In this document: in pieces, positions 1 through 64,000 of the stretch
Layout: each line of letters begins with the position of its first letter
Position numbering within the stretch: position 1 is the first letter of the stretch
Virus record (IMG/VR): IMGVR_UViG_3300045988_127389
Coordinates: 58,908-122,907 of that record
DNA from: a virus
Length of the DNA stretch: 64,000 bases
Reading direction: 5' to 3' (one strand)
Notes under the pieces: model-generated
Database searches by the model: none
What the model was told of the DNA's origin: nothing
What the model saw: the letters and a program-made list of their open reading frames with translations, nothing else
Program-made: the position numbers and the translations under genes

Positions 1-110
1 CCAAGTTTTAACAAATGAATCGCATAGCATCTATCAAACGTAGACTTTTTGTTCTGTCTACATAGTATAAAAGGGCACAAGGACTCTTTTTCATATCTTA
101 ATGATACCTC

Positions 111-1307
111 TTAAAACATAACCTCTGGCAATGTACGTTTATAGTATACCAAACTCTTCTCATAAATAGAGTGGAAATCTGACATATTGTTCCACATTAC
201 AATAGAGCCGTGTCCAATAAGATTGACTGTATAAAACCTCTTTGTTGTATCAGTTAAAATGTTTTCAACTTCTCTGGCTTCTTCTATAGCACCGCACGGA
301 ATTGCTAATTTCGTAAACGGCGCATTTTTAATATAGCAATGACTATGAAGGATATAGTTTATATTACTATACTTATTATAAAGCAGCATCTGCACAGGCG
401 TATCAACTGACGGCTTGTCTGTGCCACAATACATAAGTTTATCGTTATCCATATATACCGGGACGAAATTCTCAAGTGTGATAAATCGTTTATCAATATT
501 GCGTTTAGACACGAAAATATACCCATTTCTTCTAAAACTCGGCATACCCTTTCCGCATCGTCCAACTTGCGGTGGTAACTTTCGTATACTGGCATTACCA
601 ACAAAACGTGTTGTCACGCAATCTGTCGGCATAAACTCCTGAAATTTTGTAGCGTATCTTTTTACTGTATCAACAAAATCGTTCTCATCTGGAACATCAA
701 TAACTCTGTCCGATTTATACTCATTTTGTTTGAACTGGTCAAAATACCACGACAAAACAAGACCTTTATCTGTGATGGATTGTGTCGTGTTCTGTCGAGT
801 CATAGATTTAAGAAAAATCAACCTATCTATACAGGTTTGCATTGCAAGTTCAATATCTATTCCATCATACCATACAGAACCAAGTGGGTCAAATATCGTA
901 ATATTAAAAAGCCCAGTATCTGTTCTCTTAAACTTGAATGATAGGTTTGCCTTTACAGAAATAGTTCTTTGCAAAAGTTCTTGGAATGAATATTTGTCAA
1001 CATCGTCTCTCTTAGATGTGATGAGCATTGTAAATGGGTCGTAATCTTTTACGCTCCTATTTTTTACGAAGCTGTTATCAATATTGGGCCACCAAAAAAC
1101 AAAATCATAATGCTTTTTGTTAATTAAATTCAAAATATTTTGAATCTCATCATAATCGCCTCCGTTGAATAACAGTGCGCTTTCTATATGACTATCATTT
1201 TTTAAAATGTTATAACATTTGTTTGCCAAACCAGATTTTTTGCCATCATTACCAAAATCTCCGGCTACAATAATTGCAGTATATCCCACTTTACACACCT
1301 CATACAT
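111..1307 (-). CDS. hypothetical protein (398 aa)
   Basis: Long minus-strand ORF with strong coding character. No motif I can assign. Confidence 0.5.
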   Translation of the reverse strand: MYEVCKVGYTAIIVAGDFGNDGKKSGLANKCYNILKNDSHIESALLFNGGDYDEIQNILNLINKKHYDFVFWWPNIDNSFVKNRSVKDYDPFTMLITSKRDDVDKYSFQELLQRTISVKANLSFKFKRTDTGLFNITIFDPLGSVWYDGIDIELAMQTCIDRLIFLKSMTRQNTTQSITDKGLVLSWYFDQFKQNEYKSDRVIDVPDENDFVDTVKRYATKFQEFMPTDCVTTRFVGNASIRKLPPQVGRCGKGMPSFRRNGYIFVSKRNIDKRFITLENFVPVYMDNDKLMYCGTDKPSVDTPVQMLLYNKYSNINYILHSHCYIKNAPFTKLAIPCGAIEEAREVENILTDTTKRFYTVNLIGHGSIVMWNNMSDFHSIYEKSLVYYKRTLPEVMF

Positions 1308-1353
1308 AACATTTTAACATCCACAACTATCTGGGTCTGTGAATCCTTTTCTC

Positions 1354-1545
1354 TTAACCACTTACACCACGCCTTACCACATTGCTATAACTACATTCTG
1401 GGCAGTTGCTCTTGTATACATCAGGATAAGGGCTACAACAAATTTCTACTTTAACTTCATCAAGGTTCATTTGATAAATACATCCACAACCACGGCAGGC
1501 AAATGTAATGCGATTTCTGTTGTCACCATTTACTAAAATTCTCAT
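1354..1545 (-). CDS. small zinc-ribbon protein (CxxC...CxxC)
   Basis: 63-aa ORF with paired Cys motifs (CRGCGC...CPEC). Confidence 0.35.
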   Translation of the reverse strand: MRILVNGDNRNRITFACRGCGCIYQMNLDEVKVEICCSPYPDVYKSNCPECSYSNVVRRGVSG

Positions 1546-1557
1546 ATATTATCTCCG

Positions 1558-2007
1558 TTATTCCCAGTAAGTCTTGAAGAACCCATGATTTGGGTCACTA
1601 TAGCTTCGTCCTTCGCAATCCTCGTAAGTTCCTTTATACGATGCAGAAACAAGTTTCAGTGGATATTTAAGTTTATCAATATCACCGTTAAAACGACTAA
1701 TGTTAATACCACGCCAACGATTGCCATAATGACCGGTCTTACCTTTGGTAAGAATATCTTCCATAGTAGACGGGTATTTGTCACCATCGTAAATCATATT
1801 GGGGTGTTTGTTCCAATATGCAAGAATACCGTAAAGGTCAGCCATATTATCTTTGGTGTCCCAAAGAACCCGACCATATCCCTGATAGTGGTCTTTAATA
1901 AAACCACCACCAAACTCCTTCGGAATAAGAATTTTGTAGCTATCGCCATCTACGATATTACTCCGTTTTGTAGTTTTATCTGCTCTCATCCAAGAAAAGC
2001 ATCCCAT
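1558..2007 (-). CDS. hypothetical protein (149 aa)
   Basis: ORF in the minus-strand gene series. Trp/Tyr-rich, no recognisable motif. Confidence 0.45.
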   Translation of the reverse strand: MGCFSWMRADKTTKRSNIVDGDSYKILIPKEFGGGFIKDHYQGYGRVLWDTKDNMADLYGILAYWNKHPNMIYDGDKYPSTMEDILTKGKTGHYGNRWRGINISRFNGDIDKLKYPLKLVSASYKGTYEDCEGRSYSDPNHGFFKTYWE

Positions 2008-2063
2008 AACAATTTTCTCCTCAAAAATTTAACGTACCTACGTTGTTTTTTATTACACAAAAG

Positions 2064-2273
2064 TCAAATTTTATCTAAAAAATAATGACCATAATCTCGC
2101 TTGTACGGATGTGAAATTTCCAGTATGTCTTTTTCTGAATATAGTTCACAATAAACGCTCATAGTAATATCGCCAAGAAGTGCGTCTACAGTATCGTACA
2201 AAGAAACACCACCTAAGACCATCTCTGCTATTCTTGCCCAAAGGAGCTGTTTCATCTTTTCGTCTGTTTCCAT
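2064..2273 (-). CDS. hypothetical protein (69 aa)
   Basis: Small ORF in the operon. Confidence 0.3.
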   Translation of the reverse strand: METDEKMKQLLWARIAEMVLGGVSLYDTVDALLGDITMSVYCELYSEKDILEISHPYKRDYGHYFLDKI

Positions 2274-2390
2274 TCATATTACCACCTTAAAACGGCCATA
2301 GCCACTCAAAAATACTTACAACAACACTAAACCCAACGTAACATATACCCACAAGACAGCCAAGAATGAAAAAAGAAATAATAATATCAA

Positions 2391-2777
2391 TCATTTCTCT
2401 ATAAATCTCCATCTCGACCCCTTGTCGTATTTGTTCCAAATTTCTTTTGCTCTATCGTAAGACACACCGCCAATAGAACGACAAGTTGTGCTATTGTCTT
2501 TCTGTATACCAAGGAAGGTTTTGTCGAGTGTCTTATACGGAATCTCGAACTCGACTAATCCGCCATCTATAATACAAAGAACAATATTGACTAAACAAAG
2601 CGGAATAAACGTAAGAACATAGAACCACGTTTTAATATCCTGTTTCCTATACATCGCTTTATCTTCATCTAAAAGAAGATAATAGTCGCAAAGTCCTCTC
2701 GCCCAATCATAGCATACATTATATTTACCAATGTATGTCCAATCGGATAATGTGATACGTTTCTTAATCATTTTCAT
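2391..2777 (-). CDS. hypothetical membrane protein
   Basis: 128 aa with a central hydrophobic stretch. Confidence 0.4.
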   Translation of the reverse strand: MKMIKKRITLSDWTYIGKYNVCYDWARGLCDYYLLLDEDKAMYRKQDIKTWFYVLTFIPLCLVNIVLCIIDGGLVEFEIPYKTLDKTFLGIQKDNSTTCRSIGGVSYDRAKEIWNKYDKGSRWRFIEK

Positions 2778-2970
2778 ATTCTGCCGCCTTAGTGGTTACA
2801 AACCCGACGATAAAAGAGTCTGTCGCTAAACACCCCAATGAGTATAAGACAGAACCGAATAAACCGCTAGGGATTGCCCACACTATAAGGCCATAAATCT
2901 CTAACAGTACGCCAAACGCTATAACGCTAATAATAAATACAATAATGGCAATGTCTGAAATACTTCGCAT
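2764..2970 (-). CDS. small membrane protein
   Basis: 68 aa, two predicted TM helices. Confidence 0.35.
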   Translation of the reverse strand: MRSISDIAIIVFIISVIAFGVLLEIYGLIVWAIPSGLFGSVLYSLGCLATDSFIVGFVTTKAAEYEND

Positions 2971-2979
2971 AATACAACC

Positions 2980-3192
2980 TCACTCAGAATCAATTACAAT
3001 CGTTCCGTCAAAACCTTCGTAGATATTTGCGTCACTGAGCTTACACGTTGCAAGCTCTTGTACTCGAACAGATTTCTTTCCACAGCAAGGACATTCATAA
3101 TAATGATGTTTGCCAGTCTCAATCGTAATCTCTTGTTCTGGATTCTCTCTCGCAAGTTTATCCAGTTTTTTAATAACTTTCCAAACTTTCAT
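2980..3192 (-). CDS. zinc-ribbon protein
   Basis: 70 aa with a CPCCGKK...C motif. Confidence 0.35.
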   Translation of the reverse strand: MKVWKVIKKLDKLARENPEQEITIETGKHHYYECPCCGKKSVRVQELATCKLSDANIYEGFDGTIVIDSE

Positions 3193-3209
3193 ATTATTTA
3201 CTCACCCAA

Positions 3210-4211
3210 TCATTCATAATAAAAATAGTCGTGCGTATAATCAAGCTCTGCTTTCCAAACATTTAAATAATCCTCGATAGGGATGCCCCAGCAGTAGAGC
3301 TTATAATCCGTATAATTGTCTTTACCATGAAGTATACCGGTTTCTGCAATTTGACGCCGTACAGTACGCATCAACTCAAGCGTACTGTCATTACGGCCAG
3401 CACGTTCTTGACATGAAATAACCTCGTCAATCCTAGCTAAATCAGTTTTTAGCTTATCTGCTGAATTAGTTGTATCAATATGCTTTTTAGCCTCTGCTCT
3501 GCACTTTTCTAATTCTTTTGTAAGCTGTTCATTTTCTTCTTTATACTGTCTCACTTTTTCATAAGCGTGCGTCAAAGCGTTTGCATAATTTTTTGTACTA
3601 TTTTCTACCGCCGAAATAGTGGAAGTAAGAATTGCGCTTGTATCGCTAACGGAATTATCTACCGTTTCCGCTTTGTAATTTTCATCAAAATCACCATTGA
3701 TTTTGGCGAAATTCTTAATACCTTCAATATCTGTATCAGAGGTTGTATCGTTCTTAATAGTAGTTTCTATATCTGAAAGCATTTTAGAGAAGATACTACC
3801 GTATGTTTTTCTCGTCTCCATCACAAGGTCGTAGTATAAAGATGTACATTTGCATTTGCTAATCTTTTTAAGTGTATTATAGAGTTCTTTACAATACACT
3901 GTATAGAAACGGTCAAATTGCTCAAGGTCATACGATGTAAGATATTCGTCAATCTTACGCAGATAATGATAAATCCTATCACCATCAATAACATATCTAT
4001 CCTTTATACAAAAAGCATAATAGCAGCGTTTATCAAAATGTTTTGATGGCGTAGCATCTGTCGCAATTTGTTCATCGGTTTTATCCACCTCATGCTCTAG
4101 TTCATCATTAAAAATACTAGAAGCGAGATAGTATATAGCGCACACACCAAAAACCGCTGTGACCAATATACATAAAAATCCAATAATCATATAAAACATA
4201 CGTAATACCAT
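3210..4211 (-). CDS. membrane-anchored coiled-coil protein
   Basis: 333 aa with an N-terminal TM helix followed by charged, coiled-coil-like sequence. The consensus promoter at 4246-4274 sits immediately upstream. Confidence 0.5.
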   Translation of the reverse strand: MVLRMFYMIIGFLCILVTAVFGVCAIYYLASSIFNDELEHEVDKTDEQIATDATPSKHFDKRCYYAFCIKDRYVIDGDRIYHYLRKIDEYLTSYDLEQFDRFYTVYCKELYNTLKKISKCKCTSLYYDLVMETRKTYGSIFSKMLSDIETTIKNDTTSDTDIEGIKNFAKINGDFDENYKAETVDNSVSDTSAILTSTISAVENSTKNYANALTHAYEKVRQYKEENEQLTKELEKCRAEAKKHIDTTNSADKLKTDLARIDEVISCQERAGRNDSTLELMRTVRRQIAETGILHGKDNYTDYKLYCWGIPIEDYLNVWKAELDYTHDYFYYE

Positions 4212-4245
4212 CTGCCTTTCTATAACTCCTTTACCTTACACCAAT

Positions 4246-4274
4246 ATTATATCATAGAAAACAAGAAAAGTCAA
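4246..4274 (-). promoter_or_regulatory. sigma70-type consensus promoter (TTGACT-17-TATAAT)
   Basis: The minus-strand read has exact -35 and -10 hexamers with a 17-nt spacer, upstream of the gene at 3210-4211. Confidence 0.6.
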
Positions 4275-4331
4275 GGGAAATCTAAAGAAAAAGACTGGAA
4301 ATTTCTTCCAGTCTTACAACCATTGGTTGTA

Positions 4332-4709
4332 TCACTTTGGGAACTTCCCGGACTCAAGCATACGACCAAGTGTGAAATAAATACACATATATCCATCACA
4401 TGAAAGTGGAATAAAGTTGTTGTGGATTCTTACGGCAGCAATTTTGTCTCGATAAAAGATGCCATCAAGTATTCTATCTTTTTCCCAGCATTCACTAAAA
4501 ACATGGTTACGAACCAGTGAGGCATCATCGTTACTGAGATACCAAGGGCCATCATCTGTATATACAACAATTCCTTGTACACACTCGTCTTCGTCATCGT
4601 CAACGATTGTGTACAGAAATTCTTCACGATACGGCGTTGCCTTATATTCGTCAAGAGTTATCTGTCGTATCACAATGTCTCTTGGGTCAAAATTATCAAT
4701 AGACACCAT
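4332..4709 (-). CDS. hypothetical protein (125 aa)
   Basis: ORF in the minus-strand operon. Confidence 0.4.
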   Translation of the reverse strand: MVSIDNFDPRDIVIRQITLDEYKATPYREEFLYTIVDDDEDECVQGIVVYTDDGPWYLSNDDASLVRNHVFSECWEKDRILDGIFYRDKIAAVRIHNNFIPLSCDGYMCIYFTLGRMLESGKFPK

Positions 4710-4712
4710 AAG

Positions 4713-4901
4713 TTAATACACCTTATTTTTATCGAGACGGCTTACATCAGTAGGTGCAAACAAGCAATCCGCGTCAGTCTCCAAGTGATTTTTTGCCTTC
4801 ATCTGTGCTTCTTTTACAGTATCAGCGCAAACGATAACTCTTGTAGAATACTTCTTACACCCATCATCCATATTCCCACGAACAATATACCACTCGCCCA
4901 T
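4713..4901 (-). CDS. hypothetical protein (62 aa)
   Basis: Small ORF tightly packed against its neighbours. Confidence 0.3.
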   Translation of the reverse strand: MGEWYIVRGNMDDGCKKYSTRVIVCADTVKEAQMKAKNHLETDADCLFAPTDVSRLDKNKVY

Positions 4902-5165
4902 TTAGTCCTCCTTGTGCCATTCAGAAAATACAGAAGTGTCATCAGAATTTGCAAACACCTCTACGCCTACAACATCGGCAGTAACAGGTTTACCGTTAAT
5001 ATCATTTCCCATCATCATACTGGAAAACATCTGCTTAAATTTATCACGAATCTGTCCGGCAACCGTAGTCTCAGGAACACCAGCAGCGATTGCGTTACGC
5101 AGATTTTCGTCAATCTGCGCGGCGTCCATACTGTTTTCAACGACAAAATCAATCTTAATCTTCAT
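4902..5165 (-). CDS. hypothetical protein (87 aa)
   Basis: ORF in the operon. Confidence 0.35.
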   Translation of the reverse strand: MKIKIDFVVENSMDAAQIDENLRNAIAAGVPETTVAGQIRDKFKQMFSSMMMGNDINGKPVTADVVGVEVFANSDDTSVFSEWHKED

Positions 5166-5167
5166 AA

Positions 5168-5659
5168 TTACTTCTCCAATCTATGACCCAAAACATCGTA
5201 ATTATCGTAGTAACGATACATAGAAGTTACCCAAGGGCGCTTTTCAATACAGCCATCATAGAAAACGAAAGTACCAACTAAATTAGCGCCACACGAACTC
5301 AATGCCTCCCGAATTACTGCTTCTGTACGACCCATAAAGTAAGAGTCATCAATTAACACATAGTTCTCTCCATACTTTACATATTCTGAAAGGTCTAATT
5401 GTGTATTAGATTTACGTAATCCACCCGGAACAATTAAATCAACAGTAAATCCGTAGTTAAAATATGCAATACCGGTCTTTCCAGTAACAATGTATTTATA
5501 CTTATCGTGTGTGTATTTTATCTTAACATCATTGTCGATTTTTGCGAGAATTTCTTTACTTGTTCTAACAGAATCATCAAGTTGGTCAAAGAAAATCTCG
5601 CCGCCGATAAACTTTTCAAGAAGCTCGTTTACATTTATGATAGCAGTATTACAATTCAT
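5168..5659 (-). CDS. phosphoribosyltransferase-like protein
   Basis: 163 aa. The VLIDDSYFMGRT segment resembles the type-I PRTase PRPP-binding loop. Confidence 0.35.
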   Translation of the reverse strand: MNCNTAIINVNELLEKFIGGEIFFDQLDDSVRTSKEILAKIDNDVKIKYTHDKYKYIVTGKTGIAYFNYGFTVDLIVPGGLRKSNTQLDLSEYVKYGENYVLIDDSYFMGRTEAVIREALSSCGANLVGTFVFYDGCIEKRPWVTSMYRYYDNYDVLGHRLEK

Positions 5660-6303
5660 TTTATTTTTATCTTAACCTTTCCATCGTTCAGAATACGATT
5701 TTCAATTTCCTTATTTTCTAATGCAATGTCTTGCATTTTCGCAATTTCCTTGTCTTGAATACCACGCAGAACATTACGAATAGCGTTCAAGTTCGCAAGT
5801 TGTACATCAACTGTGTTTTCTGGACAAATACTTGCAATTCCTTTTTTGACAAGATGACACATTCTAAAGTAATCAATGTATGTGGCTGGATTTAAGAAAA
5901 TTTTGTTTCCGTTATTATCCATAATCGAGCATCTGACGAATACGCTCGACTCATCCTTTTCCGTAGAATTATAATAATAACTTCTACATAAATTCCCATC
6001 GCCGAAAATATTTTTTACATAGTCAAAATCTGCTCTTAACTCTTTTACGGACATGAGATGCTCGACTTGCTCAAAATCCATCTTGGGCAATAGTCTTTCA
6101 GGTTTACGTGAGCGATATTTACAAAAACTGATATACTGCGTGATGAGCGCACCAGTAGGTGTGAGCTTAATAGCTAGAAGAAATACCCAAATTGATATTC
6201 CTACCAATGTCCATGTGCTAACAATCTGGCAGTAAATACTGTACGCAATAATCGGAAAAAGAACAAAAAGTGAATAACCCCAAAATAGAACATAGCTAAT
6301 CAT
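5656..6303 (-). CDS. membrane protein
   Basis: 215 aa with N-terminal TM helices. Confidence 0.4.
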   Translation of the reverse strand: MISYVLFWGYSLFVLFPIIAYSIYCQIVSTWTLVGISIWVFLLAIKLTPTGALITQYISFCKYRSRKPERLLPKMDFEQVEHLMSVKELRADFDYVKNIFGDGNLCRSYYYNSTEKDESSVFVRCSIMDNNGNKIFLNPATYIDYFRMCHLVKKGIASICPENTVDVQLANLNAIRNVLRGIQDKEIAKMQDIALENKEIENRILNDGKVKIKIK

Positions 6304-6872
6304 TCTTTAACAACCTTCCCACCGAAATAGTCCCATTCAGAGCCGTCGGCAAAATACATCGCATCACTTATTCTTACCTTTTCTTTTAATTCAGCGTCAT
6401 CAGGTTTTGAATTAAAAAGAGCATTATAAACCATCCGGTAACAATTCATGTTAGGGCTATACTTAGGGTTACGAAAAATAGACATATCATCACCGGTAAG
6501 GTACTTCATAATCGCCGCACATACACCAGAAGAACGGCTACAACCAGCCTCGCACTGAACAATAATTTTTTCAACGTAAATTTTGTTCATCCACCCTTTG
6601 ATAAAGTTTGCTACCTCGACACCCTGTTCATCAGACATAGCAGTTTCCCATTTTGTACTAACTTCACAGTCATTAAACTGTAATCTAAGGAAATGGATAT
6701 TATTTGCAGTACAATCATCACCGGCAAGTGGTGCGCCAACATCAGTTATAGAAACTACAAGGGTTTCAACATTGTCCGGGTTCATAAGGTAATCTTCTAA
6801 CACGTAGCGGCTCATTACATTGAAATCAGGATAACTCATATTCCCCTCCTTACGAGATAGATTCATTGCCAC
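6300..6872 (-). CDS. protein tyrosine / dual-specificity phosphatase
   Basis: The VQCEAGCSRSSG segment matches the CX5R(S/T) phosphatase P-loop. Confidence 0.55.
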   Translation of the reverse strand: MAMNLSRKEGNMSYPDFNVMSRYVLEDYLMNPDNVETLVVSITDVGAPLAGDDCTANNIHFLRLQFNDCEVSTKWETAMSDEQGVEVANFIKGWMNKIYVEKIIVQCEAGCSRSSGVCAAIMKYLTGDDMSIFRNPKYSPNMNCYRMVYNALFNSKPDDAELKEKVRISDAMYFADGSEWDYFGGKVVKE

Positions 6873-7323
6873 TATCGTGCAACATACGAATCATATAAAT
6901 GTTCTCGCGGACAAGCATAAGAGTTTTGCCAAGCTGATTACGTCCAACAGTACACTCGTAATCCATACCCCAATAGCGGTCGTTCCAACCGTTACCCTCA
7001 ACCAAAGTCATACCTTTAGTTGCCAACAGTTTATCAGCCAGATTGGGATTCTGGATAAACTTTGCCATGACAATCTCAAACATTACCCTATCCTTTACGT
7101 CATCCCAATCGGAACGCAAATCGACAAGACGGCGACCTTCGCGCTTAGATTTAGAAGGGTCAAGCGTCGCAAAATACTTGCGCTTTTCAATATCCAAAGT
7201 TTTCTGTGCCTGAAAAGCCGCCTCAGAACTGCCATAAGCAATTCCATCATAAGTTACCGGACACTGATAGAAATTGCTCAAAAAGAAATACTCACCATCG
7301 AAGCGGTTAATTACATTCTCCAT
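6850..7323 (-). CDS. NADAR (YbiA/DUF1768) domain protein
   Basis: FFLSNFYQCPV...YGSSEAAFQAQK matches the NADAR family signature. Confidence 0.6.
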   Translation of the reverse strand: MENVINRFDGEYFFLSNFYQCPVTYDGIAYGSSEAAFQAQKTLDIEKRKYFATLDPSKSKREGRRLVDLRSDWDDVKDRVMFEIVMAKFIQNPNLADKLLATKGMTLVEGNGWNDRYWGMDYECTVGRNQLGKTLMLVRENIYMIRMLHDSGNESIS

Positions 7324-7335
7324 TTGTTATCTCCT

Positions 7336-7755
7336 TTAGATTAAATTACCAAGGTCTAAAAAACTATACATCGTAAGTGAAATCACAATCTGTGCTATAT
7401 GAAGCATTTGGTCTGTTGATAAACTAATTTCCAGTTTATTCGCTTTACTGTTATCAATAATCATGTGGAACACTGTATTAAACACTATGCACCATACATA
7501 TACCCACAAAGCATACCAATATCCGTTTGCGTAATAAGAATATAACGAAATTATCAACAACGGTATATGCGTTGTAAAAGACCAAGAAAAAGAATGCTCG
7601 AAAAGAGCAAATTCCCAATCATACTTATACAACTCGTTTGGGTAATTCTTTTCCCACCAAGACTTTTGCTTTAAATTTCCGAGAAGTCCTTGCAAATGAA
7701 AGTCATCAATCAAGTGTAACCAAAACATAACAAAGAAAAGGATTATATATTTCAT
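7336..7755 (-). CDS. membrane protein
   Basis: 139 aa, Trp-rich and hydrophobic. Confidence 0.4.
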   Translation of the reverse strand: MKYIILFFVMFWLHLIDDFHLQGLLGNLKQKSWWEKNYPNELYKYDWEFALFEHSFSWSFTTHIPLLIISLYSYYANGYWYALWVYVWCIVFNTVFHMIIDNSKANKLEISLSTDQMLHIAQIVISLTMYSFLDLGNLI

Positions 7756-8054
7756 CTGAAATCCTCCTTTTCAAATCCGTCTTTGTCTATCTGACCCTTT
7801 AACACAAACCATTTTACCATATTATATGTTGCGTCAACAGTCCAACAAGTTACACTCTCAATAAGTCCAAGCGGCAACCATAAAATTACAATTATAATCA
7901 CAATCAAAAACTCTGGAATGTCATCAAAACCCCAAAGGTCATACATCGTATAAATATGCTCAAGCCGACAAATGAAGTATAATGACCCAATCGCAATGTA
8001 TATTAGTACAAATATCGGAATCAAGTCCATCGCTTCGTGACACCTCCATCCCAT
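7752..8054 (-). CDS. membrane protein
   Basis: 100 aa with two TM helices. The promoter at 8061-8089 is immediately upstream. Confidence 0.4.
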   Translation of the reverse strand: MGWRCHEAMDLIPIFVLIYIAIGSLYFICRLEHIYTMYDLWGFDDIPEFLIVIIIVILWLPLGLIESVTCWTVDATYNMVKWFVLKGQIDKDGFEKEDFR

Positions 8055-8060
8055 GACTAT

Positions 8061-8089
8061 ATTATAACAAAAATACCCGGAAAAGTCAA
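8061..8089 (-). promoter_or_regulatory. sigma70-type consensus promoter
   Basis: TTGACT-17-TATAAT on the minus strand. Confidence 0.6.
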
Positions 8090-8115
8090 GTGCTTTCCGG
8101 GTAAAATTTTCAATA

Positions 8116-8874
8116 TTACACTTCAGTAGAGTAAAGTGTTTTAATTTCTGTATATTTCTGTCGCATCTCTGTTACTTTCCCACAGCTCATAGCGCCCTCT
8201 GGACAAGCACCACAAGCACAAGATGGGCCAGCGTTCTTAAACAGGTGCGGGGCAATAGGATATACCAGCTTTAGCATCTTCTCGGCACACTCACGAATCT
8301 CCCACTGCGCACGATTGCAACAACGCATATTAAAAAAGTGGTTGAGTTCGCGCGCATTCATCGTTATAATCATTTTGGTACAACAAGCCTCTGGTAATAC
8401 ATAGCGTGCATCTTCCTGCGCTTTCTTTTCTGCCGATTTAGCATCCATCCCAGAATGAATATACCTTACCGTCAAATATTTGCGGAGTTCCTCATAAGAT
8501 TCAAGTGCATAATCAACAGCGTCTTCAAATGTTTTTGATGCCGGCTCGTCATCTGTAAACTCTTCTGGCATAACAAACCCTGCGTTCGTCATGTCAACAT
8601 AGCGCTGTGACTGAACTGAAAGAGATGCGAGACGATGACGAGAGATTTGCGCCAAAAAACTACGCGATACACCTTCAATACCAAATGTAAAACTTGCGTG
8701 TTCTGTCGGGCTTTGATGTCCCAAATCAGAAAGTTTATTTAAGAATAAGCAAACTTTTTCATCTGTTAAGCCGTCCATCAAGGTCGCTATATCAGATTTT
8801 GCATAGCACAACTTGGCAGCCGCCGCTACAATTTTTTCTGGATTTTGCGTATACGTCAAAAGTTTTACTTCCAT
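8116..8874 (-). CDS. thyX: flavin-dependent thymidylate synthase
   Basis: ThyX fold with the RHR motif (SRHRLASLSVQSQRY) and a conserved N-terminal region. Confidence 0.8.
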   Translation of the reverse strand: MEVKLLTYTQNPEKIVAAAAKLCYAKSDIATLMDGLTDEKVCLFLNKLSDLGHQSPTEHASFTFGIEGVSRSFLAQISRHRLASLSVQSQRYVDMTNAGFVMPEEFTDDEPASKTFEDAVDYALESYEELRKYLTVRYIHSGMDAKSAEKKAQEDARYVLPEACCTKMIITMNARELNHFFNMRCCNRAQWEIRECAEKMLKLVYPIAPHLFKNAGPSCACGACPEGAMSCGKVTEMRQKYTEIKTLYSTEV

Positions 8875-8877
8875 TTA

Positions 8878-9138
8878 TTATACCTCAATACTTAAAGTAG
8901 AGTCATGTGGAATAACTTCGCTCTTAAAAGGGAACAAAGCTGTAGTAAATACATCGCTATCTGTGGCTTCATCTGTTTCAGATTTTGGCGAGTATACCTT
9001 TAAAGAATTAACACCAAACTGCGGTTTAATTCGCATATAGTAAGCGCCTTCATATTCAAAGACACCACCGATTGCTACATCTTCTAATTTTACCTTTTTG
9101 TTATCTGAATCTAAAACAACATTTACCTTTGTTGTCAT
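8878..9138 (-). CDS. hypothetical protein (86 aa)
   Basis: ORF in the operon. Confidence 0.35.
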   Translation of the reverse strand: MTTKVNVVLDSDNKKVKLEDVAIGGVFEYEGAYYMRIKPQFGVNSLKVYSPKSETDEATDSDVFTTALFPFKSEVIPHDSTLSIEV

Positions 9139-9140
9139 AT

Positions 9141-9470
9141 TTATACCTCCAAATCATACCAATTATCATAGTCTATAATTTTCTTTCCGTACTTTTCTGC
9201 ACACTCATGCTCAATTTTACAACCACGCGCACTAGACCATCCGGGTAAGAATACTACAATATCTGCATCTGCCATCATATAGAGCGACATTCCAAGACAC
9301 TTCAATGGTGTTGCCGGGTCTTCATTATCTAAATCATCGAAGATTGTATCCATTACTTCAATCTCTTCGTTAGATAGCTTGCCTAACCTGTCTGCCCATT
9401 CATTATGTTCCGTGCGAATCTGTTCGCTTGTTTTACCTTGCATCGGCTGGCTAATAAATACTCTTACCAT
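9141..9470 (-). CDS. nucleoside 2-deoxyribosyltransferase-like (DUF4406-like) protein
   Basis: Pattern VFISQPMQG...VVFLPGW..S.G...E resembles the deoxyribosyltransferase / DUF4406 fold. Confidence 0.4.
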   Translation of the reverse strand: MVRVFISQPMQGKTSEQIRTEHNEWADRLGKLSNEEIEVMDTIFDDLDNEDPATPLKCLGMSLYMMADADIVVFLPGWSSARGCKIEHECAEKYGKKIIDYDNWYDLEV

Positions 9471-9471
9471 A

Positions 9472-9765
9472 TTAACCCTCCGAATTTTTGATTTCCTTAG
9501 TAGCTTCTTTTAGATGTCTTTGCCAAACGTCTGCTATTTCTTGTGCATCTCCTGAATAACAAAGCGTAGCAAACAACTTCGGTGTAAGTTCCCAGCACTT
9601 ACTACTTTCAACCAAAAGTCCGGGCGCGAGTTCACAAACATCAAACTCGCTCATTTTAATACAGTTGCAAGCATACGGATGTGTTACAATCCGAAGATAA
9701 TATTCACCTTTAAACTTGAATAATGTTCCGGGTTCAACAGAACCTATATTTACTTTTTCCGACAT
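9472..9765 (-). CDS. hypothetical protein (97 aa)
   Basis: ORF. Confidence 0.35.
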   Translation of the reverse strand: MSEKVNIGSVEPGTLFKFKGEYYLRIVTHPYACNCIKMSEFDVCELAPGLLVESSKCWELTPKLFATLCYSGDAQEIADVWQRHLKEATKEIKNSEG

Positions 9766-9767
9766 TA

Positions 9768-10067
9768 TTATTTACTCCTTTTAATAGGTAGCCACTCTGT
9801 AACCGTGATTACCTTTTCGTGTTTCTCAACTTCTTCTGGCTGGTAATCAAATTCGTCATCCTGATATTCTGTTAAACCCTTAAACCAATCAATCCCAAAG
9901 TGTCGCCCACCGAGTTCAACAACTGTGTACATTCCTCTTACCCATCGTCCATCGTCACCTTCCTGTGTATCAATATCATAATTATGCACAAGTTCGCTTA
10001 ATTCACTACTTGTAAGTGATTCGCCGCTATCAATCTTAGATAGCATTTTCTTTACAAAATCGTCCAT
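9768..10067 (-). CDS. hypothetical protein (99 aa)
   Basis: ORF. Confidence 0.35.
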   Translation of the reverse strand: MDDFVKKMLSKIDSGESLTSSELSELVHNYDIDTQEGDDGRWVRGMYTVVELGGRHFGIDWFKGLTEYQDDEFDYQPEEVEKHEKVITVTEWLPIKRSK

Positions 10068-10098
10068 ATTTTACTCCTTTAATAATAGTAGTTTTTTA

Positions 10099-10851
10099 TT
10101 AAATATATTCTAGTGCCTTGCCAATTATAAACAATTTTTCGGTAGGATATTCACGACCAGTTGCGCTGATTGTTCTTGTAACTTTCTTTTCCCAAATACA
10201 AGTAAAATCATCTGGCATCCATTGTTCGCTAACAATGACAATATTATTCTTGCTAAGTTCCCTACAAATATCATAGAATTTATCGTAATCGAATCCCTTT
10301 GATACATCATACTTTGTAGTATTTAAGTAAGGAATATCAAAATAAAAAACTACTTCCGTCATATTAAGACCGGCCCAACACTCAAGAAAATCTGCATTTA
10401 CAAATGTGATATTTTTAAGTTTAGATGCTTGCTGTTCAAGATTTCTCTTTCCCTCTTGGTAGTAGTCACGAACTTTATCGCCATATTTAGTATGCTCAAT
10501 TACAGTGTTTGCATAACCACCATCAAAGAACTTGCCATTATAAGATGCGAGAAATCCGACATTACCAACAAGCCAGTCTGGGTAATTGCTTTTATTCTGT
10601 TTCACTTCAGTATACGTGACTTTAGATACTCTACTAAGTAATTCGCCACCGTTTCTAACATACTTCAAGAGAGCAATAAGGTACTTGTTTTTGTCAATTC
10701 CAACTCGCGTATCACACGTTATCTTGTCAATTACGTTTGCACCGCCGACAAATCCCTCAACATATATATGTACACCACTTTTATCAATAAACGACTGAAT
10801 AATCGGGCAAATGTCTTTTGCAATTCTTGCCTTGCTTCCCATATACTTCAT
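10099..10851 (-). CDS. DNA adenine methyltransferase (Dam-like; variant DIPY motif IV)
   Basis: N-terminus MKYMGSKARIA, motif I FVGGANV, and motif IV YFDIPY, a DPPY variant. Confidence 0.65.
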   Translation of the reverse strand: MKYMGSKARIAKDICPIIQSFIDKSGVHIYVEGFVGGANVIDKITCDTRVGIDKNKYLIALLKYVRNGGELLSRVSKVTYTEVKQNKSNYPDWLVGNVGFLASYNGKFFDGGYANTVIEHTKYGDKVRDYYQEGKRNLEQQASKLKNITFVNADFLECWAGLNMTEVVFYFDIPYLNTTKYDVSKGFDYDKFYDICRELSKNNIVIVSEQWMPDDFTCIWEKKVTRTISATGREYPTEKLFIIGKALEYI

Positions 10852-10855
10852 AGAA

Positions 10856-11539
10856 TCACCACCTTACTGGTTCTAAGCCATTCTCAATCAAAAACTCATT
10901 CGCTTTTGCAAAGTGACCATTCCCAAAGAAACCACGATTTGCACTTAGCGGTGACGGATGTGCAGATTCTAAGAATTTATGATTTTGATTTGTAATTAGA
11001 TTCTTTTTAGACCCTGCGTTCTTGCCCCATAATAAGTAAATGATGGGCTGGTCGTATTTTTCCAACTCTCTAATTGCGTCATCGGTCAGTATTTCCCAAC
11101 CCTGATTTGCGTGTGAAAGAGGTTCGTGTTTTCTAACTGTAAGAATTGTATTTAAGAGTAATACGCCCTGTTCTGCCCATCTTGTCAAGTCCTGCGACCA
11201 TTCACTACGCTCAACCGTTTCAGAATTAAGTTCCTTTTGAATATTTTTCAGTGAAGGAGGTGTTGGATAGACTCCATTTCTTACAGAGAATGACAACCCC
11301 ATAGCCTGTCCTTCACCGTGGTAACAATCCTGACCGATTATTACCACTTTTGTATTATGTATAGGCGTTAATTCAAACGCCTTAAAAATATCTTGCATCG
11401 GTGGATATACAGTTTTTGTTGCGTATTCTTGTATAAGAAATCTTTTTAGATTTTTATAAAACGGTTTTTGCTGCTCTATATCAAAGAACGATTGCCAATC
11501 GTTTCCAATGTTAATCATCGACATCCTCCATAATCCCAT
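10856..11539 (-). CDS. ung: uracil-DNA glycosylase (family 1)
   Basis: GQDCYH (GQDPYH-type) and HPSPLS motifs. Confidence 0.75.
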   Translation of the reverse strand: MGLWRMSMINIGNDWQSFFDIEQQKPFYKNLKRFLIQEYATKTVYPPMQDIFKAFELTPIHNTKVVIIGQDCYHGEGQAMGLSFSVRNGVYPTPPSLKNIQKELNSETVERSEWSQDLTRWAEQGVLLLNTILTVRKHEPLSHANQGWEILTDDAIRELEKYDQPIIYLLWGKNAGSKKNLITNQNHKFLESAHPSPLSANRGFFGNGHFAKANEFLIENGLEPVRW

Positions 11540-11723
11540 GACCTGTCTTTGTTTTAAATGCTTCGCAGATTGCGGAATGACGCTTTACAATATACTGATA
11601 TTCATTATCATAAGGACTTGTGAATTTAATCTGCCGAACTGAATTTCTAAACATGAAATACAATGTATCTTCTGATTCGTTTATTAAATCTAAAACAAGC
11701 TGACTGTATTCGTTATCACTCAT
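11511..11723 (-). CDS. hypothetical protein (70 aa)
   Basis: ORF. Confidence 0.3.
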   Translation of the reverse strand: MSDNEYSQLVLDLINESEDTLYFMFRNSVRQIKFTSPYDNEYQYIVKRHSAICEAFKTKTGHGIMEDVDD

Positions 11724-11976
11724 TATTACTCACCGTGTCATCAACAAGTTCGTCACACATAAACTCCCATTTCGTAACATCAAGAACCTTATCACAAACA
11801 GTCACATTCTTATCTAGGCCACAACTTTTGGTAATTACGCCATCTTTATCACACCAAAAGAAGCCAGCTTTATTCTTAATATATCTAATCCAAAGGCTCC
11901 AATATTCGGGACGAATCATAATGTCGTGCTTCTTTGCATAACCAATTGCATCAATAAAACTTTTCTCTACAATCAT
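11716..11976 (-). CDS. hypothetical protein (86 aa)
   Basis: ORF. Confidence 0.35.
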   Translation of the reverse strand: MIVEKSFIDAIGYAKKHDIMIRPEYWSLWIRYIKNKAGFFWCDKDGVITKSCGLDKNVTVCDKVLDVTKWEFMCDELVDDTVSNNE

Positions 11977-12186
11977 ATTTTACCTCTTCATAAGTTCCAT
12001 CATTCTTTTTGCGGCGTTATACTGGCATCGTGCAACATCGTACTTAACGTATGCGTCATGGTTACTGCCGTGCTGTTTATTGAGCATATTCCCATAGTAA
12101 TCCATTGCACTCTTTAATTCTGCCAGATAGCGTTCAGCATCAGTTACGTGAGTCATGGCAACAGCCTCCTAAAATTTACTACTTAT

Positions 12187-12215
12187 ATTATAACAAAACC
12201 CCTTGAATTTGTCAA
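12187..12215 (-). promoter_or_regulatory. sigma70-type consensus promoter with AAACCCC upstream flank
   Basis: CAAACCCCTTGACA-17-TATAAT. Confidence 0.6.
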
Positions 12216-12232
12216 GGGGTTTGAGAAATTTT

Positions 12233-12604
12233 TTAGATATCTACCGGATAGGTGGCTTTCAGTTGGCTTAATAGCGTATCATATACGGCCTTTGCCTCCG
12301 GGGAAAGGTTTTCTATTGACTTCTTCACAGCGTCAGGAGAGCGTCTCTGGGTAGCTCTAGCGGCCTTCTGTTGAAGGACGTATCCCTCAAGTTCCCACAG
12401 TCTATTTTCAACGTGCTCACGACAGATTTTTCTGCCAATATCAATATCGAAGTTTTTCGGGTCAACACACGCACTTGATTCCACAATTACAAAACCATTT
12501 GTAAACTTATAAGCACAGATTAGGCATTTCTCAAAAACAACAATTTCTTTTACTTCTGCTGTATCTAAAAGTTCATTTATATACTCCTGTGTTACTGTCA
12601 TCAT
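12233..12604 (-). CDS. hypothetical protein (123 aa)
   Basis: ORF. Start codon overlaps the folD stop. Confidence 0.4.
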   Translation of the reverse strand: MMTVTQEYINELLDTAEVKEIVVFEKCLICAYKFTNGFVIVESSACVDPKNFDIDIGRKICREHVENRLWELEGYVLQQKAARATQRRSPDAVKKSIENLSPEAKAVYDTLLSQLKATYPVDI

Positions 12605-13347
12605 TTCACCTCATATACTAGATTTTCAAGTAATGCAACTCGTGTAAGAAGTCCTACGCCACCGGGTACTGGTGTAATTAGTGCATCATCAGAGTAGCAA
12701 GACTTATCAACATCGCCGCACAACTTACCATCATCACCACGAGTAATCCCGACATCAATCACTACAGTTTCTGGTCTAATCATATCTGGTGCAATTAGTC
12801 CCGGTCTACCAGTAGCTGTCACAATTAAATCTGATTGTAAACACCATTTTTTTAAATCAACTGTATGGCTATCACACCAAATTACTGTTGCCCCACGTCC
12901 TTTAATTAAATTTGCACACGGTTCACCGACTATATGGCTTTTGCCAATTACTGTACAAACTTTCCCAACAAAATTATAATTAAGTTCGTTATCCAATAAC
13001 TCAATTACCCCTTTAGGAGTTGCAGGGACAAACTTGGTATTAGGTAAAAAACCATCAACGTCAAATTCTGGTTTAATATGTGTCGCAATTCCTTTTAGAT
13101 GTTCTGGAACAGGCAACTGAACTATAACACCAGCAACCTTTGGATTCTCTTGCGATATTATTAAAATTCTCAACGCTTCAGCATATTCCGTATCTTCTGG
13201 AAGTTTGTACATTATTGTACGTAATCCAACCTCTTCGCAATCACGTATCTTACCGTTCACATAAGCATTACTAGCCGGATTATCTCCAAACTGAATTATT
13301 ACGAGCGTATCCCTTGACGGCTTTGTTTTAGACAGATAGTCTCGCAT
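12601..13347 (-). CDS. folD: methylenetetrahydrofolate dehydrogenase/cyclohydrolase (truncated FolD-like)
   Basis: Clear FolD N-terminal region (YVNGKIRDCEEVG). It is shorter than canonical FolD. Confidence 0.6.
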   Translation of the reverse strand: MRDYLSKTKPSRDTLVIIQFGDNPASNAYVNGKIRDCEEVGLRTIMYKLPEDTEYAEALRILIISQENPKVAGVIVQLPVPEHLKGIATHIKPEFDVDGFLPNTKFVPATPKGVIELLDNELNYNFVGKVCTVIGKSHIVGEPCANLIKGRGATVIWCDSHTVDLKKWCLQSDLIVTATGRPGLIAPDMIRPETVVIDVGITRGDDGKLCGDVDKSCYSDDALITPVPGGVGLLTRVALLENLVYEVK

Positions 13348-13393
13348 ATCTGTCTTACGCTTCTAAACATAAGATTTGACATCAATCAAAAAA

Positions 13394-13945
13394 TCACCCC
13401 ATATCAATATTTGCGCTATCATAAATCGCACGTGAATAATCTTTCAGTGCGTCATAAGAATTATCTTCTTTAATCTCCCAAAGCATACTATTTACAAACT
13501 TCTTAGTCTGTGGGTGCATCGCAATAGGCTTGGAGCACTTGCCAAGCCACCATTGCCATTCTTTATCTAATGTAAAAGATTTGCCCATATATGCTCGTCC
13601 TGCACCAAGATAATCACACACCATTTCAAGTGCGTATTTATATGGCATCTTTAACGGTTCCCCACCTTTATCAAAGTTATCTTGCCAATACTCATAATGA
13701 TGCGGGTTGCGTCCTTTATGGTGTTGCCACGCCATAGAGTAACCATTCTCTTCCTTACAAGCGTCAATAGGGCTTCTATTACCCTGATAATACTTTACGC
13801 TTTCCCAAAACTCGACTGGTGAGAATTTACTAAGGTCATGGGTAATTCCCTGCCAAGGAATACCAGCCTTACAACAGAAGTAAAATACCCAATACTTATG
13901 AACAAGAATTTTCTTTAAATGTAAAAAGAAATTACTCAGTTTCAT
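13394..13945 (-). CDS. hypothetical protein (183 aa)
   Basis: ORF, His/Trp-rich. Confidence 0.4.
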   Translation of the reverse strand: MKLSNFFLHLKKILVHKYWVFYFCCKAGIPWQGITHDLSKFSPVEFWESVKYYQGNRSPIDACKEENGYSMAWQHHKGRNPHHYEYWQDNFDKGGEPLKMPYKYALEMVCDYLGAGRAYMGKSFTLDKEWQWWLGKCSKPIAMHPQTKKFVNSMLWEIKEDNSYDALKDYSRAIYDSANIDMG

Positions 13946-14393
13946 ATAGTTCCTTTTCCTCCGGGAATCTCTTATAATATACGTCTTTTTCGTCTGGGCA
14001 TTCTTTGAAATATTCAGCCCTCTGTTCTGGATGACGCATAAACAGTCTGCGAATCATGTCAAGCCGTTCGTATTCCTGATATTCTTTAGACTGCTTATTG
14101 TGCATAGGTTGCCAATAGGCAGTTGTAAGAGCAACCATCTTATATGCTTCTTCTGGTGTCACATTATCAATAACATCGTATTCACCATTTGGATTGTGTG
14201 TAACATCAGCGACAGTATACCAATGCCACTTCTCATAAATTCCAGTCACTGTATATCCATATTTGTTAAATTCTGGAAAATCGACCTCTGCGCCTTGCCA
14301 CGGAACGCAACACCGCATAACAAAATCTTTTGGTGTCATAGCGTATAAACGTTCAACATCCGGTGGAGCAGACCTTATCTTTTCTTTTAGCAT
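13932..14393 (-). CDS. hypothetical protein (153 aa)
   Basis: ORF. Confidence 0.4.
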   Translation of the reverse strand: MLKEKIRSAPPDVERLYAMTPKDFVMRCCVPWQGAEVDFPEFNKYGYTVTGIYEKWHWYTVADVTHNPNGEYDVIDNVTPEEAYKMVALTTAYWQPMHNKQSKEYQEYERLDMIRRLFMRHPEQRAEYFKECPDEKDVYYKRFPEEKELYETE

Positions 14394-14402
14394 TAAATTA
14401 CC

Positions 14403-14915
14403 TCATTTCTTGTCAGTGCTACCGAATCCACCATTACGAACACCGTCCGCATCATCGTCATTCGTCTTTAGATAATTCATAAAGATACCCTGTGCAATAG
14501 CCATTCCAGTTTTTACATTTACACTATCAGAGTTGTGATTTTCAAGACGATACTTAATAAAGATATGACCTTCGTTATCAGACTTAGAATAGTCACTGTC
14601 TACGATACCGATAGTATTGGCAAGACGCATATAGTGCCTAGTGCCAAGACCACTACGAGGTGCAATCATCAAAAACTTATCATCGTCCATAATCGCACGG
14701 ATACCAGTTGGAATAATAAGCTCTGCGTTAGGCTCTTCAAGAATGAACTCGAATGGACTAAAGAAATCATAACCGCAAGAGCCTGTAGTGCTACGTCTCG
14801 GAAGTCTCAAATTATCATAGATATTCTTGATACAACCCTTTTCAATTTCATCACCGAAAATTGCGACATAATCTTTTTCAAACTGCTCATAACTAATCTT
14901 TTCAAACTTAACCAT
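14403..14915 (-). CDS. dut: dUTPase / dCTP deaminase family protein
   Basis: RSGLGTRHY...IGIVDSDY matches dUTPase motifs. Confidence 0.65.
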   Translation of the reverse strand: MVKFEKISYEQFEKDYVAIFGDEIEKGCIKNIYDNLRLPRRSTTGSCGYDFFSPFEFILEEPNAELIIPTGIRAIMDDDKFLMIAPRSGLGTRHYMRLANTIGIVDSDYSKSDNEGHIFIKYRLENHNSDSVNVKTGMAIAQGIFMNYLKTNDDDADGVRNGGFGSTDKK

Positions 14916-14926
14916 CGTTATACTCC

Positions 14927-15433
14927 TTAGCCTCTTTTTAAATAGTTTACAAAACCTCTTGCTTTTGCATCTAGAGCATCAAGGTCACTATCATTATTCA
15001 AAACGAAATCGTAATTATAAGACTCCGTGTATTTATCAGAATCATTAGATACAACTTGCTGATTGTTGGAACGTTTAACTAAAACTGTCATTGCACCGAA
15101 GTCTCTCACAATACGTGCAATCTCCCCCGGCTCTCTGATATGTATAAACAGAAGCTCCTGTTCTGGCTGGTTTTTAAACCAGTGAATCTCTTCTGCAATT
15201 TTCTTATATGGGATATCGTCATATTCAGCAAGCAGTTCCTTTAGCTTACTGAGAAACAAACGCGACCTTGGGTCTTTCTCGCCATTCCATCCAGCGAACC
15301 GCGCTACATCTTTTACGAAGTCAACGCTTGAAAAATTAGTAGTTGTAGCATATTTACTTACAAGCGACACAAAGGTATCTTTACCACTTCTCGGCATACC
15401 ATTGATAACAATAACCTTATGTATAAAAATCAC
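14927..15433 (-). CDS. deoxynucleoside monophosphate kinase
   Basis: P-loop INGMPRSGKDT at the N-terminus and overall size match T4 gp1-like dNMP kinases. Confidence 0.55.
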   Translation of the reverse strand: MIFIHKVIVINGMPRSGKDTFVSLVSKYATTTNFSSVDFVKDVARFAGWNGEKDPRSRLFLSKLKELLAEYDDIPYKKIAEEIHWFKNQPEQELLFIHIREPGEIARIVRDFGAMTVLVKRSNNQQVVSNDSDKYTESYNYDFVLNNDSDLDALDAKARGFVNYLKRG

Positions 15434-15693
15434 TCCTCGATAGCAATTAAATCATCGGTATAAAATAACCACTTGACAGGAGAGCTGTCTTCTGCTAGTT
15501 CGTAAGCAATACCAGTAAACTTAGTACCCTTCTTTGTGTCAACCGCAGTAAACACAACATCCCTATTCTTTAGCAAGAACTTTCTAAATCTATCTGCAAC
15601 AGACAACTTACGTGACAGAATCTTGTCAACGTCAAGTTTCACCTTTTTCCCATCAAGCGTCTCAATCTTATCGTAAGAAATTTCTACCTTCAT
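15430..15693 (-). CDS. hypothetical protein (87 aa)
   Basis: ORF. Confidence 0.35.
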   Translation of the reverse strand: MKVEISYDKIETLDGKKVKLDVDKILSRKLSVADRFRKFLLKNRDVVFTAVDTKKGTKFTGIAYELAEDSSPVKWLFYTDDLIAIEE

Positions 15694-15694
15694 T

Positions 15695-15931
15695 TTACGC
15701 CACCTTCATTTTCAAATGGAAAATCTTCCAAGTCCAAACATTGTCGTCACATACAATCTGATAGCTTAACCCATCAGAACCAACATGCGTATCATAATCA
15801 ACATTTTCATTATCTAAATCATTAAGGATAAGATTGACGTTCCAATCCATCTTTCTTAACGCAATCTCTTTAGAGCTACAAACAATTGGAGCAAAAAGCT
15901 CATTATCTGATACGCTACAAAGTAACCACAT
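15695..15931 (-). CDS. hypothetical protein (78 aa)
   Basis: ORF. Confidence 0.3.
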   Translation of the reverse strand: MWLLCSVSDNELFAPIVCSSKEIALRKMDWNVNLILNDLDNENVDYDTHVGSDGLSYQIVCDDNVWTWKIFHLKMKVA

Positions 15932-15942
15932 AAAACATCTCC

Positions 15943-18900
15943 TTACATAACCACAAATTCATAATCAGTAATATAGAAGTAACCACGCTTGTTCTTATAC
16001 CAATCACGAATCTTAATTACATCATTCTTATTGAACTTGCATTTCTTATACAGTTTGTAAGGAACTGTATAAGAACTACGCTTACCAGAACCAATGGACT
16101 GCGCATCAATGATAACGCCCCAAGGCTCAACAGATTCACGCTGTTTCATGACCTTCATCTCAAGAATAACAATCTTAGGTCTATCTTCGGATTTGTCAGT
16201 CTTAATACCAATGTAACCCATATATTCAAGCTGATTAGCAATCTTGGTTTTAATGTCAACATCACCAAGATTCATAGTCATAATATACTGTTCAATCTCG
16301 TTCAAGATATTATGACAATTTAACTTATTGAATTGCTTCTCGGTTTCGTTAGCATTGCGCTTAATAATGTTCATTGTAATCTCGTCTGGAATCTTACTCT
16401 TAGCAATCGTTTTCGCTTCGCCCTTCTTAAAGAACTGGAACTGTTTAAAGATTGTTACCAACTCTCTACAAGTACCGAACTCTTCAAAGTAATCAAGTTT
16501 AATCAAAGTTTCAACTTGGTCACGAGGCATACCCGATGCCTGAATATCATACAACAGGTCAGTGAATGTCTTATAAGTGTTATCCTTCAAAGAATACAAG
16601 AAATCAGAATATCCTGCATTCAATCCCTTGATACTGCTCGTACCCTTATAAATACTGTTCGTAGCAAGGTCATAGAAGTATTCTGCCTTTGCATGTCTGA
16701 ACTTAGGCGCAAGAATTTTTACCTTGCGACTATTTGCGTACTCAATAGCTTCTGCTGTCTTGTTGTCATCACCGTTCCATGCGTTAAGGCAAGAGGTCAA
16801 ATACTGTAATGGATAATGATAACGCAGATATGCACATTCATAACTAATACAAGAATAGCTCAAACTATGAACCAGTGAGAACGAATACCGTGTAGCATCA
16901 AGGATACACTGTAAGAACGGATTGATAATCTTGTCAGATTGCTCATCAGTTAAATGATATTTGACCTTTGCGTTCTTTTCCCAGCCTTCCTTAATAATAG
17001 GAAGCTGGTCGCGTGTACCAAGTTTCTTACCGATAATCTTACGGAGCTTATCAGCTCTCAAGAAATCGTAACCACAGAACTCCTGAACAAAAGCCATCTG
17101 AGGCTCTTGCATAATTGCATAGCCCATAGAAGAGCCAAGCAGATTATCAATCTCTTTAATTCCTGTTTTAGATACGATACCGTTCGTCGCATCATCATAA
17201 ACTCCCTTACCACAAGGACGAATAAGAGCATTGATGAATGTCAGCAAATCCAAACGTGTCATATTAGGAATCTGCTTCTTAATCTTATTGTAAACCTCTG
17301 GCGACAGCATCTTATCAACTGTACGCTGACCGTAGTTAGAGTTCATCTGGAAAATCAAAGATGTATCTTCCTTGATACTATTCCAAACTGCATCATCCTC
17401 AAAATCAATCGTTTTTGGCGACAATCTCTCGATGCCAGCTAACTTACAGGTTTCATTGATGATACCAACGTTATCAAGGCCAAGTGCATCCTGCTTTGTA
17501 AAATTAAGGGAATCAAGCTCCTTCATATTGATGCAGGAGACAGGATAGGGGTCATCTTTTAGATAGCACAAACCAAATTCTGATTCAATGTCATGGTCAG
17601 AAACAACAACACCAGACGGATGAGAACCGATGCTAACGATAGTGCCAATAACAATATCAACATACTTGAACAGCTCTGGATATTTCTTACGCCAGCTATC
17701 ATCAATAGTAACAATCTTTTCTTCATCGACTGCTACTTCATGAACGGCCTTTGCAATCGTATCAACCTCATCCAAAGGCATATCCAATCCACGTCCGATA
17801 TCACGAATTGCACCCTTTAATGCGATTGTGTTGAACGTAATAATTTCGCAAGTCTTGACATTCGGAAGGTCTAGGTGGTCGTTCAACATCCAAAACTTCA
17901 ATTTATCACGGTCTTTTGCCGAGTTATCCATATCAACGTCAGCCAAGCTGTACTTAGATTTATCCATGAATCGCCAGAAATAAAATCCATATTTCAATGG
18001 GTTTACTTCTGTCACACCCAAAGCGTACAAAGCCAAGGAACTAGCGGCGCTTCCACGTGCAGGGCCTTGCCACATATCATGCGAATGTTCCCAACGCACA
18101 ATATGGTCTTCGAGAAGAATAAAGTCAGTCGCATTCAAAGCCTTAAAAGTGTCAATTTCCTGCTCCAAACGCGCAGTTACTTCTTCTCTTGAAAATCCCT
18201 CTTTGATAATCGGTTCGATAGTTTCTGGTGCAAACAACTTTTCACGAAGGACTTTCTCGCCATCATCGTAAATCTTTGCGTACTTGAAACTTCTATCAAG
18301 CTCAAAGGTTTCAATCATATCTGCCATAACATTTGTGTTATTGATTGCAGACATATATTCCTCTTCACTGAGAGCATCTTGTGTTCTGTATGCCTCGACA
18401 AGTTCATCGTAGGTTTTCCATGTTAAATCCCAACCGACTTCATCATCGAAGAAAACGCCCTTGCCGCGCTGTAGTGCGCTACGGCCAAGTTCATGCTCCG
18501 CGTTCAAACAGTGGGTATCAGTACCAGCAATCAATCTAAGACCAGTTTCCTTGGACAGATTCGCCAAGTATCTATTATACTCAAACTGCTTCTGCGTATT
18601 ATGGTGCTGGACTTCCAAGAAACATCTATCTTTATGCCTTGTTAAGAATCTAAGATAAGATTCCTTTGCGCTTTCGGTTCCTCTACACAATGCAGACGCA
18701 ACACAGGCAGTGGTAATAATAATATTATTACTCGTGGAAAACAGTTCAGCGAACGTAATTCGAGGTGCATAGTAATAATGACCGTCAACACGATTAAATG
18801 CCTTACCCTGCAAGACGTTAAGTTCCTTAACACCCTCCCAGTTTCTAGCAATCAAAACGCAGTGGTAATTATCACGAATCTTTTCCTCACCCTCGTCTGG

Positions 18901-19134
18901 AATACGCTCGGTAAGGTATGCTTCCATGGCATGAATATATTTCATGCCAGCGGCCTCAATGGCATCTTTTTTATGAACCCATTCAAAGATATTACCATGC
19001 TCTGAAAAGGCCATAGCAGTCATTCCACACGCCTTTGCCTTTTCTATGTACTGCTTATATGTAGTAACTGAGTCAATGTTCGTGACCGCATTACTCAGCA
19101 TAGTATGTAAGTGGTAGACTGTATAGTTTGCCAT
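15943..19134 (-). CDS. dnaE: DNA polymerase III alpha subunit (DnaE-type, N-terminal PHP domain)
   Basis: 1063 aa. PHP motifs (YHLHTMLS, AFSEHGN) are followed by a pol III alpha core. Confidence 0.8.
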   Translation of the reverse strand: MANYTVYHLHTMLSNAVTNIDSVTTYKQYIEKAKACGMTAMAFSEHGNIFEWVHKKDAIEAAGMKYIHAMEAYLTERIPDEGEEKIRDNYHCVLIARNWEGVKELNVLQGKAFNRVDGHYYYAPRITFAELFSTSNNIIITTACVASALCRGTESAKESYLRFLTRHKDRCFLEVQHHNTQKQFEYNRYLANLSKETGLRLIAGTDTHCLNAEHELGRSALQRGKGVFFDDEVGWDLTWKTYDELVEAYRTQDALSEEEYMSAINNTNVMADMIETFELDRSFKYAKIYDDGEKVLREKLFAPETIEPIIKEGFSREEVTARLEQEIDTFKALNATDFILLEDHIVRWEHSHDMWQGPARGSAASSLALYALGVTEVNPLKYGFYFWRFMDKSKYSLADVDMDNSAKDRDKLKFWMLNDHLDLPNVKTCEIITFNTIALKGAIRDIGRGLDMPLDEVDTIAKAVHEVAVDEEKIVTIDDSWRKKYPELFKYVDIVIGTIVSIGSHPSGVVVSDHDIESEFGLCYLKDDPYPVSCINMKELDSLNFTKQDALGLDNVGIINETCKLAGIERLSPKTIDFEDDAVWNSIKEDTSLIFQMNSNYGQRTVDKMLSPEVYNKIKKQIPNMTRLDLLTFINALIRPCGKGVYDDATNGIVSKTGIKEIDNLLGSSMGYAIMQEPQMAFVQEFCGYDFLRADKLRKIIGKKLGTRDQLPIIKEGWEKNAKVKYHLTDEQSDKIINPFLQCILDATRYSFSLVHSLSYSCISYECAYLRYHYPLQYLTSCLNAWNGDDNKTAEAIEYANSRKVKILAPKFRHAKAEYFYDLATNSIYKGTSSIKGLNAGYSDFLYSLKDNTYKTFTDLLYDIQASGMPRDQVETLIKLDYFEEFGTCRELVTIFKQFQFFKKGEAKTIAKSKIPDEITMNIIKRNANETEKQFNKLNCHNILNEIEQYIMTMNLGDVDIKTKIANQLEYMGYIGIKTDKSEDRPKIVILEMKVMKQRESVEPWGVIIDAQSIGSGKRSSYTVPYKLYKKCKFNKNDVIKIRDWYKNKRGYFYITDYEFVVM

Positions 19135-19146
19135 TACATCACCTCA

Positions 19147-21135
19147 TCAATACGGAGTATTATTAGCGGCGGCTTGTTCGTAATCAAGAACTCTATCACC
19201 AACAAGCAAGCCGTTCTTACCAAAAATCGGGCTGTTGTATCTAATCAAGCCTTTATCCCAAGAATACTGCTTGAATCTATCATCACCGTCACCATACAGG
19301 CGGCGAGTTACGCGGTCATATCTAAGACCAATTCTTTCACCATGAATACCAAGCGTTCTATCCTTAAAAACTGTGAACTGTCTGTCGTATCCCTGTGCCT
19401 TCAAATCATTATCCCAAACCTTCTCAAGCCCGTAGATTCTATCAGCCATATTAACAATGTTAGATGTGCCAAGAATCTCATACTCGGAAAGAGGAATACC
19501 AGCCTGTTGCTTACGAGGATGGCAAACAAGGTGAACTTCCAATCCATTCTGTTTTGTAAAATGAATCAATTTATTCATAAAGTCAACCTGAATGCCAGTC
19601 ACTTCTGTATCAGAAATACCACGGAAATTCAAGCACAGCCAGTTATCAAGGATAAATACCTTTGTACCGCATCTTTTGTAAATGTACTTCATCTTATCAA
19701 ACACCATGTCGGGATTCGACAAAAGCAAGTTGTCATAAACAAAGATTTTCTTTGCGTAGTATTGCTTAATAGCCTGTGTTGCCTGTGGAGTAGGTTTGTA
19801 ATACTGAAAACCATTTGCCCCAGTATATTCGACAGAATGTTGTCTGCCAGCCGCCTGCGCCAAAACCCAGTTTAACATCTGGCTTGTAGTTGATTCGGCA
19901 TTAAACCAGAATACGCTTTCGCCACGGTCAATAGCTTCAAGAACACAACACTGCGAAATCATAGTGGTTTTGCCAACACCCGAGTAGGCAGTCCAGATGT
20001 TCAATGTTCCGTCAATGAAACCGTAAATCTGCCTATCAAGCGAATTGATACCACTCGGAATATATTCAGTCTGTTCAATATCAAATTCCTCAACGTCCAT
20101 CAGGTCGATAACGCTTTCCAGAGGAATTTCTTCGGCAGAGTTAATCAACGCGAGGATTCTTGCGCTACCACAAGCCAACAAAACATTATTCGCATCGGTT
20201 TTACGAATATCTACATTCTCATTAAAGCTGTGATAGTAATTATAAACCGCTTCTTCATCATCCTCCGTAGGTTTGACAATCTTAATACGATATTCACCAA
20301 GGCGAGGAATGGCTTTCTTCATACCACTTTCGCCAGCATCATCGTTATCAAACCAAAGGATAATATCTTCAAACTGGTCTAAGAACTCATAGTTAAAGTT
20401 AATCCAGTTATCATCATTCGCGCCAGATGGAATACTTACGACGTTTTTGAAGCCAGCCTCAATACAGGCCATAGTATCGTTCATACCCTCTGTCAACAAA
20501 AGCGGCTGTGTTACATCAATCTTGTTAATGTTATAAAGAATAGGGCAAGTATCAGCATTTTTCTGATAGAAATATTTCGGTTCGCCACTCTTAATTGCAT
20601 GACTAGGACGATATTTAACTGTAACAACACGTCCGGTCAAATCCCTAAACTGATATGCAACGTTCCCATGCATATCAGAACCAAGACCAACATATCGACA
20701 CGTCTCCTCGGAAATACCGCGCTTCGCCATATATTCCAACGCAACACCGGAAATATCATCTTCAACTTTAGGGTATCTGAAGTTCTTGAAATAATCCTTC
20801 TGTTCAGTTGGCGCTGTAAAACTAAACAGAGATGGGTCGTATTTTACTTTTGTCTCGTCTAACAAACGCTTAACTGCCTTCATGTAAGGTTCACCAAACT
20901 TGTACATATAATAGTCCAAGATACCGAATACCTTACCAGTGGAGAAGTCCTTAAAGTAATAATCCTTTTTCATCCACATCATTGAAGGATTATTGTCGTT
21001 AGCATTGAAGATAGATTTTGCAGAGCCTTTCTCTGGATTCCACTCTTCAAGCGGATAACCTTCTGCGATAATCTCTGCTTGTCTATCACCAAGAACTCCT
21101 TTTGCTTCAATGATTTTATCCAGAAGTTCACTCAT
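19147..21135 (-). CDS. primase-helicase (TOPRIM primase fused to DnaB-like helicase)
   Basis: TOPRIM segment LTEGMNDTMACIEAG and a C-terminal Walker A motif SGVGKTT. Confidence 0.75.
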   Translation of the reverse strand: MSELLDKIIEAKGVLGDRQAEIIAEGYPLEEWNPEKGSAKSIFNANDNNPSMMWMKKDYYFKDFSTGKVFGILDYYMYKFGEPYMKAVKRLLDETKVKYDPSLFSFTAPTEQKDYFKNFRYPKVEDDISGVALEYMAKRGISEETCRYVGLGSDMHGNVAYQFRDLTGRVVTVKYRPSHAIKSGEPKYFYQKNADTCPILYNINKIDVTQPLLLTEGMNDTMACIEAGFKNVVSIPSGANDDNWINFNYEFLDQFEDIILWFDNDDAGESGMKKAIPRLGEYRIKIVKPTEDDEEAVYNYYHSFNENVDIRKTDANNVLLACGSARILALINSAEEIPLESVIDLMDVEEFDIEQTEYIPSGINSLDRQIYGFIDGTLNIWTAYSGVGKTTMISQCCVLEAIDRGESVFWFNAESTTSQMLNWVLAQAAGRQHSVEYTGANGFQYYKPTPQATQAIKQYYAKKIFVYDNLLLSNPDMVFDKMKYIYKRCGTKVFILDNWLCLNFRGISDTEVTGIQVDFMNKLIHFTKQNGLEVHLVCHPRKQQAGIPLSEYEILGTSNIVNMADRIYGLEKVWDNDLKAQGYDRQFTVFKDRTLGIHGERIGLRYDRVTRRLYGDGDDRFKQYSWDKGLIRYNSPIFGKNGLLVGDRVLDYEQAAANNTPY

Positions 21136-21149
21136 GCAAATCTTTCTCC

Positions 21150-21839
21150 TTAATTAGTTAATTGCCCGTAAGGACATTGATGACGAAAATCACAGAAATT
21201 GTTACAATAGAAGTCGAACTTTCCATTGTTCTCTTGAGTGATAGGTTTAAACTCAAATTCGCCCTCTATCTCATCAACGGTTGATTCTATCCAGTTTAAG
21301 ACTTCGTTTAGTCTATTCTCGTCGAAATCAACCCATGTCCATTTATTTAATCTAAACATAAAGAACGCCATCTTTTTCGGATATTCGCCATACATTTGTT
21401 TCATTGCCCAAGCATAGGAATATAACTGCTTCTCGTATTCGATGCGTTCCGCTTTGCTCTTCCAATTTCCTTTAGATTTATAATCAATAATCAGTAGGCC
21501 ATCATCGTTTTCTGCAATAACGTCTATTTGACCTTGCAATCTAAATTTATCTTTGAAAGGTAGTTCAAAATGTTTTTCAGTTTCTAAAATCTTAAAATCA
21601 AAACCTGTAAAATTACTTAGAAAATCATAGCCGTCTTTGTAATATTTATACCCCATATCCCTTGAAAAGTTCTTTTCCATCTGCAAAGTGAAAGTAGATG
21701 TTACATTCTCTGCATAATGCTTCTCATAATACGAAAGCATATCATATATATCAAGTTCACCTTTTCCATACATCTCCAATATCTTGTGCATATATGACCC
21801 AAATTCGCTTGTACCGTGTGACTCTGGAATCATCTTCAT
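21150..21839 (-). CDS. PD-(D/E)XK exonuclease, Cas4/RecB-like with C-terminal Cys cluster
   Basis: D..IDYK-type nuclease core plus a CNNFCDFRHQCPYG Fe-S-type Cys cluster. Confidence 0.6.
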   Translation of the reverse strand: MKMIPESHGTSEFGSYMHKILEMYGKGELDIYDMLSYYEKHYAENVTSTFTLQMEKNFSRDMGYKYYKDGYDFLSNFTGFDFKILETEKHFELPFKDKFRLQGQIDVIAENDDGLLIIDYKSKGNWKSKAERIEYEKQLYSYAWAMKQMYGEYPKKMAFFMFRLNKWTWVDFDENRLNEVLNWIESTVDEIEGEFEFKPITQENNGKFDFYCNNFCDFRHQCPYGQLTN

Positions 21840-21959
21840 ATCATCAAAATAATGAAGATAATAGTAATATTTACAATTAAAGAAACTTTTTAGTTTTGAA
21901 AAAGAGTAGGTATTTACCTACACATTCTTATTCATATCCATGTCAATCATCCCTATAAT

Positions 21960-21995
21960 AAAAATGGGGCGGAGCGCAACCGCTCGCCCCATAAA
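21960..21995. terminator. bidirectional rho-independent terminator
   Basis: Perfect GC-rich hairpin GGGGCGGAGCGCAACCGCTCGCCCC flanked by A/T runs. Confidence 0.6.
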
Positions 21996-22009
21996 TCATA
22001 CTTTAGTTA

Positions 22010-22426
22010 TTAGAACGGCAGTTCGTCATTGTCCTCAGATGGTGCATTTGCTACCATAGTTGCCGGAGCATCATTGGTAATTGCTGTATTTGCATTACCG
22101 CCATTCTTACCGCCGCAGAAAGAAATGTTGCTTGCAACAATCTCGATTGCGATACGGTTATTGCCGTCCTTATCAGTGTACTTCCGAGACTGCAAAGAAC
22201 CTTCAAGGGCAATCATATCGCCCTGATGGAAATACTTGCAGACAAAATCTGCGGTCTGCCGCCAAGCAACGACATTCAGGAAATCTGCCTGACGCTCATT
22301 GGTGGTCTTGTCAACATAATTGCGTTCAACTGCGACACTAAAGCTAGTCACGCTAGTGCCGTTATCAAGCTGACGCAGTTCCGGGTCACGAACCATACGA
22401 CCCATAATAACAACATGATTCAGCAT
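22010..22426 (-). CDS. ssb: single-stranded DNA-binding protein
   Basis: OB-fold SSB sequence with an acidic DNDELPF tail. Confidence 0.8.
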   Translation of the reverse strand: MLNHVVIMGRMVRDPELRQLDNGTSVTSFSVAVERNYVDKTTNERQADFLNVVAWRQTADFVCKYFHQGDMIALEGSLQSRKYTDKDGNNRIAIEIVASNISFCGGKNGGNANTAITNDAPATMVANAPSEDNDELPF

Positions 22427-22446
22427 ATTTCAAATTCTCCTTTAGA

Positions 22447-22653
22447 TTAGAAAATAACATACGTTTCAAGATATTTCTTCAACTGACCAGCATTGGTAAA
22501 CTTGTGCGTTGCAAGTTCCTCCATAGCTTTCTGTGTTGCGTCAGCAGAAGAGCTAAGTCTATAGATATAACGACTATACTTGATGTTGCCATTTACTGCC
22601 TCCATCAAAATAATCTTTGCAATCTGTCTACCGGAAAGATAAGCACTTTTCAT
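22447..22653 (-). CDS. hypothetical protein (68 aa)
   Basis: ORF. Confidence 0.35.
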   Translation of the reverse strand: MKSAYLSGRQIAKIILMEAVNGNIKYSRYIYRLSSSADATQKAMEELATHKFTNAGQLKKYLETYVIF

Positions 22654-23660
22654 TATGCTAAACTCTCCAATTCTGCAAGAACAGCCTTTGCTACATCACC
22701 ATCTGTAATCGTATTATAGTTTGCAACAGGCTTGCCATTTACGATATGATGCTTAGAAATAGCCTTTGCAATATCCATACGGTCAACGCCCTTGGTCTTG
22801 AGGGCTTCAATCAGACTTGCAATAGATTCAATACTGGATGCAACTTCCGAATCAGATGCTTTGCCGACTGCCGCAGGATTACCGGTAGAAATATCTGCCT
22901 TTACAGGATTATAATTGTTTGCGTAGGAATTGTCGTCAGCGCCATCGTTTGCCCAGTCGATAATCTTAGCACCATGACTTTCATCCAATCGAGTAATACC
23001 TTCATTTTCAAAAATGTGGGTATTATCCTTTTCGCACTTTGCCATGTGACTATCGCGGTCAATCATAAAGGTCGTAGTAAAGTAGTATTCAAAGCCCTCG
23101 CGCTGTTTTGCGCCAACACCGAGCTTCTTGACAGTAACCTTACCACGGTCATCCTTATCGACCTCATACTGGTCTTTACCCTTCATCGTACTAATAATAT
23201 GTATCGGAGAATATGCCATCGTGTCGATGAACTTATCGTGACGAGGAGTAACCTTTGCCCATGCCTGATAGTTTCCACCAAACTGCTGTTGCAGGTCAAG
23301 ACAACCACCACGTCCTTCCCATTCAGCGGACGAACTATCAATCACAAGAATTGAATACTTCTGCTGAACAGCAAAGTTGATAAGGTCGATAAACAGCTCA
23401 GGGTTGTAAGGGGGATTCAAGTCAACAATATCGAACTTAAATTCCTTTGCGTAATACCGACCACGAGGGCCTTCTGTATTCGCAAAAAGAATCTTGCCGT
23501 TAGTTCCCTCAAGAACATCACGCTTTCGCATTTCGTCAATCATGCCAGTTGCCAAACGCAATGCAGAATAACTCTTACCACATCCACTAGGCCCCATCAG
23601 CGCAATCTTGACAGCAATCTTCTCACGTACAGCTTCTTGTACATTAAAATTAAATGCCAT
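22653..23660 (-). CDS. RecA-like AAA ATPase (Sak4-like)
   Basis: Walker A LMGPSGCGKS. Overall size matches the phage Sak4 / PF13479 family. Confidence 0.6.
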   Translation of the reverse strand: MAFNFNVQEAVREKIAVKIALMGPSGCGKSYSALRLATGMIDEMRKRDVLEGTNGKILFANTEGPRGRYYAKEFKFDIVDLNPPYNPELFIDLINFAVQQKYSILVIDSSSAEWEGRGGCLDLQQQFGGNYQAWAKVTPRHDKFIDTMAYSPIHIISTMKGKDQYEVDKDDRGKVTVKKLGVGAKQREGFEYYFTTTFMIDRDSHMAKCEKDNTHIFENEGITRLDESHGAKIIDWANDGADDNSYANNYNPVKADISTGNPAAVGKASDSEVASSIESIASLIEALKTKGVDRMDIAKAISKHHIVNGKPVANYNTITDGDVAKAVLAELESLA

Positions 23661-23702
23661 GTAAATTACCTCTTATATATATAGAATAAATCGAACAACT
23701 AT

Positions 23703-23731
23703 ATTATATCAAATTTTTTGAAATTTGTCAA
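23703..23731 (-). promoter_or_regulatory. sigma70-type consensus promoter
   Basis: AAAACCACTTGACA-17-TATAAT, upstream of the Sak4-like gene. Confidence 0.6.
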
Positions 23732-24417
23732 GTGGTTTTTGAAAATAATTTTTCAGTTTTGTAGACTCGGCCTTGCCGCACATCTACCTGTCTTGCAATC
23801 TGCTTAGACCAAACACAAGCAAAATCATTAGGAGCAGTCTCTTCGCTTACAAGGACAGTACACCTTTTTGAAAGCTCTCTGACATACTCCCAAAACGCTT
23901 CATGGTCAAAATCACCAGTAGAATATCCAGTAGTTCCTTTATATGGTGGGTCTAAATACACGACCGAACCATTCGGGATTGATACATCTCGATAATCACC
24001 ACACAAGAACTCCGCATTCTTTAAACCGTTTAGGTCACGATAAATACTGTGACTTGCACCAGCACAAAAATCTTCGCCGCGCTTATTTCTTGCAAGACCA
24101 CCAAACCACTTACCAGAATAACTACACGCAAAACCAACATATCCGGTCAATCCGGGGTCTTCATCTTTGTGCGCTTTCACGTAATCGTATGTTGACTTCG
24201 TGATTTTATCCGGTAACTGCCTTCCGGCCTGAACATCTCGCCACATGGCGATTAGATATGGATGCGCGTCATTAAGAATTTTGCGATTCGCATTGACACG
24301 CGACTCAATAGAACAGCTCCCGCAAAATAAAGATATAAAATCACGATTTCCTATCACTGAATTGATATAATCTGAAATATCTTTTGCGATTCTGCTCTTA
24401 CCACCTAAATATCTCAT
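23728..24417 (-). CDS. DNA adenine methyltransferase (Dam-like)
   Basis: MRYLGGKSRIA, FCGSCS and DPPY motifs. Confidence 0.7.
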   Translation of the reverse strand: MRYLGGKSRIAKDISDYINSVIGNRDFISLFCGSCSIESRVNANRKILNDAHPYLIAMWRDVQAGRQLPDKITKSTYDYVKAHKDEDPGLTGYVGFACSYSGKWFGGLARNKRGEDFCAGASHSIYRDLNGLKNAEFLCGDYRDVSIPNGSVVYLDPPYKGTTGYSTGDFDHEAFWEYVRELSKRCTVLVSEETAPNDFACVWSKQIARQVDVRQGRVYKTEKLFSKTT

Positions 24418-24445
24418 CTAAACACCTGTTATGTATAAGGGGTAA

Positions 24446-24784
24446 TTACCCCTCGTTGTGTACATACTTGGTCGCAATAAATGCGTCCTTATCTGCAACA
24501 ACCTTATCGCGGTTCTCGGTCACGAGAACGATTGCGGCCTCCTGTGCCGCAATCTCATGCTCACATTCGGCAATGGCGGCCTTCAGTGCCTTAATGTAGC
24601 GCTTGTGCTCTGCAATCTTAGCATCCTTCTTAGCAATCTTGTACTTGAACTCTGCCAGCTTCTTACCGAAGTCCGCGTCAAAGGTATCCTCTGCGTGACA
24701 GACAGCCATCACCTTGATACGCTTGCCAAACTCGTGACCCAGAGCGATAACGCGATTGTGATTCTCATAAACCTTCAGCTTCAT
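24446..24784 (-). CDS. hypothetical coiled-coil protein (112 aa)
   Basis: ORF downstream of the promoter at 24840-24868. Confidence 0.4.
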   Translation of the reverse strand: MKLKVYENHNRVIALGHEFGKRIKVMAVCHAEDTFDADFGKKLAEFKYKIAKKDAKIAEHKRYIKALKAAIAECEHEIAAQEAAIVLVTENRDKVVADKDAFIATKYVHNEG

Positions 24785-24839
24785 AACTTTTTCTCCTTTA
24801 GTTCTTTTGTTTTTGTTTTATTGCCTTTCGACTGTCTAT

Positions 24840-24868
24840 ATTATAGCATAGAAACCGGCCAAAGTCAA
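24840..24868 (-). promoter_or_regulatory. sigma70-type promoter
   Basis: AAACCCCTTGACT-17-TATAAA. Confidence 0.5.
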
Positions 24869-25138
24869 GGGGTTTTGGAAAATTTCTTAAAGAAAAATCC
24901 GGGATGATTACTACCTAGTAGTAGTATACCATCCCGGATTCAAGAAGTCAAGAGGTTATTCTAAATTTTTTAATTCAGAATTTATGAAGTCTATCTTTTG
25001 CTCTATAAACAACAACTGCTGGTTGTAATAGTCGGACTGATACACTTCACAAGACTGAAGCAAACCGTTCGTCTCGTCGAGTTCTGACTGAACCCCATTT
25101 AGTTCATCTAATAGGAACTGTCGATAATCAGATTTACC

Positions 25139-25669
25139 CTATTCAGCAAAGTATTCAGAATATTCGTAATAAAGCTCTGTAATTTCAATAGTAGCTTTAT
25201 TTTTCTTCTGACCGTTCGCCTTTCGCTTTTTTACAGCACCCTCGCCGCAAGTATAAATATAGAACGCATCTTCCATATTTGTGGCTTTATCCATTGCGTA
25301 TCTAAGAATCAATGCACCAGCTCTAATGTTTGTCTCTGGGTTATACAAACCTTTCTTAGATGTTTTTAATCCATTATTTGAAAGAAAATTCAAAATATCT
25401 GACGTACATCCAACTTGCATTAGGCCAATATAGCTTGTGCCAACATCGCTCTTAAATCTTGACTCGTGATAGATAATAGCAACTAACGCAGAATACGGAA
25501 CATCAAGTTCCTCACTCACTTCTCTTGTATATACTTTTAGATTGTTATTCCACGATTCATATAATTCAAACTTGTCACTAAAATCTGCCGCCTTTGACGG
25601 AACTGCCACAGCGCAAATTATTGCGAATGTTGTAAGCAAAGCAATGATAGCTCCTAGCAGTTTCTTCAT
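25139..25669 (-). CDS. secreted lytic transglycosylase (SLT domain)
   Basis: N-terminal signal peptide plus ES...GLMQV SLT motifs. Confidence 0.65.
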   Translation of the reverse strand: MKKLLGAIIALLTTFAIICAVAVPSKAADFSDKFELYESWNNNLKVYTREVSEELDVPYSALVAIIYHESRFKSDVGTSYIGLMQVGCTSDILNFLSNNGLKTSKKGLYNPETNIRAGALILRYAMDKATNMEDAFYIYTCGEGAVKKRKANGQKKNKATIEITELYYEYSEYFAE

Positions 25670-25986
25670 GCAACCATCTCCTATTCATAAATAATAAAAA
25701 TTGGGAACGAATCGTACTCACTCGTTCCCATCCACCAAATATCGCGTGGTCGTATTCTCTAGTCCCGACCCGGACTACCGCTTTCTCCCACGGTGGGGCG
25801 TGATACCCTTCCGAGTATCGTTTCTCAAGCCAGCTTGAGGATAAATGATGGGGTGGCGCGAACACCATTGTCGGCATCAAAACCACTAATCAGAGCACCG
25901 CAAAGTGTAATAGTGTACCTCTATTACAACAGTTCGGTCTGCTCCTAAAGGCATCCCTTTACCAGTCCGCTTTAATTCTCATTTAA

Positions 25987-26061
25987 TGGAGCGTCATATT
26001 GGAGTCGAACCAATCTAAAAGAGATTTGCAGTCTCTCGCCTAGCCGTCTGGCGCATGACGC
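25987..26061 (-). tRNA. tRNA-Cys(GCA)
   Basis: Hand-folded cloverleaf. Anticodon loop is CTGCAAA, T-arm is GGTTCGACTCC, and CCA is encoded. Confidence 0.7.
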
Positions 26062-26187
26062 ACATTTGCAATTTAGGTTTTGCGAACCACACATCGAGCG
26101 TATACTCCGTTAAATCCCCTTGTGATACAATCACTCCGAGACGGTTTTGTAACACCGTATGCTCTATTTTGTTCATCTTTACGGTCG

Positions 26188-26278
26188 TGGCGTGGTAGAA
26201 GGGATTTGAACCCCTGCACGGTATACGCCGCCTACTTGCTTTCCAAGCAAGCCCCTTCAACCTCTTGGGTACTACCAC
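26188..26278 (-). tRNA. tRNA-Ser(GGA), long variable arm
   Basis: 91 nt. Acceptor GTGGTAG pairs with CTACCAC, anticodon loop is TTGGAAA, CCA is encoded. Confidence 0.65.
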
Positions 26279-26402
26279 ATATTATGCCTTGATTACTAAA
26301 GGCATAACGCGAGTATCGTTGCATCCAGCGGTTTCATACCTAGTGAATACACGATATTTTCTATCGGATTTCAAAATATCTTTATAATACTTCAAAAATA
26401 AG

Positions 26403-26479
26403 TGGTGTTTCCAGAATGAATTGAACATTCGACCTCAATCTTATCAGGATTGCGCTCTAACCAACTGAGCTATGGAAAC
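26403..26479 (-). tRNA. tRNA-Ile(GAT)
   Basis: Canonical D-arm AGCTCAGTTGGTTAGAGC, anticodon loop CTGATAA, CCA encoded. Confidence 0.7.
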
Positions 26480-26480
26480 A

Positions 26481-26506
26481 TAAATTGCTGTCTTTCCAGC
26501 AGTCAT
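26481..26506. repeat. 26-nt direct repeat TAAATTGCTGTCTTTCCAGCAGTCAT (copy 1) immediately 5' of tRNA-Ile
   Basis: Identical copy at 28121-28146, 5' of tRNA-Arg(ACG). Contains the hairpin TGCTG-N6-CAGCA. Confidence 0.6.
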
Positions 26507-26627
26507 CGGTTTATCCGCGATGTGCTTGTTCCTTAACACAAACACGGCATACTGTCATATCACGTATTTACTATATTTTTTACGAATACCAGCTACAATA
26601 GTCGCAACTCGAAAACTACTTACCGCG

Positions 26628-26704
26628 TGGTGCGCCCGAAGAGATTTGAACTCCCGACCCATCGCTTAAAAGGCGATTGCTCTAACCAACTGAGCTACGA
26701 ACGC
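26628..26704 (-). tRNA. tRNA-Lys(TTT)
   Basis: Anticodon loop CTTTTAA, T-arm GAGTTCAAATCTC, CCA encoded. Confidence 0.7.
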
Positions 26705-26842
26705 AAATGAAAGCACGAATACCCGCCCACGTGCATGGTACTTGCTCTTCTGTCTTGTCAGTACCTCCCAAGTCCATTAACTCTATGGACACGGTAGTTA
26801 AAATACTTGCCTATACCTATTCTACCACGGCATAGGTGCGAT

Positions 26843-26918
26843 TGGAGCCACCTGTAGGAATCAAACCTACGACGTATGCGGTACGAACGCATCATTCTAT
26901 CTACTGAATTAAAGTGGC
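26843..26918 (-). tRNA. tRNA-Thr(CGT)
   Basis: Anticodon loop TTCGTAC, CCA encoded. Confidence 0.6.
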
Positions 26919-26919
26919 A

Positions 26920-27007
26920 TGGAGCCAGTGACAGGACTTGAACCTGCGAGAACCCTTTCGGCATCGGGATTACAAAACCCGCGTTCTACCAACTGAACTA
27001 CACTGGC
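26920..27007 (-). tRNA. type-II tRNA (long variable arm), anticodon region ambiguous (TGT or GTA)
   Basis: 88 nt with good acceptor, D and T arms. The anticodon stem closes with a T.T mismatch and the loop can be read as 9 nt (TTTTGTAAT). Confidence 0.45.
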
Positions 27008-27124
27008 AAATCTAAAAGACACATTAAAAATTGAATAACACATAGATGGATAATCGGACGAATACTTTTACTCAAGTTTTAATATAAATGGCTGGATGTG
27101 TCTTTGCATATATAAAAAGGAGGG

Positions 27125-27346
27125 TTATTTTCTTACCTTCATATCTAACATGGTAAGCCTATCTTCACGCCTGAAAGAAATTATATCGTACCATTTTTCT
27201 AAGGTGTATTTTAGCTGTCTAAGCTCACTATCGGTGAACTTCTCGCGTTCATCTCTTAGATATAAAGTAACAATTCCATTTTCTTCGCCAATCTTTAGTC
27301 GGGAAATCTTGCTCATAATATTATCACTAGCAACTTCACCCAACAT
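27125..27346 (-). CDS. hypothetical small protein inside the tRNA cluster
   Basis: 73-aa ORF of charged, protein-like composition. Confidence 0.35.
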   Translation of the reverse strand: MLGEVASDNIMSKISRLKIGEENGIVTLYLRDEREKFTDSELRQLKYTLEKWYDIISFRREDRLTMLDMKVRK

Positions 27347-27417
27347 TTGAAAGAAAGCAATAGGGTCATTTTCAATCTACTGCATCTGATTCACGTCCCT
27401 TCTTTTTAGATTTCTAA

Positions 27418-27530
27418 TGGCTGCGTATGGAGTCGAACCATAAACATCGTCCTTATAATGGAAAAATGTGTAGCTGTTACTATCTAAAATAGATAGGCTT
27501 TACGCGCTCTGCCAATTGAGCTACACAGCC
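27418..27530 (-). ncRNA. tRNA-like RNA with ~37-nt internal insertion (113 nt)
   Basis: Perfect acceptor (GGCTGTG pairs with CGCAGCC, followed by ACCA), canonical D-arm and T-arm (GGTTCGACTCC). About 62 nt, including the hairpin CTATCTATTTTAGATAG, replaces the anticodon and variable arms. Confidence 0.45.
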
Positions 27531-27625
27531 ATAATGGTGAGTTTAAGGTCACTCAACCGCAAATTAAGTTTTTGTTTTGTCCACAGCAGGACTGACAGGA
27601 CTTGTTTAGCTTATAAACTGTCGTA

Positions 27626-27701
27626 TGGTGCGAAATACAAGACTCGAACTTGTAACTTCTACCTTGTAAAAGTAGCACTCTTCCAGTTGAGTTAATCTCG
27701 C
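27626..27701 (-). tRNA. tRNA-Val(TAC)
   Basis: Anticodon loop TTTACAA, CCA encoded. Confidence 0.6.
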
Positions 27702-27832
27702 ATAATAAATACAGTAGTCGGGGTCGAACCGACATCTTCGCCTTGGCTTTTAAGAAAAATAATTGCGGCTTATGTCTGTATAGACACATTCTTATTTTGG
27801 CGATGTTTTACCATTGAAACCATACCGTATTC

Positions 27833-27918
27833 TGGTGTGCATGGTGGGACTTGAACCCACAATGTCTTTCGACACTGCCATCTCAAAGCAGCTCCTATGC
27901 CAATTCGGATACACGCAC
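27833..27918 (-). tRNA. tRNA-Leu(GAG), long variable arm
   Basis: Anticodon loop TTGAGAT, variable-arm hairpin TGTCGAAAGACA, CCA encoded. Confidence 0.6.
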
Positions 27919-28040
27919 ATATAAATGTCGGCTTACGCACTCTCATGAGTTAGCATCGTCACCGATAATCAGGGATACTGTCATAACAGTCACCCATAAA
28001 AGGCTTCCCTTTGTCCAGCGTAATTTGAGACTCATTTATC

Positions 28041-28117
28041 TGGTACGGCAGACAAGACTTGAACTCGCAACCTATCGGTTCGTAGCCGATTGTTCTATCC
28101 AATTGAACTACTGCCGC
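28041..28117 (-). tRNA. tRNA-Arg(ACG)
   Basis: Anticodon loop CTACGAA, CCA encoded. Confidence 0.7.
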
Positions 28118-28120
28118 ATA

Positions 28121-28146
28121 TAAATTGCTGTCTTTCCAGCAGTCAT
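28121..28146. repeat. 26-nt direct repeat (copy 2) immediately 5' of tRNA-Arg(ACG)
   Basis: Exact match to 26481-26506. Confidence 0.6.
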
Positions 28147-28256
28147 TGTTAGCCTATCCAACAATTCCCGGACTTTTATAGCTATACGCTGTTATCCAAA
28201 CCGAAAAATGGGTATTATTATGTCAGTAAGATATTGTTTTGGTAATTAGCTAAAAA

Positions 28257-28898
28257 TTATACATCACTCCACTCGCCATCTGTATATTTCTTAATGTCAG
28301 ATGTACGATATGGAAGATTATATCTTTTACACCAATTTCTAATACAGTTATCTGAAACTCCACATATAGATGCGATATGCTTAAATGGCATATTTCTAAT
28401 CATGGATTTAAGCGTGTCTCTATCTATCATATTCGGATTTGCCGTTTCTTCATATTGCTTCAAGTTTCTACACCTTAAACATCTCACAGCCCTATCCGAT
28501 ATGGCACATCCGCAATCAACACATCTATTATATGCTTTTTCATATACATTTTGTTGTTCTTCTATCACATTACGAACATCTGCTCCAACAATTTTATCAA
28601 AAGTAAAGTCATCAACAAATGTAGAAGCTGTAGTTTGATTGTTCTTTGCACGTTCTTTTCTAATCTTTATCTGAATCCTATTCCCTATGTAACTTGTTGG
28701 AATTATAACAGCAACATCCCATACATATATGTAAAATGCCATATAATCAACATCATTAACATATAATTCTCTATGCTTACTTTTTGTTAATGGATTTACT
28801 ATATTAGAACATGGACAGCTTATCGAACCATCAACTATTTGTTGATTGCAGAACTTTATCTGTATCTTATTCAGCTTTCCATTAAATTCCGCTATCAT
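28257..28898 (-). CDS. putative homing-endonuclease-like DNA-binding protein (C-terminal HTH, central Cys4 cluster)
   Basis: 213-aa ORF inserted in the tRNA array. The C-terminal segment (...ICGVSDNCIRNWCKRYNL) resembles the HTH of phage homing endonucleases. A CVDCGC...CLRCRN zinc finger is also present. Confidence 0.35.
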   Translation of the reverse strand: MIAEFNGKLNKIQIKFCNQQIVDGSISCPCSNIVNPLTKSKHRELYVNDVDYMAFYIYVWDVAVIIPTSYIGNRIQIKIRKERAKNNQTTASTFVDDFTFDKIVGADVRNVIEEQQNVYEKAYNRCVDCGCAISDRAVRCLRCRNLKQYEETANPNMIDRDTLKSMIRNMPFKHIASICGVSDNCIRNWCKRYNLPYRTSDIKKYTDGEWSDV

Positions 28899-29026
28899 AT
28901 CATAGCGTTCATTATCGCCGTAAGGTATTGAAACTGGTATTCCTCTCTAAACAAATTCATATAAAATACGCGACTCTGCAATATTGCCTTTCATCTTTGA
29001 ATTTACCATATTCATACCCCATTTAT

Positions 29027-37780: not shown

Positions 37781-39043
37781 TTAATTACAGTTGGCAGTAT
37801 ATCTAGCATCTTCACCAGCGCCAAGATAACGAGAAACAAAATTCGGTAACGATGCAAAATTTTCAGAGATAACGTTTGCGAAATCAATTACACCAGTCAC
37901 GCTTTCACGTCCATCCATAATATAATGAATTTTCTTATTATCGCACTGGTCAACAGCGTTGATGACAAACGATAAGTTGAAGTCTCCTTCAACAAATTGT
38001 GTCACGCTCAGGTCACGCATAACGCGACCAACAAACCTATCAACGTCAAACATAGCATATCTGATGCTACCTTGCCATTCGTTGTGTACGTTTGTATTAT
38101 CAATAATTTTTGTGCTTAGATTATTTACATCAGTCTCACCCGGAAGAATACCAGCACCATGTCGAGTTGTATACCAACGTGTAGTATAACAAATCTCAAT
38201 GTCGAACTCGTCCATACTCTTTACATCGAAACCATCTAAAACATTAAAATCTGAACTGAGTCCGGTATATGTCGGAGTCGTATTCTCGCCCTGCTCGTAG
38301 TATTTCTGCGAAATTGCAAGCCCCTGCGCATTTTCAAGCACAATCCGCTTATATTTTGCGCTAAGTTCAGTTTTAGTGAACTTTTTTACCGTAACGTGTT
38401 TGATAAAGAAAGCTAAGTCGCTCAAGAAAGACAACACATAATCTTTCTCAAAATTGTTGATGAACTGCTCCGGGATGTCACGGCCATCAAGAACCTCATG
38501 TAAACGCGCAGGAACGTAATCCATACAAATAATATCCAACTTTTCTGCAATCGGAATCCAATCGTTTTCTTCGTTTGCTTTCTGAATTTCTCTTACAGTA
38601 ATTGCATATTTTGGCTCTCTACTACGAATAATAGCTTCATAAACGCCAAGACCACAAGAACCGAAACGACCATCTCCAAGCGCAGTTTCCCAACACTGGT
38701 TAATTAAAGCGTCCCAAGGCGTAGCAATGAAACAGTTTTCATCAACATATACATTCGGAGTAAAACCAAGTTCACGCAGTTCATCCCACTCCGTAGAAAA
38801 TACCATAGGATTTACCTGAAAAATTTCACTGATAATAGTATCAGCACCGTTCATAGTTCCAGAACCGAAATGATGAAAAATGTGACGCTTATCTCCCTTT
38901 ACAACAGTATGACCTCGCTGTGCTCCTCCATTTGTGAGCACGACCGCCATATCGCCGTTCTTGCATTCACGAGTAAAGTAGTCAACAGTTCTACCTTTCC
39001 CCTCGTCACCATACTGTGCGCCAATCACAATCTTAATGTCCAT
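37781..39043 (-). CDS. adenylosuccinate synthetase homologue (PurA/PurZ family)
   Basis: GAQYGDEGKGR P-loop and NGGAQRGHTV segment match PurA. The start is trimmed to the Met downstream of the promoter at 39078-39106, which has an AGGAGGG RBS. Confidence 0.7.
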   Translation of the reverse strand: MDIKIVIGAQYGDEGKGRTVDYFTRECKNGDMAVVLTNGGAQRGHTVVKGDKRHIFHHFGSGTMNGADTIISEIFQVNPMVFSTEWDELRELGFTPNVYVDENCFIATPWDALINQCWETALGDGRFGSCGLGVYEAIIRSREPKYAITVREIQKANEENDWIPIAEKLDIICMDYVPARLHEVLDGRDIPEQFINNFEKDYVLSFLSDLAFFIKHVTVKKFTKTELSAKYKRIVLENAQGLAISQKYYEQGENTTPTYTGLSSDFNVLDGFDVKSMDEFDIEICYTTRWYTTRHGAGILPGETDVNNLSTKIIDNTNVHNEWQGSIRYAMFDVDRFVGRVMRDLSVTQFVEGDFNLSFVINAVDQCDNKKIHYIMDGRESVTGVIDFANVISENFASLPNFVSRYLGAGEDARYTANCN

Positions 39044-39077
39044 ATAAACCCTCCTGTCAAGCATCTTTGACATCATT

Positions 39078-39106
39078 ATTATATCATAGACGCTAGGAAA
39101 AGTCAA
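39078..39106 (-). promoter_or_regulatory. sigma70-type consensus promoter upstream of PurA/PurZ-like gene
   Basis: AAACCCCTTGACT-17-TATAAT. Confidence 0.6.
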
Positions 39107-39123
39107 GGGGTTTTGCAAAATAA

Positions 39124-39148
39124 AAAGCGTGGATTTCTCCACGCTAAA
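39124..39148 (-). terminator. terminator hairpin (GCGTGGATTTCTCCACGC)
   Basis: The same hairpin recurs at 63785-63802, each time with a T-run on the minus strand. Confidence 0.5.
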
Positions 39149-39158
39149 TCGTTAGATT

Positions 39159-40121
39159 TTAGAACTCGACCAAGCCATTGACTGCGGTAGCAGTGTTATT
39201 TCCAGTTGTTACCAGTCCTTCGAGGGCCTTACGGACAACGATTCCAGTAGAACCATCCCAGCTATTACAGATATCGTCAATATCCTTGCCAGCCAGTGCT
39301 TCCAGAATGGAAACAACGATTTCAGCAATCTTGTTATAGTCTGACACATGGACTGCACGTTCGCCCAGAAGTTCACCAAAGCTGTCATCGACAAGGCTTG
39401 TATCGTGATAACGATAACGATTAGAATAGTAGTTGCCCTGCTCGATAATCAGATGAAAAACATCCCAATCACGACTAACTGCATTCAGCAGCTCTTCGGA
39501 ACTAATGCTATCCTCTTCGATAGTAGTTCCAAACACCTTCTGAATCTGCTTACGAGTAAGCTTATCAGGACACGGCTCGTCACCCATAGTAATCAAAATA
39601 CCCTTCTTATGACGCTTTTCAATTGCATCCGCACTAACATAATTGGTTGCAAAATACCAAGGAAGCGTATAAGACTCCTGACTATTGCCACCACCGTTTC
39701 CTTCATACCATACCTTCTGCAAAGCCTCTGCAATGCGAATGTCGCTCTCAAACTGGCTTACCTGAAGCGGTGCGCGGTCATAGTCAGCATCACCAACAGC
39801 CATAAAGCAAACCTGCGGGTCAGTAATGGAACCACGATTGTAAATCTCCTGCATCAGAGTATTCAAATTCATGATGACAGAACGCAGAACAGGCGACATA
39901 GAACCAGTAACATCAAGAGCAATGATAATAGGTGTACTGTTCGGATTATCATTGCTGTCACGAGATTCACGAACAGTAATGTTCTTCGGATTCATGTCAT
40001 CAGGCATAGCCGTAGACTGATACAAACTGGACGAACCGCCGCCAGAAACACTCGTCTTGTTAGTGACATTGCGTGTAGAGTAGCTATCCCAGCTAGATGC
40101 GTCCCAATGAGAATATCCCAT
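39159..40121 (-). CDS. von Willebrand factor A domain protein
   Basis: MIDAS DVTGSM with a downstream vWA-like fold pattern. Confidence 0.55.
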   Translation of the reverse strand: MGYSHWDASSWDSYSTRNVTNKTSVSGGGSSSLYQSTAMPDDMNPKNITVRESRDSNDNPNSTPIIIALDVTGSMSPVLRSVIMNLNTLMQEIYNRGSITDPQVCFMAVGDADYDRAPLQVSQFESDIRIAEALQKVWYEGNGGGNSQESYTLPWYFATNYVSADAIEKRHKKGILITMGDEPCPDKLTRKQIQKVFGTTIEEDSISSEELLNAVSRDWDVFHLIIEQGNYYSNRYRYHDTSLVDDSFGELLGERAVHVSDYNKIAEIVVSILEALAGKDIDDICNSWDGSTGIVVRKALEGLVTTGNNTATAVNGLVEF

Positions 40122-40137
40122 ATTTTTCTCCTTATAA

Positions 40138-41151
40138 TTAAACTTTAATTTTACCCATTTCTGGATTCATTTTTGTAAACGTGCGTTTTCCAAATGCCGC
40201 ATCAAGCGACATTTCCCATCTTTTCATTTCTGTAGGCGGGTATTCACCAGACCCAGTTCTTAGCCATATCATAATCTGGTCTGGAACTGTTGCGTCTGAA
40301 ATTTTTGAAGTGCATCCAAGCAACTTAATCCCAAGCATCTTAATACATTCCATATCAGTGCTTTTCTTAGATTTCTTGTTGCGCTTCGCAGACGGAGGCA
40401 TAACATCATACACTTCGCTGCTAACACCAATCATCTTCGTATCAACAGGGCGTGTATACCACCATCCACCGTATAACATAACTCCATGTTTTTCAATATC
40501 AACAAAACAACTGTTAATGTCAATACCATTATGAACAACATTGTTATACGACAAAAAGCAAGCAAGATTAAGTAAGCGTGAAATTACCCAAGCTGTGTGC
40601 TTAATAGGAATCTTATTATTGAAATTATTCCATACCTCAGAAAGAGGAACACAACCATGTTCACGTTTAATGATAATCACACACTCGTCATTATTCTCGA
40701 AATTTTGAACAATATGCGGCAATGCGTAATCAACACTCTGCATCATATCTCTAGGGCACGAAAACCTAATTGAAGTAATATAGTTATCATAATACTTCTT
40801 ATACTGCCTTGGAATGACATATACAATATGGTTATTACATAAATACATCTTCCCAAGTTCAAAACCGTACTCTTTCAGATACGATACGATAAGCGTTTTA
40901 CCGTTCGGTTTGTTTAAACGAATCTTATTAGATTCTTCCCATGTACCTCTAGCGATTAAACCTGTGGCCTTTTCATAGAGCATCACAATTTTCGAGGTTA
41001 CTTCTTGATAAGTCATCTCGCCATTGTGAAAATCTGGATGAAACATCTTTAAGTATTCACGATACTCTGCCTTTAAAATTGAAGGGTTGTTCGTAAATAC
41101 GTCATCTACAGACATCGCTTTTAATACATCATCGACTGTCTTACACTTCAC
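40138..41151 (-). CDS. hypothetical protein with J-domain-like HPD motif
   Basis: N-terminal EYLKMFHPDFHNGE resembles DnaJ J-domain helix II/III. The remainder is unassigned, with a weak kinase-like HNGIDIN segment. Confidence 0.35.
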   Translation of the reverse strand: MKCKTVDDVLKAMSVDDVFTNNPSILKAEYREYLKMFHPDFHNGEMTYQEVTSKIVMLYEKATGLIARGTWEESNKIRLNKPNGKTLIVSYLKEYGFELGKMYLCNNHIVYVIPRQYKKYYDNYITSIRFSCPRDMMQSVDYALPHIVQNFENNDECVIIIKREHGCVPLSEVWNNFNNKIPIKHTAWVISRLLNLACFLSYNNVVHNGIDINSCFVDIEKHGVMLYGGWWYTRPVDTKMIGVSSEVYDVMPPSAKRNKKSKKSTDMECIKMLGIKLLGCTSKISDATVPDQIMIWLRTGSGEYPPTEMKRWEMSLDAAFGKRTFTKMNPEMGKIKV

Positions 41152-41174
41152 TCTATCCCTCCGTTTCTGTTGCT

Positions 41175-41203
41175 ATTATACACCCAAAATCTCGGATTGT
41201 CAA
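41175..41203 (-). promoter_or_regulatory. sigma70-type consensus promoter
   Basis: AAACCACTTGACA-17-TATAAT. Confidence 0.6.
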
Positions 41204-41231
41204 GTGGTTTCACTAAAAAATATGCACAATT

Positions 41232-42038
41232 TTACTCTTTTGCCTTATCGCAATTTTGGTCAAAATCACGGTACAGGATGTACTTCTTTACGACACCATT
41301 AGCAAATGAAATAGCATCAAACCAATTAGGAACACTTGGCTCATCTTTTGTCGGTGGTTCAATGATTTTAGTTTTATCAAAAAACTGCCCACTATCAAGA
41401 ACGCCGCTCTTTACATTGCCGATAAAACATCTTTCAGACAAATCGGCAATGTAAAATTCTGGGCACGCTTTTAGCCGTGCATTATCTTTGTTCATAAGCT
41501 GATTATAGAGATTCTTTAATCGCAACGCTTCATACATCCGCTTCGACTGTCTTTTCACCTCATCGTCTGCACAAGAGTTTCTTTCATAGTCATTTAAGAT
41601 ATTGTGAATAGCACCATATACTGCGTTCTGATAGTGCCACAAATACCTTTCGTAAATTTCCTGTCTGACATTATAAAAATCCCTAAAAGAGTCATCCACA
41701 ATAACATAATCAGAAAATAGTGCTTCAAGATTAACAAAACTGCCCTTTGCCAGCTGTTTTGCGAAATCACGAATATCCATCAGTTTTACCTGACCATCAT
41801 CATAGGTATCAGGTGAAAACTCTGTTGATGTCAATGTCTTTACTTCCGTCTTACCACTAATTAACCCATCAAGTGAAGGCATAGTAGCCATTACGCAATC
41901 AATGTCCGAATCGCTATCATCAAGGCCATAATTCTGACTACCAAACAACCCGACAAAAGCTACCTTGCATTTTCTATTTAGTTCAATATATTCTTTTCTA
42001 AACTTTAATTTCGCTAAGATTCTCTGGTGTTTACCCAT
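41232..42038 (-). CDS. Pol-beta superfamily nucleotidyltransferase
   Basis: GLFGSQNYGLDDSDSDID matches the GS...G...SDxD NTase signature. Confidence 0.55.
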   Translation of the reverse strand: MGKHQRILAKLKFRKEYIELNRKCKVAFVGLFGSQNYGLDDSDSDIDCVMATMPSLDGLISGKTEVKTLTSTEFSPDTYDDGQVKLMDIRDFAKQLAKGSFVNLEALFSDYVIVDDSFRDFYNVRQEIYERYLWHYQNAVYGAIHNILNDYERNSCADDEVKRQSKRMYEALRLKNLYNQLMNKDNARLKACPEFYIADLSERCFIGNVKSGVLDSGQFFDKTKIIEPPTKDEPSVPNWFDAISFANGVVKKYILYRDFDQNCDKAKE

Positions 42039-42399
42039 TCAATCTACTCCTTTCTGCCATCAGCCATACATCCGGTGACAGTTTTGTATAAAACTCCCCG
42101 TAAGCGTTACTGTTAAAAAATTTTTCCTGACTTTCAAGAGATAAGGACTCGATGTAATCAAACATATCATCTTCATTCTTATACTCAAGCAAATCTTCGT
42201 CTGTTGCATCACTGCTCTCAGAAAGTTCCTTGTTTGTTACCGCAACAATAGAAGTAAATGGACTAGCGCTCAAGCATTTCTTACAGAGAAAAACTCTCGT
42301 CCCCCAACCATCAAACCTACTGCCATATTTAAGCGGCAAAATATCAACACCTTCAACATCAACTGTAGTTCCACAATTCATACACTTTTCATTATTCAT
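42031..42399 (-). CDS. zinc-ribbon protein (122 aa)
   Basis: CMNCG...CKKC motifs. Confidence 0.4.
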   Translation of the reverse strand: MNNEKCMNCGTTVDVEGVDILPLKYGSRFDGWGTRVFLCKKCLSASPFTSIVAVTNKELSESSDATDEDLLEYKNEDDMFDYIESLSLESQEKFFNSNAYGEFYTKLSPDVWLMAERSRLNG

Positions 42400-42623
42400 T
42401 TTTTACCGCCAATCTTGAAATGTCTCACATAATATGTGAAGCGTTCATTAAATTCTTCTTCGGTTAATTCTTTGTTAAAAATAACTTTCATTAGATTTGA
42501 TATTGTCATTTTATAATGACCATCAAAAGAAAACTCTGTAATATCGCATTCAGCATTAACGAAATAAATTACTTCGCCATTATTTATCTTATTTACCAAC
42601 TGCTCGTAGGTATAATATGCCAT
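42396..42623 (-). CDS. hypothetical protein (75 aa)
   Basis: ORF. Confidence 0.35.
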   Translation of the reverse strand: MAYYTYEQLVNKINNGEVIYFVNAECDITEFSFDGHYKMTISNLMKVIFNKELTEEEFNERFTYYVRHFKIGGKK

Positions 42624-42687
42624 TTAATAAATAACGCCGACTTTTCTTCACATTAAAGACAGTATCGGCGTTTCTCCTTATTTTAGA

Positions 42688-43809
42688 TTATTCGTCATGC
42701 TTCATCATATACTTACGGCTAACATTCTTAAAAGAGCGCTGACCGTCAAGACTACGATAAACCCAACCTTCACGCAAGCCAGTGCCAACAATACACTCAC
42801 CATCAGCATCCAGCTTTAAAGTCTCCATATCATCGGGTAAGATATAATGCTCATCTGCGATAGGAACCCAATCAATTCCATTAGCATTACAAATCTTCTT
42901 TGCATCCAAAGAATTGATACGCCCAACGTCAGAACGAATCAAATTGTAACCAAAGAAACGTACTTCACCATACTTGTGAGGATTACCCTGAAGATTAGGG
43001 CCAGCGGTTTCACCCTGCAATGCCGCATACTTTAGGTTATTATCCTTGATGTAACGCTTCAAGAACTCATCAATATGATACTTGTCGTTCATATCCCAGT
43101 ATACATTGGATTCAGAATTTCCACCCTTGTTATGCCAAGTGAACTGCTTACGGTCAAGCTGACGTACATTACGAGAACATACATAATACTCCCAACGACC
43201 AAACGGCTTCTTTTCCATGATATACGTAGAAGAAGTTCCGTCAATCTTCTGTGTCTTAATCCAAGGCTCTTTGTCCTTCAGAATAAATGGCATATTCTCA
43301 ACGCGCTCTTCATCCGACTTCTTTACGTATTCAAACTTAGTAGGGAACTTGCGAGGATTAGTTACCTTCTTTCCAGTAAAGAAATTCTTAACACGCTCAA
43401 AGAAAGTCAATTTCTTTTCAACCACATCCGACTTACGAGCATTATCCTCTTCGACAGAATAGCGAATCTTCAAAATATCAGTAACATCGTCACCGATATT
43501 TGCGTCCTTTAATTCGTCAAATGCACTCACAGGCATAATCAAGCCCTGAGAGTATACCTTACACATCTTAATGCACTTAACCTTATAGTCACGCTTTGCC
43601 ATAAAAGCAAACCGAGGGTCATCTGCATTTACCTTAGAGTCAACCTCAAAATAAACACACTTATCTCCGGGCTTAAACTGGTCAGCCTTGGAAACAATGA
43701 TACCCCATCCCCCTACTCTAGCGTACTCTACCCTATCATATCCCTGTAACGGTTCGATATCATCAATCTTAGTTACGTATGCTAATGCACGTTTACCGTT
43801 AATAATCAT
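42688..43809 (-). CDS. ATP-dependent RNA ligase-like nucleotidyltransferase (KxDG family) with N-terminal extension
   Basis: Motif I QKIDGTS, motif III GETAG, motif IV EGWVYR, motif V FKNVSRK. The roughly 180-aa N-terminal domain is as in Rnl5/DraRnl-type RNA ligases. Confidence 0.5.
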   Translation of the reverse strand: MIINGKRALAYVTKIDDIEPLQGYDRVEYARVGGWGIIVSKADQFKPGDKCVYFEVDSKVNADDPRFAFMAKRDYKVKCIKMCKVYSQGLIMPVSAFDELKDANIGDDVTDILKIRYSVEEDNARKSDVVEKKLTFFERVKNFFTGKKVTNPRKFPTKFEYVKKSDEERVENMPFILKDKEPWIKTQKIDGTSSTYIMEKKPFGRWEYYVCSRNVRQLDRKQFTWHNKGGNSESNVYWDMNDKYHIDEFLKRYIKDNNLKYAALQGETAGPNLQGNPHKYGEVRFFGYNLIRSDVGRINSLDAKKICNANGIDWVPIADEHYILPDDMETLKLDADGECIVGTGLREGWVYRSLDGQRSFKNVSRKYMMKHDE

Positions 43810-44256
43810 ATATTTAACCTATCCTTTCTACTTATCAAATAAAGCTATTCTTACATTGTGATGCGCCCTTTGTTTACCGCTGACGCGGTAAGGCACAAAG
43901 CTCTCTTACCATTGACAATCATAACAATTTATCCTTTCGTGTTAATCTATTATTTATTGCTATCTATCTCTTATTATAGCAAATTGTCCTTTACTAACAA
44001 GCATTGATAAATGACACAGTGCAAGCTATTTTTTGTATGACACAATTTTAAGGATAATTACACTACCAATATGGGATTGGTGCAACCAACAAATTATTGG
44101 CATATTTGCAGTTTCGACATGGGCCATGCACAAGTCAAATCTAACCACAAAATTTCAAAAATGTATATCGTTATAATTCTTCATAATATGAAGGGCGACG
44201 TATTACATTTTGTTTTTACTTTACAATTTTTGTTTTTACTTTTACTTTTTTAAAAT

Positions 44257-44439
44257 TCATTTCACGCTATACGGCCTAATATCGTAAGCGTAAAATTCAG
44301 TACCACAACCATGGATATCAACATATTTGCCATCTAAAAGCACAGCCATCTTAGTTACGTCTACAGTACCGTAGCCACACTTCTCACCGATAACAAATAC
44401 ACATCCACCATGATGTTGCATAATTTCAGAGAACGTCAA
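44257..44439 (-). CDS. hypothetical protein (60 aa)
   Basis: Small ORF. Confidence 0.25.
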   Translation of the reverse strand: MTFSEIMQHHGGCVFVIGEKCGYGTVDVTKMAVLLDGKYVDIHGCGTEFYAYDIRPYSVK

Positions 44440-44514
44440 CGGGCAAATGCCCTCATCCTCTCTTATTACCTACACCATCTGTGCAAGTTTATAAGACTCC
44501 ATTAGATTCACCTC

Positions 44515-44946
44515 TCAATACAGAGGGAGATTACCAGTAATCGGGTCAATTACCCGTGAGTCCAATGGTTCAAACACAAGACAGGTATACGTTTTAACAC
44601 CATGAAATTCCGTAGTTCCGTTATCACGAACAAGCGTTGACAAAATCCCGGCATCATCTGCTTTCTTCTTTAGATTCAGAAGCTCCTCTTCGCTATCCAC
44701 ATAAAGACAAACCTTTGTATATGAATTAGAGAACCATTCTGACAGCGCGGAATCGCCATCAACAACTATCGTTCCATCGCCTACAGTATACCACGGCAAG
44801 CCGTCCCTGTCAAGGGCTTTTAGGATAATATTTACAGCACCGTGACAAGCCTGTGCGATAGCCTTACCTTTTCTCATGTGTAAGTCTCGCCTAACTACTA
44901 TGACCATCTTAGTCATCAGGGTAAACCACCTTCTCCACCTTATCAC
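44515..44946 (-). CDS. pth2: peptidyl-tRNA hydrolase, PTH2 (archaeal/eukaryotic type)
   Basis: MVIVVRRDLHMRKGKAIAQACHGAV matches the Pth2 N-terminal signature. The true start is probably an internal Met. Confidence 0.65.
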   Translation of the reverse strand: MIRWRRWFTLMTKMVIVVRRDLHMRKGKAIAQACHGAVNIILKALDRDGLPWYTVGDGTIVVDGDSALSEWFSNSYTKVCLYVDSEEELLNLKKKADDAGILSTLVRDNGTTEFHGVKTYTCLVFEPLDSRVIDPITGNLPLY

Positions 44947-45099
44947 TTGCTACATACAAACCACTGGAACACATCTTGTAAAAAGTTCCATACTTATTAT
45001 ATCGAACACCAACAACCTTGTCGATGCAAGAATATGCACAGGAATTGTCACGAACAATATCACCAATACTGATAAATCCCATTCTCATAATAATTCCTT

Positions 45100-45324
45100 T
45101 CATTCACAAAATTCGCTAACGATTGCCACAATTATACAAATGATAAGATAAAAGACTAGGACTACTGCAACAAACGCAAGCTCAATCCACATAGGAAAGA
45201 GCACAAGCAACCAAGGCCAATCAATCAAACCAAATGCTTTAAGCACAATCAAGACAATCTGCAATACACCTAAAAATCCAACACCACTTGTTGTAGTCTT
45301 TTTAGACACCAGCAAGCACCTCAC
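45100..45324 (-). CDS. small membrane protein
   Basis: 74 aa, two TM helices. Confidence 0.35.
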   Translation of the reverse strand: MRCLLVSKKTTTSGVGFLGVLQIVLIVLKAFGLIDWPWLLVLFPMWIELAFVAVVLVFYLIICIIVAIVSEFCE

Positions 45325-45772
45325 TTACAGCCTTTGCAATCAGCTTGCCATCTGCCATAGAACGCAAAGCGCCCATAGCAGCTTTCATTGCCTGTCCCTT
45401 ATTCATGCTAGAATCAACAAGCACTGAAACACGCGCCTTGATGTCATCATAAGACAGTTCTTCGGGCAAATAATCGGACAGAATTGCCAGTTCATCACGG
45501 CACTTTTCTGCCGTTTCTGCCCTATCACCCTTAATTGCGAACTCTAGCGTTTCGTTAATCTGCTTAATCTGCTTTTTTACTACAGAAATCATTTCGTCTG
45601 TAGTCAACATTCTACCAAGCTCAATTCTCTTATTCTGCATAGCGGCATACAAAAAACCAAGAGTATCAGCTACTCGCTTATTCTGAGACTTCTTTGCCAA
45701 GAACCAATCATCCTGAAATTTGTTAATGTCCTTCATTATTACACCACCTTGTAAATATTTTGATATACGCAA
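45302..45772 (-). CDS. GatB/YqeY domain protein
   Basis: Overall pattern matches YqeY. Conserved segments include LAKKSQNK, ISVVKKQIKQ and GDRAE. Confidence 0.5.
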   Translation of the reverse strand: MRISKYLQGGVIMKDINKFQDDWFLAKKSQNKRVADTLGFLYAAMQNKRIELGRMLTTDEMISVVKKQIKQINETLEFAIKGDRAETAEKCRDELAILSDYLPEELSYDDIKARVSVLVDSSMNKGQAMKAAMGALRSMADGKLIAKAVSEVLAGV

Positions 45773-46437
45773 GTATATTTGTTTCCATCTTTTACATCAA
45801 CATCACAATCCATGTGATAGTGACCAAAGTACCAATGGCTAAATTCGACATCCTCCGCGACAACTTTTTGTAAAAAGTTTGTTAGCTTATCATGTTTATA
45901 TTCACCATTGCCGATAACATCCATAACAGAATCTGGCGCACAATGGCTAATCACATAGTCGCATTTATAATTATTCTTTTTTAAGGTGTCGATTCCATAC
46001 TGATATTCCTTGTCTGACGGCATTTCTTCGGGCCACCAGTCAATACCTTTACGTCTACACCATTTATCATGACTCTGCGCTTTACCGAAGCTAAAGAATT
46101 TCTTCCCATCAAAATTATACATACCACCCTGCACAAAGCAGTAAATAAGGTCGTTAATTTTGTGTGCTTTGTCACCATGAAAATCAACCAAAGGATATTT
46201 TTCAATCATCGGATGACATTCGTGGTTTCCGGCACAGAAACAAGTAATGTATGGCCTACGCAAGAACCACTGTTGCCACCACCTATCACTAAACCCATCA
46301 TCCCATACAAAGCCAAAGTCTCCGCAGATAATAAGAGTGTCGCTTTCTGTTAGATTATTTGACTCAGGCCAATGACTAGGCGTAATCTTGTCAATATCAA
46401 TATACGAATGGGTATCACCTGTTACATATACTGACAT
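45739..46437 (-). CDS. calcineurin-like metallophosphoesterase
   Basis: GDTH, GDFGF and GNHE motifs. Confidence 0.65.
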   Translation of the reverse strand: MSVYVTGDTHSYIDIDKITPSHWPESNNLTESDTLIICGDFGFVWDDGFSDRWWQQWFLRRPYITCFCAGNHECHPMIEKYPLVDFHGDKAHKINDLIYCFVQGGMYNFDGKKFFSFGKAQSHDKWCRRKGIDWWPEEMPSDKEYQYGIDTLKKNNYKCDYVISHCAPDSVMDVIGNGEYKHDKLTNFLQKVVAEDVEFSHWYFGHYHMDCDVDVKDGNKYTCVYQNIYKVV

Positions 46438-46597
46438 AATTACTTACCTTTCTTATTTTTACGGACATAAGTTACAACTCTATATCCAGCCATAAGAAAC
46501 ATCATAACACCGGCAGTCATAAGAACTACCTCAAAAATCTTTGTAATAACGCACATATAGCACTTTCAACTCCTTTATATATGTCTTTTACACCAAT

Positions 46598-46626
46598 ATT
46601 ATATCAAAAAATATCAGGTTTGTCAA
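46598..46626 (-). promoter_or_regulatory. sigma70-type consensus promoter
   Basis: AACAGCTTGACA-17-TATAAT. Confidence 0.55.
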
Positions 46627-46665
46627 GCTGTTTTCAAAAATAAATGGGCGCATTGCGCCCACAGA

Positions 46666-47187
46666 TTAGTTCACAATAATGTTACAATTACGCATGACTG
46701 AGAAAGCCGCATTAGCTGCGTCCACAGTAGTACCCTCTGTTGCGGTGGAATCCACATATACCTCATTCTTGTAAAGTGCAGAACGAATCATCAGGGCGTT
46801 CGAGACAACACAAATATCGGCGCAAACACCGCAGATTTCAATTCTGTCGCCGGGAACGCAGTCACGGAGCAACGTATTCACAAGCTCTGTAGAACCAAAA
46901 GAATTTTTGTAAATGATAGTACAATCACGCCTATATAGCGCAAGAGCTAATCCCACCTTATCCACAAGCGCGTGTCCAGAAGTGCCATCAACACAATGGA
47001 TTGGGTATTTCTTAGATTCAGGCAATGTGTCATAACTATCTGCGCTATGGGTATCCATTGTCATATAAATCTTACACTTATTAGATTTATATTTTTCAAT
47101 CTTTTCTACCACGCGCTTAATCACTTCGTCGCTAGGATGAAAGTCGTTCTGCATATCAATAATAACAAGTTTATCAGACATACTCAA
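46666..47187 (-). CDS. isochorismatase-family cysteine hydrolase (PncA-like nicotinamidase)
   Basis: LVIIDMQNDF start and catalytic GVCADICV Cys motif. Confidence 0.6.
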   Translation of the reverse strand: MSMSDKLVIIDMQNDFHPSDEVIKRVVEKIEKYKSNKCKIYMTMDTHSADSYDTLPESKKYPIHCVDGTSGHALVDKVGLALALYRRDCTIIYKNSFGSTELVNTLLRDCVPGDRIEICGVCADICVVSNALMIRSALYKNEVYVDSTATEGTTVDAANAAFSVMRNCNIIVN

Positions 47188-47192
47188 TCTCC

Positions 47193-48524
47193 TTAGTCAT
47201 AACTGGGTTCATTCTTATCATCTCGAAATCTAACAAAGACAGGGAATTGCAAACTACGTAACCCAGTGTTCTTATCTTTAGATATACTTTTATATTTCAC
47301 CTCAATAATTTTACCGAAATATTCCCTCTTATTTGACCATATTTCAGCCCTAAGTTCGTCACTAAGCCCACTTCCAACGCCAACTGCATTATTGTCAAAC
47401 ATCACCCAAATTTTACCAAGCGTATTAGAAAGTCTACCATCACCAGCATCAAAACCAATAATTGGCAAGTCCATTGTATAGAATCGCTTTGCTTTTAGAA
47501 TACCGGAATTACGCTTGCACTGATACGGCACATCATAATTTACCATTACACCTTCCATACCAGCTTTCGTGGCGCGGTCGAGCCAATAATCAATCTTTGT
47601 TTCATCAGTACCTTCATAGAAAAATCTTACAACCTCAACATTTTCAATACCGAGACGATGAATGTCATAAGACAATTCAATCAACAAATCCTTACGAGCT
47701 TTGTACGAATCCTGAGAAATACCATTATCAAAATCTCTGTTAGAAATCCAGTCGAAAATAACATACTTGATACAAGACTTATCAGAGTCTGGACTGTTCA
47801 AAATACCAGTGCCTTTCGTAAAAGCATCGTTATCCGACAATCCTTCCTTATTTTTATATACAAGTTCACCATCAAGACACCAAACCGGAAGTTCTACTTC
47901 CAATTTCTTTAAATCTGACATAATGTGGTCTAGTCCAGTCCACAACTTACCCTGTCTGCTATACATTTTTCCACGATAACAAATACATCTGTTCCCGTTA
48001 ATTTTCTGACTAACAGAGAACCACTCGCCATGTGGAATCTTAACATTATCAATAGATTTTGCAAGTTGGACATCGAATACTGGAATTAACTTGCATCTAT
48101 ACACGCTATTGACAGTTTTTGCGTCAACGCCAAGTCGCAGTTGTTTGGTGAACACGTCATGTATAAACGCAATTTCATTGTTAAAGGTTGGTCTGCCCTC
48201 AAAAGCAAGTCTTACCTTTTCCACGTATGACTGAACCACCCAAAGCGTATCATCATTCGCCGGGTTGTTCATAATATATTTACACACATCTAGCAACGTC
48301 ATGTTAATATGAGGGTCTAATTCCTTTGCTAAATGTTTGCTTAATCTTGCGCTAGATATACCAGTTGTTACGTTTTTGTCTAGCAAAAATTTCAGAAGTT
48401 CATCTGTCTCCTTACTTCTGAAATTATTCAATGCCCACTCTTTGAGAGCTTTCTTACTTTGCATTCTAAGATTAGAACAAAACAAAGTACATTTAATATA
48501 TTCAATGTCGATGTCGAACATCAA
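47193..48524 (-). CDS. ATP-dependent DNA ligase (motif I variant KxNG)
   Basis: Motifs I KINGNR, III LDGELV, IIIa YVIFDW, IV EGVMV, V LKAKRF. Confidence 0.55.
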   Translation of the reverse strand: MMFDIDIEYIKCTLFCSNLRMQSKKALKEWALNNFRSKETDELLKFLLDKNVTTGISSARLSKHLAKELDPHINMTLLDVCKYIMNNPANDDTLWVVQSYVEKVRLAFEGRPTFNNEIAFIHDVFTKQLRLGVDAKTVNSVYRCKLIPVFDVQLAKSIDNVKIPHGEWFSVSQKINGNRCICYRGKMYSRQGKLWTGLDHIMSDLKKLEVELPVWCLDGELVYKNKEGLSDNDAFTKGTGILNSPDSDKSCIKYVIFDWISNRDFDNGISQDSYKARKDLLIELSYDIHRLGIENVEVVRFFYEGTDETKIDYWLDRATKAGMEGVMVNYDVPYQCKRNSGILKAKRFYTMDLPIIGFDAGDGRLSNTLGKIWVMFDNNAVGVGSGLSDELRAEIWSNKREYFGKIIEVKYKSISKDKNTGLRSLQFPVFVRFRDDKNEPSYD

Positions 48525-48874
48525 TCAAATCTCCTAAACTTTTTTGCATTTTCAAAATAAATTCCAAGTACATCTAAATACTGCGGTCTTATCACCGCTT
48601 CTGCGTTTTTAACAAATGCAAACCAAGTATAAGAATACGGTTGCATTACTTTTTCATAGTTTAACCGTTTCCATTTATCTCTTCCGTCCAAAACATACCC
48701 ATCTATATTATAATCACGAATTGCATCAAGCGCAAGTATTCTGCATCTCAACGTATCACGATTATTTAACATAAATAGATAGGCAACAGCCATTACTATA
48801 AATGGCATTGCTGTTAACCACGGATGAATATTAGCAAACTCTATTATACTATCAACCATCGGATTCACCTCCAC
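48521..48874 (-). CDS. membrane protein
   Basis: 117 aa with an N-terminal TM helix. Confidence 0.4.
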   Translation of the reverse strand: MEVNPMVDSIIEFANIHPWLTAMPFIVMAVAYLFMLNNRDTLRCRILALDAIRDYNIDGYVLDGRDKWKRLNYEKVMQPYSYTWFAFVKNAEAVIRPQYLDVLGIYFENAKKFRRFD

Positions 48875-49120
48875 CCAAGATGGATTTCACCTCATCACGG
48901 ATGGATTCAATTTCCTTAATTGCTTCCACTACCGACATATCTTTCTGTGATAGCTTACGCCTAGCTCTGATTTTGATGTAACCTTTTAACGCCGCATTAA
49001 AATCGTGGTAGTAGCCAAGCGTTTCTGCTGCCTACTTACCAGATTTATCAGTAGTAAAATGAACAAGGTCATAAGACCACTTCGATGGATTTATTGCATA
49101 CTGTTTGTTAATCTGAATCA

Positions 49121-49324
49121 TTACTTATTCACGTCCTTTGTAATATCTTCTGTAAATACTTTAACTTGCGGTTCAATATCATCAATACAGTTATTACATA
49201 AAGCCGCGAAACAACTACCAGAACCTTTATACGTATTCCATCTGATGCTCACAGCTGAAAGCTCTTCAGCTTCCTTCCCGCACCTAAAGCATCTTGGTTT
49301 TATATCCATTCCTCTACTTCGCAA
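49121..49324 (-). CDS. zinc-finger protein (67 aa)
   Basis: CFRCGK...CNNC motifs. Confidence 0.35.
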   Translation of the reverse strand: MRSRGMDIKPRCFRCGKEAEELSAVSIRWNTYKGSGSCFAALCNNCIDDIEPQVKVFTEDITKDVNK

Positions 49325-49680
49325 GTTAAAACCTCCTCTATCAAAAATGGGTCAAAATCGCAAGCTCTAAAAGCAACAGAACAGTTGGTTACATTACTAT
49401 AATATTCAAGCTGTGCAATTGCTTCTCTGCTTGCGGATTCATCACAGTTCTTGTCAAATAACAGTGCGAAGCACTTTTCATCTCTATTAAAAACAGGAAT
49501 GCATCGACCCACAAGACTTTTTTCAGTAGATGATTTCTTTAATATAGACTTATATTCAGAAAGGCATTCTTTATATGCTCTTAAAATCTTAGGAATATCT
49601 TCCCCTGTAGTCGTAACAGATACGGCAATAATAGGCATATCTGTATCAAGAATATCTCCACTGCGCTTAGACTTAATCAT
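49300..49680 (-). CDS. hypothetical protein (126 aa)
   Basis: ORF. Confidence 0.4.
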   Translation of the reverse strand: MIKSKRSGDILDTDMPIIAVSVTTTGEDIPKILRAYKECLSEYKSILKKSSTEKSLVGRCIPVFNRDEKCFALLFDKNCDESASREAIAQLEYYSNVTNCSVAFRACDFDPFLIEEVLTCEVEEWI

Positions 49681-49686
49681 AATTAC

Positions 49687-50055
49687 TCAAAATTCACCCT
49701 TAGTCCTCTCAAAAATAGAATAAATTGTATCATTATTAAAACTTCTTCTGTCGATATATACCCGCTTACCTTGCGTGTCATCGTATAACACATACTCATC
49801 TTCGACTATAATCATTGATGTAGCATCCAAAACACCGCGTAAATTCTTTCGCAGTTTTGCAAAATCAATGCCAGAATCATAGTACACCTCTGCGCCAGAT
49901 AACAAATGTCTAAAATGTTCTTCCGCATCATCTTTATATTTAGACTTCGCTATATCATAAAACGTATCAAGCGCATCACAGAAGAACGCAGCCTTTTCAA
50001 AATCTTTTCTTTTGCACAAACCAGCAAAATCACAAATCAAAGACTCGTAATCCAT
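49687..50055 (-). CDS. hypothetical protein (122 aa)
   Basis: ORF. Confidence 0.4.
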   Translation of the reverse strand: MDYESLICDFAGLCKRKDFEKAAFFCDALDTFYDIAKSKYKDDAEEHFRHLLSGAEVYYDSGIDFAKLRKNLRGVLDATSMIIVEDEYVLYDDTQGKRVYIDRRSFNNDTIYSIFERTKGEF

Positions 50056-50383
50056 TCTTTTAGGTTCTCCCTTTTTCTTTCAAGCCACCGTTGTTCATCA
50101 AGTATATTTCCAAAAAATAGACAAGTCGCTTGTATCTAATTATAATAATTTAGACACACGAAACCTTTAGGAATACTGGGTAGCCTCACATTCTCCTCAA
50201 ACATTATGTATATTGATGGCGGCATGAATGAATTATCTGCATTTGACACATGACCGCCACAACAGAATTTTGTCGTATATCCTTTTAGATTCAGCTACAC
50301 TATCACATCCAGTATGCTACTGTCGATATACGCAAAACTATGGTTGCGATTTTTACAATCCTTTTTCCAACAATCGCAACAAA

Positions 50384-50596
50384 TTAACGATACATCCTTC
50401 CTTGTCTCCACTTAATAAAGTTCACCCTGCTTTCACTCGCCAAACAAGCATGAACATCTTTCCATGATTCAGGGTATTGTTTCTCGTAGACAAAAGGAGG
50501 AACACCGTTTTTATATTCGTTACAACTGATAACATACATACATCTCAGTTTTCCATCTTCCAGACGGTACGATACATCATAATAGTACATCCTCAA
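50384..50596 (-). CDS. hypothetical protein (70 aa)
   Basis: ORF. Confidence 0.3.
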   Translation of the reverse strand: MRMYYYDVSYRLEDGKLRCMYVISCNEYKNGVPPFVYEKQYPESWKDVHACLASESRVNFIKWRQGRMYR

Positions 50597-51033
50597 TTCA
50601 CCCCAATCGCATGAAATTTCTTATTATGCTTCTTTAGATAATCAGAACGTGTTTTACTAACTCCATATACAGCAACAATTTTCACAAACGATGACTCCAT
50701 AGAGTTCCACACGTCGTCAGCACACTTCGCAAAGAGTCTGGCGACATATTTCTCCTTACCAAATTCTCCCGTTTCAGTTTTCCGCATCTGATACAACACC
50801 TCAAACTTTTTATACATCTGAGACTTTTGAGCATCATCAACCGGAACAAGAGCAGTACACTTACTACGCTCTCTAATAGTATAGCCACGATTCATGAGTC
50901 CCTTGATAATCCTATCTTCCATACTGCCAATAGGGACTTTTGTGGTGTCTACAATTACTTCTTTTAAATCATGGTTAATCTCGTACATCTCAACTTCTCC
51001 ATTAAAATGGTAAATCTTCATCTTGTCCACCAA
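50593..51033 (-). CDS. hypothetical protein (146 aa)
   Basis: ORF. Confidence 0.4.
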   Translation of the reverse strand: MVDKMKIYHFNGEVEMYEINHDLKEVIVDTTKVPIGSMEDRIIKGLMNRGYTIRERSKCTALVPVDDAQKSQMYKKFEVLYQMRKTETGEFGKEKYVARLFAKCADDVWNSMESSFVKIVAVYGVSKTRSDYLKKHNKKFHAIGVN

Positions 51034-51481
51034 AATTTACTAAATAATCAGTATTCTCGTCAACATGTGATTCTGGAAAAATATCCAGTTCGTCCTCATA
51101 TCTTACGAATAATCCAATATCAATTTTTTTACGTTTACTCTCTGGATAATTCTTAAATATGTATTCGTAGATTAACTTTAACAGTTCATCATCAGACACT
51201 TTATATCTGTCAGGACAGAATGTATATGTATTTAGTTCATTAAGAACCAGAAAGCCGTTTCTAACCAAATTGTGAAACGCTTTATTATATGTCTTGTAAG
51301 ACATACCAGTATCTTCCATGACGTGTGCGGAAAAGAGGACAAGTTTTGTAATATTTCTTGTTCTCATGCTCCACAAGTACATATAGAATTGAATTTCACA
51401 TGGCTCTAAATGACGAACTAATTCAACTGGGAATCTCTCGTAATTATAATCAGCGTAATCAATAATTCGCTGATTTGCCAC
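51002..51481 (-). CDS. putative winged-helix DNA-binding protein
   Basis: 159 aa. The central segment KTYNKAFHNLVRNGFLV is wHTH-like. Confidence 0.35.
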   Translation of the reverse strand: MANQRIIDYADYNYERFPVELVRHLEPCEIQFYMYLWSMRTRNITKLVLFSAHVMEDTGMSYKTYNKAFHNLVRNGFLVLNELNTYTFCPDRYKVSDDELLKLIYEYIFKNYPESKRKKIDIGLFVRYEDELDIFPESHVDENTDYLVNFGGQDEDLPF

Positions 51482-51533
51482 TGTTTTCGTTGTCAGAAGC
51501 TACACTCCTTATTTTAATGAAAGATTGATTTTA

Positions 51534-51722
51534 TTAAAAATTATAATCTTCATTAACAATCCCGTTAATAGCATTTTTAGTCTTTTTTGCTATTTCTTCA
51601 CCAATCATGCTATATCCCCTATATTGAATTGTGGCTTTAATAAATTCTGGATTATGAGCAAGACCACCGGCAATAGTATTTAACAATTCAACATACTCGT
51701 TTCTACATAAATTGATATTCAT
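51534..51722 (-). CDS. hypothetical protein (62 aa)
   Basis: ORF. Confidence 0.3.
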   Translation of the reverse strand: MNINLCRNEYVELLNTIAGGLAHNPEFIKATIQYRGYSMIGEEIAKKTKNAINGIVNEDYNF

Positions 51723-52078
51723 ACAAAATTCCTTTCATAAATTTCAAAGGCATATTTAAAACATTTTTCAAGCGGAAGTTTGTCACATGCCATCTTCTTG
51801 CTATTCTCATTATAAAGTGCCAATGCGATATTCGTGACACATGTATCTGCATTTGGATGCTCCTGAAGAAATTTTAATTTTTCTGTCTTTTTCTTTTCGT
51901 CCTCTTTTTTCTGAATCGCAAGTGCAGAAGCAAATCGTTGTTTAAGCAAATCCCTTGCCCAATCTGGGCAATATGGGTCATTAAGTGCTTCTTTTGCCTG
52001 CCCAAACGTGCACGTTGTGACAAATTCATACTGTCTAGGATGCAGTTGCGCATATTCTATATACCCTGAATCAGCCAA
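51719..52078 (-). CDS. hypothetical protein (119 aa)
   Basis: First gene downstream of the promoter at 52179-52208. Confidence 0.4.
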   Translation of the reverse strand: MADSGYIEYAQLHPRQYEFVTTCTFGQAKEALNDPYCPDWARDLLKQRFASALAIQKKEDEKKKTEKLKFLQEHPNADTCVTNIALALYNENSKKMACDKLPLEKCFKYAFEIYERNFV

Positions 52079-52178
52079 TATATCTCTCTCCTTAATCTAA
52101 AAGAATTATCTATGATAGTTTTTCCTGAGTTTGTTATGCAAACTCTAAAAGAAATTCGTCTTGAATATTCTCTTTTTT

Positions 52179-52208
52179 ATTATACCATACTACTATACTG
52201 TTTGTCAA
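52179..52208 (-). promoter_or_regulatory. sigma70-type consensus promoter (divergent region)
   Basis: AAACCACTTGACA-18-TATAAT. Confidence 0.55.
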
Positions 52209-52602
52209 GTGGTTTTGAAAAATTTTTTATGTGGATTTTACTTAGGTAAAAGTTGCCGAAGATATAATATATATTACATTTATAGTCTTGTAGGAACGTC
52301 TGTAAGAGGTCTTTGTTTCAGTAAACAAGTTACTCCATTTATGTCCGAAAGTCACCCACAGACGCTTCTAGCCGCCTGTCCTGCCAAGATTCTTACCAAA
52401 TTTTACCACTACCCATCTCTGTAAAATCTAAATAAGAATAATTATTATTTATTTTAGATTATCCTTATTATATATCTTAGGGAAATTTTCCCTAAGCACC
52501 CTCAAAGCCCCCTGTTTTATTGTCATTCTAGCACATTCAAGTTGAGCCGTCAAGGGTTCTAGCCCAGTTCATAAAAAGTTAAGAATTTTCCTTTAGATTC
52601 CC

Positions 52603-52631
52603 TTGACAAACCGTGATTTATTTGATATAAT
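52603..52631 (+). promoter_or_regulatory. sigma70-type consensus promoter for the plus-strand small-gene array
   Basis: CCCTTGACA-17-TATAAT on the plus strand, 16 nt before the first plus-strand ORF. Confidence 0.6.
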
Positions 52632-52646
52632 AGGGTCACAAAAGCG

Positions 52647-52931
52647 ATGGAGGTACAAGATATGGAAAATACTGTGACTAGACCTGTGGATATGGTAAGA
52701 CTTGGCAACCAGAAGCATGGGTTTTCTTTTCAGGCAAGAGGCGATATCTACATGCTGACCGACTTATATCCAATCGAATCTGAGGATTATGACGTTATGC
52801 AGACTGTGTGTATGACAAACGGTAGAATGCAGGGATTTGGCGCAGATGAATATGTTGAACCTGTTTATACGTTTACAGTTCACGCAAATCCTAGTTTAGC
52901 AAAGTCTGAAAGGGTTGTCAAGGGCTTATGA
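52647..52931 (+). CDS. hypothetical small protein, first gene of plus-strand array
   Basis: Follows the plus-strand consensus promoter at 52603-52631. Confidence 0.45.
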   Translation: MEVQDMENTVTRPVDMVRLGNQKHGFSFQARGDIYMLTDLYPIESEDYDVMQTVCMTNGRMQGFGADEYVEPVYTFTVHANPSLAKSERVVKGL

Positions 52932-53344
52932 TACTTACTATCAAAAAGGCAGACTATAAATCTAAGTTAAAGGCTGATTTTGTAAAAAATAACCTGTTGG
53001 AGGTATGCAAGTGGTTCAACTTCATCGAGGACAACGGCCTTGCTGAGTTTCCTGACAATCATATCACAATGTATATTAACTTAGATTATCATATTGATTT
53101 GCCGGATTGCTATATGAACAATGGTGTCTACTTTTATTCCTATAGTATGGGAATAGGCCGTAAACTTCCTACAAGACCGGCTTGGGATTGTTACGGCATT
53201 TTTGCGCCGAACAAGATTCCTATGCAATTCGTATTTATCAATAAGACCAGTAACATTTTTAACTCTTTTAACTTTGGTGCTCAGTTTTCTGCATTAGAGA
53301 CTGACTTGGTAGAAATTGACACGAGGGAATACGATGGTTGTTGA
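52928..53344 (+). CDS. hypothetical small protein (138 aa)
   Basis: Translationally coupled array member. Confidence 0.45.
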   Translation: MILTIKKADYKSKLKADFVKNNLLEVCKWFNFIEDNGLAEFPDNHITMYINLDYHIDLPDCYMNNGVYFYSYSMGIGRKLPTRPAWDCYGIFAPNKIPMQFVFINKTSNIFNSFNFGAQFSALETDLVEIDTREYDGC

Positions 53345-53735
53345 GTTAATTTACAGCGAAACTTTAGATGTCCTACAAAAATCTGAAGCAAAGCCGTATA
53401 TCAAAAATGCACTCGATATTATCAATTTTATGGTCATGAATAACTTGGAGGATATTAACAGTTGCGACCGTTACTTTATGGCACTAACTTTTGATGAGCG
53501 AATCTCTTATCCAGAAGTGTACGGCTATAACAATTATTGCAGAGCGCTGTCGCATTGCAATGGTAGACTCCCTAGCAATGGGGATATGCTGTGTTATTTA
53601 TCTCGGTATAGGAACTACATCGAAATTGTATTTGTTGATAAAGAGAAAGACGTTTACTTCTCTTTAGATTTATTTACAAGTGTTGTCAATGCTATTAGAT
53701 ATGGCATTACGCTTGATACGGAGAAATTTGAATGA
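53316..53735 (+). CDS. hypothetical small protein (139 aa)
   Basis: Array member. Confidence 0.45.
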   Translation: MTRGNTMVVELIYSETLDVLQKSEAKPYIKNALDIINFMVMNNLEDINSCDRYFMALTFDERISYPEVYGYNNYCRALSHCNGRLPSNGDMLCYLSRYRNYIEIVFVDKEKDVYFSLDLFTSVVNAIRYGITLDTEKFE

Positions 53736-54166
53736 AACTTTACGCAAGATTGGCAGATATGTCTGATATTGAGTATCTCAAGAATAACAATATGTATCAG
53801 ACAGCTGTTAAATATATGAGTATACTTAATGAGCTTGGGTTACTTAGGTGTCGTCCTTGGACACAGACCGACAATGGAAACGCAAGCGATAATGTAGTGA
53901 CTGTTATTGCTTTTCGTCAGGTGGATGCAGACGAAGAAGATATTGCGATTGCCGCAGAATGTTATCATCCGTACAACAACGAAGAGTACATGAGACTGCC
54001 TTATAAGACGGACAAAGATATTGCGCTTACATTTGTCAATGAAAGACATCGTGGAGATGTATCTTTTATATTCCACGAAAACTATACTGGTGAGTACAAT
54101 GAAGTACGCTTTCTGTCTGGAGATTGGAGCAGAGGCAGGCCGAGAGTTCTGCTTGGTGAAATTTAA
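53732..54166 (+). CDS. hypothetical small protein (144 aa)
   Basis: Array member. Confidence 0.45.
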   Translation: MKLYARLADMSDIEYLKNNNMYQTAVKYMSILNELGLLRCRPWTQTDNGNASDNVVTVIAFRQVDADEEDIAIAAECYHPYNNEEYMRLPYKTDKDIALTFVNERHRGDVSFIFHENYTGEYNEVRFLSGDWSRGRPRVLLGEI

Positions 54167-54175
54167 GGAGTATGT

Positions 54176-54517
54176 ATGTCTAAAGGTTTTATGAGTTTTG
54201 ACGATATCCCGCAAGACGTTCGTAATAATATCTTAGGTGTAATTACGGCGAATCATATTGATTTTGACCCGACTAAGATTACTGGCGGAGTAAAGGATGC
54301 TTTTGATTTCACAGAGATGGAAAATCAAAACGGTCGGCTTGGGTATAATGGCGATACTTACGACACTACTTATAGAGTCCCTGATTATAACGGTTTCCGT
54401 GTATATGTAAACCAACCTGTTTCTGTCGGTGGCAATATTAGGTGTTTGGCTTTAGATTTTTACGATAAAGACATTGAGCGCTCTGATTACATCTATATGG
54501 AAATTGATAAAAGGTGA
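54176..54517 (+). CDS. hypothetical small protein (113 aa)
   Basis: Array member, preceded by an AGGAG RBS. Confidence 0.45.
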   Translation: MSKGFMSFDDIPQDVRNNILGVITANHIDFDPTKITGGVKDAFDFTEMENQNGRLGYNGDTYDTTYRVPDYNGFRVYVNQPVSVGGNIRCLALDFYDKDIERSDYIYMEIDKR

Positions 54518-54526
54518 GGTGCAATA

Positions 54527-55105
54527 ATGAATCATACAGGAGTTGATACGTTTAGATTATCTCAGGTAGTGAAGGACGAAGCGAATAAATTCTTAGATGC
54601 CGCAGAAATTGGCACTGACGAGGAATTTGTTGTTTGCGCTACTGAAATCCTCTCATGTCACGAATTTGAATCAAGAGGTTACTGTCGCGTACCTTGTACA
54701 ATCGGCAAGGCATATATTAAACAGTATCTTCCTAGAAACCATCATAAAATTTATCGTCTTGCATATATGACAACACTTGATGCAAATGGAAATGAAAGAC
54801 ATCCGTTTTATCGCGTTATTAAACTTAAATCACAGCTGTCGTATACGCATCCAAGTGGCAATGAGCTTTATACATTCACCATTGATAGTAATATGGATAG
54901 CGTTACAGTCAATGATAGTGACTCTACATATACATTACCCATGTCTAATACGCTTGATACGGCTATTGACGCTTATGGCTATTATGGTAATTCATTTAGA
55001 CGTGATTACGATTATGCGTATGGTGAGTCACCTTACGCTAGAGTAACAACAACAGATGTCACATACAATGCTCGTGTGTCCGAAGGAGTGCGGAGTCTAC
55101 GATGA
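54527..55105 (+). CDS. small-protein family paralogue (192 aa; RVPC motif)
   Basis: Contains YCRVPCTIGKAY, shared with downstream paralogues. Confidence 0.45.
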   Translation: MNHTGVDTFRLSQVVKDEANKFLDAAEIGTDEEFVVCATEILSCHEFESRGYCRVPCTIGKAYIKQYLPRNHHKIYRLAYMTTLDANGNERHPFYRVIKLKSQLSYTHPSGNELYTFTIDSNMDSVTVNDSDSTYTLPMSNTLDTAIDAYGYYGNSFRRDYDYAYGESPYARVTTTDVTYNARVSEGVRSLR

Positions 55106-55404
55106 CAGATGAAAAGTGGAAAGCCATTACAAGATATTTTTGGGAGCATACCGCCCCTGAACTCGGACTTGTCGAGAAATATTGGAGAAGTAAAGACCAT
55201 TATACCGGTCATCATTCTTTCATTTGCGATAATAATGGACAGCTTCAGGTTTATGCTTCAACATACCAAATCTATAGGATTCCATCATTGTATCTAAATA
55301 CAAGAGTGTTCACGGACGCAAAAGAAAATTGCGATAGTTTTCGTGTTTATTTCTTTGAGGAAGGAACCGAACTGCTTCATAGCGAGCTATACGTAAGGAG
55401 ATAA
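55102..55404 (+). CDS. small-protein family paralogue (100 aa)
   Basis: YRIPSLYLN motif. Confidence 0.45.
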   Translation: MTDEKWKAITRYFWEHTAPELGLVEKYWRSKDHYTGHHSFICDNNGQLQVYASTYQIYRIPSLYLNTRVFTDAKENCDSFRVYFFEEGTELLHSELYVRR

Positions 55405-55406
55405 TA

Positions 55407-55835
55407 ATGTCTGCTGTGCTTTTAGGGAAAATGAGGGGCGGTAATAGTGCACACCTCAACGTTTTTGCGAGACATGCGTTTGCACTTGCAAATGAATACC
55501 TACCCGACTCTAACTTTCTTTTTATTGGTTCACGTGCATTGTGTACCTCTGAAAATGTAAAGTTTTATAATGGCAATATCAGTGGAGATTGTATCGGTAA
55601 TACTGGTGGAGCTTATGTCAATGACGGTTGTACTTATGTGCAACTCTATTCATATAGAGTACCTTGTAGAGAATGTGATTTATTTATCTATGTTGGCGAT
55701 TATCAGTATTACTATGTTACGATGAAGTGTTTTGATGGTGATACTGAATATTATGTAGAATTTACATTTGAGAGAGAAATGGGCGTTCCGTTTAATAAAG
55801 CAAATATTCAAAACATTACTGAAGAGGAAGTATGA
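55407..55835 (+). CDS. small-protein family paralogue (142 aa)
   Basis: YRVPCRECD motif. Confidence 0.45.
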   Translation: MSAVLLGKMRGGNSAHLNVFARHAFALANEYLPDSNFLFIGSRALCTSENVKFYNGNISGDCIGNTGGAYVNDGCTYVQLYSYRVPCRECDLFIYVGDYQYYYVTMKCFDGDTEYYVEFTFEREMGVPFNKANIQNITEEEV

Positions 55836-56239
55836 CAAATTCTGTAAGACACTTTAAGTTAAGCTGTTATTGTAGATACTTGTTCTATATTATGCGCCTA
55901 CTTGGTGTAGATATATCTAAATATCAAGTTCATGTACCTAAATCTGTGCACCTAGAAAATTGTATAGATTATATAGAGCTAGAGCAAGGTAGCCCATATT
56001 TTCCATTATTCGATGTATCTTCTGATGACACTATAAGGGCTTGGCATCGTTTACCGTCACAACCATTTGATAAGAACGCATGGGTGTTCTATGCAAGAGG
56101 TATATATGAGGACAAGTATTTTTTAACTGTGTTCTGTATTGACTATCCAGATGAATTTCTTGAGATAGAAATACAGAGATGCAGAAAATGTGGTGATTTT
56201 ACCACAGATAGGAGAAACTATGGACTGCAAAGAGCTTGA
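55832..56239 (+). CDS. small-protein family paralogue (135 aa)
   Basis: HRLPSQPFDKNAWV motif. Confidence 0.45.
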   Translation: MTNSVRHFKLSCYCRYLFYIMRLLGVDISKYQVHVPKSVHLENCIDYIELEQGSPYFPLFDVSSDDTIRAWHRLPSQPFDKNAWVFYARGIYEDKYFLTVFCIDYPDEFLEIEIQRCRKCGDFTTDRRNYGLQRA

Positions 56240-56636
56240 TAGAATTTCCAGAAATGGGTTTTCAAAAATTTTTGAGGATGAAGTAAGGTCTGTTCTTAAA
56301 GATATTGATTTGGGTATTGATGAAGCTCCTAGTTTTTTACGTTTTAGTATGTATGATTTTGTAGAATTTGCAAACGAGGGAAACTTCTTCAGAATCCCAT
56401 GTGCATCAAAAACGGTTCATTGTAGGAAGTTGCATGATTTCTGGTGTAATAAATATGAGATTGTGTACAGAACTAATTTGAGCACGTCTGGTCGTATGTC
56501 AAAGCGCGAGTTCATGCGGTCTGTTATTATCGTGTTTTCGGATTTTGTACCTGTGGAATTGACCAGAGATGTACGTTCCGAGGATGAGCGTGTCATTAGT
56601 GAACTTATTCAGTCTATTAGTATGAGGAGTTTCTAA
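56220..56636 (+). CDS. small-protein family paralogue (start at internal Met)
   Basis: FRIPCASKTVHC motif. Start trimmed from the track ORF to MDCKELD. Confidence 0.4.
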   Translation: MDCKELDRISRNGFSKIFEDEVRSVLKDIDLGIDEAPSFLRFSMYDFVEFANEGNFFRIPCASKTVHCRKLHDFWCNKYEIVYRTNLSTSGRMSKREFMRSVIIVFSDFVPVELTRDVRSEDERVISELIQSISMRSF

Positions 56637-56954
56637 ATGCTCGGTTATAAACGTAGAGATGTAGTTGAGTCTTTTTGGGACGACTACAATAATGCAGGAT
56701 TCGATAAACGATACTGGCGTGAAACATCTAAAAGTTGCTATCGTTATTCCAGAATTGAACAGGATAACGGCAAGTTAATTGTCGATGGACTTCGGCAATC
56801 ATCCACTGTGCGAATCCCTTGCTCGGTTCATGATGTTATGTTATATTTATGGACTAATTTTGATAAAAGATATATATGTTTGATGTTCCACAAGGTTGGA
56901 GATAAAGAACTTTACGTTCATAGATATTATGTAAAGGATTATAGAAATGAATGA
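56637..56954 (+). CDS. small-protein family paralogue (105 aa)
   Basis: VRIPCSVHDV motif. Confidence 0.45.
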   Translation: MLGYKRRDVVESFWDDYNNAGFDKRYWRETSKSCYRYSRIEQDNGKLIVDGLRQSSTVRIPCSVHDVMLYLWTNFDKRYICLMFHKVGDKELYVHRYYVKDYRNE

Positions 56955-57261
56955 ACTAATTAAAAAATACAGAGAGTATGTTGAACATTTAATCGTGCTT
57001 TCTTGTGGCGATACATCCGATTACAAATTTGATGAAACTCGCGCGGATAACATTGAAGGACAGCCGTTGCGTGGGAACAATTATGTGATATGGCAAGGAA
57101 GTGTTAATAAGGAGTGGGTAAGGATTCCTAGCCCTGACTTCGACAAGGATAGCGTGGTGTGCTATTATTGTGGTCGTTATTATGATAGATGGCGTGTACT
57201 TAACGCAGTCTCTAGTACGCATCCAGATAAACTGATTGTTGTTTCGTATACACATAAATGA
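56947..57261 (+). CDS. small-protein family paralogue (104 aa)
   Basis: WVRIPSPDFDKDSVV motif. Confidence 0.5.
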   Translation: MNELIKKYREYVEHLIVLSCGDTSDYKFDETRADNIEGQPLRGNNYVIWQGSVNKEWVRIPSPDFDKDSVVCYYCGRYYDRWRVLNAVSSTHPDKLIVVSYTHK

Positions 57262-57273
57262 CGGAGGGATTTA

Positions 57274-57624
57274 ATGCTTATCAATCCTAAAAAGAAGAAT
57301 GAAGAACGTGAACTTATTGATAGTTATAAAGAATATCTAAAAGATGTAATCAGGATTAAAGGTATCAATCCTGACAGATACAAGTTTGTTCATGGATATG
57401 TAAGCCACGTCACAGATTCAGTTGTTGCTGGTGGTTCACATCCTAAATCATTTGGTAACGAATTAAATAATTGGGAAAGGATTCCTAGTCCAGAATTTGA
57501 TAAGGATAGTTGGGTGTATTTATACAATGATTGTAGTGGTAAAAATCGTATTGTTATCAATGCAATTGAATATAATAGACGTGTCGTAGTTGTTAGATAT
57601 GAATGTCCTGCTGATAGTGACTGA
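57274..57624 (+). CDS. small-protein family paralogue (116 aa)
   Basis: WERIPSPEFDKDSWV motif, the closest paralogue to the preceding ORF. Confidence 0.5.
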   Translation: MLINPKKKNEERELIDSYKEYLKDVIRIKGINPDRYKFVHGYVSHVTDSVVAGGSHPKSFGNELNNWERIPSPEFDKDSWVYLYNDCSGKNRIVINAIEYNRRVVVVRYECPADSD

Positions 57625-57705
57625 TAAGGTCACTATTTTTATATCGTTAATTTTTATACGGATAAGAAAGTAAGTTTCTCTGAAAACATATGAGGAGAGA
57701 AGAAT

Positions 57706-58287
57706 ATGAGATTAGTTTCAGAATTGTGGAAATCAGTTGGTATCGTAAATGGCATAGATTTTACTGGTATTTACGAAATAAGTACAAAGGGTAGAGTTAA
57801 AAGGTTAGAAAGAACTGCAACCGATAAGCATGGAAATAAATACTATGTCCCATTTGCTATACGGTACGGCGTTCCGATGAGTAAGCGTGAAGGTTATTTG
57901 AGAATAATACTAAGGAAAAACGGTGAATACACTACAGCTTATGTACATAAACTTGTCGCAGAGGCGTTTCTTATAAATCCAAATGGATATGAAGTCGTGA
58001 ATCATAAAGACGAGGATAAACAAAATCCAGATGTCAATAACCTTGAATGGTGTACAAGAAGTTATAATGTACTTTATAGCAGAACGCCAGAAATTGTTGC
58101 AAAAATTTCAAAACCTGTTGCGCAGATAGATATGGATGGCAATATCGTAAAAATATGGCCTTCGATGAAAAGTACAAGTGAAGGTGGTTTTATATATCAA
58201 AATGTTCAAAGATGTGTGAATGGGAAACTGAAAAAACACAAGGGGTTTATATGGAAGAGTGTTAATGATATTGATAAATCGGGCTGA
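57706..58287 (+). CDS. HNH homing endonuclease (NUMOD4 + HNH_3)
   Basis: WKSVGIVNGIDFTGIYEISTKGRVKR (NUMOD4) and VHKLVAEAFLINPNGYEVVNHKDEDKQNPDVNNLEW (HNH_3). Confidence 0.7.
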   Translation: MRLVSELWKSVGIVNGIDFTGIYEISTKGRVKRLERTATDKHGNKYYVPFAIRYGVPMSKREGYLRIILRKNGEYTTAYVHKLVAEAFLINPNGYEVVNHKDEDKQNPDVNNLEWCTRSYNVLYSRTPEIVAKISKPVAQIDMDGNIVKIWPSMKSTSEGGFIYQNVQRCVNGKLKKHKGFIWKSVNDIDKSG

Positions 58288-58738
58288 TATAGCCCAATTC
58301 TCGTAGATATAATAGCTACGTGCCGTACAACGTTGTATACAACACCGAGTTTGTATTCTACCCCCTACCATAGTGGGTTAATGGGTTAGCCACCACTAAC
58401 CGCGTTCAACCCCTGACGGTTAGTTACGACTAACTAACTTCATCGCTTTACCGTGCTGAAGCGATTGTTACATACTTGCTTAGATGCTCACGATGTATAC
58501 AACGTATCAGAACAATGTTGTATCCAACGTGACAGTGCAACGTGATAGACCAACGATGTATACAATAAAAAATAAAACAAAAAATCCTTTACCACACTAA
58601 AGCACTAAAGACTTCAGCATGGTAAAGGACTAAAGTTTTTAATAATAATTCCTATTTACCAGATTTTCCAGTTTTTGCCTTTTCTGGTAAATAGGAACGT
58701 TTGCTATTTGTTGTTGTGCGGTGTGTTGTTTCGTGGGT

Positions 58739-59023
58739 TCACCGCAACGGCTTGCAGTCAATAACCCACCAAGCCCACGGGTTAGTAGGTTCACCGTTCA
58801 CATCGAAGTAAACCTTCACTTCCTCACCAACATGATAGTTAGTGCCCTCAAACTCGAACACGTCCCCACCGACGTTTACCTCAACCTGTTCGCCGCACAC
58901 GGACACTATTTTACCATTCTTTGCCAGCTGGTTAGTCGGCTCAAACTCCCCTGCACCCACGTTGCAAGCGGTAAAGGTGAACACGACAAACAGGACGGAA
59001 AGAACAACAAAAAACTTTTTCAT
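58739..59023 (-). CDS. putative lipoprotein (94 aa)
   Basis: Signal peptide with a lipobox-like TFTAC. Confidence 0.4.
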   Translation of the reverse strand: MKKFFVVLSVLFVVFTFTACNVGAGEFEPTNQLAKNGKIVSVCGEQVEVNVGGDVFEFEGTNYHVGEEVKVYFDVNGEPTNPWAWWVIDCKPLR

Positions 59024-59121
59024 AATAAATTAAACCCCATTCTTATTTTAGATTAAATAAATAAAGTGAAAACGCGGACTTGTTGAAAGTCTTTCAATAG
59101 TATCCGCTTGTTATGTATTAG

Positions 59122-60015
59122 TTAAATATCCTTGTTGCGTTCTGGACGTTGATATTTAGCTTTCCCGGTTGCGTTCTTGACAAATTCATTGTTAATTAAA
59201 ACGCTCGCGCGGTCTACACTAATTTCAGCGTTTGCGAAACGCTTTAGAATGAGCGCCCATTCCTTGCACAGGCAAAACCCCCATGTGATTTGTACGGGGT
59301 TGACATAGTGGAATAAGCGAACCTCAAAAAGTTCGCTTTTGTCCAGATTCAACCATGAATAATAGTATTTGCTAAATTCATTGTTATCTTCTGCGTAGTG
59401 CGTAAAATTGCGCCCGAAAACTTTTACAGTCCATTCTGGATTGTTCCGCATTGTCTGCTGAACTTTTCCAAAAAGCTCGCTCGCATGATTGCGAATTTTC
59501 CATACTGCATTATCATACCCATCAAAAGATATGTTGATGTGATGACCACAACGGCCTGAAGTCATATCAACATATTGCTCAAGGCTTTTATAATATGCCT
59601 TGTTGCCATGTAGATTAGTAAAAGTAAACGATTTTAGCTCGTCATAAACAGAACCGTCATGCTCACGCCAAAGCGCGAATCGAGCAAGGAAGCCGCCCAT
59701 ATTTTCAGGCGTTTCCTCGAATTTATAGCGGCTGATTTCAATTTCCGGGGTCATATAAACCCCGGCTTTTGTCGCTTTGGTCGTTCCAAACAATGGCCGC
59801 TCAACGCCGTTTGGTGTTACAAACGGCTCATGGTAACGGCGTTGACGAATGCAAGCCTCGTGCACATACACACTCGGCTCATGGTTTGTGCTGGCGTGAA
59901 CGAATGCAAACTCGCCTATTTGCTCTCCGCAAATTGCGCACTTCGTCCCCGTGCGGGGTCTGCTGTTTTCGAGAATTTCATCGAAAACGGTTTTTGTTGT
60001 TCTTGCTTTCAACAT
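59122..60015 (-). CDS. hypothetical protein (297 aa) with N-terminal Cys/His cluster
   Basis: Long ORF inside the repeat-rich region, with a CAICGE...HEAC cluster. Confidence 0.45.
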   Translation of the reverse strand: MLKARTTKTVFDEILENSRPRTGTKCAICGEQIGEFAFVHASTNHEPSVYVHEACIRQRRYHEPFVTPNGVERPLFGTTKATKAGVYMTPEIEISRYKFEETPENMGGFLARFALWREHDGSVYDELKSFTFTNLHGNKAYYKSLEQYVDMTSGRCGHHINISFDGYDNAVWKIRNHASELFGKVQQTMRNNPEWTVKVFGRNFTHYAEDNNEFSKYYYSWLNLDKSELFEVRLFHYVNPVQITWGFCLCKEWALILKRFANAEISVDRASVLINNEFVKNATGKAKYQRPERNKDI

Positions 60016-61141
60016 AATTAAACCTACTTTCTCGGCCTATATGGGCCGTTTCAAAATGTTTTTGTTCCATGTGGAACAATCGGGTTTTTGTTTCATGCGG
60101 AAACTTCGCCTTGCACTTTTCTTTTTGTTCCGTCCCTCGTGCAAGTCGGGACAATGGCCGGGAACGATATTCAATTTTCAATGTGCTGTAAACTTTACTG
60201 TTTACAAGACTATTATACAGTTGTATCAGTTGTAAATCAATATTGATTTTGTTGTTTTTCTGGTTGTGTTTTCAGTTGTGACGTAAAAGAAAACGGTAAA
60301 AACGCTATGATTTTTTGTGCAAAACGACACAAGTTTCGTTGTATACAACACGAACTTGGTCTGTTTTGTGCAATGTGCACACAAAATCCCAACAAATCTT
60401 TTATATTTTTGTACAATATGCTACAACAGCTAGTTGTGGGTCTGTTTTTAGCACACATAAGCACCGAGTGCTAAAATGAGATATACTAACTTTCAACAAA
60501 AAATTTTATGAAAATAAAGAAAAATGCGCTGGGCACTTTATCTTTTATATCTTGATATGAAAAAAGCTTTACTTTCTTTTAGTTTTACGATGCTTTAGCA
60601 GTTAGTGCGACTAACTGCTAAATTCATAGACTGTTCATAATCTGTTGTATACAATCATGCCTTTTGCGTTGTATACATTAGCAATCGGTCTGCTGGACTG
60701 CTAGAGTTAGTTAGTCTAAACTAACCAGTGGGGCTGTTCAGTTAGTTATAACAAACTAACTTTATCACACTAAAGCACTGAAGTTAGTTTGTCATAACTA
60801 ACCGCTGCATCCATCGTTGGATACAAGCTAGTATCCATTCTTGTGAGCAACGCGCACTCGCAAATACATTTCAGGCTCGCCCCATCTACAACGAAAAATC
60901 TACAAAAATCTATACTTTTCAATCTATGCACTATATTTTCATATCTTGATATGAGTCGAATTTACAAACCTATAACGCTCTAGTTCATATCAAAATATGA
61001 AAACGGAAAAAATTCATATAATTGCAAAAACAGAAAAATCTCTATAAATATACAAACTTCTGTCATATCTTGATATGAAATTCTAAAACAGAAAATTTTA
61101 AATAAATTCATATCTTGATATGAAATAACAAAATATAAAAG

Positions 61142-61172
61142 ATAGGCTCACGCTGAAAAGCGTGAGCCTATC
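61142..61172 (-). terminator. rho-independent terminator
   Basis: Hairpin ATAGGCTCACGC-TGAAAA-GCGTGAGCCTAT. Confidence 0.5.
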
Positions 61173-61255
61173 TGATTTTACTTCACCTGTTGCACTCGGA
61201 TAAATCCAAAGTCATCACGGATAACGTAGCGGTGTGTCGGGTACAAATACGGCAT

Positions 61256-61468
61256 CTAGTTTGTAGTCCAGCCTCGACCGTACCACCGGAGTTTCCAGTA
61301 CAGACCCTCTTGATAAAGGATTCTGTTCATCTGCCGACCTGTTAATGGCTTCTTTGCCGGTGTGTACTTCTCGCCGATGTAAAATCCCTCGCTGTCGTGG
61401 ATTGCTTCAACCTTGCTCCATGCCTTGCTCAAGCGGCTGTTGGCGTTCTTATAAGATTTCTTGCTCAT
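61256..61468 (-). CDS. hypothetical basic protein (70 aa)
   Basis: ORF followed by the terminator hairpin at 61142-61172. Confidence 0.35.
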   Translation of the reverse strand: MSKKSYKNANSRLSKAWSKVEAIHDSEGFYIGEKYTPAKKPLTGRQMNRILYQEGLYWKLRWYGRGWTTN

Positions 61469-62363
61469 GGTATGTACCTCTCTGTTTATCTGTCTGTCGT
61501 TATGTATTCGGTTTGGGCTTTGGCCTGTCGCCCTTTCCGTGATTCTATTCTACCAGAACGCAAGACAAAAATCAATAGTAAATTGAAAAGTTCACAAATT
61601 GTTCACAATTTAGTGCAGCGAAGCGCATTCGCCCTCTTCAAGTTCATATCTTGATATGAAACAATCTGATTGCAATTCTCTTTTAGATTTCATATCGAGA
61701 TATGAATTACTCAAATCAAAAAATCTGTAAAAATCATATCTTGATATGAAATTCTAGCGTTCTACACATTTATTTTTTCATAGCTTGATATGACCCAATT
61801 CTATAATACAAATTCATATCTTGATATAATTTATTAAAAATTTTCTATAAAAATTATTTTATAAAATTTTTTCTATTTTGATATTTGAATATTTGATTTA
61901 TTTTTTCTTATTTTGTATTCTACAAGCGTGGAACTGTACAGAAACTTTGTATATGGCTGTATAGTATGCCAAACTACTGGAATAATTTTGTAAATCCTTA
62001 TAGTAGCCTTGCCGAAGTGCTGGAATCTTGTTTGTATCCGCTCTAGTAGTCCTGCAAAGCCATGTGCAATGTTTTCTGTGCTGTCTAGTATGATTTGCCG
62101 CACAGCAAACAAGCCCGTTGTAGCGTCTCTGTGTGGCATATAACGTCGCCGGGTCGTTTCTCCTAGTCCGGGCTTTCTGGACTGCAATTATTATACCATA
62201 TCAGGCGCAAAAAGTCCCACGAATCAAGAATTGTTCACATTCTGGTTTTTTATATCTTGATATGATTTTGTAAATCTAAAGAGAACTGTCGGGAGTCATA
62301 GCTTGATATGAAAATTTTTCGTAGCATGAGTTAGTTATGACTAACTAACTTTGTTAAAAAGAA

Positions 62364-62392
62364 AACAACCTGATTCTTCACATCAGGTTGTT
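62364..62392 (-). terminator. rho-independent terminator after hicA-like gene
   Basis: Hairpin AACAACCTGAT...ATCAGGTTGTT followed by TTTTCTTTTT on the minus strand. Confidence 0.55.
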
Positions 62393-62416
62393 AGAGGAGG
62401 GACTTTGTTAATTATT

Positions 62417-62611
62417 TCACACGTCCCAAGGGATATTATGCTGTTTACAAATGTCTTGCCAAAGTTTACCGTTTACACTCCTTGCAAGCGGTACGGTTAA
62501 CATCTCGCCTTCACCTCTGCGGTAAATGTGATGTGAACCTTTTACATGGTCAAGCGTGAAACCAGCTCGGCGCAATGCTCTTTGCACTGTAATTCTTTTT
62601 ATTTCTTTCAT
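62417..62611 (-). CDS. hicA: HicA-like (YcfA family) mRNA interferase toxin homologue
   Basis: GFTLDHVKGSHHIY...MLTVP...G.L..I.KQ matches the HicA consensus. A terminator hairpin follows at 62364-62392. Confidence 0.6.
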   Translation of the reverse strand: MKEIKRITVQRALRRAGFTLDHVKGSHHIYRRGEGEMLTVPLARSVNGKLWQDICKQHNIPWDV

Positions 62612-63050
62612 TTTAGATTCCTTTCTGCATTTCTGCTATCAAGTAGTTTATTTATTTTAACCCCGCCTTCTGATTATAATTATACTCGCTTTTAGGCAAA
62701 TGTCAATACTAAAATCAAAAAAATTTAAAAAAATATATTTTCTTTTTTCTTTTGATTTTTACTTTTTCATATCAAGATATGATTTTGTAAATTTGTAAAT
62801 TGTAAAAGATTTCATATCAAGATATGAAGTAGACCAAAACTTTGTTAAATTTTTGATTAGGTTTTACGTTGTATACAACAAAAAGATTGTTAAATATTTG
62901 GTTAAACGCATTGTTGTATACATCATTGTACAGCAAGAAGATTGTTAAATATTTGATTAGATGCAGCGATGTATACAACGTCATATCTTGCTATGAATTT
63001 TTCGTTGCACAGGTTAGTTTACGCTAACTAACTCACTTTACAAAAGTAAA

Positions 63051-63068
63051 GCGGGGATTTCTCCCCGC
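63051..63068 (-). terminator. terminator hairpin (GCGGGGATTTCTCCCCGC)
   Basis: GC-rich hairpin followed by a T-run on the minus strand. Confidence 0.5.
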
Positions 63069-63092
63069 CCACTTTATTTGTGTGAACTTCAG

Positions 63093-63419
63093 TTAAATGA
63101 AGTCGCACTCCTCGGCAATGGCTTCCAGCATGACACTTTCCTGATTGAATGCCATCTTTGCCCACGTTGCAAGCCCCACAGCGTCCTCCCGCGTGGTATA
63201 GCACAGCTCTACACGCAAGGACGGTTCGCGCACCGTCTCGCCGTTGTTGTGCTTATAAACGCCGTCAGCGCTATACACAGTAGCGCCATTGAAACGCCGT
63301 GCCACTTCATTGTTCAGAAGTGCCTGTGCGTTTGCGGGGTCAAGCTCCAACTTTTTGGTATCCTTATCAAACAGGCCGATGGTAACGATGAATTTTGTAG
63401 TCATAATGTTTTCCTCCAA
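63093..63419 (-). CDS. hypothetical protein (108 aa)
   Basis: ORF followed by the terminator at 63051-63068. Confidence 0.4.
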   Translation of the reverse strand: MEENIMTTKFIVTIGLFDKDTKKLELDPANAQALLNNEVARRFNGATVYSADGVYKHNNGETVREPSLRVELCYTTREDAVGLATWAKMAFNQESVMLEAIAEECDFI

Positions 63420-63784
63420 TGTTATGTATTTGTGTCATCCACTGTCTATATTATAGCATATTCAGCGGATTCTGTCAATACCCAATTTTTAGATTTTTGG
63501 GATTTCTTTTGTTGTTTTTTGTATTCCCTCCTTGCAAGTATATAATACCATATCCGCGTTAAAATAACAATTCGCATATTGCACAAACATACAGGCAATT
63601 TTTTGTGCATATTTCTACCCGGTTAGTTAGTCAAAACTAACCGCGCCTGTGGTGCGTCATATCAAGATATGAAACGCTCGATAATTTACAAACTAGAAAA
63701 TTCATATCAAGATATGAAAAAGCCAAAACAGAAAATAATGAAATAATCATATCAAGATATGAAATAGAAAATACAAAAAGAAAA

Positions 63785-63802
63785 GCGTGGATTTCTCCAC
63801 GC
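63785..63802 (-). terminator. terminator hairpin (GCGTGGATTTCTCCACGC)
   Basis: Duplicate of the 39.1-kb hairpin. Confidence 0.5.
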
Positions 63803-63808
63803 CTTCCC

Positions 63809-63991
63809 TTAGTAGTGAATCATCTGCTCGGCAAACTCGCTTGTTACTTTATAGCCGTGATATGTTACCATATCCGCTTCTTCAGCTTCAAGTTGTTCCT
63901 CGCGCTCCTCCTGTCTTGCGCGCTCCTCGCGCTCGTCCTCGATTCTGCACCACTCGGCCTCTGTACGAAGTTTTCCGTGTACGTTCAACAT
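63809..63991 (-). CDS. hypothetical acidic protein (60 aa, may extend beyond window)
   Basis: ORF at the window edge. A terminator hairpin follows at 63785-63802. Confidence 0.3.
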   Translation of the reverse strand: MLNVHGKLRTEAEWCRIEDEREERARQEEREEQLEAEEADMVTYHGYKVTSEFAEQMIHY

Positions 63992-64000
63992 ATCAATGCC

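What the first reader, a model, noticed from the sequence alone, without database searches (positions are those of the whole stretch)
6850..7323. NADAR-domain protein: candidate anti-DarT (DNA ADP-ribosylation reversal) factor
The NADAR signature is clear (FLSNFY...YGSSEAAFQAQK). NADAR proteins have been shown to reverse ADP-ribosylation of guanine in DNA made by DarT-type toxins. A phage-borne copy next to a CX5R phosphatase could be a counter-defence gene.
Basis: partly seen in the sequence, partly recalled or inferred. Interest (0 to 1): 0.55.

Follow-up and report, generated by a model that had tools for sequence, protein, structure and literature searches.

The report
Phage NADAR ADP-ribose-removing enzyme gene
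This is an intact gene for a NADAR enzyme in an uncultivated gut phage, of a kind that other phages use to strip ADP-ribose "poison marks" off their DNA; it is a credible but ordinary new member of a published counter-defence family.

Summary
Window 6850..7323 (-) encodes a 157-aa NADAR protein (Pfam PF08719, E=2e-27). Its predicted fold is confident (pLDDT 94.7) and matches E. coli YbiA and the Phytophthora NADAR–ADP-ribose complex. Every published catalytic and ADP-ribose-binding residue is present: S16, E34, K41, K60, R64, W73, E109, D115, W118.

The gene lies in the replication and nucleotide-metabolism module of an uncultivated phage of about 100 kb. Its regulatory signals suggest a Firmicutes-type host. 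The closest characterised relative (46.5% identity) is the T5-like phage NADAR AdfN-Bas32, which was shown to neutralise DarT1 and rescue phages from DarTG1. Phage NADARs as anti-DarTG1 factors are already published, and homologues occur in 580 phage records. So this is a new member of a known kind.

Three caveats apply:
- NADARs reverse guanine (DarT1-type) ADP-ribosylation, not thymine (DarT2-type).
- The nearest cellular homologues sit in NAD-salvage and RNA-repair operons, not next to DarT.
- The host and its defences are unknown.

The one mildly new feature is a conserved, probably translationally coupled pairing with a CX5R DSP-fold phosphatase. This pairing is restricted to this phage lineage and its function is unknown.

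The parts
6850..7323 (-). NADAR gene, 157 aa. It is the core YbiA-like fold only, with no N-terminal extension. Predicted ADP-ribosyl N-glycohydrolase with S16, E34, K41, K60, R64, W73, E109, D115 and W118, and an intact C-terminal helix 130-155.
7331..7336 (-). Shine-Dalgarno AAGGAG for the NADAR gene. It overlaps the stop codon of the upstream ORF.
   Evidence: read directly from the sequence
6300..6839 (-). CX5R cysteine phosphatase with a DSP/PTP fold, 179 aa counted from ATG 6839. P-loop C96-EAGCS-R102-S; candidate general acid D57. Substrate unknown.
6845..6851 (-). Shine-Dalgarno AAGGAGG of the phosphatase. It overlaps the NADAR TAA stop (6850-6852), which suggests translational coupling of the two genes.
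   Evidence: read directly from the sequence
8061..8089 (-). Near-consensus sigma-70/sigma-A promoter (TTGACT, 17 nt, TG-n-TATAAT). It is the putative start of the transcription unit that contains the NADAR gene. It is one of 13 such promoters in the window.
   Evidence: consensus match only
8074..8103 (-). Terminator-like hairpin (11-bp stem plus T-run) after thyX, overlapping the promoter above.
7752..8054 (-). First ORF of the unit, 100 aa, hydrophobic, no family match.
7336..7755 (-). 139-aa predicted membrane protein (phrog_2470), immediately upstream of the NADAR gene.
5656..6303 (-). 215-aa ORF with a hydrophobic N-terminus and no family match. It is absent at this position in the closest relatives (L002), so it is a variable insert in the cassette.
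5168..5659 (-). 163-aa ORF, conserved downstream of the pair in close relatives. It has a type-I PRTase-like PRPP motif (YVLIDDSYFMGRT). The only match is not significant (OPRT domain of 3qw4, E=1.8).
4291..4315 (-). Terminator-like hairpin that closes the putative nine-gene unit. The next consensus promoter lies at 4274..4246.

Best explanation
The gene encodes a catalytically competent, minimal (core-only) Glu-type NADAR. This is an ADP-ribosyl N-glycohydrolase that cleaves the bond between ADP-ribose C1'' and an exocyclic amino nitrogen of a nucleobase. The known substrate is guanine N2. By analogy with other Glu-type NADARs, cytosine is also likely, on single-stranded DNA and RNA.

The gene appears to be transcribed from a host-type consensus promoter, together with small membrane proteins and a CX5R phosphatase. 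Its most likely role is an orphan-antitoxin-like counter-defence enzyme of the AdfN type. It would erase ADP-ribose marks that a host DarT1-type or other guanine/cytosine-directed ADP-ribosyltransferase places on replicating phage DNA, and so restore replication.

Shown here: domain, fold, complete active site, phage context, and relatedness to a validated anti-DarTG1 NADAR. Inferred: enzymatic activity, substrate, timing of expression, and the existence of a matching defence in the unknown host.
For: - Domain: Pfam NADAR E=2e-27.
- Fold: confident model matching YbiA (TM 0.83) and the PnNADAR-ADPr complex (TM 0.73).
- Active site: the profile alignment to 8bau maps E34=E43, K41=K50, E109=E125, K60=K75, R64=R79, W73=W89, D115=D130 and W118=W133. 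Except for R64, all of these are invariant in both homologue alignments, of 26 and 45 sequences. The equivalents of E and K are essential in E. coli C7 DarG1 and T4 AdfN, and the Glu equivalent of E109 is essential in SCO5665 (PMC11543638, PMC11825919, PMC12945103).
- The C-terminal helix, whose loss inactivates RB69 AdfN, is intact.
- Nearest characterised relative: the T5-like NADAR (phage BB1), 46.5% identity, E=3e-35. It matches the AdfN-Bas32 cloning primers with 0 and 1 mismatches. AdfN-Bas32 neutralises DarT1 in vivo and rescues three phages on DarTG1 (PMC11257639, PMC11825919).
- A profile of the window clade scores Bas32-like 164 bits, YbiA 130, PnNADAR 75, Bas60 31 and T4 AdfN 23.
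- Homologues occur in 580 phage records.
- Expression signals: a consensus host-type promoter upstream and a strong SD.
Against: - No biochemical or genetic test was possible.
- The host is unknown, so it is not known whether it carries DarT1 or any guanine/cytosine ADP-ribosyltransferase.
- Among the 80 nearest cellular loci there is no recurrent DarT neighbour. Instead there are 22 NMNAT-NADAR fusions, 6 NADAR-Macro fusions, and operons for NAD salvage and RNA repair.
- E. coli YbiA (41% identity to this protein) hydrolyses G-ADPr in vitro but did not rescue DarT1 toxicity in cells (PMC11125620). Catalytic competence therefore does not guarantee an antitoxin-like function in vivo.
- NJ bootstrap support is weak. 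Window+Bas32 excluding YbiA was recovered in 39 of 100 replicates, against 10 of 100 for window+YbiA excluding Bas32.
- Iyer et al. 2022 (PMC9503650) argued that most phage NADARs target soluble ADP-ribose derivatives.
Confidence: 0.55

Rival explanations
1. The NADAR acts on low-molecular-weight NAD+/ADP-ribose derivatives rather than on nucleic acids. It would either clean up or recycle NAD-derived by-products during infection, or destroy N-glycosidically linked ADP-ribose immune signals. The adjacent cysteine phosphatase would process a phosphorylated product.
For: Nearest cellular homologues (50-59% identity) are fused to NMNAT-like cytidylyltransferase domains (22 of 80 loci) or Macro domains (6 of 80). 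Some lie in NrtR-PncA-Prs-like-NAMPT-like-NADAR-Macro operons. Iyer et al. 2022 predict this role for most phage NADARs and describe Cys-phosphatase (DUF4326 / rhodanese-phosphatase superfamily) fusions to NADAR, Macro and SLOG domains. The NADAR-phosphatase pair is conserved and probably translationally coupled. Two phosphatase homologues weakly match Pfam PTP-NADK.
Against: No soluble ADP-ribose substrate has been demonstrated for any NADAR in the papers read. All tested NADARs, including YbiA-type, act on base-linked ADPr in nucleic acids. No NAD-salvage gene was found in the parts of the window I scanned. The phosphatase is not DUF4326, and none of its 149 nearest representative relatives is fused to NADAR.
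Confidence: 0.2
2. The NADAR is an accessory of the phage's RNA-repair machinery. It would remove base-linked ADP-ribose from tRNA or mRNA, or process by-products of RNA-end healing, and so counter RNA-targeting defences.
For: Eight of the 80 cellular loci carry the operon methyltransferase - RNA ligase - HD/AAA_33 kinase - NMNAT-NADAR. Three carry CCA-adding enzyme-NADAR. The window itself encodes an AAA_33 kinase+HD protein, RlaP, an RNA ligase, PIN-PhoH, Thg1-like, PTH2 and 13 tRNAs. NADARs remove G-ADPr and C-ADPr from RNA (PMC11833690, PMC12945103).
Against: In this window the NADAR lies about 30 kb from the RNA ligase and kinase genes, in a different transcription unit. NADARs are inactive on phosphate-end and 2'-OH RNA ADP-ribosylation (PMC11833690). 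No KptA/Tpt1 was found among the scanned ORFs.
Confidence: 0.12
3. It is a housekeeping-type YbiA/COG3236 N-glycosidase that destroys reactive riboflavin-pathway intermediates. On this view it is an auxiliary metabolic gene with no role in conflict.
For: TIGR02464 'riboflavin biosynthesis intermediates N-glycosidase' scores 77.7 bits, just above its 73.7 cut-off. The protein is 41% identical to E. coli YbiA and has the YbiA-type Glu at the third catalytic position. The gene sits in a nucleotide-metabolism region.
Against: The TIGR02464 score does not discriminate. Validated anti-DarTG1 Bas60 scores 109 bits, and YbiA itself scores 169.5. No riboflavin gene or RibA/RibD fusion was seen here or in the related loci. 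There is no evident benefit to a lytic phage.
Confidence: 0.05
4. It provides self-immunity. The NADAR would protect phage nucleic acids from an ADP-ribosyltransferase encoded by the phage itself for host takeover.
For: In T4-like phages, NADARs are early genes encoded near ARTs (PMC9503650). T4 30.3 lies about 3 kb from alt.
Against: No ART domain was detected in any window ORF I scanned. Many small ORFs and the rest of the genome were not examined.
Confidence: 0.04

Closest known systems
AdfN-Bas32 (NADAR of T5-like Markadamsvirinae phages Bas32/Bas33; Johannesman, Carlson & LeRoux, Nat Commun 2025, PMC11825919)
   Same: Both are phage-encoded, stand-alone, core-only NADARs of about 150 aa. 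They share 46.5% identity over 144 residues, and the Ser/Glu/Lys/Glu/Asp/Trp active-site set is the same. Both lie in an early/nucleotide-metabolism region next to thymidylate synthase genes. In the unbootstrapped NJ tree the two fall in the same large clade, together with Methanobrevibacter NADARs.
   Different: The phage lineage and presumed host differ: Firmicutes-type signals here, Enterobacteria there. Here the gene is coupled to a CX5R phosphatase, which the T5-like locus lacks. The clade has weak bootstrap support. No functional data exist for this protein.
E. coli YbiA (PDB 2B3W; riboflavin-intermediate N-glycosidase; G-ADPr and C-ADPr hydrolase in vitro)
   Same: Best structural match (TM 0.83). 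41% identity. Glu at the third catalytic position.
   Different: YbiA is chromosomal, in a LexA-controlled operon with dinG/ybiB (PMC11125620). It did not rescue DarT1 toxicity in vivo. It scores 169.5 bits on TIGR02464, against 77.7 here.
T4 AdfN (gp30.3; Pfam PF08010)
   Same: Both are phage orphan NADARs with the core fold only. The E/K pair is conserved (E36/K43 in T4, E34/K41 here). There is a weak PF08010 match (E=8.7e-6, below its cut-off).
   Different: Only 27% identity. T4-type enzymes have His at the third catalytic position and remove only G-ADPr. T4 AdfN works preferentially in the T-even (hydroxymethyl-C DNA) context.
DarG1 (DarT1-associated BC4488-type NADAR antitoxin; G. lovleyi, PDB 8BAT)
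   Same: Same superfamily and the same reaction, hydrolysis of guanine-ADPr.
   Different: There is no adjacent DarT. The catalytic residue is Glu, not Asp. The N-terminal beta-beta-alpha DNA-binding extension is absent. TM is only 0.49, and the clade profile did not detect it in the PDB at E<=0.01.
NADAR fusions and neighbourhoods with Cys-phosphatases of the rhodanese-phosphatase superfamily (DUF4326) described by Iyer, Burroughs, Anantharaman & Aravind 2022 (PMC9503650)
   Same: An ADP-ribose-processing domain is paired with a metal-independent CX5R-type phosphatase in a DNA virus.
   Different: Here the phosphatase is a separate gene with a DSP/PTP fold. Its Pfam DSPc match is weak and there is no DUF4326 match. 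The functional link is only inferred from synteny within one phage lineage.

Membership tests
NADAR superfamily (Pfam PF08719 / DUF1768) | Significant match to the family HMM above its gathering score | tested here: met
   E=2e-27, 96.8 bits against a cut-off of 35.1, nearly full-length
NADAR superfamily (Pfam PF08719 / DUF1768) | Alpha-helical core flanked by small beta-hairpins (YbiA-like fold) | tested here: met
   AF2 pLDDT 94.7. Foldseek TM 0.83 to 2b3w and 0.73 to 8bau.
NADAR superfamily (Pfam PF08719 / DUF1768) | Conserved Ser, Glu and Lys of the substrate channel, plus the ADPr-phosphate/ribose ligands | tested here: met
   S16, E34, K41, K60, W73, E109, D115 and W118 are invariant in 45 homologues. 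These residues, and R64, align to PnNADAR E43, K50, K75, R79, W89, E125, D130 and W133.
NADAR superfamily (Pfam PF08719 / DUF1768) | ADP-ribosyl N-glycohydrolase activity | not testable with these tools
   Needs an enzyme assay.
AdfN (phage anti-DarT factor NADAR) | Encoded by a phage as an orphan NADAR, with no cognate DarT toxin | tested here: met
   Phage context is shown. The neighbours in the operon are membrane proteins and a phosphatase. No ART or DarT was detected in the scanned ORFs, but not every small ORF was scanned.
AdfN (phage anti-DarT factor NADAR) | Catalytic Glu and Lys (T4 E36/K43) required for counter-defence | tested here: met
   E34 and K41 are present with the same 7-residue spacing.
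AdfN (phage anti-DarT factor NADAR) | Homology to an experimentally validated AdfN | tested here: met
   46.5% identity, E=3e-35, to the Bas32-type NADAR, identified by its primers. Identity is only 27% to T4 AdfN and 31% (partial) to Bas60.
AdfN (phage anti-DarT factor NADAR) | Neutralises DarT1 / restores plaquing on DarTG1 hosts | not testable with these tools
   Needs a genetic assay.
AdfN-T4 subtype (Pfam PF08010 Phage_30_3) | His at the third catalytic position and a match above the PF08010 gathering score | tested here: not met
   The residue at that position is Glu109. PF08010 scores 26 bits against a cut-off of 36.
DarG1 (BC4488-type NADAR antitoxin) | Adjacent DarT1 gene; Asp at the third catalytic position; N-terminal beta1-beta2-alpha1 extension | tested here: not met
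   No DarT neighbour. Glu109 instead of Asp. The protein is a 157-aa core only. TM to 8bat is 0.49. No PADLOC DarG hit; only PDC-M42C.
YbiA / COG3236 riboflavin-intermediate N-glycosidase (TIGR02464) | Score above the NCBIfam cut-off | tested here: inconclusive
   77.7 bits against a cut-off of 73.7. The model is not specific: anti-DarTG1 Bas60 scores 109, the Bas32-like protein 65.9, and YbiA 169.5.
YbiA / COG3236 riboflavin-intermediate N-glycosidase (TIGR02464) | Association or fusion with riboflavin biosynthesis genes (RibA/RibD) | tested here: not met
   None in the window ORFs scanned or in the related loci.
DSP/PTP-fold cysteine phosphatase (neighbouring gene) | C-X5-R-(S/T) P-loop, an upstream general-acid Asp, and a DSP fold | tested here: met
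   C96-EAGCS-R102-S is invariant, and D57 is conserved in at least 90% of sequences. CX5R[ST] is present in 149 of 149 representative relatives. Foldseek finds the DSP/PTP fold (Tk-PTP, DUSPs, PTPMT1) with prob 1.0 and TM 0.45-0.54.
DSP/PTP-fold cysteine phosphatase (neighbouring gene) | Pfam DSPc match above the gathering score | tested here: not met
   24.7 bits against a cut-off of 33.5. The weak DSPc match is seen in 13 of 13 homologues.

The most novel reading that the evidence does not exclude
The conserved, probably translationally coupled NADAR-CX5R phosphatase pair is a two-enzyme eraser module. The NADAR cuts the N-glycosidic bond of an ADP-ribose (or phosphoribosyl) adduct or signal. 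The DSP-fold phosphatase removes a phosphate from that substrate or product, for example ADPr-1''/2''-phosphate or a phosphoribosyl remnant. Together they would give this gut-phage lineage resistance to a Firmicutes ADP-ribosylation-based or ADPr-signal-based defence that a NADAR alone cannot handle.
Probability: 0.1. Interest if true: 0.6.

Novelty: new member of a known kind. Interest (0 to 1): 0.27.

Why it matters
If the protein works like AdfN-Bas32, it extends enzymatic anti-DarT1-type counter-defence from coliphages to an abundant, uncultivated lineage of gut phages of about 100 kb with Firmicutes-type signals. That would imply that nucleic-acid ADP-ribosylation is a relevant defence in gut anaerobes. 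Because it is a Glu-type NADAR, it may erase both guanine- and cytosine-linked ADP-ribose on DNA and RNA, a broader range than T4 AdfN or DarG1. The practical value is modest. It is one more candidate anti-defence gene for phage engineering, and the phosphatase pairing is a small lead. The concept itself is already published, and NADAR genes are common in large phages.

Tried and rejected
- Megablast of window 1-25000 against 50,697 phage records found nothing, so no known phage could be used for annotation transfer.
- I tried to obtain the reference NADAR alignments from paper supplements. None is held as sequence text; only accession lists are available. I rebuilt the references from phage and E. 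coli records using the primer sequences.
- E. coli C7 and G. lovleyi DarG1 sequences could not be retrieved. DarG1 was therefore compared only by fold and by the failure of the clade profile to detect it.
- The NJ tree with 100 bootstraps did not resolve the window clade relative to YbiA (39, 10 and 51% for the three outcomes). An earlier run had a numerical fault and was discarded. I therefore do not claim a robust 'Bas32/archaeal-type' clade.
- TIGR02464 was rejected as a discriminator between riboflavin-type and anti-DarT NADARs.
- I tested whether the phosphatase is generally linked to NADAR. Its family is large: 1,900 representative clusters at E<=1e-10. None of the top 149 is fused to NADAR, none of the 79 cellular NADAR loci has it, and only one other phage locus (L007) has a distant homologue, about 2 kb away. 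A general linkage is rejected. Linkage is lineage-specific.
- The 163-aa ORF was searched against the PDB. Only a non-significant PRTase-motif match was found.
- The PurA-like protein matched only ordinary PurA structures, and only over its N-terminus. Whether it is a PurZ was left open.
- Literature searches for the distribution of DarT1 in Firmicutes/Clostridia found nothing usable.
- The Bacteroidales label of the MAG contig L018 was rejected as a host assignment, because the window uses sigma-A-type promoters and Shine-Dalgarno sites.
Full report
**1. Observation**

It runs at 6850..7323 on the minus strand, from an ATG to a TAA stop, and encodes 157 aa. An AAGGAG ribosome-binding site lies 7 nt upstream. 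The quoted motifs FLSNFY and YGSSEAAFQAQK are residues 14-19 and 30-41.

The protein matches Pfam PF08719 (NADAR) with E=2e-27 and 96.8 bits against a cut-off of 35.1, nearly end to end. It also matches PHROG phrog_1017 with E=1.9e-43. An AlphaFold2 model built on 45 homologues is confident (pLDDT 94.7, pTM 0.88). Its only significant PDB neighbours are NADARs:
- E. coli YbiA, 2b3w: TM 0.83.
- Phytophthora NADAR bound to ADP-ribose, 8bau: TM 0.73.
- The DarT1-associated Geobacter NADAR, 8bat: TM 0.49, much weaker.

**2. Active site**

Three papers define the functional residues: Schuller et al. 2023 (PMC11543638), Johannesman et al. 2025 (PMC11825919) and Mikolcevic et al. 2026 (PMC12945103).
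- A Glu positions the distal ribose (Pn E43, EcC7 E88, T4 E36).
- A Lys binds the diphosphate (Pn K50, EcC7 K95, T4 K43).
- A third acidic or His residue differs by family: Glu in the NADAR and YbiA families (Pn E125, Sco E167), Asp in DarG1, His in T4-type phage NADARs.
- Additional ligands are K75, R79, W89, D130 and W133, plus a conserved Ser.

A profile alignment to 8bau maps these onto E34, K41, E109, K60, R64, W73, D115 and W118. All of these except R64, and also S16, are invariant across 26 and 45 homologues.

The protein is therefore a Glu-type NADAR. It consists of the core fold only. It lacks the N-terminal extension of DarG1, and it keeps the C-terminal helix whose loss inactivates RB69 AdfN (PMC11257639). 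According to PMC12945103, Glu-type NADARs remove both G-ADPr and C-ADPr from DNA and RNA, whereas Asp- and His-type enzymes remove only G-ADPr. No NADAR tested removes T-ADPr, phosphate-end ADPr or 2'-OH ADPr (PMC11125620, PMC11833690).

**3. Genomic setting**

The window has 38.6% GC and is densely packed with minus-strand genes. It encodes:
- DnaE-type polymerase, primase-helicase, SSB, two ligases, ThyX, FolD and dUTPase;
- a UDG-family protein and two Dam-like methyltransferases;
- PhoH, an RNA ligase, an AAA_33 kinase-HD protein and Phage_gp49_66;
- 13 tRNAs.

Megablast finds no known phage. The primase-helicase is at best 38% identical to uncultured human-faecal phages. The closest NADARs (88% and 79% identity) lie on metagenomic contigs of about 102 kb, and one of 19 kb, with the same gene order.

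The window contains thirteen near-perfect TTGACA/T-N16-18-TATAAT promoters, most of them with an extended -10 TG. Twelve are co-oriented with the genes. GGAG/GAGG Shine-Dalgarno cores precede 31 of 50 genes. These signals point to a Firmicutes-type host rather than Bacteroidota, even though one related contig is binned in a Bacteroidales MAG (L018).

The NADAR gene lies in a putative nine-gene unit. The unit starts at a promoter at 8089..8061, which overlaps a terminator hairpin after thyX. It ends at a terminator at 4315..4291. These are consensus matches only, not evidence of function.

**4. Closest characterised relative**

tblastn finds homologues in 580 phage records. Among them are the T5-like phages. 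The gene in phage BB1 matches the primers used to clone AdfN-Bas32, with one mismatch in the forward primer and none in the reverse.

| Reference | Identity to the window protein | Score against the window-clade profile, bits |
|---|---|---|
| BB1 / AdfN-Bas32-like | 46.5% (E=3e-35) | 164 |
| E. coli YbiA | 41% | 130 |
| Phytophthora NADAR | 32% | 75 |
| Bas60 | 31% (partial) | 31 |
| T4 AdfN | 27% | 23 |

An NJ tree puts the window lineage and the Bas32-type protein in one large clade with clostridial, Synergistetes and Methanobrevibacter NADARs. Bootstrap support for excluding YbiA from that clade is weak, 39 of 100 replicates, so I do not rely on the tree.

AdfN-Bas32 and AdfN-Bas60 neutralise DarT1 in uninfected cells. 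They rescue three phages on DarTG1 by several logs, but do not rescue on DarTG2 (PMC11257639, PMC11825919). YbiA is active in vitro but did not protect against DarT1 in vivo (PMC11125620).

The TIGR02464 'riboflavin' model is matched just above its cut-off (77.7 against 73.7). This is uninformative, because Bas60 scores 109 on the same model.

**5. Context of the cellular relatives**

A scan of 185,579 species genomes returned 334 relatives. The best 80 are 50-59% identical and are mostly from Clostridia, with some from Synergistetes and Methanobrevibacter. Clustering their neighbours and annotating them with Pfam showed:
- 22 NMNAT-like (CTP_transf_like)-NADAR fusions;
- 6 NADAR-Macro fusions;
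- a recurrent NrtR-PncA-Prs-like-NAMPT-like-NADAR-Macro operon;
- a recurrent methyltransferase-RNA ligase-HD/AAA_33 kinase-NMNAT-NADAR operon.

No DarT-like neighbour recurs. This fits the original 'NAD and ADP-ribose' contextual definition of the family. It keeps two rival roles alive: processing of soluble ADP-ribose derivatives, as predicted for most phage NADARs by Iyer et al. 2022 (PMC9503650), and RNA repair.

**6. The phosphatase**

The downstream gene most probably starts at ATG 6839. Its AAGGAGG site overlaps the NADAR stop codon, which suggests translational coupling. It carries an invariant C-X5-R-S P-loop and a conserved Asp57. It folds as a DSP/PTP phosphatase. It gives only sub-threshold Pfam matches: DSPc in 13 of 13 homologues, the Rit1 DUSP-like domain in 13 of 13, and PTP-NADK in 2 of 13.

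The NADAR-then-phosphatase order is kept in every relative of this phage lineage. This includes divergent ones (NADAR 57%, phosphatase 56-61% identity) whose flanking genes differ.

Outside the lineage the link disappears:
- The phosphatase family is large, with 1,900 representative clusters at E<=1e-10.
- None of the top 149 representatives is fused to NADAR.
- None of the 79 cellular NADAR loci contains it.
- Only one other phage locus (L007) has a distant homologue, about 2 kb away.

The pairing is a lineage-specific lead, not evidence of function.

**7. Verdict**

The most likely function is an AdfN-like ADP-ribosyl N-glycohydrolase that erases guanine-linked, and probably cytosine-linked, ADP-ribose from phage nucleic acid as a counter-defence (confidence about 0.55). 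I put the probability that it is an active base-ADPr hydrolase in vitro higher, at about 0.85. The specific link to DarT1 is less certain because the host is unknown.

Phage NADARs as anti-DarTG1 factors are published, and NADAR genes are common in large phages: 27% of myoviruses according to PMC9503650, and 580 records here. The finding is therefore a new member of a known kind and of modest interest. The phosphatase coupling is its only unusual feature.

Noticed in passing
window 25987..31179 (-): An array of 13 tRNA genes. It is interrupted by small ORFs, including a PD-(D/E)XK+HTH homing-endonuclease-like gene (28257..28898) and a Thg1-like tRNA-His guanylyltransferase (29729..30514).
   Followed up: partly
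window 35608..43809 (-): An RNA-repair-looking gene set: PIN-PhoH (35608..36813), AAA_33 kinase + HD (36863..37774), RlaP-type nucleotidyltransferase (41232..42038) and an RNA ligase with a PHA02142 OB domain (42688..43809). Further on are PTH2 peptidyl-tRNA hydrolase (44515..44916), YqeY (45302..45736) and a metallophosphoesterase (45739..46437).
   Followed up: partly
window 37781..39076 (-): A divergent adenylosuccinate-synthetase-like gene (Pfam E=2.6e-28). PDB matches cover only the N-terminal ~150 aa of ordinary PurA enzymes. Whether it is a PurZ-type enzyme (2-aminoadenine genome) was not resolved. This would matter because 2-aminoadenine, like guanine, carries an N2 amino group.
   Followed up: partly
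window, 13 sites (e.g. 4274..4246, 8089..8061, 12215..12187, 23731..23703, 29701..29673, 39106..39078, 52603..52631): Near-perfect sigma-70/sigma-A promoters, TTGACA/T-N16-18-TATAAT. Most have a TG extended -10 and a shared 'aaaacc(c/a)c' upstream element. Twelve of the 13 are on the minus strand, and several directly follow terminator hairpins. Chance would give far fewer.
   Followed up: partly
window 31227..34314 (-): An SPFH/flotillin-like protein (509 aa) lies next to a DUF2828/DUF7788 vWA (TROVE-like) protein (499 aa). This is an unusual pair for a phage replication region.
   Followed up: no
window 5168..5659 (-): A 163-aa ORF conserved downstream of the NADAR-phosphatase pair. It has a type-I phosphoribosyltransferase-like PRPP-binding motif (YVLIDDSYFMGRT). 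The only match is not significant (OPRT domain of UMP synthase, E=1.8).
   Followed up: partly
L031, L045, L054 (partial in L050, L061, L064, L094): Ruminococcus and other Clostridia carry a conserved operon: NrtR - PncA - Prs-like - NAMPT-like - NADAR-Macro fusion. The Prs-like plus NAMPT-like pair resembles the phage NARP1 (Adps/Namat) NAD+ reconstitution pathway.
   Followed up: partly
L024, L025, L053, L068, L075, L082, L090, L096: Clostridia carry a conserved operon: methyltransferase - RNA ligase - HD/AAA_33 kinase - NMNAT-NADAR fusion. Lachnoclostridium sp. An131 has two NADAR copies about 5 kb apart (L025 and L068).
   Followed up: partly
L009 5001..5441: A chromosomal Ruminococcus sp. 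homologue (P0020, 59% identity) sits inside an arginine-biosynthesis operon, between genes with AA_kinase (ArgB-like) and Aminotran_3 (ArgD-like) Pfam domains.
   Followed up: no
L018 (CAKUYO010000064.1): An 8.2-kb contig with the same NADAR-phosphatase cassette (91% and 88% identity) is binned in an 'uncultured Bacteroidales' MAG from a Hadza sample. It is probably a mis-binned phage fragment, given the sigma-A promoters and Shine-Dalgarno usage of the window.
   Followed up: partly
window 6850..7323 (protein level): The NADAR also matches defence-side models: NCBIfam NF053876 'DS32_2 NADAR family anti-phage protein' (46.8 bits, far below its 240 cut-off) and PADLOC PDC-M42C (E=1.6e-15). NADAR domains are thus used on both sides of the phage-host conflict.
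   Followed up: no
window 10099..10851 and 23728..24417 (-): Two separate D12-class (Dam-like) N6-adenine DNA methyltransferase genes, plus a UDG-superfamily gene (10856..11539). These are possible anti-restriction or DNA-modification functions.
   Followed up: no

What the first reader, a model, noticed from the sequence alone, without database searches (positions are those of the whole stretch)
27418..27530. 113-nt tRNA-like RNA with a ~37-nt insertion replacing the anticodon arm
Acceptor stem, D-arm and T-arm are canonical and ACCA is encoded. Between D- and T-arms lie about 62 nt including a perfect 7-bp hairpin (CTATCTA-TTT-TAGATAG) instead of an anticodon stem-loop. It is too short for a group I intron. 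Candidates are a tRNA-like decoy, a Y-RNA-like RNA, or a small-intron-containing tRNA.
Basis: seen in the sequence. Interest (0 to 1): 0.55.

Follow-up and report, generated by a model that had tools for sequence, protein, structure and literature searches.

The report
tRNA-shaped Y RNA of phage Ro60
This 113-nt gene is a phage tRNA carrying a conserved 40-nt module in its anticodon stem, and it belongs to a widespread, unannotated family of tRNA-shaped RNAs encoded next to a phage Ro60-like protein, so it is most likely that protein's "Y RNA" partner and not an ordinary or intron-containing tRNA.

Summary
On the minus strand, 27418..27530 has canonical acceptor, D and T arms (Rfam tRNA 42.9 bits) and a 40-nt insert (27462..27501) between tRNA positions 29 and 30. 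The anticodon arm is split, not replaced: removing the insert gives CGUCC-AUUAUAA-GGACG (anticodon UAU). CCA is not encoded in this window. The insert is a conserved module: an A-rich spacer, a 7-bp hairpin, UAA, the core CAGCUA, then a U-rich spacer. The same module sits at the same place in tRNA bodies of many unrelated phages, with full covariation of the hairpin and the split stem. It is tightly linked to a DUF2828-vWA gene (window 32815..34314), whose predicted fold matches Ro60. From an RNA-pattern search, 46 of 46 testable hits have that gene 191-298 nt downstream. The same core follows the terminal stem of a mycobacteriophage YrlA-type Y RNA, and t1 is a circular permutation of that RNA. 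The window holds at least three more core-bearing RNAs. Best reading: a tRNA-topology Y RNA-like partner of a phage Ro60-like protein inside an RNA-repair gene island. Whether the module is ever excised to release tRNA-Ile(UAU) remains open. This is a new variant of a known kind.

The parts
27418..27530 (-). t1: 113-nt tRNA-shaped RNA (the finding). Acceptor 27524..27530 / 27419..27425, D arm 27506..27521, positions 27-29 CGU 27502..27504, insert 27462..27501, CC-AUUAUAA-GG-ACG 27448..27461, variable loop 27443..27447, T arm 27426..27442, A73 27418.
   Evidence: Rfam tRNA 42.9 bits; structural scanner; excision enumeration; 10-genome conservation.
27462..27501 (-). 40-nt module inserted between tRNA positions 29 and 30 (boundary ambiguous by one U): AAAGC | hairpin | UAA | CAGCUA | CACAUUUUU.
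   Evidence: The only perfect excision solution. Nucleotide diversity 0.014 against 0.12-0.13 in the spacers. Same architecture in 22 family members.
27480..27496 (-). Module hairpin CUAUCUA-UUU-UAGAUAG (7 bp).
   Evidence: The equivalent hairpin has at least 5 different covarying stem sequences across the family.
27471..27476 (-). Invariant core CAGCUA (CAGCAA in most relatives), 3 nt after the hairpin.
   Evidence: The same core follows the terminal stem of the Rose5 YrlA-like RNA and of three LP-048 stem-loops.
27709..27829 (-). t2: second module-bearing tRNA-shaped RNA. Stem UCGCC/GGCGA closes a 56-nt loop holding hairpin UGUGUCU-AUAC-AGACAUA (27771..27788) and core CCGCAA (27763..27768). 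No U33 is possible.
   Evidence: Three double-sided compensatory pairs, 99.1% of cells paired.
29295..29379 (-). Y3: 85-nt Y-like RNA. 7-bp terminal stem AGACGCA/UGCGUCU, UA, core CAGCAA, then a T arm.
   Evidence: (weak tRNA hit, 22.9 bits). Two changes among 5 genomes.
29141..29258 (-). Y4: 118-nt Y-like RNA. 8-bp terminal stem UAGACACG/CGUGUCUA, AA, core CAGCUA, enclosing D, anticodon-like and T arms.
   Evidence: (partial tRNA, 52 bits). Compensatory changes in the D and anticodon-like stems; 6-nt loop in relatives.
32815..34314 (-). Ro60-like protein gene (499 aa; Pfam DUF2828 + DUF7788/vWA; phrog_850 'RNA-binding protein').
   Evidence: AlphaFold2 model pLDDT 87, pTM 0.88. Foldseek top full-length hits are Ro60 1yvr/2i91/1yvp, the TROVE domain 9kop and phage phiLo Ro60 9l5y.
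34319..34360 (-). Leader stem-loop of the Ro60-like gene: AGAUAC-AAU-CAGCAA-...AAAGGA-GUAUCU, with the Shine-Dalgarno sequence inside; the start codon is at 34314.
   Evidence: sequence reading. A role in autoregulation is inference.
36863..37774 (-). P-loop kinase (AAA_33) + HD phosphohydrolase: candidate RNA end-healing enzyme of the same island.
41232..42038 (-). RlaP-family nucleotidyltransferase (RNA-repair associated).
42688..43809 (-). RNA ligase (PF09414 + PHA02142 OB domain).
29729..30571 (-). Thg1-like 3'-5' polymerase (tRNA 5'-end repair) inside the tRNA cluster.

Best explanation
t1 is a tRNA-derived non-coding RNA that keeps true tRNA topology: an open acceptor stem, D arm, T arm and a split anticodon arm. 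It carries a self-contained 40-nt module (A/U closing helix, 7-bp hairpin, single-stranded UAA-CAGCUA) as a side arm of the anticodon stem. That module is the recognition element for the phage's Ro60-like protein (DUF2828-vWA, 32815..34314). t1, together with t2, Y3 and Y4, therefore acts as a Y RNA: it binds the Ro60-like ring through the module and presents a tRNA-shaped domain to tRNA-handling enzymes. These could be the phage's own RNA ligase, kinase-HD, RlaP and Thg1-like enzymes, or host nucleases such as PNPase. The function would be tRNA repair or RNA quality control during infection.

Shown: the anatomy; purifying selection on the module; covariation of the split stem and the hairpin; near-perfect genomic linkage to the Ro60-like gene; the Ro60 fold of the protein; and the shared core and circular-permutation relationship with a YrlA-type phage Y RNA.

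Inferred: physical binding of the module by the protein; the unspliced RNA being the functional form; and the downstream effector.
For: (1) The module is under selection. Nucleotide diversity is 0.014 in the t1 insert and 0.047 in the t2 insert, against 0.117-0.131 in flanking spacers across 10 genomes.
(2) Family: 22 distinct t1-type members from unrelated phages share the order spacer, hairpin, 1-3 nt, CAGC(A/U)A, spacer at positions 29/30. Pairs 27-29/41-43 are paired in 66/66 cells, all 3 positions show double-sided changes (CGU/ACG, ACG/CGU, GUA/UAC, AUG/CAU), and shuffles average 52% paired. The hairpin has at least 5 stem sequences, some with G.U pairs, so it is RNA on this strand.
(3) Linkage: hairpin + core is about 25-fold enriched in the 500 nt upstream of the Ro60-like gene on the same strand (51 hits in 62 loci against about 2 expected). 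Reciprocally, 46/46 tRNA-context pattern hits have the gene 191-298 nt downstream, against 1/65 chance hits.
(4) The protein has the Ro60/TROVE fold. Mycobacteriophage homologues are annotated 'Ro-like RNA binding protein'.
(5) In mycobacteriophage Rose5 the RNA hit by Rfam YrlA (36.4 bits, E about 1e-4) has UAG-CAGCAAUUA right after the 5' strand of its terminal stem, and permuted t1 matches it module by module. Listeria phage LP-048 has three stem-loops with UAACAGCAAUUACUA upstream of its homologue. In the related phage CKA15, three very highly transcribed regions lie upstream of the Rsr-like gene (PMC12282133).
(7) Several members cannot decode: t2 and L133 have A33, L098/L102 have an 8-nt loop, and Y4 relatives have a 6-nt loop. 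The core, by contrast, is invariant.
(8) The core also sits in a stem-loop over the Ro60-like gene's ribosome-binding site.
Against: No binding or expression data exist for this phage. In the window, t1 is 5.3 kb from the Ro60-like gene, not adjacent as in the large subfamily. Most members restore a perfect 5-bp stem and 7-nt loop with U33 and R37, with different anticodons (UAU, UAC, UGU, GGU, UUC, CAG). A pure protein-binding scaffold would not obviously need this, and it fits a spliced tRNA. The canonical Y RNA motif GNCGAA is absent. The Ro60 similarity is structural only (TM 0.5-0.6, about 11% identity; no sequence hit). The core also abuts ordinary tRNAs, so it could be a more general processing signal.
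Confidence: 0.6

Rival explanations
1. Intron-containing tRNA. The 40-nt module is an intervening sequence that is cut out and the halves are rejoined, by an unidentified endonuclease plus the phage kinase-HD and RNA ligase, possibly guided by the Ro60-like protein. This yields a functional 73-nt tRNA-Ile(UAU) that reads AUA codons.
For: There is a single perfect excision solution for t1, and about 2% of shuffled inserts allow one. Most family members likewise restore a canonical arm with U33/R37 and diverse anticodons, and the insertion point varies from 26/27 to 31/32 but is always 5' of the anticodon. Spliced t1 is most similar to the only tRNA-Ile(UAU) among 106 tRNAs in related loci. t1 is the only AUA decoder in the cluster. 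Healing and sealing enzymes are encoded nearby. Relatives encode CCA.
Against: There is no BHB motif compatible with the junctions. There is no group I or ribozyme signal in Rfam at E up to 10, and 40 nt is too small for self-splicing. No splicing endonuclease was found in the window. The insert is as conserved as the exons, which is unlike passively removed tRNA introns. t2, L133, L098/L102 and L110b cannot give a canonical loop. The same module occurs in RNAs with no tRNA to restore, such as Y3, the LP-048 stem-loops and the Rose5 YrlA-like RNA. No uninterrupted allele was found in three collections.
Confidence: 0.2
2. Decoy or shield against host tRNA-targeting defence. The RNA displays a tRNA body and anticodon loop to host anticodon nucleases, or titrates them, with or without the Ro60-like protein.
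For: The element sits among tRNA-repair genes that are typical counter-measures to anticodon nucleases (PMC7824862 section 3.4.9). A canonical loop is retained in many members.
Against: The anticodons differ widely between phages, so no single nuclease target is implied. Some members lack a canonical loop. The invariant part is the module, not the loop. This is compatible with the main explanation as a sub-function and is not a separate mechanism.
Confidence: 0.1
3. DNA-level element or dead gene. The insert is a scar, an operator or promoter, or a protection against the homing endonuclease active in this cluster, and the RNA has no function.
For: A PD-(D/E)XK endonuclease gene has replaced the 3' half of tRNA-Phe from position 32 onwards in this very cluster. 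The hairpin is a DNA palindrome.
Against: The stems covary instead of keeping a conserved palindrome sequence, and they contain G.U pairs that exist only in RNA of this strand. t2 shows three compensatory stem changes. Promoter and terminator scans are at chance level. The module lies downstream of strong sigma-70-type promoters in L083 and LP-048, so it is transcribed. The hairpin is not repeated elsewhere in the window.
Confidence: 0.04

Closest known systems
YrlA-type bacterial/phage Y RNAs (Rfam RF02553; Chen et al. 2014, PMC4201824)
   Same: Both are a tRNA-like domain (D arm, T arm, acceptor helix) joined to a Ro-binding module consisting of a helix followed by a short conserved single-stranded motif. 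Both are encoded on the same strand near a Ro60-type gene, often with several Y-like RNAs per locus and with RNA-repair genes nearby. The mycobacteriophage Rose5 YrlA-like RNA carries the same CAGCAAUUA core.
   Different: The topology is a circular permutation. YrlA has its ends in the Ro-binding stem and a closed acceptor hairpin. t1 has open acceptor ends (with CCA in relatives), and its module is closed by a hairpin loop inside the anticodon stem. t1 keeps a canonical anticodon loop. Its motif is CAGCWA, not GNCGAAN0-1G. The Rfam YrlA model does not hit t1.
Thermus phage phiLo Ro60 with Yrl1/Yrl2 (PMC12135203)
   Same: A phage-encoded Ro60-fold protein with its RNA partners encoded immediately upstream on the same strand. 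In that system, binding was shown experimentally and an RNP with host PNPase was proposed.
   Different: The phiLo Yrl RNAs are classical stem / internal-bulge (CGAA) / stem RNAs without tRNA topology. The protein here belongs to Pfam DUF2828, not TROVE, and resembles phiLo Ro60 only in structure.
Intron-containing tRNAs (bacterial group I introns; archaeal BHB introns at non-canonical sites such as 29/30)
   Same: An intervening sequence interrupts the anticodon arm, and in-silico removal restores a perfect tRNA. Default tRNA finders miss the gene.
   Different: 40 nt is far too small for a group I intron and there is no Rfam hit. No BHB motif fits the junctions. The host is bacterial. The insert sequence is highly conserved and is shared with non-tRNA RNAs.
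T4 stable RNAs species 1 and 2 (rnaC/rnaD) in the T4 tRNA cluster (from my own knowledge; not examined here)
   Same: They are tRNA-cluster-encoded stable small RNAs with partial tRNA features and unknown function.
   Different: They have no known Ro60-like partner or CAGCWA module. This comparison was not tested.

Membership tests
tRNA (Rfam RF00005) | Acceptor, D and T arms with conserved tertiary nucleotides; score above the gathering threshold | tested here: met
   42.9 bits against a gathering score of 29, model positions 1-71. The structural scanner finds a 7/7 acceptor stem, 4/4 D stem and 5/5 T stem.
tRNA (Rfam RF00005) | Contiguous 5-bp anticodon stem with a 7-nt loop | tested here: not met
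   cmscan places 51 nt where the model has 11. The arm is contiguous only after 40 nt are removed.
tRNA (functional decoder) | Mature ~73-76-nt aminoacylated species used in translation | not testable with these tools
   This needs RNA-seq or a Northern blot and a charging assay.
Group I intron in tRNA | P1-P9 catalytic core, usually more than 200 nt | tested here: not met
   The insert is 40 nt. There is no Intron_gpI hit at E up to 10.
Archaeal-type BHB tRNA intron | Two 3-nt bulges separated by a 4-bp helix at the splice sites | tested here: not met
   Enumerating all BHB-compatible pairings gives none with junctions at 28/29-29/30 and 68/69. The BHB geometry used comes from my own knowledge of the motif.
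YrlA Y RNA (RF02553; PMC4201824) | Encoded near (about 4 kb or less) a Ro60 orthologue and on the same strand | tested here: inconclusive
   The strand is the same but the distance in the window is 5.3 kb. In the sister subfamily, 46/46 are 191-298 nt upstream of the gene.
YrlA Y RNA (RF02553; PMC4201824) | tRNA-like domain with D and T arms and an acceptor helix | tested here: met
YrlA Y RNA (RF02553; PMC4201824) | GNCGAAN0-1G motif next to the Ro-binding stem | tested here: not met
   The motif is absent from t1. In t2 it occurs only in some variants, so it is a chance match. A different core, CAGCWA, occupies the equivalent place.
YrlA Y RNA (RF02553; PMC4201824) | 5' and 3' ends form the Ro-binding stem; the acceptor is closed by a loop | tested here: not met
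   t1 has the opposite, non-permuted topology. Y3 and Y4 in the same window do have a terminal stem + core.
YrlA Y RNA (RF02553; PMC4201824) | Hit to the Rfam covariance model | tested here: not met
   No YrlA hit on t1 at E up to 10. Rose5 is hit at 36.4 bits, below the gathering score of 69.
Ro60/TROVE protein (the partner gene 32815..34314) | HEAT-repeat ring plus a C-terminal vWA domain (Ro60 fold) | tested here: met
   AlphaFold2 model pLDDT 87, pTM 0.88. The only full-length Foldseek hits are Ro60/TROVE entries, E 3.6e-7 to 1.4e-5, TM 0.41-0.59.
Ro60/TROVE protein (the partner gene 32815..34314) | Sequence-level membership (Pfam TROVE; similarity to solved Ro60 structures) | tested here: not met
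   Pfam assigns DUF2828 + DUF7788, with vWA below threshold. phmmer against the PDB finds no Ro60.
Ro60-Y RNA RNP | Physical binding of the RNA by the protein | not testable with these tools
   Only genomic linkage and motif sharing were shown.

The most novel reading that the evidence does not exclude
The module is a protein-dependent tRNA intron of bacteriophages. The Ro60-like protein recognises the hairpin-CAGCWA module, a nuclease removes it, and the phage's kinase-HD and RNA ligase reseal the anticodon stem. Phage tRNAs would thus be made as inactive, nuclease-resistant precursors and activated by an RNA-repair-type splicing pathway. This would be a bacterial-world analogue of enzymatic tRNA splicing, and also the evolutionary source of permuted YrlA Y RNAs.
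Probability: 0.15. Interest if true: 0.9.

Novelty: new variant of a known kind. Interest (0 to 1): 0.68.

Why it matters
Ro60-Y RNA particles are conserved from bacteria to humans, but their bacterial and phage functions and the origin of Y RNAs are poorly understood. This work has three consequences.

1. The large DUF2828-vWA family has a predicted Ro60 fold. It has more than 7,200 proteins and about 710 cultured phage genomes, including Felix O1-like, P100-like, Staphylococcus and mycobacteriophages.
2. A simple RNA signature, a helix followed by 1-3 nt and then CAGCWA(UU), marks the RNA partners of this family.
3. One partner class is a true-topology tRNA with the module grafted into its anticodon stem, which is the circular permutation of YrlA. 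This gives a concrete intermediate for the proposed descent of Y RNAs from tRNAs.

It also explains "odd", "intron-containing" or "tRNA-OTHER" calls in many phage tRNA clusters. The system can be tested directly in well-studied model phages.

Tried and rejected
- ARAGORN's intron solution, 'tRNA-Glu(UUC), 34-nt intron', was rejected. It has a mismatched stem and a 13-nt variable loop, and ARAGORN accepts almost any deletion variant.
- BHB intron: rejected.
- Group I intron, ribozyme, CRISPR repeat or known sRNA: no Rfam hit.
- Promoter or terminator inside the insert: at chance level.
- Insert as a genome-wide repeat or mobile element within the window: single copy.
- Search for an uninterrupted allele: IMG/VR and metagenomes returned only interrupted copies. 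The one genome hit is a chance match inside a GC-rich coding gene.
- GNCGAA Y RNA motif: absent or not conserved.
- A candidate stand-alone module at ~27190..27245: rejected. It lies in a conserved small ORF, varies like coding sequence, and loses both hairpin and core in relatives.
- MAFFT alignment of the family (A5) put the insert out of register, so a structural parse was used instead. In one search the 100% pairing of the insert hairpin, D stem and 30-31/39-40 is partly by construction, because the parser selects paired arms. The acceptor, T stem and 27-29/41-43 figures are positional and unbiased.
- Literature searches for short inserts in phage tRNAs and for DUF2828 found nothing relevant.

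Full report
**1. What is there**

The element is on the minus strand at 27418..27530, inside a cluster of 13 or more minus-strand tRNA genes (25987..31179). Read 5'->3' it is:

GGCUGUG-UA-GCUC-AAUUGGCA-GAGC-G-CGU-[40 nt]-CC-AUUAUAA-GG-ACG-AUGUU-UAUGG-UUCGACU-CCAUA-CGCAGCC-A.

Default ARAGORN and default Rfam filters miss it. With sensitive filters the Rfam tRNA model scores 42.9 bits (gathering score 29) and spans 51 nt where the model expects 11. A strict scanner for acceptor + D + T arms with an oversized middle finds only this element, a second one (t2, 27709..27829) and their homologues. It finds none in 59 more distant loci and none in shuffled sequence.

The anticodon arm is split, not replaced. 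Enumerating all excisions gives one perfect solution. Removing 40 nt (27462..27501, boundary ambiguous by one U) between positions 29 and 30 yields CGUCC-AUUAUAA-GGACG, with U33, anticodon UAU and A37. About 2% of shuffled inserts allow any perfect solution.

**2. It is a selected RNA, not a decaying gene**

The genome is an uncultured phage, probably of a gut Firmicute. Its DnaE polymerase is 59% identical to that of a human-faecal phage and about 42% to those of Clostridioides and Bacillus phages. Nine related contigs carry both t1 and t2.

Across a 1-kb alignment of ten genomes, nucleotide diversity is as follows:
- intergenic spacers: 0.117-0.131
- t1 insert: 0.014
- t1 exons: 0.009-0.039
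- t2 insert: 0.047, with most changes in the hairpin loop

t2 shows a double-sided compensatory change in each of its acceptor, anticodon and T stems, with 99.1% of cells paired, and the signal disappears when pairing partners are slid. No uninterrupted allele was found in IMG/VR, in metagenomes or in GTDB genomes.

**3. Known kinds of intron do not fit**

The insert is far too small for a group I intron, and no ribozyme or intron family is hit at E up to 10. No bulge-helix-bulge motif is compatible with the junctions. Promoter and terminator scans are at chance level. The insert is single-copy in the window.

**4. Gene context**

The cluster lies in an RNA-repair island:
- Thg1-like enzyme, 29729..30571
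- P-loop kinase + HD domain, 36863..37774
- RlaP nucleotidyltransferase, 41232..42038
- RNA ligase, 42688..43809
- a 499-aa DUF2828 + vWA protein, 32815..34314

An AlphaFold2 model of the DUF2828 + vWA protein (pLDDT 87, pTM 0.88) has Ro60, the TROVE domain and the Ro60 of Thermus phage phiLo as its only full-length structural matches (E 3.6e-7 to 1.4e-5). There is no sequence-level hit. The family is large: more than 7,200 proteins and about 710 cultured phage records. Mycobacteriophage members are annotated 'Ro-like RNA binding protein'.

**5. The insert is a module shared by a large RNA family linked to that protein**

In loci fetched through the protein, the gene immediately upstream is very often a 113-123-nt 'intron-containing tRNA'. 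A structural parse of 22 distinct t1-type members gives one architecture: after position 29 comes an A-rich spacer, a 7-8-bp hairpin, a 1-3-nt linker, the core CAGC(A/U)A, a U-rich spacer, and then positions 30-31 and the rest of the arm. The two spacers can pair (for example AAGAAUG/CAUUCUU in L143). The insert is therefore a small stem / internal loop / hairpin domain.

Covariation:
- Pairs 27-29/41-43 are paired in 66/66 cells and occur as four different complementary triplets. Shuffles average 52% paired, with a maximum of 68%.
- The acceptor stem is paired in 154/154 cells, and all seven positions covary.
- The hairpin has at least five stem sequences, including G.U pairs. Its 100% pairing is partly by construction of the parser.
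- The core is invariant: CAGCAA in 17 members and CAGCUA in 5.

Linkage:
- Hairpin + core is about 25-fold enriched in the 500 nt upstream of the Ro60-like gene on its strand: 51 hits in 62 distinct loci against about 2 expected.
- Starting from the RNA instead (pattern ACAGCWA...CCATTAYAAGG in IMG/VR), 50 hits lie in a tRNA context and 46 of these have enough downstream sequence to test. All 46 have the Ro60-like gene 191-298 nt downstream on the same strand.
- Among 65 chance hits outside a tRNA context, only 1 has the gene anywhere in its locus.

**6. Relation to known Y RNAs**

Bacterial and phage YrlA RNAs are tRNA mimics encoded next to Ro60 genes. Their ends form the Ro-binding stem, which carries a GNCGAA motif, and their acceptor is a closed hairpin (PMC4201824). 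[quoted passage not shown]

- In mycobacteriophage Rose5, the gap after the Ro-like gene contains an Rfam YrlA hit (36.4 bits, E about 1e-4). Its sequence is GGACUC-UAG-CAGCAAUUA...T arm...closed acceptor...D arm...GAGUCC. The t1 core thus sits exactly where YrlA has its Ro-binding motif.
- Opening t1 at its hairpin loop and closing it at the acceptor reproduces the Rose5 order module by module. t1 is therefore a circular permutation of a YrlA-type RNA.
- Listeria phage LP-048 has three tandem stem-loops of the form [7-nt strand]-UAACAGCAAUUACUA-...-[complement] upstream of its homologue, with HD and RtcB genes downstream.
- In the related phage CKA15, three very highly transcribed regions lie upstream of the Rsr-like gene, and the authors suggested they may be Y RNAs (PMC12282133).
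- Felixounavirus REP7 has an annotated 131-nt 'tRNA-Thr(GGT)' that contains the module.

**7. More members in the window**

- Y3 (29295..29379) has a terminal stem, the core and a T arm.
- Y4 (29141..29258) has a terminal stem and core enclosing D, anticodon-like and T arms.
- Both are conserved, with compensatory changes in Y4.
- A stem-loop with the core covers the Shine-Dalgarno sequence of the Ro60-like gene (34319..34360). This suggests autoregulation, which is inference.
- Two exact copies of GGAAAGACAGCAAUUUAU abut the 5' ends of tRNA-Ile(GAU) and tRNA-Arg(ACG).

**8. Interpretation**

The best-supported reading (confidence about 0.6) is that t1 is a tRNA-topology Y RNA-like partner of the phage Ro60-like protein, and that the 40-nt module is the protein's binding site.

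The main rival (about 0.2) is that the module is excised to release tRNA-Ile(UAU). Most family members restore a perfect arm with U33/R37 and with varied anticodons, and the insertion point ranges from 26/27 to the loop. A pure scaffold does not obviously require this.

Against obligatory decoding:
- t2 and L133 have A33, L098/L102 have 8-nt loops, and Y4 relatives have 6-nt loops.
- The module is the invariant part.
- The same module occurs in RNAs with no tRNA to restore.

The two readings could both hold if the RNA is a Ro-bound precursor that is later processed. Only expression and binding experiments can decide.

**9. Novelty**

Phage Ro60-like proteins and YrlA-type RNAs are known. I found no description of the following in Rfam 15 or in the searchable literature:
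- the tRNA-topology form with the module in the anticodon stem
- the CAGCWA signature
- its near-perfect linkage to the DUF2828 family

This is a new variant of a known kind.

Noticed in passing
window 28257..28898 (-) and 29026..29057 (-): A PD-(D/E)XK_5 + HTH endonuclease ORF has replaced the 3' half of tRNA-Phe(GAA) from position 32 onwards. The 5' half, up to the anticodon-stem 5' strand, remains just downstream of tRNA-Glu(CUC). Relatives L002-L004 have the intact tRNA-Phe and no ORF. This looks like intron-less homing at a tRNA anticodon site.
   Followed up: partly
window 29295..29379 (-) and 29141..29258 (-): Two further Y-like RNAs (Y3, Y4) with a 7-8-bp terminal stem followed by the CAGCWA core. 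Y4 encloses a nearly complete tRNA body. Both are conserved in relatives.
   Followed up: partly
window 34319..34360 (-): A stem-loop with the CAGCAA core covers the Shine-Dalgarno sequence of the Ro60-like gene. This may allow translational autoregulation.
   Followed up: no
window 26480..26497 (-) and 28120..28137 (-): Two exact 18-nt copies of GGAAAGACAGCAAUUUAU abut the 5' ends of tRNA-Ile(GAU) and tRNA-Arg(ACG); 0.13 copies would be expected by chance. So the core motif also occurs in the 5' leaders of ordinary tRNAs.
   Followed up: partly
window 26920..27007 (-): tRNA-Thr(UGU) carries a 15-nt extra variable arm, which is unusual for a class I tRNA, and is almost invariant among relatives (diversity 0.005). 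tRNA-Lys(UUU) is 88 nt in L001/L004/L005 but 77 nt in the window.
   Followed up: no
window 27471..27479 (-) versus 27519..27527 (-): The t1 insert contains AGCUACACA, which is perfectly complementary to tRNA positions 4-12 (UGUGUAGCU). Five of the nine nt belong to the conserved core. This may allow an alternative fold or may be chance (about 1%).
   Followed up: no
window 37781..39142 (-): A 453-aa protein matches phrog_1211, an adenylosuccinate-synthetase-like family (E 5e-48). It lies near dUTPase-like, kinase-HD, ThyX and folate enzymes. It may be a PurZ-type enzyme, hinting at modified bases in the genome.
   Followed up: no
window 31227..32756 (-); L287 (Rose5) gene 48: An SPFH/band-7/flotillin-like gene lies directly downstream of the Ro60-like gene in the window, and a band-7-like gene also lies near the Ro-like gene of mycobacteriophage Rose5. 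This may be a conserved association.
   Followed up: no
L289 (Escherichia phage REP7) 4821..4951 and 4635..4720: The annotated 131-nt 'tRNA-Thr_GGT' contains the hairpin + UACAGCAAAACU module ahead of a UUUCU-CCGGUAA-AGAAA arm. A neighbouring 86-nt 'tRNA-OTHER' has a small insertion in its anticodon region. Felixounavirus tRNA annotations may need revisiting.
   Followed up: partly
L083 9650..9735 and 11500..11570: In this unrelated phage, strong sigma-70-type promoters are followed about 20 nt later by long hairpins carrying UAACAGCUAUUAAA. Their stem sequences differ but remain complementary (AAGACAC/GUGUCUU versus AAGAUGC/GCAUCUU). These are simple Y-like RNAs flanking the Ro60-like gene.
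   Followed up: partly

Follow-up and report, generated by a model that had tools for sequence, protein, structure and literature searches.

Regulation of many promoters by one protein through many dispersed sites is known from the phiC31 repressor, the C1 repressor of P1 and KorB of RK2, with palindromic sites in phiC31 and RK2. In phi29, p4 binds inverted repeats centred at about -70 to -82 at A2b, A2c and A3, and represses strong sigma-A early promoters by holding RNA polymerase. The stoperators of Cluster A mycobacteriophages follow the direction of transcription, lie mostly off promoters and stop elongation (PMC6550527), and their consensus varies between related lineages, tracking the cognate repressor (PMC6550527, PMC9283540). 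In T4-type phages, an early promoter and a terminator stem-loop flank small early genes, and these PeSLs are break points of indels and replacements (PMC2839356, PMC4122927).

The window analyzed here, i.e., the whole 64,000-nucleotide stretch of DNA, belongs to a large phage from gut metagenomes with a polymerase of the DnaE type, numerous tRNAs and, probably, a Firmicute host. At 58,300-63,800 the earlier note had described three palindromic motif families, and its counts and coordinates were accurate. Motif A (TCATATCWWGATATGA), a 16-bp palindrome written TCATATC-WW-GATATGA, had 18 matches in the window at ≤2 mismatches, 9 of them perfect and all within 60545-63762, versus 0.24 expected from shuffles; none fell in the other 58 kb of the window, and allowing 3 mismatches added a single match, at 59562. 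Motif B (GTTGTATACAAC) had 8 matches at ≤1 mismatch (0.23 expected), all within 58332-62979, and, at ≤2 mismatches, 11 in the region plus 3 scattered elsewhere in the window. Three B copies, 45 and 55 bp apart, sit within ~49-nt direct repeats (family D7) at 62829-62977, matching the ~50-bp tandem repeats reported for some copies. Motif C, scanned as GTTAGT-N(3-8)-ACTAAC, was found in 8 copies (58419, 60601, 60706, 60741, 60783, 62330, 63013 and 63622) where block shuffles predict 0.075, and 7 of the 8 have exact GTTAGTT-N6-AACTAAC with a variable spacer. The coding share of the stretch was ~35%, a value that depends on the ORFs chosen, and intrinsic terminators were enriched (18 terminator-like hairpins versus 4.1 expected), which bears out its description as gene-poor and terminator-rich. 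The motif features, none of which has a strand, are as follows.

58332..58566: motif B at 58332, 58492, 58517 and 58555, with motif C at 58419-58438, all within the gap where a plus-strand module and the minus-strand early region converge
60338..60349: perfect motif B, ~100 bp upstream of the -35 at 60240
60545..60560: lone motif A with 1 mismatch
60601..60802: four motif C copies, at 60601 (short-spacer variant), 60706, 60741 and 60783
60644..60679: two motif B copies (60644, 60668)
60939..61123: array of four motif A copies (spacings 46, 78 and 45 bp), located downstream of the terminator at 61173-61140
61644..61829: array of five motif A copies (spacings 46, 44, 44 and 36 bp), with 76 bp from the centre of the proximal site down to the -35 at 61575
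62250..62311: array of two motif A copies 46 bp apart, lying upstream of an extended -10 promoter (~62218-62190)
62330..62349: motif C, GTTAGTT-ATGACT-AACTAAC, just beyond the terminator at 62392-62364
62767..62827: array of two motif A copies 45 bp apart, with 68 bp from the centre of the proximal site down to the -35 at 62706
62868..62979: the motif B palindromes of the ~49-nt direct repeats, at 62868, 62913 and 62968
62981..62996: lone motif A with 1 mismatch, adjoining the motif B repeats
63013..63032: motif C, just beyond the terminator at 63070-63049
63622..63641: motif C, between the 3-copy motif A array and the promoters at 63570 and 63478
63657..63762: array of three perfect motif A copies 45 bp apart; read on the minus strand, it follows the terminator at 63810-63777 and precedes the promoters for the gene at 63093-63419

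The boundary that the earlier note implied was not borne out, as motif A runs on past 63800. Its own test, that the motifs should not be equally dense elsewhere, gave a divided result: apart from the three loose motif B matches, no motif was seen in the other 58 kb of the window or in the 10 kb beyond its left edge (the latter seen in relative L131, where motif A is absent), but motif A is equally dense beyond the right edge, continuing for >20 kb past the window end in a 95%-identical IMG/VR contig of 148.6 kb. The composite of window and relative contains 70 motif A sites in 24 arrays over ~25 kb; with the left extension, ~100 kb of a genome of ~113-150 kb was covered. Only motifs B and C are truly limited to the flagged 5.5 kb, which is not a discrete locus: it forms the promoter-distal edge of a block, at least 25 kb long, made up of small operons on the minus strand. 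SPO1- and T5-type phages carry early host-takeover genes in terminal repeats, and related contigs of one sample measure 113, 115 and 148.6 kb, as could be expected if the stretch were, or were part of, a long terminal repeat or packaging region. Five independent assemblies, however, are collinear and uninterrupted through the flagged stretch, with no contig end or break there, so nothing in them points to such a region; the motifs go with promoters, neither a terminase nor a pac-like feature lies nearby, and we regard this explanation as extremely unlikely.

The anatomy of the arrays and their link to promoters can be read directly. Arrays hold 1-5 motif A sites whose centre spacings cluster at 22-27, 32-39 and 44-46 bp, i.e., multiples of ~11 bp; core positions of the motif are 85-100% conserved and its flanks are random. 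Nearly every strong host-type promoter of the block is preceded by a phased motif A array. A sigma-A-like promoter was found ≤150 bp downstream of the proximal site in 16 of the 24 arrays, as against 16% of random positions, with 32-79 bp between the centre of the proximal site and the -35 of a near-consensus sigma-A promoter (TA-TTGACA-N17-TGnTATAAT). The other 8 arrays lacked a promoter within 150 bp by the pattern used, some promoters lying farther away or having a weak -35. These promoters drive small minus-strand operons closed by a terminator, which gives a recurrent cassette: the terminator of the prior unit, a motif A array (consensus T(C/A)ATATC-TT-GATATGA, 1-5 copies per cassette), an A/T-rich stretch, a sigma-A promoter, a GGAGG RBS and 1-4 small genes. 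Motif A is limited to this promoter class; a second class, AACCMC-TTGACA-N17-TGnTATAAT, serves the window's genes for replication and nucleotide metabolism and is never accompanied by motif A. The orientation of the central TT/AA of motif A has no consistent relation to gene direction. The promoters and terminators of the flagged stretch are as follows.

58630-58584, 62392-62364, 63070-63049 and 63810-63777, minus strand: terminators
60212..60240, minus strand: promoter TTGATT-17-TATAAT for the operon that contains the 297-aa and lipoprotein genes
61140..61173, no strand: bidirectional intrinsic terminator with a 15-bp stem
61547..61575, minus strand: promoter TTGATT-17-TG-TAGAAT for the gene at 61256-61468
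62190..62218, minus strand: extended -10 promoter, GGGACT-17-TGgTATAAT
62679..62706, minus strand: promoter TTGACA-16-TATAAT for the hicA-like gene
63450..63478, minus strand: perfect sigma-A-type promoter, TTGACA-17-TG-TATAAT, for the gene at 63093-63419
63570-63542, minus strand: second promoter for that gene, TTGTTA-17-TG-TATTAT

The promoter at 62190..62218 reads into a conserved stretch of ~280 nt (~62183-61900) in which the ORF is not conserved. A CIRCE-like element, corresponding to the HrcA site consensus, is also present in the region.

Next to the 5-copy array, and to no other, lies an AT-rich block of ~90 bp (~61835-61925) that is near-invariant in all lineages. Together with the iteron-like direct repeats that contain motif B, this block would suit a replication origin or partition centromere, in which the palindromes would be iterons or ParB/KorB-type sites doubling as operators. 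In RK2, KorB binds palindromes that are dispersed upstream of many promoters, and, by polymerase similarity, distant relatives of this phage are plasmid-like prophages of C. difficile. Such an element is nevertheless expected at one locus, whereas 24 promoter-tied arrays extend over ~25 kb; neither the window nor the early region yielded a ParA, ParB, ParM or initiator domain, pCD1602_4 has no comparable palindrome field, and the GC-skew profile merely tracks gene orientation. We find this alternative quite improbable. As specific candidates, an iteron-type origin was not supported, for want of a single locus and of an adjacent initiator domain and with the AT-rich block at one array only; nor was parS, for which few or clustered 13-16-bp palindromes are expected in place of 70 promoter-linked sites in phased arrays, and for which no ParA or ParB domain was recognized among 111 ORFs of the window and the early region of a relative.

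Comparison of relatives revealed that the palindrome itself changes between lineages. In a relative of ~74% identity the motif A sites are kept and the spacers carry indels, as is the case for the 5-copy array at 61644..61829. Motif A is missing from the syntenic relatives L081 and L082, which carry 42 and 23 copies, respectively, of a variant A' (TGATATT-NN-AATATCA) at the same array positions and spacings, including those of the 5-copy array. L017 keeps motif A though it is about equally divergent (~74% versus ~72%). The distant L134/L135, with 30% amino-acid identity in a marker protein, have arrays of a third variant, A'' (TCATATT-NN-AATATGA), 11 of 14 of which sit 9-104 bp upstream of TTGACA/TATAAT promoters. 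The site consensus thus differs across lineages (A, A' and A'') at syntenic or equivalent positions; the syntenic relatives retain motifs B and C without change, and the distant lineage lacks both.

The promoter, the upstream A/T stretch and the RBS are likewise repeated between cassettes, and cassette-level indels between relatives end in or beside arrays or promoters. Both observations would agree with mobile promoter-terminator cassettes spread by duplication and recombination, with no binding role of their own, and the PeSL elements of this type are documented (PMC2839356, PMC4122927). Against this, conservation within arrays is confined to the 16-bp palindrome and does not extend to spacers or flanks, and the spacing is phased. 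The joint change of all sites to a new palindrome in sister lineages, with conservation of the palindrome only and with phasing, requires selection on the site itself, and we hold mobility as the sole explanation to be rather improbable.

The genes of the flagged stretch, all on the minus strand, are as follows.

58739..59023, minus strand: 94-aa gene with a lipoprotein-like signal peptide, as read from the sequence
59122..60015, minus strand: 297-aa gene with an N-terminal Cys/His cluster
61256..61468, minus strand: small basic protein gene, 70 aa here and 96-98 aa in relatives
62417..62611, minus strand: 64-aa gene of the HicA-toxin family
63093..63419, minus strand: 108-aa gene, DUF3574 / S-AdoMet-lyase-like

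An in-frame TAG accounts for the 70-aa reading of the gene at 61256-61468, and the alleles of this gene do not sort with motif type (A versus A'). The 297-aa protein has a confident structure model whose only fold matches, to glutamine-synthetase-like ligases, are weak; because the invariant residues of this protein resemble the active site of an enzyme, it is not a likely DNA binder. The gene content of the early region (HicA, a MazF/PemK-like toxin, a SAM-lyase-like protein and many small orphan ORFs), together with the promoter type, suggests that the block is a presumed early, host-takeover region.

When 111 ORFs of the window and of the early region of a relative were scanned against Pfam and PHROGs (for PHROGs, the early ORFs and window positions 36-58 kb), no repressor, ParB or other recognized regulator emerged. 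A host transcription factor that binds the palindromes, and so times or conditions phage early genes, would account for the lack of a phage-encoded binder among the ORFs scanned, and one that varies between hosts could also account for the motif switch, the lineage differences then being host differences. Phages are known to carry sites for host regulators (e.g., CtrA sites in alphaproteobacterial phages), and the CIRCE-like element fits the same pattern. However, no pair of motif A sites occurred in 185,579 species-representative genomes, and single perfect motif A 18-mers were scattered over phyla as by chance with no taxon enriched. To our knowledge, motif A also does not resemble the consensus sequences of the Firmicute regulators CodY, CcpA, Rex, Fur, PerR, LexA, ArgR and NrdR. 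Between the A and A' lineages, nucleotide identity is 72-86% throughout and the p1 protein is 92-94% identical, which suggests overlapping hosts and argues against a host factor, an explanation that we consider unlikely. Structured RNA was likewise examined: no Rfam family matches the region, the arms of motifs A and C are conserved in sequence while their loops and spacers vary, and a motif A hairpin would have a 2-nt loop. With arrays placed between terminator and promoter, motifs A and C as structured RNA or terminator hairpins were rejected.

Among the options that the earlier note had listed, a dimeric phage regulator is favoured by the invariant palindromic arms, the helical spacing, the fixed position relative to promoters and the switch of whole palindromes; an origin or iteron field, a centromere and a terminal-repeat or packaging region were not supported. 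From these sequence patterns we think it probable that the motif A arrays are operators through which a lineage-specific dimeric regulator, itself most likely a phage product, controls the presumed early genes. This sequence-specific DNA-binding protein would read motif A, bind cooperatively on one helix face at about -70 to -250, and switch all array promoters together. We think repression the likelier direction since the promoters are already near consensus; counting against an operator or repression reading, the sites lie upstream of the core promoter, where activators usually bind, and not over it, 8 of the 24 arrays lack a promoter within 150 bp by the pattern used, and no binder was recognized among the ORFs scanned. 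A repressor could occlude the upstream element, or could trap RNA polymerase from its place upstream, and the effect may be that early genes are shut off during lytic growth or kept silent in a carrier or prophage state. Motifs B and C are probably operators of two other proteins whose specificity is conserved across syntenic relatives, and the repeated cassettes probably double as joints for gene gain, loss and replacement.

More speculatively, it is possible that in an uncultivated gut phage family (113-176 kb) the whole early set is run by such promoter-upstream arrays, read by a protein that has a fold outside current family libraries and has changed its specificity at least twice (A, A', A''), with the arrays forming a code of immunity or competition between co-infecting relatives, as a counterpart of stoperators. 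If the operator reading is true, one protein switches at least 24 strong promoters at once in common uncultivated gut phages, and the three palindrome variants are a natural experiment in which a regulator and ~70 operators changed specificity together, with the variants predicting which lineages should cross-regulate or not. The cassettes would be a ready set of strong co-regulated Firmicute promoters with insulating terminators, and motif A a simple metagenome marker for the early region of these phages. The annotation would be corrected from a gene-poor repeat region to regulatory DNA, possibly with one or two non-coding transcripts, and with no origin or packaging site.

In having dozens of copies of one short site over much of a genome, this phage resembles the Cluster A mycobacteriophages (L5, Bxb1), and, as among stoperators, the consensus differs between lineages (A, A', A''). 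Stoperators are asymmetric, bound by a monomer, oriented and off-promoter, whereas the sites here are 16-bp palindromes in phased arrays, 16 of 24 just upstream of a promoter; stoperator systems also have a cognate repressor, and none was recognized among the ORFs scanned, from ~100 kb of genome. The cassettes share with PeSLs a sigma-70-type early promoter and a terminator that flank small ORFs at indel break points, but PeSLs have neither upstream operator arrays nor a lineage-specific palindrome. The Firmicute phage phi29 has four p4 sites at one locus, compared with at least 70 sites and at least 24 promoters here, with no p4-like protein detected. The phiC31, P1 C1 and RK2 KorB systems have a single site per promoter and known binders, which have no homologue among the proteins found here, whereas the arrays here are phased sets of 2-5 sites.

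The stretch between window positions 58300 and 63800 is only ~35% coding, and both features that an earlier note had reported for it, namely three interleaved palindrome families and a gene-poor, terminator-rich character, were borne out by counts far above chance. Motif A (TCATATCWWGATATGA, ≤2 mismatches) was present in 18 copies, all within 60545-63762, against 0.24 in shuffles. Motif B (GTTGTATACAAC, ≤1 mismatch) had 8 copies at 58332-62979 (0.23 expected), or 11 in the flagged region at ≤2 mismatches; direct repeats of ~49 nt contain three of its copies. Motif C was found 8 times versus 0.075 in block shuffles, with seven of the eight copies having the exact GTTAGTT-N6-AACTAAC form, in which the arms are conserved and the 6-bp spacer is variable. 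Terminator-like hairpins were likewise enriched (18 vs 4.1 expected). Because conservation resides in the arms and not in pairing, we consider the motifs to be sites in DNA and not hairpins in RNA. A permissive-threshold Rfam search returned no family match, only spurious microRNA hairpin matches, and a DNA similarity search of the region against GenBank phages and PLSDB plasmids gave no match.

The minus strand of the region is organized as a chain of short transcription units, each starting with a terminator, often followed by motif C, and continuing through a motif A array and A/T-rich DNA to a sigma-A promoter and a ribosome-binding site ahead of one or two small genes; these genes include those for a HicA-family toxin and a DUF3574/SAM-lyase-like protein. 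The array-preceded promoters follow (G)GTA-TTGACA-N17-TGnTATAAT, and two are perfect consensus matches (63478-63450, TTGACA-17-TG-TATAAT, and 62706-62679). A 148.6-kb IMG/VR contig, four loci of which are contiguous, matches window 48122-57690 at 95% identity and the flagged region at 81-97%. The composite of the window and its continuation in this contig has 70 motif A sites, grouped into 24 arrays (1-5 sites each) that span ~25 kb, and all cassettes are alike in layout. A promoter-like site lies ≤150 bp downstream of the proximal copy in 16 of the 24 arrays, compared with 16% of random positions, with 32-79 bp between the center of the proximal site and the start of the -35. Conservation is 85-100% at the core positions of the palindrome, with random flanks; center-to-center spacings cluster at 22-27, 32-39, and 44-46 bp, multiples of ~11 bp that would line up neighboring dimers along a single helical face.

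These phased, promoter-linked arrays, together with a concerted switch of the motif between lineages, support the proposal that the palindromes are binding sites for a dimeric phage regulator. The other readings offered for the region did not find support. An origin, an iteron field, or a ParB-like centromere would be a single locus, which does not fit 24 promoter-linked arrays; none of five assemblies has a contig end in the region that would point to a terminal repeat or packaging site. The expectation that the motifs would not recur at equal density elsewhere held only in part: motif A is absent from the 10 kb past the left edge of the window, as represented by the relative L131, but continues for >20 kb rightward beyond the window end. 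Motifs B and C in the close relative occur only in the stretch matching the flagged 5.5 kb.

Motif A appears to mark one regulatory class and not the whole genome, because a second class of promoters never has it. The replication and nucleotide-metabolism part has 12 promoters of the form AACC(C/A)C-TTGAC(A/T)-N17-TGnTATAAT, in which GTTCC often closely follows the -10, and motif A is at none of these 12 in the window. The AACC(C/A)C box directly upstream of the -35 suggests that a separate auxiliary factor may serve these genes.

Second-class promoters:
4274-52208, minus strand: 12 sites, e.g., at 52208, 41203, 39106, 35241, 31084, 29701, 24868, 23731, 12215, and 8089

The window, part of a large phage, has 13 tRNA genes and codes for a DnaE-type DNA polymerase, a primase-helicase, ligases for both DNA and RNA, a PhoH-like protein, a PurZ/PurA-like enzyme, two D12-class adenine methyltransferases, and ThyX. 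The closest polymerases are from a human fecal phage (59% identity) and, at ~40-42%, a plasmid-like C. difficile phage and 160-kb Bacillus siphoviruses. The host is likely a Firmicute, since the promoters follow the sigma-A consensus with an extended -10 and the ribosome-binding sites are GGAGG. Genes lie on the minus strand in 1-52 kb and 58.7-64 kb, separated by a plus-strand module of paralogous small genes (52.6-57.6 kb) and an HNH-endonuclease gene reaching 58.3 kb. The module comprises ~10 genes (52647-57621, plus strand) with a common motif like R(I/V)P(S/C)..FDK, and the run is kept in L081 and L082, two syntenic relatives. The HNH/NUMOD gene is precisely missing in the 95%-identical relative (junction at L005 9550/9552), and L082 carries an I-HmuI_NUMOD-like gene at the equivalent spot; the window gene looks like a mobile endonuclease insertion.

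Genes of the window referred to in the text:
10102-10851: D12-class N6-adenine methyltransferase
23731-24417: D12-class N6-adenine methyltransferase
37781-39142: PurZ/adenylosuccinate-synthetase-like gene (phrog_1211)
57706-58287, plus strand: HNH/NUMOD homing-endonuclease-like gene
59122-60015, minus strand: 297-aa lineage-specific protein; Cys/His cluster at the N-terminus, many acidic and His residues invariant

Comparison between lineages showed that the array sequence changes in concert. Metagenome contigs that are 74-96% identical keep the motif A sites, with indels in the spacers. L081 and L082 share ~72% DNA identity across the early region and 46-52% identity in the 297-aa protein, and motif A is entirely missing from both; in its place, at matching array positions and with the 22/33/45-bp spacing retained, stands TGATATT-NN-AATATCA (motif A'; 42 and 23 copies). 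Because L017, a relative about equally divergent (~74%), retains motif A, the change from A to A' is a discrete switch, not drift. A third variant, TCATATT-NN-AATATGA (A''), occurs in a distant lineage represented by L134 and L135 (143- and 176-kb contigs), in which the marker protein is 30% identical. Its arrays follow the layout seen in the window, 11 of 14 being placed 9-104 bp upstream of a TTGACA/TATAAT promoter that serves a small operon. In A, A', and A'', the half-site reads C/C, G/T, and C/T, respectively, at positions 2 and 7. Motifs B and C have the same sequence and are syntenic in L081 and L082, and are absent from L134/L135. A search for A' site pairs in IMG/VR gave no match, and no palindrome field was found in polymerase-level relatives outside the clade, MT835481 (partial) and C. 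difficile pCD1602_4. One further contig with a similar palindrome, L018, was set aside as an unrelated element carrying a ParA-like gene: at 1598-1850 of SKDY01000159.1, ACATCATATCATGATATGATGT palindromes stand directly upstream of the ParA-like ATPase gene, a similar core in a different context.

Relatives also differ by gain, loss, or replacement of whole cassettes, with end points in or beside arrays and promoters. L131 and L132 (IMGVR_UViG_3300045988_088999 and _094428), 113- and 115-kb contigs from the window's own sample, match its left part at 94-98% protein identity and yielded neither an exact motif A 18-mer nor a homologue of the 297-aa gene. Coordinate arithmetic would put their ends near window 46-49 kb, which suggests variability between strains or breaks in the assemblies before the early region is reached.

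The protein reading motif A was sought among phage and host candidates. No regulator emerged from a Pfam scan of 111 ORFs (window plus the relative's early region) or from PHROGs searches of the early ORFs and window 36-58 kb. Weak HTH_36/RepL hints came from a pair of paralogues, p1 (window 51005-51481) and p2 (in the relative), for which a low-confidence model (pLDDT 44) shows helices and strands ordered as in a winged helix; both appear to be expressed from second-class promoters. Their putative recognition helix is identical between the A and A' lineages, so they can neither explain the switch nor be the readers of motif A; as speculation, they are candidates for the conserved motifs B and C. 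A small basic protein (61256-61468), flanked by the largest arrays, was rejected because its allele types do not track motif type. The 297-aa protein was also rejected, as it looks like an enzyme: its confident model (pLDDT 86.7) has an enzyme-like invariant residue set, and its only fold neighbors, all weak (E ≥ 0.011), are glutamine synthetase, GmaS, and YbdK-type ligases, so that it is possibly a GS-like amidoligase. Two orphan proteins also found in the distant lineage had no relative among solved structures. On the host side, no motif A site pairs occur in 185,579 representative genomes, where single 18-mers are scattered at chance level, which argues against a widespread host regulon.

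Three genes, those for p1, p2, and the small basic protein, have an in-frame TAG where relatives show a sense codon or an intact N-terminus; the last reads TTN*MPYLY in the window and TTNQMPYLY in L005. No suppressor tRNA is among the window's 13 tRNAs. The TAGs may be nonsense variants or may hint that TAG is read through.

In-frame TAG codons:
61256-61258: small basic protein gene
51500-51502: p1 N-terminus
~rel 21080, relative contig: p2

The flagged region holds further conserved elements. A ~280-nt stretch (~61900-62183, minus strand) has its own extended -10 promoter, and its longest ORF is not conserved across relatives (88, 88, 81, 36, 67, and 12 aa); no gene was called at the L081 equivalent and RNAalifold gave no covariation support for the stretch, which is a candidate non-coding RNA. 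An AT-rich ~90-bp block (~61835-61925), which includes an A'-like site at 61879, hardly varies among all six relatives aligned, some only ~72% identical overall. Another block of ~130 bp (60800-60930), between a 4-copy motif A array and three motif C sites, shows almost 100% conservation in four relatives against variable adjoining DNA; it may form the 5' portion of a putative non-coding transcript from the minus strand (60930-60600). The inverted repeat at 60448-60474, TTAGCACAC-N9-GAGTGCTAA, has one mismatch to the CIRCE (HrcA operator) consensus; it matches perfectly in L014 and is degenerate in L005 and L016, with G-U pairing still possible, and may be either an HrcA site or an RNA hairpin. 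A short repeat, TGTGAACAAT (minus-strand reading; 61590-61612 and 62228-62240), lies just upstream of two promoters with weak -35 elements, at 61575 and ~62218.

We propose that a dimeric protein would bind the palindromes cooperatively along one helical face, at about -70 to -250, and switch the whole array-preceded class at once. Being near consensus with A/T-rich upstream stretches, these promoters should be strong without help, and repression is therefore favored, with activation possible. Repression would serve as early shut-off or as silencing in a carrier state, either through occlusion of the upstream element or through retention of RNA polymerase, which is how phi29 p4 acts. That ~40-70 sites in each genome switched in concert implies a cognate binder co-evolving with them, and mainly for this reason a phage-encoded binder is preferred. 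In a second role, the cassettes would permit genes to be gained, lost, or replaced with ends at arrays and promoters.

Multi-operator, genome-scale control of phage early genes is an already known kind of system. The concerted motif A switch resembles that in Cluster A mycobacteriophages, whose stoperators co-evolve with their cognate repressors (PMC6550527). Exchange of whole cassettes is the behavior of the PeSL cassettes of T4-type phages, which are gained, lost, and replaced with end points at the cassettes (PMC2839356, PMC4122927). What distinguishes the present system is the placement of phased palindrome arrays upstream of nearly every promoter of one class, and the occurrence of at least three specificity variants within an uncultivated phage family.
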